Source of the DNA: Macrostomum lignano
Taxonomy: Eukaryota
Assembly (NCBI GenBank): GCA_002269645.1
Contig: NIVC01000869.1
Span: 186,001 to 250,000 of the forward strand
Length of the DNA: 64,000 bases
Reading direction: 5' to 3'
Positions 1 through 64,000 of this stretch are shown piece by piece. How positions within the stretch are numbered: the stretch's first letter is position 1; every line of letters starts with the position of its first letter. The notes beneath the pieces are model-generated. The model saw only the letters and a list, made by a program, of their open reading frames with translations. It ran no database searches and was not told where the DNA came from. Position numbers and translations under genes: made by a program.

Positions 1-35
1 GAGTGATGAAGGCGGGCCGCTGCACCACCACCCAC

Positions 36-418
36 CTGTCCAAACGGCCCATGCGCAGGTTGGCCACGGAGAGGCCGGCGGCCTGCGCGGCTTCCAAGAT
101 GGCACCGGCCTTGGCGAAGGCGGCCGGCTTCACCAGCGCGCAGGTCCGCTCGGTGCGCTGGCCGAGGCGCCGCTTCGTGAAGTCGTCGCCGTAGTCAATG
201 AAGGTGAGCTGGCGGGACAGCACGTTGACGGTGTTGCCGATGAACAGGTCGGCGAGCTTCAGGTTGTCCACGGTGGTCCGGCGAAGGAAGGAGCGCCGGT
301 TTTTGAGGTCGAACATCTCGACAGTGTTGTCGGCGGTATGGTAAAGCAGCTGGTAGCGGCGCACGATGGCGGCCTGTGGATCGAACCACTCGGCGATGAG
401 GGCGAACCGTTCGTCAGC
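36..418 (-). CDS. NME7: Internal coding exon of nucleoside diphosphate kinase 7 (DM10 domain plus start of NDK domain A)
   Basis: The minus strand reads ADERFALIAEWFDPQAAIVRRYQLLYHTADNTVEMFDLKNRRSFLRRT...LFIGNTVNVLSRQLTFIDYGDDFTKRRLG...TCALVKP, colinear with the vertebrate NME7 N-terminus as I recall it (ERFVFIAEWYDP...LFIGNKVNVFSRQLVLIDYGD). Acceptor ccactttcag ends at 419 and the donor GT is at 35-34. The exon is 383 nt = 127 codons + 2 with no stop. It is absent from the ORF track because it is spliced. Confidence 0.93.
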
Positions 419-3289
419 CTGAAAGTGGGGCAGTAGCAAGCGCTTGCTATTGGAGCTTCCATTTCAGAGAAGAAAATATAACAAAATAAATTAATATATT
501 GTTAATGGCAGAAGTAAAACTGAATTACCAAGGAAAAACAAGCTGTAAAATTATAAGTCAAGGTTCAAAAAAAATTCATAAACTTTTAAAAAATTTATAA
601 TATCAAGATATTAAATAAAGAGCATCTGTGAATATAGAATTCTATATAGCCTCCAATTGCCAGACATAATGAACTAAATACCAATACCATAGGGCCAAGA
701 GTTGCCAGTTTGGCAATAGCAAAATAGAAAATGAAAACATCTATTTGAATTGATGATAACCCAATCTAGAGGCTTCAAATAACTGAGATATTATTCTTCA
801 ATCAAATGCCTATTTAGCAATTCTAATAAAATTTTATATAAAAAACTTGTATGAAACTTAATTCAACTTAAATACTACTACTTAAACAATATTATCTATA
901 ATTTTCAATAAACTCTGCAGAATTATTATGTTTTTTGAATTTAGGTTCATTTTATTAAAAGTCTTGTAAAAGTTAGTAGATAAAGAGCCTAGAGGCAATT
1001 AATTCCCTTAGTTACTTTAAACTATGTATGGCTAGTGAAATACAACAATTCATTGTCAAATGCTAACTTATGTTGGGACATAAAAATCGATTGAATATTT
1101 ATCAGATTTAAATTGTTTCTTAAGTTGTCCGTCAACAGCTTTTTTATACGTTGTTGACCGATGGACGGCTAAAATCAAATAGAAAATTTGAAAAGGAATT
1201 GAACGCAAGCTTTGACGCGGACTATACGATGTAAAGTAAGCCGATTAAACGATTGATAATTTTGTCTCTCTTTGGTTAACGCTAGCACCTCTGGCTCTGA
1301 GAGACTTGAAAAAACAAAAAAATTAATAGTACAAGACTTCGAAGTACAAAATATGCTATAGTTAATAACAACTTGGCTTTGAATTGAAGTAGCGAAATTG
1401 TATTTTTCGAGGTCGAATGCCTGACGCTTAAAATACCATCGATACGAAAATATTCCTCTATATACATCAAAAAAGTAAAATAAGAAATAAACTAAAAAAA
1501 TATTATTCCTGCATCAAACATTTTACGCTTTTTAACAAGAGAAAAATATTTATGTTTACTTTTTGTTATACACGTTAATCGTTTTATTATTTCAACTTCA
1601 TTGTCAGGAACGATTTGTACCGATTAAAAAAATGGGTCCCAATAATTTGAAATCGTCATTTATTCAAATAATCCACCTGTATTTTGAAAATCTTTGGGAC
1701 TTTATTGCATTGTTTCGGTTCTGTCGGATTTACTCGTCTAGAATTGTATAACGCTCATATATCGATCGTTTTTTCAACGGGAACAAGTTTTATATTTACC
1801 TTTTAAGTCAGATGTGATCGGGGATTTGTAGGGGAAATGTCCATTGTACCGTTCCCAGCTTTGCTCAAAACCGAGGGATCCATTCAAAAGTTCTTATGGT
1901 GGAAGCCTGTTGCAACTTACATGTACCTACCTGCTGGCCACTCCGATAAGCTGCTGTATCAACAGAGAGCTGTTCTGTCCCATTGGCGTGTTTCTCTTCA
2001 CAGTGCACATTCCAGCGGCTACAATTGCAGTGTCTACCTTCCAGACAATCTGGGTAAGTACGTGCTGCATTGCCCAGGATCTCTGCAACACAAAGTACAA
2101 AGCTCCATCGTAGCTCGTACATTGAATTACACCGAACGAAGAATACAAATTCTGTAGCACACCCTACATGTATACGTGACCGTTCCCCCCCCCCAACTCA
2201 CGCTGTTACGCAGCAAAAAAATTAAGCAATGACTCTGAATGGCAGAGTGGCAAAAGGCAAAAGTGAATGGCAATGGCAAGTGTCATCACTCTCGTCATCA
2301 TGGCATCCAATCACCTATGCAGCCGCGGTTGATGAACTCTTGGTGCAGCTGCTGCCAGACATTCAAAACCGCCTGTCGCAACGGTTCAGCATTCTGCGCG
2401 GCTGCTAAACTCTGAATGCTCGGTGGAGCTAGGTTTATGTCGATTTGAGGAGACTTTGACGGCCTGTTTAAATGTGCGTATTGCTTTGCACAACACTACC
2501 CCTCACGGCCGTTCCTTTTACTTGGTATACCCCACTTTGCGTTGGCGTCTGGCGACGGCAGCCATTTCTAAATCGCCGATGGCATGCAAAACTTTTGGGC
2601 CGTGTGGCAGCGCGACAAGGACTACAAATGGGCGTTGCCATGGATTTTAAGGTGGGGAGGTCGCCAAGAATTCAGCATGCACATCATGACTAATGACATG
2701 ACATGACTAAATTCCTACAATTCCATTATTTTGATAATCGTGTTGTCAGCGCTCATTTTGGCGCCACAGGTACTCACTTTAGCGCCACAGGCACTCATTT
2801 TGGCGCCGCAGGCATTCCTTTTGGCGCCCTGAAGAAACATTATTTATTACCACAACGAGTCGCAAGGTGGGGGGGGCACAAAGCATTGGCATGTCCCCAT
2901 CATAGCATGTCCCCCCTGTCCCCCCCTTTGGCGACGTGCCTGATCGGACTATTCAAGTAGATCAGGACGGGAAGCTACGTTTCTTAGAAAGTTAAGGAGG
3001 CCGGCTGGTTTTCGCCGAAAAATACACTATGGAGATAGAGAGTTTCATTCTTTCAGCACAAAAATTGTTGTTGCTTTCAATAGGAGGCGGAACCAGAGTT
3101 CATCTTTTGGTATTTTTTACCTCTCTTTATATAATAACATAATTTTGAATTAATTACACAAAACATGTTTTTCATTTTTCTGTTTGGTGTTTATATTTTC
3201 TTCTAATTACTAACAATAACTATAAGTTGCGCTATGAGTTGTTGAACAAGCTCAGCTTGCAGTAATTGTCTCCACAGTCAGCTGTCACC

Positions 3290-3681
3290 GCAGGCAGTTG
3301 TCTGTGCAGGGAGTTTGCAGGCAGTTGTCTGTGCAGGCAGTTTGCAGGCAGTTGTCTGTGCAGGCAGTTGTCTGTGCAGGCAGTTGTCTGTGCAGGCAGT
3401 TGTCTGTGCAGGCAGTTGTCTGTGCAGGCAGTTGTCTGTGCAGGCAGTTGTCTGTGCAGGCAGTTGTCTGTGCAGGCAGTTGTCTGTGCAGGCAGTTGTC
3501 TGTGCAGGCAGTTGTCTGTGCAGGCAGTTGTCTGTGCAGGCAGTTGTCTGTGCAGGCAGTTGTCTGTGCAGGCAGTTGTCTGTGCAGGCAGTTGTCTGTG
3601 CAGGCAGTTGTCTGTGCAGGCAGTTGTCTGTGCAGGCAGTTGTCTGTGCAGGCAGTTGTCTGTGCAGGCAGTTGTCTGTGC
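3290..3681. repeat. 16-bp minisatellite (GCAGTTGTCTGTGCAG)n, about 24 copies
   Basis: Near-perfect tandem array. The 16-aa periodicity of the overlapping ORFs equals 3 x 16 bp, so those ORFs are repeat artefacts. Confidence 0.97.
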
Positions 3682-4690
3682 TAGCATTTTATCATCTCTG
3701 CTACACATTTTGTTTCACAGTCAGCTAAGAATGATAAAATAGATTCCTAAAACCAAATAGCCGAGCCGTGCCATTTTAATGGTTTGTATAGGCACAGGAC
3801 ATATATAACTGTAGGCAGTCGTTATTTGCACGGTAACTGAAATAAATACCCTATAAATAGTTATTTTATCAGGGACTACTCAATATTTGTCCCTGTATCT
3901 TTTATTTTGAGTTTAAACTAAACTCAAGCCGGTAGATGGAGTGTAGGCGTGTTTTATATGCTTATATGGCTTAGCGTTTTCTATTAGTTCGTACTTTCTA
4001 TAATTCAAAGTACGAATTAACGCTGGATTTCTGTCCCACTTTGCCAAGGACACAAACGTCTATTGCACAATAATAGTAATACCCAGGGACTACTAAAACT
4101 ACAGGGATGCGAAACAAGCCAAATAATGGTGAAAAAAGTTGGGGGCTCGTTTGAAAGCAGCGCTCTATGGCCGTTCCAACTGCAACTCTTCAGTCTAAAG
4201 AGGTGTGAGGGCAAATAAAAAGCCCTCAACTCTTGTGCGACTGTGAAAAATGTCGAGAAAGTGTAGCGTCTTTAACTGCAAATCAAACTATAATTCAGAA
4301 GAAAGCCGAACAACGATATTTTCTCTTCCTTGAGATGCGCGAGAACGGGAGCGTTGGAGACAAACCCTACCAAATATTTTTGAGGTAATTCTAAGCGATC
4401 ATACGCTGGTATGCGTGGATGAATTTATTGCAAACTAATTGTTAAAAATAACCACTGCGATAAAATTTACCATTCTAGAAAGTGACTGAGCACATGGGCA
4501 CGTGCCAAAAGCACTGGCCAAGTGACACCCCATGTTAAAGAATATGAAAGACCGAAAGATCCGCCTTCTGTCTTATCTGGCTTTCCCTCTTCGTGCTTGA
4601 TACAGACGGACAGACAGACAGTTTTTATACCCCCAAACTTCTCCGTTCGCGCATTCATTATGCATACGCCAGTTTTGATTCGAGCCTTGC

Positions 4691-4952
4691 AACAATTGGC
4701 AAACTGAATCCAATGGAACCTTAACTATTCAACCGCCAGGTGCAGACAGTTATATCGGCCAAATAGATGGACGCGATCCGACTGTAATCAGAAGAATATC
4801 ACGTTGTCAATCGAACGGAATTAACCCATGAAGCTTGCTATCCTTCAGTTCAAGCATACAGAAAAACGAAGGTAACACTCGCTCTCCAAGTCTTCAATGA
4901 AAAGGTTGTTGCAGCACTGAAGTGCGACGGCTCCATAGACACGGCAGTATAA
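4691..4952 (+). pseudogene. Remnant of a P-element/THAP9-type transposase
   Basis: Broken frames give NNWQTESNGTLTIQPP, then AK*MDAIRL*SEE, then RTELTHEACYPSVQAYRKTKVTLALQVFNEKVVAAL. This resembles the NNW...AxW...KxKVxLAxQxF segment of P-superfamily transposases. It has stops and a frameshift. Confidence 0.6.
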
Positions 4953-5698
4953 GTCATCGGCTTACGAATGTTTATTTTAAAGGCCTGGTAAAGCGCTCAT
5001 CGAAGGTTGCACCTGCGCCGACTACATCGCACGACAGAAAGCTACGCAAACTGGGAGGCCAGTGAATTTGCGGTATAGTTTTTAGTATTCTGTCTTTGGA
5101 GTTTTAAATTTTCTAATCCGAAATCTTTCATATCTAGCTGCTCCTCATCTGGGTTCGTCCTATAATTCTTTCTGTTTAGTCCTGATTTTCTGTGTTCTAT
5201 TCTACGAGTACGAGTTGCCGTGTACTTTTGTTAACACACCATTTCATGCTTTTAAACTTTTTTCTCTTGTGCTTATCTCACATGCTTAAATATATGTAAT
5301 TTTCGCTTAGTACCCCAGTTTTTCCTATACAGTATACAGGTCCCCGTATAAGTTCCTCCTCAAATAAGTTATTTAGTTCCGTTCCACGATATACACACCA
5401 TGCTAAGTTTAAACCTTTTCTTCGTGAATATCTCACGTGTCTAATTGTATGTCATTGTGCTCTGTACGGCCGTTTTTTGTACTCAAAAAAAATTTAAAAC
5501 TGAATAAAAAACCTTTTAGACAACTGACTGAACCTTTTAAAGCAAAAATAATATTGTGGCCTTAGTCTTTTCAGCAGCTAAGCTTAGCATCTGGCGCCCA
5601 TAGACTCAAACGAGCCCGCAACTTTTTCGCCATGATTTGGTTTGTTTCGCGTCCCGGTAGTTTAAGTTGTCCCTGAGTAATATTCTTTCCTCCATGAC

Positions 5699-6535
5699 TA
5701 TACCTTTTTGCGATCTAGTTTGCCAAAACTGCAATCAATTTTGCATGCGGAAAAATATCACTTATAATTTTGCTGTCTAGGCCAAGTCTGCTCAGTCATG
5801 ACCAGAGTTTCAGCCACAGACAACTCTTTGAAAACTGAAATCAATTTTGCCAAAAAGCAATTGTTTTTTACTCTTTTTACTCTCCCATGAAAGCTGACTG
5901 CACAAGAATCCATAAGAGCCTGTTGATTTCAACACAAGTTTTGGCCATAGACTAATGTTAGCCAGGCTGAACACTGCGCGCAAACCGATTCCTTCCCATG
6001 TGTGTTTGCTCCATAGACTCAGCAACCATAGACAATTGCTTGTTTGTCTTTTCCTCACTTTTTTTCTCTAACCTTTATGTACATAACACTGGCCTGTTCA
6101 CACGCGCTTCTTCGAATAAACTTTTTCTTGACCACATCATGGAGCTGAGATTCGCAGCTTTCATTTGAATCAAGTTACAATTGAAACGGACTGAAATTAT
6201 GTCCGCTAGAAGACATCGTAGCAAGGGTTCCGGAACTTTTGACGGACAGTATAGCATTAAAGTTTGACTTACGATTGTGTAGACAACGTCAATAATCTAT
6301 GTTTTAGCCCAATTATTCGCAGCTACATGCAGTTGAATGAATAAATATAGCTTTATACGATCATACTACCGAACAGAGAGTAGTTTTGCTAAATAAAGTC
6401 GAGTGAACCATGTGGTATTTAGTATCTGTGGTCATGACTGAGCAGACTTGGCATAGACAGCAAAATTATAAGTGATATTTTTTCCGCGGGCAAAATTGAT
6501 TGCAGTTTTGGCAAACTAGATCGCAAAAAGGTATA
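5699..6535. mobile_element. Foldback/MITE-like element with ~105-bp inverted arms (5699-5803 / 6429-6535)
   Basis: The arms are near-identical reverse complements (tatacctttttgcgatc...gtcatgacca). The spacer is non-coding. Confidence 0.7.
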
Positions 6536-6698
6536 TTGATGTATGTTGTTGTCTTTCTGTTGGAGTTTTTTATTCATTGAAGTCGGCCATAGACAATTGC
6601 AGCGGGCGAGATTCACTTCGAGAAGGCAAATTGAGCCGCAGAGAGAGAGAGAGCGACGAGGTTTAAAAACACCCGCCACCCCGGGGGTGGGTGGCGAT

Positions 6699-7455
6699 CA
6701 TGGATGAATGAATAGAATGGATTGCTATTCTGGCTCTGGCTATTTTCGTTTTTAACTCTTTTGCATCCGGTTCCCCCCGTGCCTTTTCATTGGTTGATGA
6801 TTGCCATAGACAATTTTCGGCCTTCGCCCCTTTCTTTCGATGCACAAGCGCTTTCGCTCGTGTTTTGAAATAAAGGGGAAGACCTACAAGCACGATTCGA
6901 GAGTCGATTCGTCTACAATAAAATCAGTTCTTTGCGCTTGTTGTTGTTGTTTACTCACTGCTTATTTTACTTTTATCACTACCATGCCTAATGGCTCAAA
7001 GCGCTACTGTGCTGCACTAGGATGTCTATCCAAGTCAGGGATGCGGGACGACACTGGAGTGAATATCAGCTTCTTTTCTTTTCCTGTCAAATCTCCACTT
7101 CAACTTGTCAGGCGTCAGAATCTGTCATCGCACCCTCATCATCACCCTCGACATGAAAATCTGAAATCATTACTGTTGTAATTTGCAGGGGATTTGTTAT
7201 CATTCCTCTGCTTCAATTAACAACTCCAATTGACAAATAAGTAACCAGAGAATATCGAGCGCTCGATATTCTCTGCAAGTAACTGACATTCTCAGTTCTT
7301 TGCGCTTGTGCATCGAAAGAAAGGGGCGAAGGCCGAAAATTGTCTATGGCAATCATCAACCAATGAAAAGGCACGGGGGGGAACCGGATGCAAAAGAGTC
7401 AAAAACGAAAATAGCCAGAGCCAGAATAGCAATCCATTCTATTCATTCATCCATG
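6699..7455 (+). mobile_element. Foldback element with ~153-bp inverted arms (6699-6851 / 7302-7455) enclosing a truncated THAP zinc-finger start
   Basis: Arms are reverse complements. An internal ATG at 6984 reads MPNGSKRYCAALGCLSKSGMRDDTGVNISFFSFPVK, matching the THAP M-x-C-x4-C...F-x-F-P pattern, and the similarity then stops. Confidence 0.65.
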
Positions 7456-7692
7456 GTGGCGATGGACATATCAACGCGCTGGACAAACCAGTTTATTTCA
7501 CCCCGTTTCAACACACTTAGACTAACTATAACTGACTCGAAAACGTTGGCTTCTGGCTGCAGCCATAGACAAAAAACAAAATGTTTTCTAATATTGACTA
7601 GCTCACAAGTTTATCTACATCACCCCAGTAGAGGAAAAGAGAAAAATATCTTCAAACAAATTTGAAGCGAAAATTCTGCCCAAACGACAGCA

Positions 7693-9021
7693 ATGGAAAC
7701 AAAACGCATATTTCTTCTCGCCTGTGCCTTAATGGCGCTAATCATTGTTACTAATCACTATTCCCGGAAACAAACTGCATCACCTCGGAGTCGTATCCCT
7801 TCCGGGCCCAACAATTTGACCGCTTCAAAAGTACATCTCATTCGAAACAAAGGCCTGACCGCTGAAGAGTCGCTGCCAACGCTGAGCGATGTCGAAATGA
7901 TCAAGAACTGTCCTCCGTACAACGAGCTCCGCAACGTCGACTTCACGAACCCCAGCCTGCAGCACCGGCTGTGTCAGGAGACGCCGGCCTTTAACGTTAA
8001 TGAATTACTTAAATACTATCAGAATTATGTCAAAAATGAAGCCTACGCCGTTCCCCAATATACTCCCACCGAGTTCCTAGATATTCATTCAGTTGTTGTG
8101 TTTGATCTAACCGCACAAAAAGATAATATAGCTGGAAATGTACTTAATTATGAGCTACAGATTGCTAAAACCGGTGCTCAGGCGGTTGACGCACACGCAC
8201 TATTCTTAATTGAGCACGCTGTTGATATAGATGTAAGTGGCGTTGTTACTCATAAAAAACTAAAAATTAGAAAAATTATTTACTTAAAAATGGTAAAAGC
8301 AAAACATAATAAAATATTTCCAAACGATCCTTTTCTTTGTTTAGTAATTGGGGGATCGGGTAAAGGAAAAACACACTTTGTTTATGACCTGTTAACAACC
8401 GATGGAATGCTAGACTATAATAATTTAATAATTTATACTAACAAACCCCGAATTAAATATTATGAATTTCTTAAACATGCATTAAAAAATAAATTAAAAA
8501 AAGAAATTTTGTTTAGAATGTTAAGAGCTTATGAGCAATATGAGGATGATGACGAACCGCGATTTAATCTAGATGACATTGAGGGTTTAGTGTTTAATAG
8601 AGCCGCTCAAAATCCAGAAAATATAGACAACAATTCTCCAACTGTTAAAATATCAACCCGATTATCCTATGAGCAAATTCCAAAACATGATAAAACACTA
8701 ATTATTTTTGACGATTGTATTAACGACGGCGATCAAGAATTGCAAAAAGACATTTTTGTTAGTGGTAGAGGAGATGGAATTGGCGCGTTTTATCTAACAC
8801 AGTCCTTTAGAGAATTACAATCGATTATAAAAAAGAATGCTAGCTGTTGTGTAATGTTTGATTTAGATAACTATGATCTACAAAATATACACGCGAGATT
8901 TAACCCAAAAATTTGGGATGATAGTCAATACAAACACATATATATCAACCCTAGGTTAGAAAGGAGAAATCGAATTTTAACAAATTTGATAAAAGAAGAT
9001 AGTGTGACGTTGCTAGTTTAA
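7693..9021 (+). CDS. 442-aa chimeric ORF: host-like signal-anchor leader + Polinton-type major capsid C-terminus + packaging ATPase
   Basis: Residues ~1-100 are GC-rich, with a hydrophobic stretch IFLLACALMALIIV. There is an abrupt switch to AT-rich codons near 7995. A capsid-like segment, a K/I-rich linker and the ATPase from Met at 8290 follow. The last five residues (VTLLV) are read from the inserted LTR. Confidence 0.7.
   Translation: METKRIFLLACALMALIIVTNHYSRKQTASPRSRIPSGPNNLTASKVHLIRNKGLTAEESLPTLSDVEMIKNCPPYNELRNVDFTNPSLQHRLCQETPAFNVNELLKYYQNYVKNEAYAVPQYTPTEFLDIHSVVVFDLTAQKDNIAGNVLNYELQIAKTGAQAVDAHALFLIEHAVDIDVSGVVTHKKLKIRKIIYLKMVKAKHNKIFPNDPFLCLVIGGSGKGKTHFVYDLLTTDGMLDYNNLIIYTNKPRIKYYEFLKHALKNKLKKEILFRMLRAYEQYEDDDEPRFNLDDIEGLVFNRAAQNPENIDNNSPTVKISTRLSYEQIPKHDKTLIIFDDCINDGDQELQKDIFVSGRGDGIGAFYLTQSFRELQSIIKKNASCCVMFDLDNYDLQNIHARFNPKIWDDSQYKHIYINPRLERRNRILTNLIKEDSVTLLV
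7999..8253 (+). pseudogene. C-terminal ~85 aa of a Polinton-like double jelly-roll major capsid protein
   Basis: EFLDIHSVVVFDLTAQKDNIAGNVLNYELQI...AHALFLIEHAVDIDVSG fits the F-x3-y-x3-vFDlt-x-q...v-x3-l...ayali C-terminal pattern of Polinton/adintovirus MCPs. It lies immediately upstream of the ATPase. Confidence 0.65.
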
Positions 9022-11816
9022 GTGGTCCCGCAAAAGGGCCGTTGGACTATAGTTTCGCTTGCAATTTCTCATTTTAATTTCTCCAATAGTTTATTTTAAC
9101 GTTTACTTATAGTAGCGTGCAAATAATCTGTATCAACTGCTAATTCACTGTGTATTTGGTAGGCCTTGCGCTCATCTGTGAATTTTGGCACGATCGATAA
9201 TTTCAAGTTCTCTCGCCAGCCAATGAAAACTCTCAAATATTTTGCCAAAATTACGCCGACTCAGCGGCCGCGACGCGTGACTAAATAGCACAGAGCGGGG
9301 GGGAGGCTGCCCTAAGCCCTGCACGCACGCAGAGCACCAGCACCCCACCAACCCACCAAAGCGAGGCCGGACCGGCGCGGGGGGGTTTAAAACCAGTTAG
9401 AGTCAGATACCTGCCTCAAACTGACGTATTTGCGCTCTTTATTAACCCTCGCCTGGCGGGCTGGGGGCTTCACTTGTGTTCTGTGTTCTCTCTCATTAGG
9501 CTTGTCCTCCGTCCCGTCTGGCTTGCCTAGCCTTGTCTAGCCTTGTTTTCCTTCTCTCTGTCTGGCTGCCTCGAGCCTCCTTATCTCACGCCACGGCTGA
9601 CGCCAACCTCGCCACTGCTCATCTGCCTGCCTACTGCGTCTCACTGCCTTCACTGTGCTCATTGCCATTGCTCCTCACGTTACGTCGCCATTGCATCATT
9701 CGTCTGCCACTTGACTTCACATTCAATTTATCTTCAAACACCATTGTTGCAGCCGCCAGTGCCCAGAGAGCTATAGTTTGTGTATTGACAGTAATAGCCA
9801 AGCCTAATATTGATACTACCAATAAAAACAACTACGGCAGTTCCTGCCTTTATCGCCAAGTGCTCCGCTACAAAATCCGCTTTACAAGAGTTGACTTCAA
9901 CTTATTTTAAGACTACGACTCACTACAACTCTCGTCAAAACGGCCCTTTTAAGGGTCATAGCCATAGTTAGCCGCTACGCCAATAACGTGACATAATTTT
10001 GGAGGTCCCACCGAGACCCCTACTCAGCACTGCCGGCTCGCAACTAAATCAGTCCCACCGAGACTCCTACTCAGCACTGCCGGCTCGCAACTAGATCAGC
10101 ACCATCAAGACTTCGTCTCAGCCCTGCCAGCTCGCAACTAAGCACCAGCGAGATTCCGCTCAGCCCTGCCGGCTCGTGACTGAGTGCCGGCCTGCCACGT
10201 CTCTGAGGGTCGGTCCGCAAGGCCTGGGTGCCTGTGCCACGTCTCTGAGGGTAGGTCCGCAAGGCCTGGGTGCCTGTGCTACGTCAGGCCCAGGGGTCCT
10301 GATCGTCACCGGTCGTCGCTGGTCATCCGCGGGTCGTCGCTGGTCGTCGCCCTGAGCAACGCGCGCTGTCAACTGCGTTGAGCTCGAGCTTACGCTCTGC
10401 CAAGATAGCTCCGCTGCGTGTGCCAAGCCACGCCAGGTTACGCTGTGCGCTGATTGTTTGTAGGGACTATTGCCTGACAGTTAGTCTGGGTGGTTTGCGT
10501 GATAGGACTTTCCCCTATTATAGGCTTTTGTTGGTTTGCCCCTGTCAGGCACGTATTTTTGTTAGTAGGACGCAATCTCTCTCGTCTCTCTCGCGTCATC
10601 AACCTCAATTCGTTTTCTCTGGAGCCTTATTTTCGTTCACGCTTGGTTCATTTGTCTCGCTCAATCTTGCACAATGTCCGACAACGGGGACAACCACGCC
10701 GCAGCGTCATTGGCTGACGGAGATGCCGTCGTGCCAGATCAGGACGCAGTCGATGCCGGCATCCGCCCGCCTGTCAGGTACCGGACCTGTCAAGTGTCCG
10801 ATCTGCTCCAGCAGGGGGGAAGCAGACACTAACCGCCAGTTTTACACGCCCCGGGCAAGGCGTAAAACTACCTCCTGTGGCACCTGCCGGCCACAGGTCA
10901 CTGCGGCACCTGTAGACCGCAAGCTTACACGCCCCGGGCAAGGCGGAAAACTACCTCCTGTGGCACCTGCCGGCCACAGGTCCCTGCGGCATCTGCCAGC
11001 CACAGACCACAAAACACAAGCCACAAGCCAAACTAGTTAATTCAAAAGTAAACTAAAAATTAATTCATAAAGCACTTTAAGGTCGAAATATGATTATGAT
11101 ATGAATATTATAAATATAATAGTTGTCAAAAATATTCTGTAGTAGTTCTCTGCCTGCATCGGCGTTGCCATAATCAATAAAATACACTAGGGCGCGTATG
11201 CCCCTGTAAGCCTAATTAAATAGTAATAGCATGAATAGTATAAACATTATAGCAATGGCAAAAATAATTAAAATAATTGATAGCTTAGAATAATCCTATT
11301 GCATCCGTTCGGTATTGCCAAAGTCGATAAAATGTATAAGTGCGTCATCTCTGACGTTAATACCCCGAAACCATATAATGTGCAATATACGGTTGGTAAT
11401 TAAAACATACCAACTGGCGACTAGTAAAACTCATAAGTAACTCAAAAAGAAAAAAAACTGAAAAAACAACTATTGAAAACTCGAAAAAAAATCTGCATAT
11501 AGGAATAGAGCTAGCTCAGTTTACTACTCAGCCTATTGACGAGTGCAGCGTAACGCTGCGCAACTGGTTGATTAGGCCAGCGTCACTTACTTAGCCAAGC
11601 CTAATATTGATACTACCAATAAAAACAACTACGGCAGTTCCTGCCTTTATCGCCAAGTGCTCCGCTACAAAATCCGCTTTACAAGAGTTGACTTCAACTT
11701 ATTTTGAGACTACGACTCACTACAACTCTCGTCAAAACGGCCCTTTTAAGGGTCATAGCCATAGTTAGCCGCTACGCCAATAACGTGACAATAGTGATGA
11801 CGAGGATGATTATTAA
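8290..11816 (+). CDS. A32/FtsK-HerA-family DNA-packaging ATPase (8290-9002 joined to 11795-11816; 244 aa when the LTR insertion is removed)
   Basis: Walker A GGSGKGKT, Walker B LIIFDD, and the SGRGDG...YLTQS motif (GR-x...Q of A32 ATPases). Removing 9003-11790 and one ATAG copy restores ...KEDSDDEDDY-TAA in frame. Confidence 0.88.
9003..11790 (+). mobile_element. Non-autonomous Ty3/gypsy-type LTR deletion derivative: 5' LTR 9003-9993, 3' LTR reduced to ~11592-11790
   Basis: TGTGACG...CGTGACA termini. The last ~200 bp of the 5' LTR repeat at 11592-11790. TSD is ATAG (8999-9002 / 11791-11794; ATAGT if the terminal T is shared). The internal part is homologous to 62985-63830 (-). Confidence 0.88.
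10000..10016 (+). promoter_or_regulatory. Primer-binding site complementary to the tRNA-Gln 3' end
   Basis: TGGAGGTCCCACCGAGA starts after a 6-nt spacer behind the LTR. It is the reverse complement of TCTCGGTGGGACCT-CCA, the 3' end of metazoan tRNA-Gln(TTG) as I recall it. Confidence 0.85.
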
Positions 11817-11834
11817 AGCTTTCTCACTATAAAA

Positions 11835-12620
11835 ATGGCTGCAAACCTAGATGTTCTTAAACAAGTTATTGACAGAACCAATTCGAAATTTAGTACAACC
11901 CTACAATTTGTAATGACAAGCAGCGAGCAAAGGATTCAGTTACGAAACCCACTGGATCTTAATCAATCTCTAAGCTATCAAGTTGGTTTGATAATGTTTT
12001 CAGTTTTTAACATGCCACAATTAATTAATGCAACAAATAATAAATTTAGATATTCTAAAGATTCAGGAGCCAATTGGACAACAATTACTATAGCACCCGG
12101 AGCATATAACTATACTGATTTGAATGCTGTAATACAAGGCGATTTAACTGCTAATGGTGATTGGGTAGCAGATGCAATTGTTATAGGAGTTGATTTACCA
12201 TCAGGAAGATTTACCTTGAATTTAGCTACTGGATATCAGGTTGATTTCACAATTGCAAATTCACTTAGAACCATACTCGGATTTAATTCCCGAATCGTTA
12301 CCACATCAAGCACGGGTGATACTGTGGGAAACATTGAGGGTGGAGTAAATACAATTAATATAACAACTGATATTTCGAACGGTGGTTATATAACCGACGA
12401 TAATGGATTTTTGGTTCAGCGTGGAATCATTTATTCAATTCCCTTTCCTGCTGTTCCGATTGGAGATAAAATGATTGTTGCTCCCCAAACCCCAATATAT
12501 TATCCTTTAAATCAATATCATTTACAATCAATTTATATACGAGTAGTGGACGATGCAGATCGTATAATTAGTTTTGGTGGTCAAGCTATAACAGTAATTT
12601 TACGTATAAAACAGGTTTAA
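11835..12620 (+). CDS. Polinton/PLV minor capsid (penton, single jelly-roll) protein, intact, 261 aa
   Basis: Diagnostic string NNKFRYSKDSGANWTTITIAPGAY...YQVDFTIANSLRTILGF...P-x-G-x-K-x4-P-x2-PIYYPL...IRVVDD. Size and position next to the ATPase and protease fit. Confidence 0.85.
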   Translation: MAANLDVLKQVIDRTNSKFSTTLQFVMTSSEQRIQLRNPLDLNQSLSYQVGLIMFSVFNMPQLINATNNKFRYSKDSGANWTTITIAPGAYNYTDLNAVIQGDLTANGDWVADAIVIGVDLPSGRFTLNLATGYQVDFTIANSLRTILGFNSRIVTTSSTGDTVGNIEGGVNTINITTDISNGGYITDDNGFLVQRGIIYSIPFPAVPIGDKMIVAPQTPIYYPLNQYHLQSIYIRVVDDADRIISFGGQAITVILRIKQV

Positions 12621-12633
12621 TTCAATAGTAAAA

Positions 12634-12810
12634 ATGGGTAATAATAATAACACGATAAAAAAACAAACGGAAAGAGTTAAAAAAGCTGAAGATAATTATG
12701 AAATCGAATTAACATAATTGAAACAATTACAAGCGGAAAAAATCAGAAAGGAGCTGTTAAAACCCACAGCTACGAAACTAACTAAAACCATGAGTTTTTC
12801 AGGAAAATAA
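12634..12810 (+). pseudogene. Small viral ORF (58 codons, MGNNNNT...) with one in-frame TAA at 12715-12717
   Basis: It fills the gap between the minor capsid and protease genes, has the same AAAA-ATG start context, and its terminal TAA is 1 nt before the protease ATG. Confidence 0.5.
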
Positions 12811-12811
12811 A

Positions 12812-13252
12812 ATGACCTTAACATGGCATGAGTTCAAACAAAGATATGGAACCGACACAACAAGCAATATCGAATTAACTAATTGGGCCAGACAATTAAA
12901 GATAAAACCATTTAGATTCGTGATGCGGGATGAGATCAAAGACTTACCACAATATGGATCTTTCATTGTTAATATAGAAACGACAAAAGAAACTGGTGTT
13001 CATTGGTCAGCAGTTTATTCAAAACCCAAACTTGTTTATTTTTTTGATTCATATGCCTTTGCTCCATTACAGGAAATAAAAGACGAATTTAATCATACTA
13101 AAAATCGTTTATGTGGAGATCATCACGAACAATTTCAAACCTTTGACAAAAGTTATTGCGGACAAGCGGCATTATATTTTTTATATAGGCTCGAAAAGGT
13201 CAAACAGGTAACTCCCGAAGTATTTAAGACAATTTTAGATTCTATAAAATAG
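12812..13252 (+). CDS. Adenain-like (clan CE) cysteine maturation protease, intact, 146 aa
   Basis: Catalytic His (GVHW), Asp (YFFDSY), oxyanion Gln (FQ) and Cys (SYCG) occur in adenovirus/Polinton protease order and spacing. Confidence 0.88.
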   Translation: MTLTWHEFKQRYGTDTTSNIELTNWARQLKIKPFRFVMRDEIKDLPQYGSFIVNIETTKETGVHWSAVYSKPKLVYFFDSYAFAPLQEIKDEFNHTKNRLCGDHHEQFQTFDKSYCGQAALYFLYRLEKVKQVTPEVFKTILDSIK

Positions 13253-13262
13253 GCAGTAAAAA

Positions 13263-15152
13263 ATGTTATTTTCTGGAACACCCTCATGGAACGGAACTAC
13301 ACGATCTGGCGGTGGAGAATCAAGTGGTATTAGTGTTACATTCGGAGATAACCGATATATTAATGAAGATGAAGGTTATAAAAAAACTGAAATTGATACT
13401 AAACTAAATTTAAAAAGAAATGTTGCAGATTTCTACATCAAAACTGAAATCGACACTTCATTATATCTTAAAAGAGATATTAGTGATTCATATACAAAAA
13501 CAGAGGCTGACACTAAGTTAAATTTAAAAAGAGATATAACTGATTCTTATTCTCGAACTGATTCTGATTCGCGTTATGTTCAAACCACCGCAACCGGAAC
13601 CTTAGATATGGACAACAATCGAATTATAAATGTTGCAATTACAACGAATAACTCGGTAGTTGATAAGAACTATGTCGATAATCAAATCGGTAGTCGTACT
13701 GGCAATATCAATATGAATAATTTTAAATTAACAAATTTATTACTTGGAACAGATGACACAGACTCGGTCAATCTTGTACAAGTCAATGCTCGAGTTAATG
13801 TAACTGATGCTGATATTTTTGCCACACCACTTACATCAAATACTTCAAATCCAGATGTTGTTCTTACAGCGTCTCAAAATAACAATGATGCTTTTCGAGT
13901 TGGAGATGGAAGTCTTGCAACTCAATGGTAACCAAATACCGGCACTACAACTAATATGGAAATTTAATTTGAATTTTTAGGTTATAACAGAAGAATAAAT
14001 GAATTAAGAATTACAGGCAGCCCAACCATTGATATACCCTCGGGGTGGTCGGTGCGCGCAAAAAATGTTGCTACCGATGCATGGACGGTATTAAGAACAT
14101 CTGGATCACCAATTCAAGCAACTTCATTAGCATTAACTAATTTAACAATTGATTTTTGGAAATATTATAGCGTTTTATTCCCAACTGGTGGCACCGTTAC
14201 GCAACCTATTGAGGTTCGTCGAATTCAATTATTTGAACACCGAGTTGAAATTCAAGATCTCAATTGGCCAACCCAAATACTTTCTGCAACCCCGCGTGCA
14301 TATGTAGATCAATTAGCAACCCCAACTTCAAATGGTAGAATGTCTGCTGGTGATAAAAATAAATTAGATGGAATTCCTGCAATTGATGCTGCATTATTCG
14401 AGCCATTAATTTTTTTGTAATTGGACTGGATATCAAAATTCAACAACTGCCGGCGATATATATCCAGTTGGGTCTTTAATTGGTGATGCTTCATATGTTG
14501 ATTATCAAAATGGTGCTAGAATTACTCGTGAAACCTCTGGAGTCAGTGGGGCATTACAATTTAATTTCACACATTTTCAAAATGTATCTGCGTCTTTCTT
14601 TTTCAGAGTTGCTAATTCTACAGGAAGTGTTGCGGATGCAGTTTGGTTTTATGCAATACGAGCTATTGCCACGAACGACCCGAAAGCGAAAGCGGCTTTG
14701 GTTTAACAACCGACGCCGGCCTAATAGTATTTGCTAGTGAGTGGCATGATAAATTTGGTGTACTTTGGAGTTCTAAAAAATCAGACGGATCTTCGCGTCC
14801 TGGTGTTAATACTGGCGCGGATCAAACAGTAGACTACGAGTATGCTAATATTGACAATTGAGATTGGCATCTGTTTGAAATTATTATTTTAAATCAATGG
14901 GTTTGGTATCAATTAAATTCATACAATGTTTCAACCGATGCTTATACCCTCATTGGGCAAAATGTTTTCACATATGATAGTGGCACATGGGGTGCGTTGG
15001 ATAAAAGTGGAACTCTTATGGGTTTTGGTGCACGAACCGGAGGAGCAGATGCTGCACATTTTATTCGTGGCGCAGCCGTTTGTGGTAGCATTTCATTTGG
15101 TTATAATTTTCTCTGTACTGCATATTTAGAAAAACCACCCGTAGCAATATAG
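13263..15152 (+). pseudogene. Fibre/receptor-binding-like gene (~620 codons) broken by stops and frameshifts
   Basis: One frame runs 13263-14420 with TAA at 13929 and 13965; later frames are joined by shifts near 14415, 14690 and 15060, with a TGA at 14859. It contains ~3.5 19-aa YxKTExDxxLxLKR repeats, NKITN/DxVNxxQ-type stalk motifs, a discoidin-like stretch, ATPTSNGRMSAGDKNKLDGI, and a C-terminal beta-rich lectin-like region. Confidence 0.6.
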
Positions 15153-15275
15153 GGTAAGGACTCTGTCCGTCCGCCTGTAGCAATAACTTAAAAATATTTG
15201 TATTTAAAATGGATTTTAGCAGAACTCCTTCATTTAGACAAAATAATATTGTTATTCCGATTCCAAAACAAGAAT

Positions 15276-16035
15276 TGTCACGTTATTGGCGTAGAGCTAT
15301 GACCCTTAGAAGGGCCGTTTTACGAGAGTTGTCGTAAGTCGTAGTCCCAAAATGAATCGAGTCAAGTCTTGATAAGCGGATTGTGTAGCGGAGCACTTGG
15401 CATACAAGGCAGGTAACTGCCGTAGTTGTTTTATTGTTGAGATCAATATTCAAATTGGTTAATGTTAGTACAGAACTTATTGTGCTTTTGGGACACTGGC
15501 GGCTGCAACAATGGTTTTGAATTAAAGGTGAATTAGAAATTGCAGTCGAGTGGTAGGCGAGTGATGCAAGGCGATGCAACGTGGTGAGTAACGGCGATGA
15601 GCACAGCAGTGGCAGATGCGTAGTGGTGAGATTGGCGTTAGCCGTGGCAGACAGTGGCAGGCAGTGTAAACAGGCTGGCCCAGACAGAGGAGCCGTGGCG
15701 AGAGATAAGGAGGCAGACAGAAGGCAGGAGAAGGGGCAGAAGTGAGGCGGGCCGCCAGGCGGGGGGTTAATAAAGAGCGCAGAGGGCTAGCAATATACAC
15801 GCGGAGATTTTTCATTGGCTGGCGAGAGAACCTGAAATTATCGATCGTGCCAAAATTCACAGACGAGCGCAAGGCCTACCAAATACACAGTGAATTAGCA
15901 GTTGATACAGATTATTTGCACGCTACTACAAGTAAACGGTAAAATAAACTATTGGAGAAATTAATATGAGAAATTGCGAGGAAAACTATAGTCCAACGGC
16001 CCTTTTGCGGGACCACTTAAACTAGCAACGTCACA
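15276..16035 (-). mobile_element. Solo LTR (760 bp) of the same family as 9003-9993 and 61155-61909
   Basis: TG...CA termini, a perfect 5-bp TSD AGAAT (15271-15275 / 16036-16040), and clear reverse-complement similarity to the other two LTRs. It interrupts a short viral ORF starting at 15209. Confidence 0.92.
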
Positions 16036-16840
16036 AGAATCGATTATAAAATATTTTAAATCACACACCCGATTTTTATTTAGTGGGGTGAATGTTCAAG
16101 ATAATAAGAAACTGATTAGTGTCTGAAGCCGACCACACCGAAAAAATGGAACGTGACTTGTTTGACCGCCCCAAAGGGTCGCGAACTTTGTTCGACCAAC
16201 GTAAAGGACGCATATTAAGTAATGTAGATAGAATAAACAATGATTATGAACAATACACAAAAAAGTAAGAAAGCTTTCAAATCGTATTAGTAATAAGTAA
16301 TACGTATTAGTAATAATTAGCAAATCGGTAATATGTTACGGATTTTTTTAACATTGGTTTTGGAAGTTTATCAATGTTATGTGTAATCGTATTGGGTATA
16401 CTTCAATCGGTTCCAACTCTTAACTTATCTCAAATGTTTTTAGGTATTTCAATTGGTTCAATATCAGGTTTTGAATTTGTAGTGAAACTACAAATTACTT
16501 TGATATGAATTGCAATATTTTATGAGTTAAAGACGAGAGAGCTTGGGGCGAGAAACTTAACTGCGAGAAAGAACTGTAAAAGGAAATTAGTCTATGGTAA
16601 TTTATGACAAACTGAGTTGCAAATAAAAAGTACAACAAAATACCCATACGACTCCCCCTCCAATTGCGGAGCACGGGGAAAATAGACTGTAACTGAATTA
16701 TAAAATGGTGGAATGGCTTAAATTATTGAAACGAAGCGGATATACAGTTAAAATACGAGCTAAATTTTATATGAGGGTTGAACATTGAGAAATATTGAGA
16801 ACATTGGAACAGCAGTCAGTAGACGTTATACATTACAAGG

Positions 16841-19800
16841 TTAATAATAAATGTAATCATTATGGCGTCGGAATTGGACTCGGCGGCCGCTAGAGGTCGC
16901 TCTAGGAGGTGATGAGTCCATCGGTTCTTCTGGTTTGGCGGCTTTTTCCGGCAGCGAGTTCGCGGCCGGCTGAACAGCCGACTTCGGAAGCGAAAGTCGC
17001 GCCGGCTTGAGGCGATCGATAGAGACAGATTCGGTGTTGCCTGACGGTAGGAAAATAACGAAGAACTTGTCAGTTCGCTGTTTCACGCGATACGGCCCAG
17101 AGTACGGCGCCTCGAGCGGCGACCGCACGCGATCGACCCGAACCCAGACGAATTCAGCCATTTCCAGGTCCTTGGGTACGTAGCTCCGTGGTTCGTGCGT
17201 CTTCGCGTGTGGACTCGGTAACTCTGTCAGCAGTTCCTGCAGCCGTGTCCGAATGTCCATTGGGGCGAGTGGTTCAGAAGTTAGGATGCGCGGAACCATC
17301 GGAAGCTCGCCGGTAACCCTGGTGAACGGTGATATTTCTTGGTCGTCAGGTGCGACGTGCATCGCGAGGAGAGCCACAGGTAGGTCTGTCAGCCAGTCAT
17401 TGCCTCGAGCACGTAGCATCGTCTTCAGGGTGCGATGGGCTCGCTCGACCTTGCCATTGGTTTGAGGGTGGTAGGCCGTTGTGCGTAATCGATGAAAACC
17501 AATTGATGACGAGACCGAGTGAAAGAATTCTGATTCGAACTGGCGCCCCCGATCAGTGATTACATACAGTGGCACTCCGTAGCGCGAGACCCAAGACGAG
17601 ACGAATGCATGGGCGACTACTTCCGCGGTTATTGATTCCAGTGGTGTAGCTTCTAGCCAGCCAGTCGAGCGGTCGAACATCGTGAGAAGGTAGCGGGCAG
17701 ACTGGTGGCCAAAGGTGGTAGCATTAGCTGGTGGAAGTGGTCCCACAATATCGATGTGTACCGCCTCAAAGCGATTTGATGGTAATGCGAAGGCTTGTTG
17801 CGGGGAGACAGTGTGGCGAGTGACTTTACTCCGTTGGCAGTCCTGGCAGTTCCAGCAGTAGGTCTTGATGGACTTGCGCATTCCGGGCCGAAAGTAACGT
17901 TCTGTGATGAGTTTTGCTGTTTTACGGTAGCCGAAATGACCAAGTCGATGGAAGGAGGCAATCACGGCGTCGCGGAGGGACGGCGGAATGATCGGGCGAG
18001 GATACGGCGTTGACGTCTCACACCAAACGACGACGTCTTTGTCCAGAGAATACGATCAAATATTTGGTGCAGGTGAGAACGACTCCGGTCGTTGTGCTTC
18101 AGCGATACTGGGCAGATCAACAGGGAATTGGCTTGATGGGGCAGCGACTACAGCGACTGTTGCGATGTTGGACACGTGATCATTCACTGGGAAGTCAGTC
18201 AGTCGAGAAAGGGCATCAGCTATTACGTTGTCTGCACCGCGAATGTACTGGACATCTGCCACGTACTCGGACAAGACGGTCAATTAGCGCTGATTGCGAT
18301 CTGACGTAGTGGTGCGATTGGCGTGGAAAGCCTGAGCTAGTGGTTTATGATCAGTGAACAAGGTCACGCTCAGTCCTTCAATGAGGCTGCGGAAGTGCAA
18401 CACTGCCAGGTACGCCGCGAGTAGTTCTCGGTCGAACGTGCTGTACATCTTTTGAGATGACGACAACTTCTTGCTGAACATGCCAAGAGGTGACGTTCCG
18501 GTTGAAGAGGTTTGATGCAGAACGGCACCAACACAGTCGGCTGAGGCATCAGTGTACAGGTGGTACGCAGTACAGTTGGGGGTCCGGATGATGCAGCAGT
18601 AGTCTCTCTGAGAGAGCTTGTTTGATGTTTTCGAAAGATTTCTGATCCTGCTCTGTCCATTGGAAGTTTTCTGCTGACTGTAGTGATGCAGTGAGTAGGT
18701 CTTGCAGCGGACAGATGCGGTCGGCAAAGTTGGGAACGAATCGACGGTAGAAACCGACGACACCGAGGAAGCGCCGAAGTGCGTTCGAATCCATGGGTGT
18801 CGGCCAGTCAGTGATTATTTGGATCTTCTTCTGGAGAGGTTTTATTCCTTCAGGAGTCACGCGATGGCCAAGGAAATCTACCTCGGACTGAAAGAATTCG
18901 CACTTCTTCAAATGAACCTGTAGGCCGTGTGTTCTTAGGCGGTCCAAAACTTGTTCCAAATGCGATTAGTGGTCCTCACGAGTCTTTGAGAATATCAGGA
19001 CATCATCAATGTAAGAGATGACGAATGACAGTCCGTGAAAAACAGAGTCGATGAAGCGTTGAAATTTTTGTGCTGCATTCCTCAGGCCGAAGGGCATGCG
19101 TGTGTACTCGAACAATCCAAACGGTGTGGTGATAGCGGTTTTGCAAATATCCTCTTCGGCGACTGGAATTTGATAAAAGGCGCGAACAAGGTCTAACTTT
19201 GAAAACACAGTGCTTCCGTGTAGGTACCGAGTGAAGGTTTGAATGTGTGGAACCGGATAGTTGTCCGGCTTTGTTCGTTTGTTCAATTCGCGATAGTCAC
19301 CGCACGGACGCCAGCCAGCTCCCTTGGGTGCCATGTTGAGGGGTGACGCCCAAGCGCTTGAGGAAGGTCTGAGGTAGCCAGCATCGATTAGCTGCTGAAA
19401 CTCCTGCTTTGCAGCCTGTAGTTTTGCAGGGTGCAGTTGCCGGGGTCGCAAGTGAACCGGTTGTCCACTACCAGTGTCTAGCCGGTGAACAGTGTCATGC
19501 TTGACCTCTGAAGCTGGCGGAAGGGCTCCGCCTTCAACGAAAGAAAAACAATCTGCAAACTTTGTCAACAGCGTACTCGTCCGAGAATCCAGGTTGGGTG
19601 GCAGTTCTACCGACACAGTGAACGGGCCACAATGAACATTTGCAATTGACAAGGTAACAGTAGACAGTCCTGTTTCTGAGTCTCGAACGTGTTTGCGCTG
19701 ACAATCGACAACTAACCCATGGTGAGCCAAGAAATCGTAACCAATGATGGGTTTCACCACTGACGCCACGAGGAAGGTCCACTGGAAGGCGCGACGCAAA

Positions 19801-20021
19801 CCGCGGATTGAGACATCCAGTAGGACCGACCCGCGAACTGGTATGGCGGCTCCGGTAGCAGTAATTAAACGAACGTTTGTATCTTGAACGAGTGCGTTAA
19901 CGAGGTGAGGTGGAACAATGGAAACCGAGGCTCCGGTATCCACAAGAAACTTGCTGTAGGTATTGTTGATTTTAACATCTAACTCCAAACAGGTGGTTGA
20001 TGGTATCTCGGCACTGCGCAC
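16841..20021 (-). pseudogene. pol: Pol (aspartic protease, RT, RNase H, integrase) with three in-frame stops and one frameshift
   Basis: [23 protein letters not shown]...DRELLA, HxxxH/CxxC, HIDIVGP, ITDRG and VERAHR motifs. Stops at 18966-18968, 18284-18286 and 18056-18058; frameshift near 18580. Confidence 0.93.
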
Positions 20022-20044
20022 CGCGACCTCGGTCGCAGTGCGAC

Positions 20045-20950
20045 TTAGTTTTCCGGCTGTCGAGAAGGTGATGATGAACGCGACTGAGATGGCGTTTTTT
20101 CATTGGGATGCAGCACTCGGATCGGACGCGAGCTGTCCTTGAGATACTGGCACCACGGGCGACACGACCGAGCACGGCGGCCATAGTAGAGGTGTGAGCG
20201 GCAAACGACGGGGCGTTGGCCAGGCTTAAATGGGTCTGTTCCAGTGGGCTTACCAGGTGCTTGTCGGTGTGGAGCTTGCTCATAGCGCTGTTGGGGTGTC
20301 CGATCTGCACCGGCCTGCTGAATTGGGCAAACTGTCGCTGGCGATGGAGAGCTAAGGCCTCTGACGACCAACATCGAGTCAGCAATCTCGGAAATTTGCT
20401 GGGATGACTGCTGTTGGAATCCCGACAGTGCGATACGAAGGTCCTGTGGAAGACAGCGCATCAGGGTGGCCTTGAGGAGTTCCTCGTCGGGCTGTATCTG
20501 GCACTGCTCCATCTTGCTCCGGAGTTTACGCATGAAGATTGATGGCTTGTCTCCTCCGAGGTCCGAGACTTGCAATACTTCCGAAACCTTCTCCTGCTTG
20601 GACTTTTGCAGAGTCGATGTAATCGCTGTTTTCAGTTGTTCGTACTGTTTTGGAGTCTGAGCGGACAAGTGCAGAGCCGCGATATCCTCCGGTAGATGAG
20701 AGACTAGGTGGTAAAATTTGGCGGTCTCGTTGGTCACCATGTTGAGCATAAACTGGGCCTCCAGCGTGAGGAACCATGCTTCCGGGTTGTTGCGATAGAA
20801 GATTGGCAGCTTCAGGTGGGCCAGGGAGACTGAAGCGGTGTCGGCGGCGTTTCCTACTGCATGTGTAACCACTGGTGCGGCCGAACTTGGTGCGGCTTGC
20901 GTGGTTGTAGGTGGTGTAGGAGCGGAATTGTTGCTTGCACTGTCCGTCAT
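20045..20950 (-). CDS. gag: Gag, 301 aa
   Basis: [13 protein letters not shown]...EAQF N-terminal motif and a CxxHxxYGxxAxxCxxxC zinc knuckle of the CsRn1 type. Confidence 0.9.
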
Positions 20951-21734
20951 TGGATTTGTCTTCTATGAGTATTGAGTATGCGAGTAAAATCTTTATCCGC
21001 CTCACCGGACCAAATTGTAGTGAAACTACAAATTACTTTGATGTGAATTGCAATATTTTATGAGTTAAAGACGAGAGGGCTTGGGGCGAGAAACTTAACT
21101 GCGAGAAAGAACTGTAAAAGGAAATTAGTCTATGGTAATTTATGACAAACTGAGTTGCAAATAAAAAGTATAACAAAATACCCATAAATTATTAAGAAAT
21201 TTATCAATTCTTTTAGCCGTCAAATCTTCTTCTAAATATACTAAATCTTTCTTCTTTTCTTTTTATCAAAATATACTAAATCTCTTCTAAATACACTAAA
21301 TCTCTAAGGTTTGTTTGTATGCTTGCTTGCTTGAATCTTATTCTTTCTTCTTCCTATATACTAAATCTCTAATCTATGTCTGTCTGTCTGTCTGTCCGTG
21401 TAAAACGCTCTACAGACTTCTTATATACTAAATCACAATATACTAAATCTCTAATCTTTTCTTCTTTTCTTCTTATCTTCTAAATATACTAAATCTCTAA
21501 TCTGTCTGTATGTCTGTCTGTCTGTCCGTGTAAAACGCTCTACAGACTGCAATTCTTGACCAATTTCGATCGCGTTTTCACCAAACAGTTGCAACTCAAC
21601 CAAGGATTGTATGGTTAACATTTCTTTTATCTGCTTCAATTCTGAAGGTCTTAAATATTCAAAAAACTGTATTTTCCCTATTTAATTAGTGTATTATTCT
21701 CGCAGTGAGAGCTTGAAAAATAATAAGGGAATTC

Positions 21735-24425
21735 AAGGGAATTGCTGAGATGTCAAGGCTTACTGGGGAGAATTGCTGAGTTGTCAAGGCCTACTGGGGG
21801 AATTGCTGCGACTTCAAGGCTAATTGGGGGAATTTCCGAGATTTCAAGGCTTACTGGGGGAATTGCTGAGATGTCAAGGCTTACTGGGGAATTGCTGAGA
21901 TGTCAAGGCTAACTGGGGGAATTGCTGAAATGTCAACGCTTACTGGGGGGAAGTGCTGAGATTTCAAGGCTTACTTGGGGGAATCGCTGAGACTTCAAGG
22001 CTTACTGGGGGAATTTCTAAGATTTCAAGGCTTCCTCGGGGAATTGCTGAGATTTCAAGGCTTGCTGGGGGGAATTGCTGAGATGTCAAGGCTTACTGGG
22101 GTAATTGCTGAGATGTCAAGGCTTACTGGGGAAATTGCTGAGATGTCATCAAGGCTTATGGCATATTGAGCTCCTGCTGCGGACCAGAATATGCCCAGGC
22201 CAATGACGATATGCCCAAAGAGTTTGTGCTTGAAAGGATAAGTACTATTTGCTGATTGAGAAAGTGTTTTGGGCTGATGAAGGAAACTTTGGCTGGTGAA
22301 GGTTTTGATTCGTGGCAATTGGGGGAATTGCTGAGTTGTCAAGGCCTACTGGAGGAATTGTGAGAAGTCAAGACTTACTGGAGGAATTACTGAGATTTCA
22401 AGGCTTACTGGGGGAATTGCTAAGTTGTCAAGGCTTACTGGGGGAATTGCTGAGACTTCAAGGCTTACTGGGGGAATTCTAGCCCTAGTCCATTTCAAGG
22501 TATACTGGGGGAATTGCTGAGATTTCAAGACTTACTAAGGGAATTTCTGAGATTTCAACGCTTACTAAGGGAATTTCTGAGATGTCAAGTCCTACTAAAA
22601 GAATTTTTGAGATGTCAAGGCCTACTGGGGGAATTGCTGAGATGTCAAGGCCTACTAAAATAATTTCTGAGATGTCAAGACCTACTGGGGGAATTGCTGA
22701 GATGTCAAGGCCTACTAAAAGAATTTCTGAGATGTCAAAGCTTACTGGAGGAATTGCCGCGATGTCAAGGCTTACTGGGGGAATTGCTTAGTTGTCAAAG
22801 CTTACTGGGGGAATGGCTAAGATATCAAGGCTTACTGGGGAAATTTCTGAGATTTCAAGGCCTACTAAAAGAATTTCTGAGATATCAAGGCTTACTGGGG
22901 AAATTTCTGAGATTTCAAGGCCTACTAAAATAATTTCTGAGATGTCAAAGCTTACTGGAGGAATTGCTGAGATGTCAAGGCCTACTAAAGGAATTTCTGA
23001 GATTTCAAGGCTTACTCGGGGAATTGCTGAGATTTCAAGGCTTACTCGGGGAATTGCTGAGATTTCAAGGCTTGCTGGGGGGAATTGCTGAGATGTCAAG
23101 GCTTACTGGGAGGAATTGCTGAGATTTCAAGGCTTACTCGGGGAATTGCTGAGATTTCAAGGCTTGCTGGGGGGAATTGCTGAGATGTCAATGCTTATTA
23201 GGAGGAATTGCTGAGATGTCAAGGCTTACTGGGGGAATTGCTGAGATGTCAAGGCTTACTTGGGGGAATTGCTGAGACTTCAAGGCTTACTGGGGGAATT
23301 GCTGATATATCAAGGCTTGCTAGGGGGAATTGCTGAGATGTCAAGGCTTACTGGGGGAATTGCTTAGACTTCAAGACTTACTGGAGGAATTACTGAGATT
23401 CGAGACTTACTGAAGAATTACTGAGATTTTAAGGCTTACTGGGGGGAATTGCTGAGATGTCAAGGCTTACTGGGGAAATTGCTGAGATGTCATCAAGGCT
23501 TATGGCATATTGAGCTCCTGCTGCGGACCAGAATATGCCCAGGCCAATGACGATATGCCCAAAGAGTTTGTGCTTGAAAGGATAAGTACTATTTGCTGAT
23601 TGAGAAAGTGTTTTGGGCTGATGAAGGAAACTTTGGCTGGTGAAGGTTTTGATTCATGGCAATTGGGGGAATTGCTGAGTTGTCAAGGCCTACTGGGGGA
23701 ATTGTGGGAAGTCAAGACTTACTTGAGGAACTACTGAGATTTCAAGGCTTACTGGGGGGAATTGCTGAGTTGTCAAGGCTTACTGGGGGAATTGCTGAGA
23801 CTTCAAGGCTTACTGGGGGAATTGCTGAGTTGTCAAGGCTTACTGGGGGAATTGCTGAGATTTCAAGGCTTACTAATGGAATTTCTGAGATTTCAACGCT
23901 TACTAAGGGAATTTCTGAGATGTCAAGTCCTACTAAAAGAATTTTTGAGATGTCAAGGCCTACTGGGGGAATTTCTGAGATGTCAAGGCCTACTAAAAGA
24001 ATTTCTGAGATGTCAAAGCTTACTGGAGGAATTGCTGAGATGTCAAGGCCTACTAAGGGAATTTCTGAGATGTCAAGGCTTACTGGGGAAATTAATGAGA
24101 TGTCATCAAGGCTTATGGCATATTGAGCTCCTGCTGCGGACCAGAATACGCCCAGGCCAATGACGATATGCACTAAGAGTTTGTGCTTGAAAGGATAAGT
24201 ACTATTTGCTGAATGAGAAAGGCTTTTGGGCTGATGAATGAAACTTTGGCTGGTGAAGGTTTTGATTCATGGCAACTGGGGGAATTGCTGAAATGACAAG
24301 GCTTATTTGGGGGAATTGCTGGGATGTCAAGGGTTGGGGAGAATTGCTGAGTTGTTAAGGCTTATTTGGGGGAATTGCTGAGATGTCAAGGCTTACTGGG
24401 GGAATCACTGAGATGTCAAGGCTTA
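21735..24425. repeat. 30-bp satellite (GGGGGAATTGCTGAGATGTCAAGGCTTACT)n; related degenerate arrays at ~39400-40800
   Basis: Direct inspection. The 10-aa periodic ORFs (GGIAEMSRLT) are artefacts of the 30-bp unit. Confidence 0.95.
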
Positions 24426-26569
24426 CTGGGTGTAAGGATATTACTCATAGGCCAAAATAAAAACCATTTAGCGTCATTCTTGCGTCCCCCAACGGTGGGC
24501 TTAAATTGCTAGTCAAATATACTAAAAATGAAAAAATTGCTTGCTTGCTTGCTTGTATGCAATCGATTATCTCCCGAACGGCTCAACCGATTTTCTCCGT
24601 TTCTTCGCCAAAACATGTCAAATGTGCCAGGGACGGTACATGTAATTTTATTAAGCTCTAGCTCAATGCTAAGGGGATTAAATATTCGAAAAACTGTTTT
24701 AAAGGTTTTTTTCAATGCAAATTTTATCAGCGAGAAACTTCACTGCCAATTTAATTGATAGCGCCAGAGCCAACTGATAAGAAAACTCACTGGGCCCCAC
24801 TGCCCAGATAATTACTCTATTTAACTTGCGAAACCATTAAAAGGGGGGTATAATAAAAATTCTGGATGCTGGCAGACAGCCTACCCCAGCTAGTCTAAAT
24901 ATACTATCACAATATACTAATCACAATATACTAAATCTCTAAGGTCTGTCTGTCTGTCTGTCTGTCTGACCGGTATTTCATTCTACAGCCTGAATGCCTG
25001 AACCGATTTTTTTCAAACTTGCTTTATTCAATTGCAAATTCTTGTGAGATTGTGTGGGTGTAATTGCATTGAAAAAATCGAATGGGAAGATGGTTAAATA
25101 TTCGAAAAACGAGTTTTCTCAATGCTTTCAATGGGCGGCTAGAAAAGGTCAAAATCTCACTAACTGAATTTCAATTCCAATTAAGATTGCGCCACAACTT
25201 TTCTCTGTTCACTGCGTACGCCTCAATACTGGCTGCAATAAGGGAGAGGAAAATAATGCTCAGTGGCTGCGTGTGTACATTCTGACCCTGACTGACTGGC
25301 GGACTGCATAGACAATTGCTATTTATAGATTTCACTCAACTGTGCATTGGCTCTGCCTGCATACAACCTGTGCACACTGAGCAGCCTATCACTGCTATGT
25401 ATTTGACTGCAGTGCCGAAGCATATATCGCTGATTTTTGCGCGCTCCGATCAGTAGGCGGAATAGCCGCAGTGTAGGCACTAGGACTAGGTTTAGGCTAG
25501 GCGTAAGGTCTAAGGTTCGAGTCCGCCTCCCCAGCGGATAATTAAAATTAAATAAATTCATTGATTAGTAGCTTGTGCTTCGACTATTTTGAGAATTGCT
25601 TGATTAATTATATATTGCCTGAGCAATTAAAATTTTTTTATTAATTACAATAATTTATTTTTGCTACTCGCACAAGCCACTAAGCAAATTTGATTTGATT
25701 TGTAAAATCCTAAGATCCTATTAATTGTTATTATCTAGGTTTATAGAAGTAGATAATTACTAAACTGCAGATGATGCTGCTAAACTGTATTGCTAAATGC
25801 TGAGTGGTGCAAAAGATTGCCGATATTTATCGAAAATCGATTAGTGAGCCATAAAATGCTGAGCTAATTTCTACATTGTTGAAAGGATCATTGCTGTAGA
25901 CGATGCTGCTAAACTGCTGAGGTATTGCTAAATGCTGAGTTGCGCAGGACTGCCAAATATTGTATCGAAAATTGATTAGTGCGCCGTCGTAAAAGGTTCA
26001 TGTCTGTTCATGTCTGCGGGGGACAATTTTTAAATCATTGAAAAGATCATTGCAGTTTGCTGAGAATACTGAGGGGCCAGCTGAGAGAACTGCAGACTGC
26101 TGAGGGGATAAATGAGAATTATTAAGGAAACACTTGCTGACTGCAAATTAATTGACTGCAGACTACTGAGGGGAACTGCAGATTGTTGAAGGGATCATTG
26201 CAGACTGCAAAGGGGACAAACTGCAAACTGCTGACGTTGGTTAGTTTCTCGAGACTTATGAGCGTATAAGCTGCAAACTGCCGAGGGGATAGCTGCAGAC
26301 TGCTAGGATAATAATGGCAGACTTCTGAGGAGGATATCTAACTGTGAATAATTGTAGCTTGCAGAAGGGACAATTCTGGGTCCCTGAGGGATAAATGAAT
26401 AATAATAATAAAAGTTGTAGAGTGCAAATGAGTTGTATGACTGCAGTCTGTTTTGCGGAATTAGAAGGGATAATTTCAGGTTGTTGTGGGGATAACTGCC
26501 TATTTCTGGGGAGGGTTTAACTTTAAACTTCTGAGGCGATAATAGTAGTCACCTTTTAGCAGTTTGGGA

Positions 26570-27105
26570 GTGGTGCTAATCTGGGGAGCGGTGCTATCTA
26601 AGGGAGTGGGGCCAATATAAAGAAGTGGGGGGGGCTAATCTGGGGGATTGGGGCTAATCTGGGGGATTGGGGCTAATCTGGGGGATTGGGCTAATCTGGG
26701 GGATTGGGGCTAATCTGGAGGAAGTAGCGGTGCGAATTTTTGCGGAGTGGTGCAAATCTGGAGAAGTAGTGCTAATCTGGGAAGGTAAAACTATCTGGGA
26801 AGCGGCGGTAATCTGTGGAGCGGTGCTAATCTAGGCTGAGTGCTAATCTGGGCTGAGTGCTAATCTAGGCTGAGTGCTAATCTGGGCTGAGTGCTAATCT
26901 GGGCGCAGTGCTGATCTGGGCGCAGTGCTAATCTGGGCTGAGTGCTAATCTGGGCGCAGTGCTAATCTAGGCGTAGTGCTAATCTCGGGAGAGTGGGGCT
27001 AATCTGGGGGTGTGCGGCTAATATGGGAGGAGTAGTGCTAATCTGGGGGAAGTGGGGCTAATCTGGGGGTGTAGTGCTAATATGGGAGAATAGTGCTAAT
27101 CTGGT
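26570..27105. repeat. ~19-20-bp degenerate minisatellite built on GTGCTAATCTGGG
   Basis: Direct inspection. Confidence 0.9.
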
Positions 27106-28369
27106 AAGGATTTGAAAATAACGAATAATCATAAAAGAACTATAAATGAATTGACATTGCAAAGTTTCAAACATTAAGAAATGTAACTTTTTAGAACTTT
27201 TTAGTCTCAGTAAAATTGGTGTGAAACTGCTTAGATATTTGCTACTGCAGAACTGCTCGGAGATTAGTGAGATTTGCTCTGCGACTGTGCAAAACTGCTT
27301 ATAGACAAGCGCTGAACTGCTAAGAAGCCACCCGGAGGGGGGCTAAATGGCTAGTCTTCTAATATACTAAAAATGAAAATCTTGCTTGCTTGCTTGCTTG
27401 CTTGTATGCAATCGATTATCTCCCAAAAGGCTCAACGGATTTTCTCCGTTTCTTCGCCAAAACATGTCAAATGTGCCCGGGACGGTACATGTAATTTTAT
27501 TAAGCTCTAGCTCAATGCTAAGGGGATTAAATATTCGAAAAACTGTTTTAAATGGCCTTTTTAGTGTATTTTTTTATCAGCCTGCGCGCAGCGAGAAACT
27601 TCACAGCCAATTTTAATGATTGCGCCAGAGCCAACTGATAAGAAAATTCACTTTGCCCCACTGCCCAGATAATTACTCTATTTAACTTGCGTAACCAATT
27701 AAGGGGGGGGGTATAATAAAAATTCTGGATGCTGGCAGACAGCCTACCCCTGCTAGTTTCCTATACTAAAAATGAAAATCTTGTTTGTGCGCAATCGATT
27801 AGACAAAAAATGGCTGGACCGATTTTCTTCGAACTTGCACTGTTCGATCAGAAATTTTCCCGTGACGGTACATGCATCTTGGCTAAGAAATTGCTCCATG
27901 TTAAAGCGATTAAATATTCGAAAAACATGCTTTTTTGCAAAGGTCAAGCAAACTTTTCGACTTGAAATGCATTGTAATAATGCTAGAGAAAAAACTGACT
28001 GGTTGAATTCTGATTCTGAAATAGATTGCATCATAACTGAATTGTAACTCCAACTTGAATTGCGTCACAGTATTGAAAATGCAGTGTGGAAGCGTAGCAC
28101 CAGACTTGATTTAGATTGCGTAACCATATTCTCAACTTTAATTGAGACTGATACTGACTTGCCTGGGAAATTGATTATGTCATAACTGCTTCGTGAGTGA
28201 GTGTTGAATTATATAAGTGCTACAATTTCATTTATAAATTCGATAAGATCTAGCCTACATGTGAACAGACTGGACTGCAAATGCAGCGACCTGGGTTCGA
28301 ATCTTAGTAGTGAAAAGTTTTTTATTAAAAGCTTTTATTCAAGGACAAATAAAGGACAAAAGGCGTCAT

Positions 28370-30110
28370 GTAAAAAATCATTGAAGCGTCATGTAAAAAA
28401 TCATAGAAGCGTCATGAAACAATCATAGAAGCGTCATGTAACAAATCATAGAAGCGTCATGTAAACAATCATAGAAGCGTCATATAAAAATCATAAAAGC
28501 GTCATTTAAAAAAATCATAGAAGCGTCATGTGAAAATCATAGAAGCGTCATGTAAACCATCATAGAAGCGTCATGTAAAAAAATCATAGAAGCGTCATGT
28601 AAAAATCATAGAAGCGTCATGTAAACAATCATAGAAGCGTCATGTAACAAATCATAGAAGCGTCATGTAAACAATCATAGAAGCGTCATGTAAACCATCA
28701 TAGAAGCGTCATGTAAAAAAATCATAGAAGCGTCATGTAAAAATCATAGAAGCGTCATGTAAACAATCATAGAAGCGTCATGTAACAAATCATAGAAGCG
28801 TCATGTAAACAATCATAGAAGCGTCATATAAAAATCATAGAAGCGTCATGTAAACAATCATAGAAGCGTCATGAAAAAATCATAGAAGCGTCATGTAAAC
28901 AATCATAGAAGCGTCATCTAAAAAGTCATAGAAGCGTCATGTAAAAAATCATAGACGCTTCTATGATTGATTACATGACGCTTCTATGATTTTTACATGA
29001 CGCTTCTATGATTTTTTACATGACGCTTCTATGATTTTTTACATGACGCTAAAAAATCATAGACGCTTCTATGATTGTTTACATGACGCTTCTATGATTT
29101 TTACATGACGCTTCTATGATTTTTTACATGACGCTTCTATGATTTTTTACATGACGCTTCTATGATTTTTTACATGACGCTTCTATGATTTTTTACATGA
29201 CGCTTCTATGATTTTTTACATGACGCTTCTATGATTGTTTACATGACACTTCTATGATTTTTAATGACGCTTCTATGATTGTTTACATGACGCTTCAATG
29301 ATTTTTTACATGACGCTTCTATGCTTTTTACATGACGCTTCTATGCTTTTTACATGACGCTTCTATGCTTTTTACATGACGCTTCTATGATTGTTTACAT
29401 GACGCTTCTATGATTTTTTTCATGACGCTTCTATGATTGTTTACATGACGCTTCTATGATTTTTTACATGACGCTTCTATGATTTTTTACATGACGCTTC
29501 TATGATTGTTTACATGACACTTCTATGATTTTTAATGACGCTTCTATGATTGTTTACAAGACGCTTCAATGATTTTTTACATGACGCTTCTATGATTTTT
29601 AACATGACGCTTCTATGATTGTTTACATGACGCTTCTATGATTTTTTACATACGCTTCTATGATTGTTTACATGACGCTTCTATGCTTGTTTATATTTTT
29701 AATGACGCTTCTATGATTGTTTACATGACGCTTCAATGATTGTTTATATGACGCTTCTATGATTGTTTACATACGCTTCTATGATTGTTTACATGACGCT
29801 TCTATGCTTGTTTATATGACGCTTCTATGATTGTTTATATGACGCCTCTATGATTGTTTATACGACGCTTCTATGATTTTTACATGACGCTACTATGCTT
29901 TTTACATGACGCTTCTATGATTTTTACATGACGCTTCTATGATTGTTTACATGACGCTACTATGATTTTTACATGATGCTTCTATGATTTTTTACATGAC
30001 GCTTTTATGATTTTTTTTACATGACGCTTCCATTATTTTTTTCATGACGCTTCTATGATTTTCACATGACGCTTCTATGATTTTTTACATGACGCATGAA
30101 AATCATAGAA
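28370..30110. repeat. ~22-23-bp satellite (ATCATAGAAGCGTCATGTAAAA)n with an inverted block at ~28955-30095; further arrays at ~49565-51110 and ~53745-54300
   Basis: Direct inspection. Orientation flips at ...catag|acgcttctatg.... Confidence 0.95.
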
Positions 30111-31619
30111 GAGTCATGTAAAAAATAAAAGTAGCACTATGTATACATAAAATAAAAGTCATGTCAAAGTTAAAAGATTTATTTGGGAATTGCAACGATG
30201 TCAAAGCTTGGTGGAAATCGTTATAGTGCTGTGATTCTTAAAGAAGGAATCACTAAAATGTCAAGGCTTAGGGGATAAGAATTGCTGAGATTTCAAGGCT
30301 TTAGGTTGGGTTAAAGTTAGGTTTAGGTCAGGTGTGGGTTGAGGGTTATATTTTATCGGGTTTCAAGGTTAACAGGGGATTTTTTAGATTTCAAGGTTTA
30401 TGGGGGCCATCGCTGACATGTCAAGGCTTACGGGGGGAATAGCTGAGATGTCAAGGCTCACGGGGGTATAAATGAGATTTCAAGGCTAAAGTCAGAAGCT
30501 ACATGTAGTTTATTGAAAACTTTTTATTACATTATTTGATGCCTCCTCAGGGGAGGGATCGCTGATAAAAAAAGCGTAATGTAAAAAATAAAAGAAGCTT
30601 CATGTCGAAGTTAAGAGATTCATTTGGGAATCCCAACGATGTCGAGGCTTGCAGGAAATCGCTATAATGCTGTAGTAGTGCTATAATGACTCTCAGAGAG
30701 AATTACTGAAATTTCAATGCTTTAGGGTTGGGCTAGGGTTAGGGTTAGGGTGAGGCTATAGGGTTAGGGTTAGGGTTAGGCTAGCGTTAGGGTTAGAAGG
30801 TTGACAGATATTTTTATATTTCCAAGGCTTATTGGGGGCATTGCTGAGATGTCAAGGGGGGAAGTTGATATGTTAAAGCTTGTGGAGGGGATTACTGACA
30901 TTTCAAAACTTACAAGGTTTGACAGGAGATTTTTTAAGATTTCAAGGATACATGCAGCTTATTAAAAACACGTGTATTGCATTTCTTTGGCTCCCAACGG
31001 GGGGCAAAGATTGCTAGTCCTTATATACTAAAAATGAGTTGTCTGTATGTGGGTAGGTAGGTATGCGATAGATTTCAGAAAAAATGGCTCAACCGATTTT
31101 CTTCAAACTTGCACCATTCGATCAGAAATTTTCCTGGGACGGTACATGCATCTTGGCTAAGAAATTGCTCAATGTTAAAGGGATTAAATATTCGAAAAAC
31201 ATGCTTTTTTGCAAAGGTCAAGCAGCTCTTTCGACCTGAAATGCATTGTAAAAATGCTACAGAAAAAACTGACTGACTGAATTTCAATTCTGATAAAAAT
31301 TGCATCACAACAAGATGAAACAGTGTCGAAAAAATTCACACAAGACTTGATTGTAATTGCGTAACCATATTGCTAACTTGAATTGAGACTGATACTGGCT
31401 GACTGAGAAATTGATTATGTCATAACTTTTTTATTTAACCGACTTGCTATAAGAATTGAATTATAAGGGCCACAATTCATGTTCTCCAATTGAAAAGAGA
31501 TAGCCAAGATGCGAACAGACTGGACTCCTTATGTAGCGACCTGGGTTCGAATCTTAGTAGTGCAAAATAACTTTTTTAATAAAACACTTAAAAAAACACA
31601 AAATGCTAAACATAAAAAA

Positions 31620-33540
31620 GCGCAATGTCAAACATAGACGAGCCACCATGTTGAACATTAAAGAGCCACAATGTCGAACATTAAAGAGCCACAATGTCGA
31701 ACATTAAAGAGCCACCATGTTAAACATTAAAGAGCCACCATGTTAAACATTAAAGAGCTAACATGTCAAAAACAAAAAAAAAGCCACCATATCACACATA
31801 AAAGAGCCACCATGTCAAAAATATAAGAGCCACCATGCCAAACAAAAAAGAGCCACTATTTCAAACATAAAAGAGCTCCCATGTCAAACATTAAAGAGCC
31901 ACCATGTAGAACATTAAAGAGCGACCATCTCAAACGTAAAAAAGCCACTATGTCAAACATAAAAGCGCCACTATGTAAAATATATACGTGACTCCATGTC
32001 AAACATAAAAGAGCCACCATGTCAAACATAAAAGAGCCACCATGAAGAACATTAAAGAGCCACCATGTCAAACATTTAAGAGCCACCATGTGAAACATAT
32101 ACGTGACTCCATGACAAAAATATACGTGACTCCATTTCAAACATTAAAGAGCCACCATGAAGAACATTAAAGAGCCACCATGTTAAACATATAAAAGAGC
32201 CACCATGTAAAGCATATACGTGACTCCATTTAAAACATTAAAGTGCCACCATGTCAAACATTGAAGAGCCACCATAAAGAACATTAAAGAACCACCATGT
32301 CAAACATAAAAGATCCACCATGTCAAACATAAAAGATCCACCATGTCAAACATTATAGAGCCACTATGTCAAACATTATTTAGCCACAATGTCAAACATA
32401 AAATAGCCACCATGTAAAACATTAAAGAGCCACCATGTCAAACATATACGTGACTCCATGTAAAACATAAAAGAGCCACCATTTCGAACATTAAAGAGCC
32501 ACCATGTCGAAATTAAAAAACCACCGTGTCAAACATTAAAGAGCCACTATTTCGAACATTAAAGAGCCACCATGTCAAACATTTAAGAGCCACAATGTCT
32601 AACATTTAAGAGCCACCAAGTCAAAGCTAAAAGAGCCACAGTGTCAAACATTAAAGAGCCATTATGTCAAACCTAAAAAAGCCGCCATGTCTAACATAAA
32701 AGAGCCACCATGTCGAACATTAAAGAGCCCCCATTTCGAACATTAAAGAGCCACCATTTCGAACATTAAAGAGCCACCATGTCAAACATAAAAGAGCCAC
32801 CATTTCAAAAATTAAAGAGCCACTTTGTCGAACATTAAAGAGCCACCATGTCAAACAGATTAGAACCACCATGTCAAACATATTAGAACCACCATGTCAG
32901 ACATTCAATAGCCACCATATCAACATTAAAGAGCCACCATGTTGAACATTAAAGAGCCACCACGTCGAACATTAAAGAGCTACCATGTAAAACATTAAAT
33001 TACCACCATGTCAAACATTTAAGAGTCACCATGTCAAACGCAACATGACTCCATGTCAAACATTAAAGAGCCACCATATCAAACATTAAAGAGCCACCAT
33101 GTAAAACATTAAAGAGCCACCTATCAAACATTAAAAAGCCACCATGTCAAACAATAAAGAGCCACCATGTCAAACATTAAACATAAAAGAAACACCATGC
33201 CACACATAAGGGAGCCACTATGTCTAACATATACGTGACTCCATGTCGAACATAAAAGCGCCACCATGTTGAACATTAAAGAGCTAACATGTCGAACATT
33301 AAAGAGCCATCATGTAAGACATAAAAGAGCCATCATGTCAGACATAAAAGAGCCATCATGTTAGACATAAAAGAGCCACCATGTCGAACATCAAAGAGCC
33401 ACCATGTGAAACATATAAGTGACTCCATGTCAAACATTAAAGAGCCATCTTGTCGAACACAAAAAAGCCACCATGTCAAACATTTATGAGCCACCATTTC
33501 AAAAATAAAAGAGACACCGTTTCAAACATAAAAAGAAGTG
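31620..33540. repeat. 23-bp satellite (AAAGAGCCACCATGTCAAACATT)n; further arrays at ~42340-43080, 45460-48670, 54835-55970 and 61050-61154
   Basis: Direct inspection. Most arrays follow the same Helitron-like core; 61050-61154 continues the 54835-55970 array beyond the LINE. Confidence 0.95.
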
Positions 33541-33799
33541 TCATGCCAAACAAAATGGAGCCACTACAAAGCTAAGGATATTGTTGCACTAGCTACTTGT
33601 TCTCTGGTGGATGCTTGCTATTTAAGGATGGATACTTGCTATCAAGGGGATGCTTGCTATCGGAAGGATGCTTGCTACTGGGGTAACTTGCTATTGGGAG
33701 ATGCTTGCTCTTGGGGGGGGGTGGAGGGTACTTGCTTTCTGAGAGGGGGTTGCTAGGTATCTATAAGGTCTCTTTGTATCCAGGTTATGCTTGCTATCT

Positions 33800-34030
33800 G
33801 GGGTTTCTTGCGGTCTGGGGGATGCTTGCTATCTGGGGGATGCTTGCTATCTGGGGGATGCTTGCTATCTGGGGGATACTTGCTACCTGGGGGATGCTTG
33901 CTATCTGGGGTTGCTTGCTATTGGGGGGATGCTTGCTATCTAGGGTTGCTTGCTATCGAGGGTTGCTTGCTATCGGGGGTTGCTTGCTATCGGGGGGATG
34001 CTTGCAGTCTGGGGGATGCTTGCTATTTGG
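33800..34030. repeat. 18-bp minisatellite (GGGGGATGCTTGCTATCT)n; also at ~43350-43575, 44610-44710 and 48770-48870
   Basis: Direct inspection. It gives WGMLAI-periodic artefact ORFs and lies in the 3' part of the units carrying the 23-bp satellite. Confidence 0.93.
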
Positions 34031-35049
34031 GGATCGATGCTTGAATGCTGTCTGAGCATGCTTGCTGTCTTGGGATGTTTTGTTTTTAAGAGGGAATGTC
34101 TGTTGTTTTTTATGAAGGCTTTATTTAGCTGTCTATTTGTTATTTGTAAAGAACAAGGATTCTATCCAGATGTCCCCCATCGGGGGGCAAAGATTGCTAG
34201 TTCTTAACTACAGTTTATCTCATTCTCTGTCTCCGTAAACAAAATTTTCACAAATCAAAATACGTATAGCAAATATATAAGCAGCTCCAGTTCCAGTGCG
34301 TTCCACTGTTCCAGTGTTCCAGTTCCCAATAAAATCCTTATTCAGTTCAGATTCGGGCTAGAGAACTTGAAAAGTGAGATTAGCTGCCTAACGACCCGCG
34401 GGCAAGTTTTCCAGACCTGTTGATTTATACTCGTAAGCGCGCTCCAGACCTGCTGAAAAGCAGCTTTCCGACATGCCTCCTTCAGCCCTTTGCTGATAAA
34501 CTGCCTCCAGACCTTTTGATAAGCCGCACGTGAAAGACTGCTAAGCAAAGTGCGATAAGCCGCTAAAATACTCGCTGATGAGCTGCTTCCAGCCCTTTAT
34601 GATGAACTGCTTCTACAGTAGATTTTGTGATAAGCCGCGAATACTTATTTCTGATAAGACAGTCGAAACTTGATGAAAAGTCGCTGTTACACAATACATA
34701 CCAATTGAGCCACCTCAATTCCCGTTGATAAGCCACTAAGAGACCTCAAATATACTGATAGATCTGCCGATAAGCCGCCTTTAGACCAGGTAATAGAATA
34801 CTAGCCCTCTAATTGACTGACCAGTTAATAAGCCTCTTTACGTACGGGGAAGTTAGTAAGTAAATGAGAAACCACTTGATGCGTTGCTTTGGAAGGCAGC
34901 CAATAAGCCGCCAGTGGACAACAAGTTGGTAGCCCGAAATCTTGACTGCATTTTTATGCGGCCGCGTCGCTTTGGAAACAGATTATGCATTATTCCTGAG
35001 AATTTCTGTAGTCAATCTGTTTTCGTTTTAATCAAAACTAACATTTACG

Positions 35050-35370
35050 AACGAAGGAACGAAGGAGAAGGAACGAAGGAGAGAGAAGAAAAGAGGAGAG
35101 AGGAGATGAGAGGGAAGATATGAGATAGCAGAGGGAGACAGGAGAGATGAGAGGAGAGAGAAGAGAGGAGCTGAGAGTAGAGGAGAAAGAAATAGTGAGA
35201 TGAGGCATGAGGGATGAGAGATGAGAGAGGAGAGAAGAGAGGAGAGAGGAGAAAACAGGGGATAAAGGAGACAGGAGAGAAAGACGAAAGACGAGGGAGA
35301 AGAGATAAATAAGGTGGTAGAGATGAGAGACGTGAGAGGAGAGAAAAGAGAAGAGAGGAGACAGAAGAAT
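35050..35370. repeat. Purine-rich (GA/GAG) low-complexity tract
   Basis: Direct inspection. Confidence 0.9.
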
Positions 35371-38300
35371 CTGAGTCTGGACAATGGCAGTCAGTTTTTG
35401 CGAACAGGGAAAACAAGATATGGTTTTATGGCTTTACAGAGGATTTGGAGATGATTTGGAAGATGGGATTCAAGTCATGGAATTTGAGCTGATGGATTTC
35501 AGGGAATGGAATTCCGGTGATGGGAGTTCTTCCCCTTTCTCCTCCAGAGGAGGAGTTGGCCTCGTCTTAATACTAAAAGTGGTGCGTTGTTTGTTTCTTA
35601 ATACTAAAAGTGCTGCGATGTTTGTTTGTTTGTCTGTATGTATGTGTGTTGCAATTTTTCTCCTAAACTACTGGCAAGTCAGCGTTGAAACTTATATGGG
35701 AAAACTGCAAATTTTCCGGACTGGGTTTATAGCTATTTTAATCTTTTATTTTCTCATTTTGAGATCCCTAAAAAAGCAGAAAACTGATTTCCTAACCTTC
35801 TTTGGCCCTTCTGTGGCCACTCTGCCTCTCCAGTGGATTCGTTGCAGTCTGTTTGTAAAAATAGCCACCCCAACCTCCGCCCGCGGGTCGCTGTGTTTTG
35901 GGGGGGTGGGTGCGCGTGTTCCGCGTTCAATGCAAATACCCCCCCCGCGTGTTGGGGGGTTCAATTAAATTTAATGATTCCCCCGGAACGGGGGGTAGGG
36001 CTTGGGCTGAGTGTACATAGCAGTTGTATAGTGTAAACAGATAGACTGTGTCGAGATTCAATTGGTTTTATTATTGGCGCCTTTTTTTCTCCATAGGCAG
36101 CCCTGTGTATTAGCTTGGCAGTGAAATTCTTGCGAGCTTATCTAGCAAGGAGTCGGGAAATCAGTAAATTTCAAATGCTAACTGTACCTCGAGTTTTAAA
36201 CTTTGAGAGGAGAGACTTATATTGCTGGAAAGATCTTTTAATGCTGAGTTCAGGGATGTAAGTTGTTTGCTTTAAATATAGAAACAGAAAGCTTAGAATT
36301 AAGAAAATGGTTTCCATACTTTTAAGGTCCTGCAAAGATTGTACTTAGTTTTGCGAGACATAATAGACAAAGTTAGGGGGAGGGTTCAAATTCTTACTAT
36401 CGCTGTGTATTGGAGGGTTGATTTAGATTGCGCTATCTTTTTGTTAACTTCAACTTCAACTGATACTGACTGACTGTGAAATCGGTTGCACAATCAATTG
36501 ATGCAATTTATTCAATATTTTTATCGGTGCCTTTTAACTTGCAGCTAAAAAACCCTAACCCTAACCCTAACCAATGAATCCGGAGAGTTGAGTTGTTGGA
36601 CGGAGAAAATTCGATTGAGTCCAGTTTAAACGGAGACGATTCCGATGTTTTCATTTTTACGGAGAGAATTTCTGTTTCGTGGAGAGGATTTCGATGATGT
36701 TCAGCTTCACGGAGAGGATTTCAGTTTCACGGAGAAAATTTCGATTGAGTCCAGTTTCGCGGAGAGGATCTTGATGGATTTGGAGAAAAGTTGGATGATG
36801 GGATTCGGGTCTTGGGATTCAGCTGATGGAGTTTAGGGAATGGAATTCCGGTGATGGGAGTTCTCCCCTTTCTCCTCCATCGGAGGAGTTGGCCTTCTTC
36901 TTCTATCTTCTATCTTCTAAATATACTAAATCTCTAAGGTTTGTTTGTATGTTTGTCCATAATGCTCTAGAGATTGCAATTCTTCACCGATTTTCATCGC
37001 GTTTTCGCCAAAAGATTCGTAATCAGCCTCGGATTGTATGGTTAAAATTTCTTGTATCTGCTTCAATGCTAAAGGGATTAAATATTCGAAAAACTGTTTT
37101 AAATGGCCTTTTTCAATGCAAATTTTATCAGCCAGAAACTTTACTGCCAATTTTAATTGATTGCGCCAGAGCCAAATGATAAGAAAACTCATGGGCCCCA
37201 CTGCCCAGATAATTACTCTATTTAAATTGCGCAACCATACCAGGGGTCAAAAATAAAATTATTATGGAGGCTAGCAGCGAGCTCTTTAAGCGTCAAAGAT
37301 CTATTTTCGTAACGCTTTACAGACTGCAATTCTTGACCAATTTTGATCGCGTTTTCGCCAAAAGTTTTGTAATAATCTGGAAAGAGGACAGCTAAAATTT
37401 CTTTAATCTGCTTCAATGCTAAAGGTATTAAATATTCGAAAAACAAGTTTATCTAAATGCTTTTAATGGAAGGCCAAGCAGCGTTGAATTCTTGACTGGC
37501 TGAATTCCAATTCTAAATGATTGCGCCACAACTGCGTACTGCATATTCTCGCTATAAACTGACTCTGAGCTTTTCAGCAGGAGGCAGTGTGCCAAGCATT
37601 GCGCAGGCACTCTGGAGGAAGAGAGAAATCAGCCAGTGCATTTTAAAAGTATTGAAATTGAGAGATTTACTTAACTGTGCAATGGCTCTGCCAGCACCAA
37701 AACTGTGCACACTGAGCAGCCTATCACTGCTATGTATTTGACTGCAGTGCCGAAGCATATATGTCTGATTTTTGCGCCCTTCCATCAGTAGGCGGAATAG
37801 CCGCAGTGTAGGCACTAGGACTAGGTTTAGGCTAGGCGTAAGGTACAAGGTTCGAGTCCGCCTCCCCGGTGGATAATTAAAAAAAGTAAATTCATTCATT
37901 TGTAGCTTGTGACTCGACTAAATGTAACATATTTTTTATTTATTTTTAATTGCAACATTTTTTATTAATTAGCAAATAATTTTTGCTACTTGGCACAAGC
38001 CACTTATCAAATTTGATTTTAAAAAACTGCTTCGTGTATTACTGATCCCATCAACGAGTACTGCCTCGCACCATGAAAGTATGAAATTGCTATTAAACTG
38101 CAGACCATGCTGTTAAAATTGCTTAAAGGTATTGCTAAAATTTGAGCTTTTTAAGAATGCCGATATGTACTGAAAATTGTTTAGTGAGCCGTAAAATGCT
38201 GAGCACATTTTTAGATTATTGGAAGATTGGAAGATTATTGGAAAGGAGAACAGAAGATGCTGAGGGGAACTGCAGATTGTCAAAGGGATCATTCATGCAG

Positions 38301-39016
38301 ACTGCAAAGGGAAAAATGGAACAAACTGCTGAGGTAGTTCCTCCACACTTATGAGTGCATAGCAGCAAACTGTTGAGGGGATAACTATCTACAGAGTTTA
38401 AAGTGGATAATAGCTGTGAAGAATCAGGTGCAAGTTGTTGAGTGGATAACTGCGGACTGCTGAGTGAATTATTGTAGTTTGCTGATGTTAATGAAAGTTT
38501 TAGACGGCACAGTGGATATCTGCAGGCTGCTAAGAGTATGACTGCAGTCTGTTTGTGGGATTAGAAGTGATAGCTAATTTCAGGATGTTGTGGAGATAAC
38601 TGCCGATTTCTGAGGGGGGGGGGGTTAACTTCAAACTGCTGAAGTTACTAAACTTCTTGAATAGTATAAGGCTTTTAGCAGAAGGTCGGCAGTTCGAGTC
38701 TGTAATGAAGCAGCGAATTTATCTTTGTGACAATAATCATTGTTTCATATGAGGATTCATGCAAATTTTTAGCATTTTCATTTTGTAGATACTTTTGCTG
38801 GGGCTACGCTAAGCTTTAGGAGCAGCGCTAATCGGGGAGAGCAGTGCTAATCTGATGTATAAAATAAAATATTAAATATGTAAGGGGATCACAAATCAAC
38901 TTTAACCTGCAAGTTGACAAAGCATTTCATATGGTTTCGATTATCCAGAAGCAATATGGCAATAAGCAAAGATTAGTGGCCATCTGCTCACTGATTGTGC
39001 AAAACAGTGCTGGTGA

Positions 39017-39180
39017 ATCATTGCTAAACTGCTGGTGAAGCATTGCTAAACTGCTGGTGAACCATTGCTGAAATGCTGGTGAAGCATTGCTAAACTGCTG
39101 GTGAAGCATTGCTAAACTGCTGGTGAAGCATTGCTAAACTGCTGGTGAACCATTGCTGAAATGCTGGTGAACCATTGCAA
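39017..39180. repeat. 22-bp tandem repeat (GCATTGCTAAACTGCTGGTGAA)n, ~7 copies
   Basis: Direct inspection. Confidence 0.9.
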
Positions 39181-42100
39181 AAACTGCAGAAAGCTATGGT
39201 GAAATATTGTAATTTTTTTAATAAAAAAAACTTTTAAAGAGAAAAAAAACGCAACGCAAGAAAAAGCGAACAAGAATCATCATATCAATCATAAATGAAG
39301 CGCCCTGTCGAACGTAAAAGTCTCATCGGGAATTGCTTAGACTGCTAAGACTGCTAAGACTATTGCTACGAGCATAATGCTGGTATGGGAAATTGCTGTG
39401 ATTTCAAGACTCACGGTAGAATTTATAAGATCTCAAGGCTCAGGGGGAATTGCTATAATTATGTCATTCTTGGGAGAATTGCTTTGATTTCAAGTTTCAT
39501 TTGTGAAATTGCAGAAATTAGTTGTTGAAATGCAAGTGCCAAGATATCAAAAGGTTAGTCACTCAATTTTCAGGCTCATGGGGAAATTGCTAACATTTCC
39601 GAAGCTCATTGGGGAATTGCTGAAATTCTACTACAAGGGTTAGGCTTAGGGTTCAATTATAGAGCGATCGTCGTGACAATCATTAATGATCCATCAAGGA
39701 GTTGCTAAGATGCTCTTGGGGGGGATTATAGAGCGATTATAGAGCAATTATAGAGCGATCGTCGTGACAATCATTAATGATCCATCAAGGAGTTGCTAAA
39801 ATGCTCTTGGGGGGGGGGAAACTTAAATGCTTTGGCTCTACTACGGGGAATTGCTGACAGGTCAAGGCTTTCGGTGAACTTCAGATTACAAAGCTTATTT
39901 ATGAGGAAGTTACTTTAATGCTGAGGCTCAAGGCTTATGGTGGAAAGACTTTTTTAGATATAATCAAAGTTCATTGTGGAATTGCTCTGTTGACAAAGCT
40001 CATAAAAAAATTGCTGAGTTATCAAGGCTTATAAGGGTATTGCTGAATTCTCGGGAAAAGGGAGTTGGGTTGCTCGTATGTCAAGGCTTACTGCGCTGGG
40101 AGAATTGCGTGATGTCAAGGCTCGAGTTTAATTGCTGTGATGTCGAGGCTTAATGGGATTACTGCTGAGATGTCAAGGCTTACTGGGGCAATTGCTGAGA
40201 TGTCAAGTCTTACTGGGAATTGCTAAGATTTCAAGGCTTACTGGGGCAATTGCTGAGATCTCAAGGCTTACTGGGGGAATTGCTGATATGCCAAGGCTTA
40301 CTGGGGGAATTGCTGAGATGTCAAGGCTTACAGGGGAATTGCTGATATGTCAAGGCTCATGGACGATGGCTGAATTTTTTTGGGGGGGGGTTACTAGGTT
40401 ATTGGGCGATTGTCAGATAGTCAGGTAGTACGGCTCAAGTAGCTCATGTAATTCAGATAATGAAAAAGTACACAGAAGTGATGCTGATTTCTGCCAATAG
40501 GGATAATTACTAGGGAAATGCTGAGATGTCAAGACTAACTGTGGGAATTACTGAGATCTCAAGGCTTACTGAGGGAATTACTGAGATCTGAAAGCTTACT
40601 GGGGTAATTGCTGATATATCAATGCTTACTGAAAATTGCTAAGATGTCAAGGCTTATTGGGGGAATTGCTGGGATATTAAGGCTTACTGGGGGAATGCTG
40701 AGATGTCAAGGCTTACTGGGGGAATTGCTGAGATGTCAAAGCTTACTGGGGGAATCGCTGAGATCTTAGAGCTTACGGGGGGATTGCTGAGATGTCAAGG
40801 CTCATAGACAATGGCTGAATTGTTGGAGCGGGGTGTTAGATTGTTAGGCGATTGTCAGATAGTCAGGTAGTACAGCTCAAGTAGCTCATGTAATTCAAAA
40901 AATGAAATAGTACACAAAAGTAATGCTGATTTCTGCTGATAGGAAATACCAGCGCATTCATTAAAGGTTTGATTCTTTGATTTAGGCTAATAAAGAGAGA
41001 GGGTCTAAGGACGTCAGGGATTTGCATATTGAGCTCCTGCTGCGGATCAGAATATGCCCCGGCCAGTGACGATATCCATCAAGAGTTTGTGCTTGAAAGG
41101 ATAAGCACTATTTGCTGATTTAGAAAGGGTTTTGGGCTGATGAAGGAAACTTTTTTGGCTAATGAAAGTTCGGATTAATGGCAATTTATTTCTGCCAAAA
41201 TGAGAAAAGGTAATTTTTGATTAATGGAAATCAATATTCTGGACGATTATAGTAAGGTTACTCTTATGCCAAAATAAAAACCAATTGGTGTCATTTTCAA
41301 GGCTCCCCAGCGGGGGGCTAAATGGCTAGTCTAATCTTCTATCTAAATATACTAAATCTCTAAGGTTTGTATGTCCATAACGCTCTAGAGATTGCAATTC
41401 TTCACCGATTTTGATCGCGTTTTCACCAAAATATTCAAAATTGTCTGGAAAGAAGACGGTTAAAATTTCTTGTATCTGCTTCAATGCTAAAGGGATTAAA
41501 TATTCGAAAAAACTCTTTTAAAGGCCTTTTTCAATGCAAATTTATCAGCCAGAAACTTCACTGCCAATTTTAATTGATTGCGCCAGAGCCAACTGATAAG
41601 AAAACTCACTCCGCTCCACTTAAAGGGGGGCAATAAAAAATTATTCTGGCTGCTGGCAGCCAGCTCTAATTAGCTTCCTATATACTAAAAATCCTATATA
41701 CTAAAAATGAGTTGTCTGTGGGTATGCGATAGATTTCAGAAAAATTGGTAGGTAGGTATGCGATAGATTTCAGAAAAAATGGCTCAACCGATTTTCTTCA
41801 AACTTGCACCATTCGATCAGAAATTTTCCTGGGACGGTACATGCATCTTGGCTAAGAAATTGCTCAATGTTAAAGGGATTAAATATTCGAAAAACATGCT
41901 TTTTTGCAAAGGTCAAGCAGCTCTTTCGACCTGAAATGCATTGTAAAAATGCTACAGAAAAAACTGACTGACTGAATTTCAATTCGGATAAAGATTGCAT
42001 CACAACAAGATGAAAACAGTGTCGAAAAAATGCACACAAGACTTGATTGTAATTGCGTAACCATATTGCTAACTTGAATTGAGACTGATACTGGCTGACT

Positions 42101-45100
42101 GAGAAATTGATTATGTCATAACTTTTTAATTTAACCGACTTGCTATAAAGAATTGAATTATAAGGGCCACAATTCATGTTCTCCAATTGAAAAGAGATAG
42201 CCAAGATGCGAACAGACTGGACTCCTTATGTAGCGACCTGGGTTCGAATCTTAGTAGTGCAAAATATTTTTTTTAATAAAACACTTAAAAAAACACAAAA
42301 TGCTAAACATAAAAAAGCGCAATGTCAAACATAGAAAGGCCATTTAGTGTTGAACATTAAAGAGCCACAATGTCGAACATTAAAGAGCCAACATGTTAAA
42401 CATTAAAGAGCCACCATGTCAAAAATAAAAGAGCCACCATGTCGAACATAAAAGAGCCAACATGCCAAACAAAAAAGAGCCACCATGTCGAACATCAAAG
42501 AGCCACCATACAAAATATAAAAGAGCCACCATGTTAAACATAAAAGGGCCACCATATCGAACATTAAAGAGCCACTATGCCAAAAATTAAAGAGCCACTA
42601 TTTCAAACATAAAAGAGCTCCCATGTCAAACAATAAAGAGCCACCATGTAGAACATTAAAGAGCGACCATGTCAAACGTAAAAAAGCCACTATGTCAAAC
42701 ATAAAAACGCCACCATGTAAAACATATACGTGACTCCATGTCAAACATAAAAGAGCCACCATGCCAAACATAAAAAGAGCCACCATGTCGAACATTAAAG
42801 AACCACCATGTCAAACATTAAAGAGCCACCATGTCGAACATTAAAGAGCCACAAAGTCAAACATAAAAAAGAGCCATCATGTCAGACATAAAAGAGCCAT
42901 CATGTTAGACATAAAAGAGCCACCATGTCGAACATCAAAGAGCCACCATGTGAAACATATAAGTGACTCCATGTCAAACATTAAAGAGCCATCTTGTCGA
43001 ACACAAAAAAGCCACCATGTCAAACATTTATGAGCCACCATTTCAAAAATAAAAGAGACACCGTTTCAAACATAAAAAGAAGTGTCATGCCAAACAAAAT
43101 GGAGCCACTACAAAGCTAAGGATATTGTTGCACTAGCTACTTGTTCTCTGGTGGATGCTTGCTATTTAAGGATGGATACTTGCTATCAAGGGGATGCTTG
43201 CTATCGGAAGGATGCTTGCTACTGGGGTAACTTGCTATTGGGAGATGCTTGCTCTTGGGGGGGGGGGGTGGAGGGTACTTGCTTTCTGAGAGGGGGTTGC
43301 TAGGTATCTATAAGGTCTCTTTGTATCCAGGTTATGCTTGCTATCTGGGGTTTCTTGCGGTCTGGGAGATGCTTGCTATCAAGGGGATGCTTGCTATCTG
43401 GGGGATGCTTGCTATCTGGGGGATGCTTGCTATCTGGGGGATGGTTGCTATCTGGGGTTGCTTGCTATTGGGGGGATGCTTGCTATCTAGGGTTGCTTGC
43501 TATCGAGGGTTGCTTGCTATCGGGGGTTGCTTGCTATCGGGGGGATGCTTGCAGTCTGGGGGATGCTTGCTATTTGGGGATCGATGCTTGAATGCTGTCT
43601 GAGGATGCTTGCTGTCTTGGGATGTTTTTTTTAAGAGGGAATATCTGTTGTTTTTTATGAAGGCTTTATTTAGCTGTCTATTTGTTATTTGTAAAGAACA
43701 AGGATTCTATCCAGATGTCCAGTATGTATTCAATAAAGTCAAATTGAGCTGTTGAATGGATAATATTCCCATAAAAATACACCAAATAATATTCTTTTGC
43801 TGCTGCACATTTTTGAAATTATAAAACCAATAAAAGATAACAATCAACAGTGAGAAATAATCGAGGCCCTTTTAAGTCCTTCATTACTGATATCAGTTTT
43901 CGTACGATTTGCAGTCACCACTGAATTTAGCTACTAGGCTTATCCATTATTAACTTGACTTAAAATGGAGATTTGATATGTAAAGTGAAAGACACTTTGA
44001 AGATTTTTATGTATATGTATTAAATCAAGATTCAATAAGCAACATCTATTTGTTCTTGCCATTGTAACTTTTCATAAAATCTGTTTTAAGGACCACTGCA
44101 GTGGTCCTTAAAACAGATAAAACAGGCGTAATATAAAACAGGCGTAATATTGTTCGTTTTAGTACGCGTCATGCAGTTTATTCTGTATGTATGGTCATAG
44201 TAGGGCATTATTATAAAAACAACAATTTTCGGCTCAACTTAATTTCAGTGCGAGTTTTCATCAAACAATGTGTATGTAAAAAATGACTAATCTCTAGGTT
44301 ACTGTTTAAAAATGCCTTAACTTATGGTTTTTATTTCTTCAAAGATAAACCTTACTTTCTGTGTGGCAAGTCTATTTATCTTTGTTAAATACTAATACTG
44401 CATTCTTATGGATGTTACATTGCTTTGTACAAATGTGCATGAAATGTGTAATTTTTATGCTATATAATTCTAATAAAAATCACAAAGAGATAATAGCAAC
44501 CAAGAATCGCAGAGATAATAGCAATACTTTGTGAGTACAAACATATTTAATATGTAACAATAGGAAAATTTAGGAAAACCGTTTCAATTTGTCCCTTGCT
44601 TATTCGGCTTATTCTTGCTATCTGGGGGATGCTTGCTATCTGGGGGATGCTTGCTATTCGGGGGATGCTTGCAATCTGGGGGATGCTTGCTATGTGGGGG
44701 ATGCTTACTGTCTTGCGATGATTTCTTTTTGCATTGCACTTCATTTGAGTATTTTGTCTGTTTTCTTTGTGAAGGCTTTATTTCGCTATCTTTTTGTTAC
44801 TTGTAGAGAACAGAGATTCTATACAGATGTCCCCCAACGGGGGGCGAAGATTGCTAGTCCTATATACTAAAAATGAGTTGTCTGTATATGGGTATGCGAT
44901 AGATTTCAGAAAAATTGGCTCAACCGATTTTCTTCAAACTTGCACCATTCGATCAGAAATTTTCCTGGGACGGTACATGCATCCTGGCTAAGAAATTGCT
45001 CAATGTTATAAGGATTAAATATTCGAAAAACATGCTTTTTTGCAAAGGTCAAGCAAAATTTGAGACTTGAAATGCATTGTAAGAATGCTAGATAAAAAAC

Positions 45101-48100
45101 TGACTGACGGAATTCCGATTGTGATAAAGATTGCATCACAACAAGTTGAAAACAGTGCCGAAGAAATGCACACACGACTTGATTTAAATTGCGTAACCAT
45201 ATTGCTAACTTGAAGTGAGACTGATACTGGCTAACTGAGAAATTGATTATGTCATAAATTTTTACTCCAATTGACTTGCTGTAAGAATTGAATTATAAGG
45301 GCCACAATTCATGTTCTCCAATTGAAAAGAGATAGCCTAGATGCGAACAGACTGGACTGCTAATGTAGCGACCTAAGTTCGAATCTTAGTAGTGCAAAAT
45401 AATTTTTTTATCAAAACACCCTAAAACACAAAAAGCTAAACATAAAGGAAGCGCAATGTCAAACATTAAAGAGCCAACCATCTAAAACATTAAAGAGCCA
45501 CCATGTCAAACATACTGGTATACATGACTCAATGTCAAACATATGCGTGACTCCATGTCAGACTTTAAAGAGCCACCATGTCGAACATTAAAGAGCCACC
45601 ATTCGAACATTAAAGAGCCACCATGTCAAACATATACGTGACTCCATGTCAAACATATACGTGTCTCCATGTCAGACATTAAAGAGCCACCATGTCGAAC
45701 ATTAAAGAGCCTCCATGTCAAAGAGCCTCCATGTCAAAGAGCCTCCATGTCAGAGAGCCTCCATGTCAAAGAGCCTCCATGTCAAACAGATACATGACTC
45801 CATGTCAAACATATACATGACTCCATGTCAAACATTAAAGAGCCACCATGTCAAGCAATAAAGAGCCACCATGTCAAACATAAAAGATCCAGCATGTCAA
45901 ACATATACGTGAATCCATGTAAAACATATACGTATCTCCATGTCAAACATTAAAGAGCCACCATGTCAAGCATAATAGAGCCACCATGTCAAACATTAAA
46001 TAACCACCATGCCAAACATAAAAGAGCCACCATGTCAAACATTAAAGAGCCACCATGTCGAACATTAAATAAACACGATGTTGAACAGTAAAGAGCCACG
46101 ATGTTGAACATTAAAGAGACACCATGTCAAACATATACGTGACTCAAACATGAAAAACCTGATGACAAACGTGGCGAACATTAAAGAGCCACCATGTCGA
46201 ACATAAAAGAGCCACCATGTCAAATGTTAAAGAGCCACCATGTCAAACATTTAAGAGCCACCATGCCAAACATAAAAGAGCCACCATGTCGAACATTAAA
46301 GAACCACCATGTCAAACATCAAAGAGCCACAATGTCAAACATATACATGACTCCATGTCGAACAATAAAGGGCCACCATGTCAAACATTAAAGAGCCACC
46401 ATGTCAAACATATACGTGACTCAAACATGAAAAACCTGATGACAAACGTGGCGAACATAAAAGAGCCACCATGTAAAACATATAGGTGACTCCATGTCAA
46501 ATTTTAAAGAGCCACCATGTCAAACATTTAAGAGCCACCATGTCAAACATTCAAGAGCCACCATGTCGAACATAAAAGAGCCACCATGTCAAACATTCAA
46601 GAGCCACCATGTCAAACATTCAAGAGACACCATGTCGAACAATAAAGAGCCACCATGCCAAACGTAAAAGAGCCACCATGTCGAACATTAAAGAACCACC
46701 ATGCCAAACATAAAATAGCCACCATGTCAAACATTTAAGAGCCACCGAGTCAAACATAAAAGAGCTACCATGTCAAACATAAAAGAGGCATCATGTCAAA
46801 CAGTAAAGAGCCACCAAGTCAAACATAAAAGTGCTACTATGTCAAACATAAAAGAGACACCATGTCGAACAATAAAGAGCCACCATGCCAAACATAAAAG
46901 AGCCACCATGTCGAACATTAAAGAGCCACCATGCCAAACATAAAATAGCCACCATGTCGAACATTAAAGAGCCACCGAGTCAAACATAAAAGAGCTACCA
47001 TGTCAAACAATAAAGACCTACCATGTCAAACATATAAGAGCTATCATGTCAAACATAAAAGAGCTATCATCTCAAACATGAAAGAGCCACCATGCCAAAC
47101 ATTAAAGAGCCACCATGTCGAACATTAAAGAGCCACCATGCCAAACATAAAAGAGCCACCATGTCGATCATAAAAGAGCCACCATGTCAAACATAAAAGA
47201 GCCACCATGTCGAACATTAAAGAGCCACCATGCCAAGCATAAAATAGCCACCATGTCGAACATTAAAGAGCCACCGAGTCAAACATAAAAGAGCTACCAT
47301 GTCAAACAATAAAGACCTACCATGTCAAACATATAAGAGCTATCATCTCAAACATGAAAGAGCCACCATGCCAAACATTAAAGAGCCACCATGTCGAACA
47401 TTAAAGAGCCACCATGCCAAACATAAAAGAGCCACCATGTCGATCATAAAAGAGCCACCATGTCAAACATTAAAGAGCCACCATGTAAAACATTAAAGAG
47501 CCACCTTGTCGAACAATAAAGAGCCACCATGCCAAACATAAAAGAGCCACCATGTCGAACAGTAAAGAGCCTACATGTCAAGCATAAAAGAGCCACCATG
47601 TAAAACATATACGTGACTGACTCCATGTCAAACATTAAAGCGCACCATGTCAAACATTAAAGAGCCACCATGTCAATCATAAAAGGGCCACCATGTCGAA
47701 CATTAAAGAGCCACCATGTCGAACTTTAAAGAGCCACTATGTCAAACATTAAAGAATCACAATGTAAAACATTAATGAGCCGGCATGTCGAAAATTAAAG
47801 AGCCACCATGTCAAACATCAAAGAGCCACCATGTCAAACATATACATGACTTCATGTCGAACATTAAAGGGCCAACCTGTCAAACATTAAAGAGCTACCA
47901 TGTCAAACATAAAAGAGCTATCATGTCAAACATTAAAGAGCCATCATGTCAAACATAAAAGAGCCACCATGCCAAACATTAAAAGGCCACCATGTCAAAC
48001 ATATACGTGACTCAAACATGAAAAACCTGACGACAAACTTGGCGAACATTAAAGAGCCACCATGTCGAACATATATGTGACTCCATGTCAAACAGTAAAG

Positions 48101-51100
48101 AGCCACCATGTCAAGCATTAAAGAGCCACCATGTCGAACATGAAAGAACCACCATGTCAAACATAAAAGAGCCACTATGTAAAACATATAGGTGACTCCA
48201 TATCAAATTTTAAAGAGCCACCATGTAAAACATATAGGTGACTCCATATCAAATTTTAAAGAGCCACCATGTGAAACATTCAAGGGCCACCATGCCAATT
48301 GTTAAAGAGCCACCATGTCGAACATTAAAGAGTCACCAAGTCAAACATTAAAGAGCTACCATGTCAAACATTAAAGACCTACCATGTCAAACATTCAAGA
48401 GGCATCATGTCAAACAGTAAAGAGCCACCAAGTCAAACATAAAAGAGCTACCATGTCAAACATAAAAGAGGCATCATGTCAAACAGTAAAGAGCCACCAT
48501 GTCAAGCATAAAAGAGCCACCATGTCGAACAAAAAAGAACCACCATGTCAAACATAAAAGAGCCACCATGTCGAACATAAAAGAGCCACTATGTCAAACA
48601 ATAAACAGACACCATGTCAGACAATAAAAAAACACCGAATCAAACATTTAAGAGCCACCATGTCAAACATAAAATTTACACAATTTCAAACGTAAAAGTA
48701 AGCGTCATGCTAATTATAGAGAAAGCCACTATAGAGAAATTGTAGCACTAGCTACTTATTGTATGGTGGATTCTTACTATTTGGGGATGCTTGCTATCTG
48801 GGGGATGCTTGCTATCTGGGGGATGCTTGCAATCTGGGGGATGCTTGCTATCTGGGGGATGCTTGCTGTCTTGGGATGATTTCTTTTTGCATTACACTTT
48901 ATTTGAGCAGTTTGTCTGTCGTCTTTGTGAAGGCTTTATTTGGCTGTCTTTTTGTTACTTGTAGAGAACAGAGATTCTATCCAGATGTCCCCCAACGGGG
49001 GGCGAAGATTGCTAGTCCATATACTAAAAATGGAAATCTTGCTTGTTTGTACGCAATCGATTAGAGAAAAAATGGCTGGACCGATTTTCTTCGAACTTGC
49101 ACTGTTCGATCAGAAATTTTCCTGTGACGGTACATGCATCTTGGCTAAGAAACTGCTCCATGTTAAAGTGATTAAATATTCGAAAAACATGCTTTTTTGC
49201 AAAGGTCAAGCAAAATTTTCGACTTGAAATGCATTGTAAGAATGCTAGAGAAAAAACTGACTGGTTGAATTCTGATTCTGAAATAGATTGCATCATAACT
49301 GAATTGTAACTCCGACTTGAATTGCGTCACAGTATTGAAAATGCAGTGTGGAAGCGTAGCACCAGACTTGATTTAGATTGCGTAACCATATTGTTAACTG
49401 ATACTGACTGACTGAGAAATTGATTATGTCATAACTGCCTCGTGTGATTTACTCTATGCTTGGAGTAAACAGACTGAACTGCTAAAGGCAGGGACGATGG
49501 TTCGAATTTTGAAAGAGTGGAGTTTTTTAATTAAAGCTTTTTAACGCCAAGAAAACTAAGAAATCATGAAAGCGTCATTTAAAAAATCATAAAAGCGTCA
49601 TGTAAAAATCATAGAAGCGTCATGTAAAAAATCATAGAAGCGTCATGTAAAAAATCATAGAAGCGTCATGTTAAAAATCTTAGAAGCGTCATGTAAAAAA
49701 TCATAGAAGCGTCATGTTAAAAATCTTAGAAGCGTCATGTAAAAAATCATAGAAGCGTCTTGTGAAAATCATAGAAGCCTCATGTAAAAAGCATAGAAGC
49801 GTCATGTAAAAATCGTAGAAGCGTCATATAAACAATCATAGAAACGTCATATAAACAAACATAGAAGCGTCATATAAGAAGCATATAAGCGTCATATAAA
49901 CAATCATAAAAGCGTCATATAAAAAATCATACAAGCGTAATGTAAAAAATCATAGAAGCGTCATGAAAAAATCATAGAAGCGTCATGTAAACAATCATAG
50001 AAGCGTCATGTAAAAAATCTTAGAAGCGTCATGTAAAAAATCATAGAAGCGTCTTGTGAAAATCATAGAAGCGTCATGTAAAAAGCATAGAAGCGTCATG
50101 TGAAAAGCATAGAAGCGTCATATAAACAATCATAGAAGCGTCATATAAACAATCATAGAAGCGTCATGTAAACAATCATAGAAGCGTCATGTAAGCAATC
50201 ATAGTAGCGTCATGAAACAATCATAGAAGCGTCATATAAACAATCATAGAAGCGTCATGTAAAAAATCATAAAAGCGTCATGTAAAAAGCATAGAAGCGT
50301 CATATAAACAATCATAGAAGCGTCATATAAAAAATCATAGAAGCGTCATGTAAACAATCATTGAAGCGTCATATAAACAATCATAGAAGCGTCATGTAAA
50401 CAATCATAGAAGCGTCATGTAAAAATCATTGAAGCGTCCTGCAGAAATCGTAGAAGCGTCATGAAATAATCATAGAAGCGTCATGTAAAAAATCATAGAA
50501 GCGTCATGTAAAAATCATAGAAGCGTCATGTAAAAAGCATAGAAGCGTCATGTAAAAATCATAGAAGCGTCGTAAAAACAATCATAGAAACGTCGTATAA
50601 ACAAACATAGAAGCGTCATATAAACAATCATGGAAGCGTCATGTAAACAATCATAGAAGCATCATGTAAACAATCATAGAAGCGTCATGTAAACAATCAT
50701 AGAAGCGTCATATAAGAAGCATATAAGCGTCATATAAACAATCATAAAAGCGTCATGTAAACAATCATAGAAGCGTCATATAAGAAGCATATAAGCGTCA
50801 TATATACAATCATAGAAGCGTCATATAAAAATCATAGAAGCGTAATGTAAAAAATCTTAGAAGCGTCATGAAAAAATCATAGAAGCGTCATGTAAACAAT
50901 CATCGAAGCGTCATCTAAAAAGTCATAGAAGCGTCATGAAAAAATCATAGGAGCGTCATGTAAAAATCATTGAAGCGTCCTGCAGAAATCGTAGAAGCGT
51001 CATGAAATAATCATAGAAGCGTCATGTAAAAAATCATAGAAGCGTCATGTAAAAATCATAGAAGCGTCATGAAAAAATCATAGGAGCCTCATTTAAAAAC

Positions 51101-52534
51101 TAATGAAAGTGTCATTTAAAAAATCAAGAAGCATCATGGTAGAATAAAAGAAGCGTCATGTCAGACATGAAGGGTGTCATGTAAAAATTAAATGCAGCTA
51201 TAATGCTGTGCTGGGGAGAAAAACTGAGACGTAAAGGCTCTCAGAGAATAACTGAGATTACGGGGGGGGGGTTCTGAGATGTCAAAGCAAAAGTCAGAAG
51301 CTACTTCAAAGTTCATGTACTTTACTCAATTTTTTTATTGCATTATTTGTTGGCTCGCCACGGGGGGCGCTGATAGAAGAAGAGTCATGTAAAAAATAAA
51401 AGTAGCACTATGTATACATAAAATAAAAGTCATGTCAAAGTTAAAAGATTTATTTGGGAATTGCAACGATTTCAAAGCTTGGTGGAAATCGTTATAGTGC
51501 TGTGATTCTTAAAGAAGGAATCACTAAAATGTCAAGGCTTAGGGGAGAAGAATTGCTGAGATTTCAAGGCTTTAGGTTGGGTTAAAGTTAGGTTTAGGTC
51601 AGGTGTGGGTTGAGGGTTATATTTTATCGGGTTTCAAGGTTAACAGGGGATTTTTTACATTTCAAGGTTTATGGGGGCCATCGCTGACATGTCAAGGCTT
51701 ACGGGGGGAATAGCTTAGATGTCAAGGCTCACGGGGGTATAAATGAGATTTCGAGGCTATAGTCAGAAGCTACATGTAGTTTATTGAAAACTTTTTATTA
51801 CATTATTTGATGCCTCCTCAGGGGAGGGATCGCTGATAAAAAAGCGTAATGTAAAAAATAAAAGAAGCTTCATGTCGAAGTTAAGAGATTCATTTGGGAA
51901 TCCCAACGATGTCGAGGCTTGCAAGGAATCGCTATAATGCTGTAGTAGTGCTATAATGACTCTTAGAGAGAATTACTGAAATTTCAATGCTTTAGGGTTG
52001 GGCTAGGGTTAGGGTTAGGGTTAGGGTTAGGGTTAGGCTAGCGTTAGGGTTAGAAGGTTGACAGATATTTTTATATTTCCAAGGCTTATTGGGGGCATTG
52101 CTGAGATGTCAAGGGGGGAAGTTGATATGTTAAAGCTTGTGGGGGGGGGATTACTGACATGTCAAGGCTTACAAGGTTTGACAGGAGATTTTTTAAGATT
52201 TCAAGGATACATGTAGCTTATTAAAAAAACGTGCATTGCATTTCTTTGGCTCCCCAACGGGGGGCGTAGATTGCTAGTCCATATACTAAAAATGAAAATC
52301 TTGCTTGTTTGTACGCAATCGATTAGAGAAAAAATGGCTGGACCGATTTCCTTCGAACTTGCACTGTTCGATCAGAAATTATCCCGTGACGGTACATGCA
52401 TCTTGGCTAAGAAATTGCTCCATGTTAAAGCGATTAAATATTCGAAAACATGCTTTTTTGCAAAGGTTAAGCAAACTTTTCGACTTAAAATGCATTGTAA
52501 GAATGCTAGAGAAAAAACTGACTGGTTAAATTCT

Positions 52535-53387
52535 TGTAGAGTGTTCTACCTCCCGTTAAAAAAGGTTAAAAGAAGATAATCGTATAATGCTACTATAAGT
52601 AAGTAAGTACACGCATGTGCGCCTAAGCTTTGAATGAATCACGCTACCAGGAAAAGATGTTACCAAAATGATACGCCATGAGCCATTTTCCCCTTTTAGC
52701 GCAACACGTGGTTGGTAATGATGCTATTTTGGATCAAAAAGTTGCCTATAAATACAAGCGGTCCGAAGCGGACCAGGAGCCAACTCCCGACGAGAGGAGA
52801 AGCTCCGAAGAGGAAGCCTTAGGAGGACTTCCTGATCACCAAGTCAATCGAGACTCGGTCGAGTTTTTGCGGTAAGCCTTCTTGATTTGCGCCTGTTGTG
52901 TTAGAGACGTCTCGCTCAAGTCTATTGAGACTTGAGTCTATTTGAGTCTGTTGAGACTCTTGAGTCTGTTTAGACTCCATTGGTTGCAGTCTCCAGAAGG
53001 ACTGCCCCTGATAGATCTTAGAGGACTATCAGTGGTTTGCGGAGCCATACCTAGAGTGCAGAGAGGCACTACTAGAAGAAGAAGGCTTAATTCAGACCGC
53101 AGTTTGGCGCAGGGATCCCATTGTTAATTCGGAAGCTTCCCATTGGTCCGAGCGACAGAATCCGGCCGGAACTAATTGAAGAAGAAAGAAGAATCGGACC
53201 TGATCTACAAACGAAAGTCAGAAGTGACTGTACGAGATCAACTGAAACTAATCGAGAGCTACTCCAAAAGATCTCCAAAGGACTCAAGGTAATTGAATAC
53301 CTTCTGTTGACTTACTGGGTTGCCTAGCTATTGAGCTAGAAGTGATTGTTCCTTGATTATCGAGAGTCGGGTAACAAGGAACACATC
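52535..53387. mobile_element. ~850-bp solo-LTR-like insertion into a Helitron-like core
   Basis: It interrupts the otherwise contiguous core sequence GGTT(G/A)AATTCT|GATTCTG. ATTCT is duplicated (52530-52534 / 53388-53392). It starts TGTAG, ends GAACACA+TC, and has a TATA-like CCTATAAATA at ~52746. Confidence 0.6.
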
Positions 53388-56071
53388 ATTCTGATTCTGA
53401 AATAGATTGCATCATAACTGAATTGTAACTCCGACTTGAATTGCATCACAGTATTGAAAATGCAGTGTGGAAGCGTAGCACCAGACTTGATTTAGATTGT
53501 GTAACCATATTGTTAACTGATACTGACTGACTGAGAAATTGATTATGTCATAACTGCCTCGTGTGATTTACTCTATGCTTGGAGTTTTGAAAATTATAAT
53601 TATAAGTGATAAAATTCATGTGATCAAAACGATGAGAGCTAGCCTAGAGGTAAACAGACTGAACTGCTAAATGCAGGGACGATGGTTCGAATTTTGAAAG
53701 AGTGGAGTTTTTTTAATTAAAGCTTTTTAACGCCAAGAAAACTAAAAAATCATAGAAGCGTCATTTAAAAAATCATAAAAGCGTCATGTAAAAAATCATC
53801 GAAGCGTCATGTGAAAAATCATAGAAGCGTCATGTAAAAAATCATAAAAGCGTCATGTAAAAAATCATAGAAGCGTCATGTAAAAGTCATAGAAGCGCCA
53901 TAAAAAACATAGAAGCGTCATGTGAAAATCATGGAAGCGTCATGTAAACAATCATAGAAGCGTCATCTAAAAATCACAGAGGCGTCATGTAAAAATCATT
54001 GAAGCGTCCTGCAGAAATCGTAGAAGCGTCATGAAATAATCATAGAAGCGTCATGTAAACAATCAAAGAAGCGTCATCTAAAAATTCATAGAAGCGTAAT
54101 GAAAAAAATAATGGAAGCGTCATGTAAAAATCATAAAAGCGTCATGTAAAAAATCTTAGAAGCGTCATGTAAAATATCATAAAAGCGTCATGTAAAAAAT
54201 CATAGAAGCGTCATGTAAAACTCATAGAGGCGCCATAAAAATCATAGAAGCGTCATGTGAAAATCATAGAAGCGTCATGTAAACAATCATAGAAGCGTAT
54301 ATAATGACTCTGCTATAATGACTCTTAGAGAGAATTACTGAAATTTCAATGCTTTAGGGTTGGGTTAGGGTTAGGGTTAGGGTTAGGCTAGCGTTAGGGT
54401 TAGAAGGTTGACAGATATTTTTAGATTTTAGAGGCTTATTGGGGGCATTGCTGAGATGTCAAGGGGGGAAGTTGATATGTTAAAGCTTGTGGGGGGGATT
54501 ACTGAGTCAAGCAAAATTTTTGACTTGAAATGCATTGTAAGAATGCTAGAGAAGAAACTGACTGACTGAATTCCGATTGTGATAAAGATTGCATCACAAC
54601 AAGTTAAAAACAGTGCCGAAGAAATGCACACACGACTTGATTTAAATTCCAATTGACTTGCTGTAAGAATTGAATTATAAGGGCAACAGTTTATGTTCTC
54701 CAATTGAAAAGAGATAGCCTAGATGCGAACAGACTGGACTGCTAATGTAGCGACCTGGGTTCGATTCTTAGGAGTGCAAAATGATTTTTTTATTAAAATA
54801 CCTTAAAAACACAATATGCTAAGCACAAAAAAGCGCAATGTCAAACATAAAAGAGCTACCAAGTCAAACATAAAAGAGTTACCATGTCAAACATAAAAGA
54901 GCCACCATGTCGAACATAAAAGAGCCACCATGTCAAACATAAAAGAACCACCATGTCGAACATACACGTGACTCCATGTCAAACATAGAAGAGCCACCCT
55001 GTCAAACGTTAAAGAGCCACCATGTCAAACATAAAAGAGGCACCATGCCAAACATAAAAGAGCCACCATGTCAAACATAAAAGAGCCACCATGCCAAACA
55101 AAAAAGAGCCATCATGTCGAACATAAATGAGCCACGATGTCGAACATAAAAGAGCTACCATGTCAAACATTAAAGAGCCACCATGTCAAACATAAAAGAG
55201 CCACCATGTCGAACATTAAAGAGCCACAATGTAGAATAATAAAGAGCCACCATGTCAAACATAAAGTGACTTTATGTAAAACATATAAGTGACTTTATGT
55301 CAAACATATAAGTGACTTTTTTCCAAACATTAAAGAGCCACCATGTCAAACAATAAAGAGCCACCATGTCAAACATAAAAAAGCCACCATTTCGAAAATG
55401 AAAGAGCCACCATTTCGAACATTAAAGAGCCACCATGTCAAACATAAAAGAGCTACCATGTTAAACGTTAAAGAGCCACATTTTCAAACATTAAAGAGCC
55501 ATTATGTCGAATATTAAAGAGCCACCAAGTGAAACATTAAAGAGCCACCATGTCAAACGTTTCAGAGCCACTATGTCAAACTTAAAAGAGCCACCATTTC
55601 GAACATAAAAGAGCCACCATGTCAAACATTAAAGAGCCCCCATGTAAAACATATAAGTGACTTTCTGTCAAACATATAAGTGACTTTTTGTCAAACATTA
55701 AAGAGCCACCATGTCAAACAATAAGGAGCCACCATGTCAAACATAAAAGAGCCACCATTTCGAACATTAAAGAGCCACCATTTAAAACATTAAAGAGCCA
55801 CAATGTCAAACATAAAGGGGCCATCATGTCAAACATTTAGGAGCCACTATGTCTAACATTAAAGAGCCACCATGTCAAACATTAAAGAGCCCCCATGTCA
55901 GACATTAAAAAGCCACCGTATCAAACATAAAAGAGTTACCATGTAGAACATAAAAGAGCCATCATATCAAGCCGGGGCTGTTGCCCCCAGGACCCCGGGT
56001 CCTGCACGCAATGGCGTGGTGAACTATCTGTGCAGTATGAGACTGGTATGGCCCTTATCCCAACCAGCGAT

Positions 56072-56216
56072 GCTCACACCTGCCTCCCCTGGCGGGCTGA
56101 TAGCTAAAGAGACTCTGTCTCCTGATTTTCACCTTGCAAGGCGCACTTCGAAGGGTACTCGTCCCGTGGGTGTTAAGGCAGGCTCTCGGGCCTTGCCGAG
56201 CTAATTCGTTGGCGCC
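56072..56216 (+). ncRNA. HDV-like self-cleaving ribozyme (candidate) in the LINE 5' UTR
   Basis: Hand-folded. P1 GCUCAC 56072-56077 / GUGGGU 56166-56171 with a G1-U wobble; P2 CGAA 56149-56152 / UUCG 56205-56208, extendable by GGCGC/GCGCC; P3 GGG/CCC; L3 UACUCGU; P1.1 AC/GU; P4 56177-56197; J4/2 C-UAA with catalytic C56201. Confidence 0.75.
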
Positions 56217-56446
56217 GGGTCCTGGTGTGACCATATAAACGCACCCTCTAATGTCCCAGTGTAACTCCGTGCTGATGGACGCTTGGCCAGGGAGTAGTCT
56301 GGTCGCTAACGGTTCCCCTTGCGCTTTTGGGTCCCCCCGCAGGGTGGTATTTCGCTTTTTGGGGGCCTGCCGCTTGGTTTGGGGTTGCGGCCTTGCAGCT
56401 CTTTGCCTGTGTTCTGCAGGAAGTCCCACCTTTTTAATTCCAGCCA

Positions 56447-57967
56447 ATGGCTTCTAACCGAAGTACCCAACCGGCTGTGGATGACACAGTGCCTCCGGCC
56501 TCGGCTGGGGCCGTGGACTTCGCGGCCATACCACCTGCTACCATCGGGGACGCCTCGGCGAGACCCGTGGAGCCAACTCTGAGCGGTGCCTCCGAGAAGA
56601 CACCTGCTACTCCAGCTGCCAAGCAGCTGAGCACCACCTCTGGAGCTGCCCGCCGTCGACTTAACAAGGCGAGGCGGGCCAAGGAGGGCGGAAGCCTAAC
56701 CGGCGCCAGGGGCCAACGGCCCGCGGCAGCGGAAGCTTCCCAATCTGGGGCGGTGGCGGAAGAGGGCCTCGAGCCCACTGAAGCCCCTGTCCAGGATGGG
56801 GAGGCCGATGCAGCCGGGAGGGTGGACAGCCCACCTGAAAAATGCTCCACCGACCCCCGGGCCTCCTACGCTGATGCGGCAAAGAGGCAACCGGCGGTTG
56901 TCATTCTGGGGAAGGACGCGCGCCTGTCTCCCGATCAGCTGAAGCAGGTGAGAGGTGCCGTTGATGGCCTCCTGTGGAAGCAAACTCTGAAGGGCACGCC
57001 TCTGAACATTCATTCGAATGCGACGAGGGACTCGTGCCTTCTCATTTGGCCCAGTGATGCTGACTCGGGTCGGCGGCTCCTTGAGCTGCTGCCCGAGCAG
57101 AGCTGGGACCTCAACCTAGCCTTCTGCAGAGAGGACGAGCGCCCCCGGACCAAGAGGCATCGAATCTGGGTCCCGGCCAGGAGCGTCGTTACCTCTGCTG
57201 ACGAGCTCCGGAAAGGACTGCTAGCAGTCAACCGGGAGCTTCCCGCCGCGGGCCTAGTGGTGCATGACACCCTTAAGCGCACCGACGGCACTGGCTTCAC
57301 AGCCATCCTGGGGCTGTCGGACGCCTGGGTGAGGCGCTATCCGCACGGCAGCTTCATCAACGTCGGTCTTTGGAAGCTGCGCATCCGCTCCTACGAGGCC
57401 GACCCTCCCCGTGGTGGTGAGCAGGGCGGGCGGAATGCCGAAGCAGCCGGGGCCGTGGCGCGAGCTTCTGCTCAGGCTGCCAAAGCAAACCGCCCCGCCC
57501 GGCAGCACGGCCGCGCGGGTAAAGCCGAGCGCGCTGCTGAGGGCGGAGGAGACCGACGCCCGGCACGCAGCACCAAGCGACGCGGCCTGTACCAGCGCGC
57601 AGCTGAGGCAGTCCGTACCGCCAAAATCACCCAGCTGAGGAGAGAGGTCGCCCGGACGCCTAGGCGCACCAGTTCGTCCAGGGAGGGTGGGGATGTCCCA
57701 GCTGGGCCCAACCCCTCGGGGCAGGGCCGACTGGAGACGGACCCGCCTGCCCAGGCGGCTGGCTGCTCCAGGGCATTGGGCCAGTCTGAAGCGGAGGACC
57801 CCATGGCTGGTGGGCGAAGGGCGGCGAACGCTGCCTATTGCCTTCCGACCAACCGGGGGGCTTTTGCTGAAGAAGAGCCCATGGACACCGGTGACCCCGA
57901 CCCGAAGCTGGTGAGCGCCGAGGAGGAGGAGGAACTCCTGGCGACTGCAACACCCGATCTGCACTGA
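56447..57967 (+). CDS. LINE ORF1 (Gag-like RNA chaperone), 506 aa, intact
   Basis: Uninterrupted ORF upstream of ORF2, with an SYADAAK motif, a central region resembling LOA ORF1 (DUF4780-like; by eye) and a basic disordered tail. Confidence 0.85.
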   Translation: MASNRSTQPAVDDTVPPASAGAVDFAAIPPATIGDASARPVEPTLSGASEKTPATPAAKQLSTTSGAARRRLNKARRAKEGGSLTGARGQRPAAAEASQSGAVAEEGLEPTEAPVQDGEADAAGRVDSPPEKCSTDPRASYADAAKRQPAVVILGKDARLSPDQLKQVRGAVDGLLWKQTLKGTPLNIHSNATRDSCLLIWPSDADSGRRLLELLPEQSWDLNLAFCREDERPRTKRHRIWVPARSVVTSADELRKGLLAVNRELPAAGLVVHDTLKRTDGTGFTAILGLSDAWVRRYPHGSFINVGLWKLRIRSYEADPPRGGEQGGRNAEAAGAVARASAQAAKANRPARQHGRAGKAERAAEGGGDRRPARSTKRRGLYQRAAEAVRTAKITQLRREVARTPRRTSSSREGGDVPAGPNPSGQGRLETDPPAQAAGCSRALGQSEAEDPMAGGRRAANAAYCLPTNRGAFAEEEPMDTGDPDPKLVSAEEEEELLATATPDLH

Positions 57968-60921
57968 TGCCAGCGGCTACCTGGTGTCTGCAGATCAACA
58001 CCCAGCACTGCGTGGCGGCGTCAGTCAACCTGATGCGCACGACAGAGCAACAGCTTACCACTGCCTTTGAAGCAGCCTGCCCTCTAAAGGCCTATAAAGG
58101 CAAGAAATCTGCTCCCTGGTGGAACCCAGAGCTCGGGGCCCTTCGGCGCCGAGCCAGGACCCTCCAAAGGCGAGCACTCAAAACCAAAGACCCATCTGAT
58201 ATAGAGGCCTACACCTGTGCGATCCACGAGTTTAAGGGCCAAGTCAGAAGGGCCAAGACGGCCAAGTGGCGCCAATATTGCGAAGGGCTTGAGGGCTCTC
58301 GCCCCGTAGCCCGCGTGGTTAAGGCACTCACTAATGACCGTTTTTCTAAACTCTCTGTTGTGAAGAGACCTGACGGCTCGGTCACAGAGAGTTCGGAAGA
58401 GACCCTAGAGCTCATGCTCAACAGTTTTTTCCCTAAATCTCCGACTCAGCAGGGCCCGCCCGACCACACAGTGGGAGGGCAAGGCCTAGCAAAGTCTATG
58501 ATCACCAAAGACCGCATTATTAGAGCGGCAAGGTCCTTTAACCCGTTCAAGGCGCCTGGGCCCGACGGCATCTACCCAGCGTTCTTGCACGAGGCGGTAA
58601 AAAACCACCGCTTCCTGGACCTGCTCTGTCGTCTCCTTCGAGCTTGTGTGGAGCTGGGCTATGTACCAGTTGCGTGGAGAGAGGCACGGGTGGTCTTTAT
58701 CCCCAAGCCTGGAAAGAGCGACTACCAATCGGTGAAGGCCTTCAGGCCTATCAGCCTCACCTCTTTCTGCCTCAAGCTCCTCGAGAGGTTGGTGCTTTGG
58801 CGCCTACTTTCGGTCGAGCTGAAGCGCTTCCCACTCTCGCAGAACCAGCACGCCTTCCGCGCGGGCAGGTCTACCGAGAGTGCTCTCCATGTCATTGTTG
58901 ACTTCCTGGAGAGGGCCGTTCTTGGCAGCGGCTTTGCCCTCTCGCTTTTCCTGGACATTGAGGGGGCCTTCGACAACGTCATCTTCGAGGCCTTTTGCAG
59001 AGCCCTGGAATCCAGGGCCACGCACCCTCACCTTGTCCGGTGGATCATGTTCATGATCCGGAACCGCACTGTTGTGGCCCACCTGAACGGCAGCTCTCTT
59101 TCGGTGCCTGTCCTGAAAGGGGGCCCCCAGGGCGGCGTTCTCACCCCCGTTCTCTGGAACATGGTCATGTATGAGTTGCTTTGCAGTGATCTCCACGACC
59201 CCATTCTCAAGGTGGGCTATGCCGATGATGTGACCGCGATATGCGCGGGCCCCTCGGTTGATACCATCAGAGACCTTCTGCAGGGCTTTCTGGGACGAGC
59301 GGAGCGTTGGGCAAACCAATGTGGCCTTAGACTCTCAGAGTCGAAAACCACAGCAGTCATGTTTACCAACAAACTGCTCTGGACCATTAAGCCCCTCACC
59401 CTCTATGGAAAGAATATTTCCATGGAGAAGCAGGTCCGCTGCCTGGGCCTCACTCTGGACCACAGGCTTAACTGGACTCCGCACATTCAAACTAAAGCCA
59501 AAAAAGCCCTGGCTGTACTGGCTCAGATCAGGCGCGCCGTGGGCACCACCTGGGGGCTCACCCCCAGGAAGCTGTAGTGGATTTACACTGCCATCATCCG
59601 CCCCTCGATCAGTTACGCCAGCCTCGTGTGGGCTAGCGGCCTGAGCGTCAAGAGCAACCTCGACGCTCTCTACAAAATCCAGGGCAGAGCCTGCCGCATG
59701 ACTATGGGCGCTCCACCCTCTACTCCTTTTGAAGGCATGAATGCCTTCCTCTGTGCCCCTCCTTTGGATATATATATCAAAGGAGAGGCGGCGAAGAGCA
59801 CCCAGCGTCTTCTGGATGCTGGGGTGGCCTTCAAGAAAGTGCGGGCCTTTAAGAAGCGGTCGCTTATCCCGCACTCTGACCTCTGCCTCAAGGCTCTCGA
59901 GGAGTGTGGCGGGCTCAACATCCTCACGGACTCGATCCCAGCCACCCTTCTCCTGAGCCAAAGGTATAAGGTCACCATTCAGCCTCGACACGAGGCGAGT
60001 GACAGCTGGAGCGATTCTGAAGTCCACTGTTACACTGACGGCTCTATGAGGCATGGTCGTTCAGGCTTCGGAGCTTGCGTCTTCTTTAAGGGAGAAGTGG
60101 TGTGGAGCTACTCCCAACACACTGGGCTCAACTCCAGTGTTTTTCAGAGCGAGGTGCTTGCCATCAGCTCCTGCGCGGCAGAGCTGCGCCGAAGGCAGCT
60201 TGGCGGCCGGAAATTTATTTTTCACTCTGACAGCCAAGCTGCCCTTCGGGCCCTCTGCCGCAGCACCGCCAGCTCCAGGTCCGTCCTGGACTGCAACACC
60301 CAGCTCAACGGGCTTGCGCTAGGCAACCAAGTGGAGCTCAGATGGATCCCGGGCCACGCCGGCTTCCTCGGCAACGAGCGCGCTGACCTGCTGGCCAAGG
60401 CTGGCTCCGTCGGCGCGCTGCTGGGGCCGGGCCCGGGAGCCCCCATCCCCGCCTCGGTGATCAATTCCCGCGTTAAGCGCTGGACTGACTCCGAGCATCT
60501 CCGCAGGTGGCACGGCACCCGGAATTGTAAGCAATCCCGTGCGACCGTCCCCTGCCCCTCTCCTCTCCTGCGTAGAGCCCTCCTCAGGCTCAACCGCAGA
60601 GACCTCAGAGCAGTTAGCATGGCCCTCTCCGGGCATGGCTGCTTCTCTCGCCACCGTTTCCTTCAGGGCCAAGTACCCGAGAAGCGGTGCCCCTTCTGCC
60701 GCTCAGGCAGTGAAAACGCCGAGCATTTTATCTGCCACTGCCCGGTTTTCACCAGGGCCAGGCTTACTCACCTCGGGCCAAACCCGGTTCTCTCCGACGT
60801 TTGCAGGCCCGAGAGCATCCCGCTGCTCGCCCGGTACCTCAGGGACACCGGACGAGCTGATTTCTTCCCCACCGTCGGTGAGGAGGACCGCGCTGCAGGC
60901 GAGACCGACGGGTCCCCCTGA
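57967..60921 (+). pseudogene. LINE ORF2 (RT-RNase H-CCHC), 984 codons, with one in-frame TAG (59575-59577) and the AP-endonuclease domain missing
   Basis: PWWN, KAPGPDG, FRPISL, QHAFR, FLDIEGAFD, YADD; RNase H YTDGS...QSEV...HSDSQ...WIPGH...GNERAD; CPFC...H...C. The frame continues across the TAG (RKL*WIYTAIIRP). Confidence 0.92.
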
Positions 60922-61154
60922 GCGACACCACTTCAACGGAAGTCGTTGGTCGCCAGGGGCTAGCGGAATGGGCGGTCTCCTCCGCCTCCTCGCTGCATCC
61001 GCCGGACGCCCCCTGCAGCTAAGTCAAGTAAGTCAGGCCATCATATCAACAAAAAGGAGCCACCATGTCAAACATAAAAGAGCCACTATGTCGAACATAA
61101 AAGAGCCACCATGTCAACATAAAAGAGCCACCATGTCAAACATAAAAGAGCCAC

Positions 61155-64000
61155 TGTCACGTGTTTTGTCGTGACGAAGAAATACTAGTTGAGACAACAC
61201 GGCGGTTTGTAGCGGTAGCACTGGCAATATCGCGGCAACAAGTTGGCCGTAGGCTTGTTTATTTGAGTAGTAGTCAGATTTACACAAAAGTTAACAGTTT
61301 CAATATAGTGGACTACTGTACTGGGCACTGGCGGCAGCGCAACAATAAGTTGAGTTAAGTTGAAGGCGGTTGAGCACGATGAAGGTGATCCCAAGTGGCG
61401 AATGATGGTAGTGAGCAAACAGTGCAGTGGCACTAGGAGAATAGACTGGCAGTGGAAAGGCGTAAACAGGTCTGGCTGGCGAGACGGGCCCAGACAGGGT
61501 GGGCCGTGGCGAGAGATAAGGCAGGCTCGAGGCAGCCAAGAGAGAGAGAGAAGGAAAACAAGAGCCGCGAAGCGAGGGGCCCGAAGGGAGGAGGCAGACA
61601 GAAGGCAGGAGAAGAAGGAGCCCGCCGCCAGGCGGGGGTTAATAAAGAGCGCAAAAAGGGGGGGTAGCATAAAACACGGAGAGTTTCATTGGCTGGTGAG
61701 AGAACTTGAAATTATCGATCGTGCTAAAATTTACAGACGAACGCAAGGCCTACCGAATACACAGTGAATTAGCAGTTGATACAGATTATTTGCACGCTAC
61801 TACAAGTAAACGTTAAAATAAACTATTGGAGAAATTAAAATGAGAAATTGCAAGGGAAACTATAGTCCAACGGCCCTTTTGCGGGACCACTTAAACTAGC
61901 AACGTCACACCCGCCTCCCTTCCGAAAAAGGATAGGGTCACACAAAAGAAAACCAACACGCGGGGTGACGGCAGAAGCACAGCATGACCGCAGCATATGA
62001 AATTACAGTAGAATGAATTACAGTGGGGTTGAGTTAGTTTATATGAGTATATGATTACTGGAGGCCTTAGGGATTACTGTCCCACAGGCTTACAATTGGC
62101 TGAATAACGAAGTCAAAATTACAGAACATTACAAAGGAGACGATAGGTGGATTACAGAGCAATAGAACGCGGTGAGCGCGAGTAGTATAGTATGGTGGCG
62201 TTACAAAACATAACAGAAACATAGCAATGGTTACGAAGTAGCGCAGAACAGAGCGCGCGGCGCGCGCGAACACAAAAACGACAAGGGACGCGCAGAAGTG
62301 ATACGATGGATGAGGCAAAACACACAACAAGGATGACAAGGTGGATGAGGCAAAGAATGCAGAGCAGAGGCACGGAACAGAGGCACAGTCCGGACAACTG
62401 CGGGCAAACGACGCCAAGCATCAAGGGCGGCGGGACACGGCGCGGCACGCCAAACCAGAAACCGGCAACGCGTGCCGAGGCAGGAGGAAACCGGCGCAGG
62501 AGCGCCCAAGGCGGAGACACGGCGCGGCGCGTCAAGGCGGAGACGGCGCAAGAGCGCCCAAGGCAGAGACGGCGCAGCGCGCCAGGCGGAGAACGGCGCA
62601 GCGCGCCAAGGCAGGAGAACGGCGCAGCGCGCCAGGCGGAGAACGGCGCAGTGCGCCAGGGCAGAGACGGCGCAGCGCGCCAGGCGGAGACGGCGCAGCG
62701 CGCCAGGCAGAGACCGGCGCAGCGCGCCAAGGCAGGAGACCGGCGCAGGAGCGCCAAGGCAGAGAACGGCGCCACGCGCCAAGGCAGGAAACGGCGCCAC
62801 GCGCCAAGGCAGAGAACGGCGCAGGAGCGCCAAGGCAGAAGACGGGCGCAGGTGTGTGTGTGTACGTGCGTGTGTGTACGTTAAAATTTTTGTATCTATT
62901 TACCTCATCCCACACGCTATATATACCTATGATTATTCGGATATTTACGAAATTTGCGAAATTTAACGATAAACTGCAGCTGATTTTTGAAGTAAGTGAC
63001 GTTGGCATAGTCAACCAGTTGCACTCGTCAATGGGCTGAGTAGCGAACTGAGCTAGCTATATTCCTATATGCATATTTTTTGAGTTTTCAATGGTTGTTT
63101 TTTTCCAGTTTTTTCTTTTTGAGTTACTTATGAGTTTTACTAGTCGCCAGTTGGTATGTTTTAATTACCAACCGTATATTGCACATTATATGGTTTCGGG
63201 GTATTAACGTCAGAGGTGACGCCCTTATACATTTTATAGACTATGGCAATACCGAACGGATGCAATAGGATTATTCTAAGCTATCAATTATTTTTGCCAT
63301 TGCTATAATGTTTATCCTATTCATACTATTACTATTCATGTATTATTCATATTGTCGTCATATTAGGCTTACAGGGGCATACGCGCCCTAGTGTATTTTA
63401 TAGATTACGGCAATGCCGATGCAGGCGGAGAACTACTACAATATCTTTTCGACAACTATTATATTCATAATATTCATTTCATAATCATATTTCCGACAAT
63501 AAAGTGCTTTTATGAATTAATTTTAAGTTTATTTTTGAATTAACTAGTTTGGCTTGTGGCTTGTGTTTTGTGGCCTGTGGCTGGCAGATGCCGCAGGGAC
63601 CTGTGGCCAACAGGTGCCACAGGAGGTAGTTTTACGCCTTGCCCGGGGCGTGTAAGCTTGCGGTCTACAGGTGCCGCATGGACCTGTGGCCGGCAGGTGC
63701 CACATGAGGTAGTTTAACGCCTTGCCCGGGGCGTGTGACTGGCGGCTAGTGTCTGCTTCCCCACTGCTAGAGCAGGTCGGACACCTGACAGGTCCGGTAC
63801 CTGACAGGCGGGCGGATGGGGCGTCCGTACCTGGATCTGGGTACGTCAGCCGGGGCTGGTGGTTCAACTGCTTGCGCAGCGACTGGATTCGCAGCAATCT
63901 CAGGTGGTTCTATTGGCTCGGAGGAAGGATTCCCCAAGGAAGCCGTGTACAGCGATTCTGAGCTGTCTTGGCTGTGGCTGGTGTCAGTTTCAGTGTTTGG
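61155..64000 (-). mobile_element. 3' part of a Ty3/gypsy element: 3' LTR 61155-61909, PPT 61910-61923, ~1.85-kb repeat-rich 3' UTR, pol C-terminus 63767-64000
   Basis: TG...CA LTR homologous to 9003-9993 and 15276-16035. The PPT GGAAGGGAGGCGGG abuts the LTR. The minus frame ends ...RSRYGRPIRPPVRYRTCPVSDLL*, the typical post-integrase tail. The element runs off the window. Confidence 0.85.

Follow-up and report, generated by a model that had tools for sequence, protein, structure and literature searches.

The interval 7999..21224 of the analysed window, a stretch of 64,000 nt from Macrostomum lignano, very probably holds a decaying germline fragment of about 5 kb from a Maverick/Polinton-type virus (Polintoviricetes-related), which represents its virion-morphogenesis module. 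Virus-like DNA accounts for 4,969 of its 13,226 nt, and 8,257 nt (62%) belong to three LTR-retrotransposon insertions, which the earlier note did not mention when it read the whole interval as a virus block. The relic is truncated on the left and on the right, and its interior is interrupted by the insertions. All genes lie on the plus strand in the order MCP-like stub, ATPase, penton, small ORF, protease, fibre-like gene and small ORFs, with intergenic gaps of 18, 13, 1 and 10 nt, in agreement with the close spacing and common orientation claimed before. The six coding stretches in which stop codons were measured all have an AT-rich composition (GC3 0.19-0.29 in the five in which it was measured), and the GC of the segments is 0.32-0.35 compared to 0.43 for the whole window. 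The short gaps of 1-18 nt and the common low GC3 indicate an operon-like arrangement, which supports the reading as a virus module; furthermore, an open frame of 267 codons was matched by none of 1000 composition-matched nulls. Hence, the earlier observation holds with regard to gene order, strand and the intact minor capsid protein (mCP) and protease, whose frames are open over 261 and 146 aa, respectively, whereas the block is not complete: the presumed MCP is reduced to a stub of 84 codons, and the small ORF, the fibre gene and the ATPase are all damaged. Virion production and autonomous movement are impossible for this copy.

The penton gene (11835..12620, plus strand) is intact, and the AlphaFold2 model of its 261-aa product has a pLDDT of 96.6. 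Foldseek matched this model to the mavirus penton (E 3.6e-10) and also to adenovirus penton bases, VIA aligned it to PBCV-1 (Z 14.3, rmsd 5.9, 235 residues aligned) as well as to the mavirus penton (Z 12.3, rmsd 7.5, 238 aligned), and Atlas gave a score of 0.98 for Preplasmiviricota. Judged by the predicted structure, the product is a single-jelly-roll penton (PX/mCP), and the Foldseek check thus bears out its earlier naming as mCP. The sequence-only PDB search was blank, and the profile search against the PDB returned only PBCV-1 P1v1 (E 0.0093). The solved pentons of mavirus (6g41/6g42), Sputnik (3j26) and PBCV-1 (8h2i, 6ncl) and the adenovirus penton base share the single jelly-roll with an insertion domain (lowest Foldseek E 3.6e-10, VIA Z 11.7-14.3), but at 10-16% identity they are distant structural relatives and not the source family. 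Five close homologues (P0001-P0005) share 51-63% identity with the relic penton, and the wider family comprises 3,497 representatives at E<=0.001. The penton tree, calculated in quick mode and with 56 of 139 branches open, places six rows in a long-stemmed clade (SH-aLRT 99); it gives no group assignment, because named references are absent from it. The best BFVD match is a protein of Tetraselmis viridis virus S1 with 17% identity, and named adintovirus rows appear only at ranks 37, 46 and 48 of the match list, so that the assignment to a class is indirect.

The main part of an A32/FtsK-like packaging ATPase (8290..9002, plus strand) carries Walker A and B motifs and matched Pfam Pox_A32 above the cutoff (E 4e-07, 30.2 bits, cutoff 22.8), which confirms the proposed identity; the sequence-only PDB search was blank. 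Its four homologues (P0160-P0163, 50-66% identity) all matched Pox_A32 as well, two of them above the cutoff. Relative to all four, the relic ATPase has an internal gap of 12 residues; the Walker motifs are intact, and its 3' end is split by the LTR element inserted at 9003. The short acidic tail with a stop at 11814 (11791..11816, plus strand) most likely represents, from its sequence, the gene end that was displaced, and three of the four homologues likewise end in acidic tails. The ATPase had been considered restorable; the damage is worse than that, since it combines the gap with an insertion that detaches the last codons.

On the left side, an ORF of 442 aa (7693-9021) spans an N-terminal piece, the MCP-like stub and the ATPase. 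The first 102 codons (7693..7998, plus strand) are probably non-viral and continue in frame into the virus-like DNA, with GC 0.51 and GC3 0.59 versus 0.32 and 0.29 downstream, so that the left break of the relic is placed at 7998/7999. This piece contains a hydrophobic stretch (Kyte-Doolittle 19-residue maximum of 1.89 at residue 6) and had no match in Pfam or NCBIfam and none below E 0.09 in the PDB. The following 84 codons (7999..8252, plus strand), the only trace of a double-jelly-roll major capsid protein (PY) at the locus, are coding-like (GC3 0.29; open frame P=0.002 for the given frame, Markov null); they lack an own stop, their frame is broken near 8250, and they run in frame into the ATPase. 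From its position, and from a presumed resemblance to Polinton MCP C-termini, the stub probably represents the C-terminus of a major capsid protein. Searches of Pfam, PHROGs, NCBIfam, PDB sequences, phages and plasmids gave no match, nor did a longer-protein search (0 of 59 candidates); such tests are weak for a piece of 84 residues, therefore the MCP label is unconfirmed and not rejected.

Downstream of the penton, a small ORF of 58 codons (12634..12810, plus strand) has a premature stop at 12715 and no Pfam match. It is followed by the intact gene of a putative adenain-like cysteine protease of 146 aa (12812..13252, plus strand). This assignment is based on one embedding search, in which Atlas gave scores of 0.96-0.98 with the ten best family-bearing matches all concordant and Peptidase_C5 present in 13-62% of the members of the matched clusters, and on His64, Asp79, Gln109 and Cys116, whose order we take to be that of adenain; together they agree with the earlier call of a protease. 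Pfam gave no C5 match, the PDB sequence search was blank, and a low-confidence single-sequence model (pLDDT 40.9) found no Foldseek match at E<=0.001. A Pfam hit to AraR_C (E 0.007) was under the cutoff and was rejected as chance. The next gene, of about 630 codons (13263..15152, plus strand), is broken by stops at 13929, 13965 and 14859 and its frame is disrupted at about 14410-14418 and at about 14705. Its product appears to be fibre-like: it matched tail-fibre families of PHROG (E 1.2e-05 and 6.1e-05), and matches to 22 phage records, several of them with a tail-fibre annotation, were confined to its repeat (about 23% of the query); a 57-nt tandem repeat lies at 13377-13550. The start of another small ORF (15209..15275, plus strand), recognized by sequence and frames, is cut by a solo LTR, behind which the AT-rich DNA resumes (16036..16477, plus strand; GC 0.317, no significant Pfam match) with an ORF of 40 codons at 16146 and, at about 16320-16477, a hydrophobic ORF (hydropathy 2.15). 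In the latter, the frame is broken near 16343 within a T run, and a Gypsy element cuts the ORF; a stub of 38 AT-rich nt (21187..21224, plus strand), at which the relic ends on the right next to a host repeat family, is the probable continuation of this ORF and would thereby belong to the virus.

The insertion in the ATPase (9003..11790, plus strand) is an internally deleted LTR retrotransposon with TG...CA ends and a 4-nt target duplication. It consists of a 5' LTR (9003-9993), a PBS-like tract (about 10000-10016), an internal remnant and a 3' LTR remnant (11592-11790), and the LTR pair differs at 1 position over a repeat of 199 nt. The domain search revealed no coding domain in it, and a relative lies at about 61155-63818, where a polypurine tract precedes the LTR. 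The 760-nt solo LTR (15276..16035, minus strand; 5-nt target duplication) is kin of this element, being 96% identical to 9003-9234 over 232 nt and 75% further on over about 410 nt. An assignment of both insertions to tyrosine-recombinase-type elements, considered on account of 5-nt direct repeats, is refuted by the TG...CA ends, the target duplications, the PBS-like tract and the polypurine tract. The third insertion (16478..21186, minus strand) is a Ty3/Gypsy element with two LTRs (3 differences in 171 nt), PBS-like and PPT-like tracts, a 4-nt target duplication, gag and the order PR-RT-RH-IN (Pfam DUF7041, gag-asp_proteas, RVT_1, RT_RNaseH, Integrase_H2C2 and rve), although its pol is interrupted. 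The rve integrase within the interval is that of this element and not a Polinton integrase; it is the only rve found in the search of the window and lies between the Gypsy LTRs. Nor was pPolB detected, neither as a motif in the six frames of the window nor as an unexplained long AT-rich ORF, and of the 12 inverted pairs within 4000-26000, none brackets the virus block as terminal inverted repeats would. A tblastn search with 171 homologues revealed no second virus-like copy, its matches being confined to the bins at 8 kb and 11-12 kb of the window, which is also free of tRNA genes and Rfam families. A chromosomal setting is indicated by other features of the window, namely satellites, a LINE and an NDK7 exon of the host, and the host is eukaryotic.

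The gene set corresponds to the textbook Polinton module (PMC4028283), as had been stated, and endogenous Polinton copies are very common in invertebrate genomes (PMC11131425; 10.1101/2025.04.19.649669); hence, the rating of the locus as best candidate for an undescribed system is not supported. With Maverick/Polinton elements, i.e. adintoviruses (class Polintoviricetes, groups 1 and 2), the relic shares the penton, the A32 ATPase and the adenain-like protease. In contrast to them, the locus has nearly lost the MCP and is without pPolB, rve integrase, terminal inverted repeats and an element-level target duplication, while Polintons are defined by terminal inverted repeats, a target duplication of 5-8 nt and a length of 13-25 kb (10.1101/2023.08.22.554363). 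The order MCP-ATPase-penton-small ORF-protease-fibre is also unlike the order of the labels that are readable by machine in the two exemplar adintovirus maps of PMC8502044 (Fig. S2), and no matches to PLA2X or GasderminX were seen in the relic. Among other groups, a cysteine protease is described as characteristic of Maverick-Polintons and Gosseviruses, and none of the other major PLV groups has it as a core gene (10.64898/2026.06.19.733378), so that its presence points to Polintoviricetes-related groups. Gosseviruses and VC35, which are Polintoviricetes-related PLVs, likewise have a morphogenetic module with cysteine protease, but were described from protists and lake viromes (10.64898/2026.06.19.733378); they have penton groups in common with Mavericks (10.64898/2026.10.13.758929). 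Virophages (Virophaviricetes) share the penton fold at 10-15% identity, and no positive sequence evidence for them was found; Sputnik_MCP_1st was matched by one of 142 alignment members (E 0.001).

By sequence comparison, penton and ATPase would belong to a small lineage of a known kind of element, with unnamed relatives at 50-66% identity. None of P0001-P0005 and P0160-P0163 is near-identical to the relic proteins, and the 26 homologues looked up carried the sole annotation 'hypothetical protein' in two clusters; thus, the claim of an undescribed lineage is acceptable for a family member and not beyond that level. Two ATPase and two penton homologues seem to share contigs of 4805 and 2006 nt, and scans of bacterial and archaeal contigs for the gene context of the relatives yielded 94 and 89 pattern matches, none confirmed. 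It is rather unlikely that the source of the relic was a Polinton-like virus belonging to neither of the two animal Maverick groups (Gossevirus-like, VC35-like or Aquintovirus-related), which possibly lacked pPolB/rve and entered once by illegitimate recombination. The small number of relatives (four ATPase and five close penton homologues, all unnamed and on short contigs), the long-stemmed penton clade, the phage-like fibre repeat, the algal-virus protein as top BFVD match and the few animal ATPases outside the main groups would fit such a source. However, the penton falls into a very large family, structural rank at 10-17% identity cannot place a lineage, the protease argues for Polintoviricetes-related groups, and a Fiber gene is also present on the adintovirus maps shown in PMC8502044 (Fig. 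S2).

For the preferred Maverick/Polinton-type origin, knowledge of the family suggests that MCP trimers of the parent virus would have formed an icosahedral shell, the single-jelly-roll penton would have closed its vertices and borne a host-cell-binding fibre, the A32 ATPase would have pumped in linear DNA, and the adenain-like protease would have matured the particle. The virus may have entered the germline by its own integrase as an element of 15-20 kb. Subsequently, this copy lost all that preceded the final 84 presumed MCP codons and all that lay beyond 21224; it was also hit by the three LTR elements and acquired several point lesions and frame breaks. The target-site duplications imply that the retroelements inserted into virus DNA already present, which, together with the membership of two of them in a family recurring in host DNA at 61-64 kb, makes an assembly artefact, or co-sequenced virus or protist DNA joined to host sequence, extremely improbable, even though the GC step at 7999 is abrupt, terminal repeats are lacking and the region is repeat-rich. 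The divergence of the LTR pairs is 0.5-1.8%, and the four premature stops correspond to about 2%, hence the description as recently inactivated is reasonable in relative terms; regarding the earlier interpretation as a whole, gene identities and relative recency stand, completeness and the status as undescribed system do not. The intact state of penton and protease is most likely explained by the shortness of the time elapsed (about 1-2% divergence). All four premature stops lie outside the four core genes, which are stop-free over about 2.2 kb (P about 0.05, post hoc; 0.012 with two frameshifts counted), a weak hint against purely neutral decay. This distribution, two in-frame junctions and the intact Walker motifs might be taken to mean that the host partly co-opted the relic, with penton and protease retained and the 442-aa ORF expressed as a membrane-anchored chimera. 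We regard this as very unlikely, because two in-frame junctions are expected by chance in about 1/9 of cases (arithmetic), the P of 0.012 omits the frame break near 8250 and the gap and insertion in the ATPase, the ORF terminates within the LTR, and low divergence suffices to explain intact short genes. Two of the frame breaks sit in 7-nt T runs (at 14410 and 16343) and could be sequencing errors.

There is a slim chance that the relic documents, for the first time in a germline, a distinct and unclassified Polinton-related lineage with a fibre, which lies outside both animal Maverick groups. In that case it would have no relatives but the unnamed sequences of penton and ATPase with 50-66% identity, a host and a gene order would be tied to the lineage, and this host might still harbour live copies or virions. 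That the host makes use of the intact penton and protease, or of the membrane-anchored ATPase chimera, seems less likely. Maverick/Polinton virions have never been observed so far (10.64898/2026.06.19.733378); a recently active family is worth finding, but a dead copy alone cannot test the virion question. The weight of the locus would rise if its ATPase fell outside the animal Maverick groups, where few animal sequences lie, or if intact sister copies were transcribed. At present its value is modest: for a small Polinton-type lineage without a name, it provides a gene order anchored in a host as well as an intact penton with a good model, and the insertions supply a relative date for the relic.

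The interval 7999-21224 very probably represents a decaying germline fragment of the morphogenetic module of a Maverick/Polinton-type (Polintoviricetes-related) virus. The genes of this relic, their breaks and the insertions nested among them can be read directly: virus-like AT-rich DNA makes up 4,969 nt in four pieces (7999-9002, 11791-15275, 16036-16477 and 21187-21224), which are split by three insertions of 2,788, 760 and 4,709 nt (8,257 nt altogether). All genes of the block lie on the plus strand with intergenic gaps of 18, 13, 1 and 10 nt, and GC3 is 0.19-0.29 in the five genes measured. In Polinton-type viruses, this module builds an icosahedral virion that carries penton and fibre at its vertices; the ATPase drives packaging, and the particle matures by proteolysis. 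The earlier note had named core morphogenesis genes, and MCP, penton, ATPase and protease indeed form the conserved Polinton set established in PMC4028283.

The penton (mCP) gene at 11835 has a frame of 267 codons, which was matched by none of 1000 Markov nulls, and a search of 611 candidates gave six homologues of its 261-aa product, five of them at 51-63% identity and the sixth at 32%. A profile search retrieved 3,497 representatives at E<=0.001 among 1.84 billion; of the 148 new rows among the matches listed, 135 were aligned together with the query and the six homologues, and 13 partial or two-stretch rows were left out. No Pfam model was found for the query itself, and DUF5901 is matched by 3 of the 142 alignment members. 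In a quick tree, the penton groups within a clade of six rows whose stem is long (SH-aLRT 99). The Foldseek check proposed earlier for this protein led to viral pentons: for the predicted structure (pLDDT 96.6, pTM 0.88), 41 PDB entries matched at E<=0.001, with the mavirus penton at the top (3.6e-10) and adenovirus penton bases and Sputnik among the leading hits. Structure alignment with VIA-align reached Z>=8 for 6 of 48,161 chains, every one a viral capsid entry, among them PBCV-1 (Z 14.3, rmsd 5.9, 235 aligned) and the mavirus penton (Z 12.3, rmsd 7.5, 238 aligned).

The ATPase gene at 8290 matches Pox_A32 (Pfam) above cutoff, and four homologues with 50-66% identity were found among 69 candidates. 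Its product lacks 12 residues after Asn205 that are present in all four, and the last codons are cut off by the LTR element inserted at 9003. Because frames of at least 146 codons arise anywhere in the segment in 34 of 1000 Markov nulls, the protease call for the gene at 12812 needs homology evidence. In the Atlas embedding search of protein clusters, its product scored 0.96-0.98 against viral clusters, in which 13-62% of the members carry Peptidase_C5. It possesses His64, Asp79, Gln109 and Cys116, which is the order of adenain. Searches of this product against Pfam, PDB and phage proteins gave no match, and single-sequence structure prediction yielded no reliable model.

The stretch 7999-8252 is at most the tail of a putative MCP gene. 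It is open over 84 codons (P 0.002 for any one given frame), shows GC3 of the viral type, occupies the position expected for the MCP end and presumably resembles Polinton MCP C-termini; Pfam, PHROG, NCBIfam, PDB-sequence, longer-protein, phage and plasmid searches returned no match. Hence, the block is incomplete, and of the earlier description the co-orientation of the genes stood while the completeness did not. The stub lacks its own stop codon and belongs to a plus-strand ORF of 442 aa (7693-9021), in which a hydrophobic, GC-richer N-terminal piece of 102 codons runs on into the MCP-like stub and then into the ATPase; this ORF terminates within an LTR. A 10-nt palindrome (7991-8000) lies at the junction of the 102-codon piece with the stub, and directly upstream of the relic there are two MITE-like elements (6699-7455, with an 8-nt target duplication, and about 5693-6541) whose inverted arms are long.

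The fibre-like gene at 13263 is damaged by three stops and two frame breaks and matches phage tail-fibre families weakly, mostly via a 19-residue repeat. This repeat (13377-13550, plus strand) shares 53-59% identity over about 50 residues with SPO1-like Bacillus phage proteins and about 45% with T5-like tail fibres, which may reflect a common fibre repeat or low-complexity convergence.

The genes of the relic correspond to the morphogenetic module of Mavericks/Polintons, whereas three defining features of these elements are absent from the locus: no pPolB motif was found in six frames of the window, none of the 12 inverted repeats in 4000-26000 brackets the gene block, and no own integrase was detected, the sole rve domain belonging to a Gypsy element with gag-PR-RT-RH-IN order. 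The locus was therefore filed as a relic of a Polintoviricetes-related virus and not as a complete Polinton. A second virus-like copy was not found in the window, where tblastn of 171 fetched homologues matched the penton and ATPase positions only. An origin from a non-Maverick PLV lineage is unlikely. In BFVD (viral structure set), the penton model best matches a protein of Tetraselmis viridis virus S1 (E 8e-18, 17% identity); giant-virus minor capsid proteins and adomavirus LO5 come next, and named adintovirus rows appear at ranks 37, 46 and 48. On the other side, 10.64898/2026.06.19.733378 ties the protease to the Maverick and Gossevirus groups and reports that animal sequences outside these groups are few. 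Systems of this kind are well known; adintoviruses and degraded endogenous copies are described in PMC8502044. The suggestion of an undescribed lineage holds in so far as the lineage is probably unnamed. Names among the 26 homologues looked up came from two clusters only, both "hypothetical protein"; the literature was compared by keyword.

An artefact is highly improbable. The relic lies in a chromosomal eukaryotic setting with a host exon of the nucleoside diphosphate kinase 7 gene (2-463, minus strand; PH_NDK7_N E 2e-36) and short interstitial TTAGGG-like arrays (30722, 51992 and 54354). Such viral insertions are common according to PMC11131425 and 10.1101/2025.04.19.649669, the latter with 781,111 viral regions across 7,103 assemblies. 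For the favoured Maverick/Polinton-type fragment, a full-length element would have integrated into the germline, both flanks would have been lost and neutral decay would have followed. Host co-option of the relic is very improbable. None of the four premature stops falls within the four core genes (MCP stub, ATPase, penton and protease), with P ~0.05, or 0.012 with two frameshifts, in a post hoc test that does not count the broken frame near 8250 or the gap and the insertion in the ATPase; this is a weak hint against neutral decay alone. Two frame breaks fall in 7-nt T runs and may be sequencing errors.

The four stops correspond to about 2% divergence (Poisson limits roughly 0.6-5%), the LTR pair of the Gypsy element (16478-21186, minus strand, 4-nt target duplication) differs at 3 of 171 nt, and the duplicated 199 nt of the element at 9003-11790 differ at one site. 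Therefore, the relic is young in relative terms, which agrees with the recent inactivation claimed before, yet it is heavily damaged. Both Gypsy LTRs start with TA and not TG, and its pol is broken by a stop and frame changes. The element at 9003-11790 is an internally deleted copy of a second LTR family, to which a solo LTR (15276-16035) and a third copy (about 61155-63818) belong; two of the three copies lie inside the relic. No coding domain was detected in these copies, and the family is possibly non-autonomous. Its LTRs measure 755-990 nt and are accompanied by a PPT and a PBS-like tract, which presumably resembles the complement of the tRNA-Gln 3' end.

A microsatellite-bearing repeat, reminiscent of Helitron 5' ends, adjoins the right border of the relic, and large satellite arrays with units of 23 and 30 nt lie within 21225-56000. 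A Pfam match to zf-Tim10_DDP (3232-3708, minus strand) is probably spurious, arising from a 16-nt tandem repeat. Finally, a GC-rich non-LTR-type retroelement (56447-60921, plus strand) encodes a 506-aa ORF1 followed by RT and RNase H, the latter two being parted by an in-frame stop near 59575.
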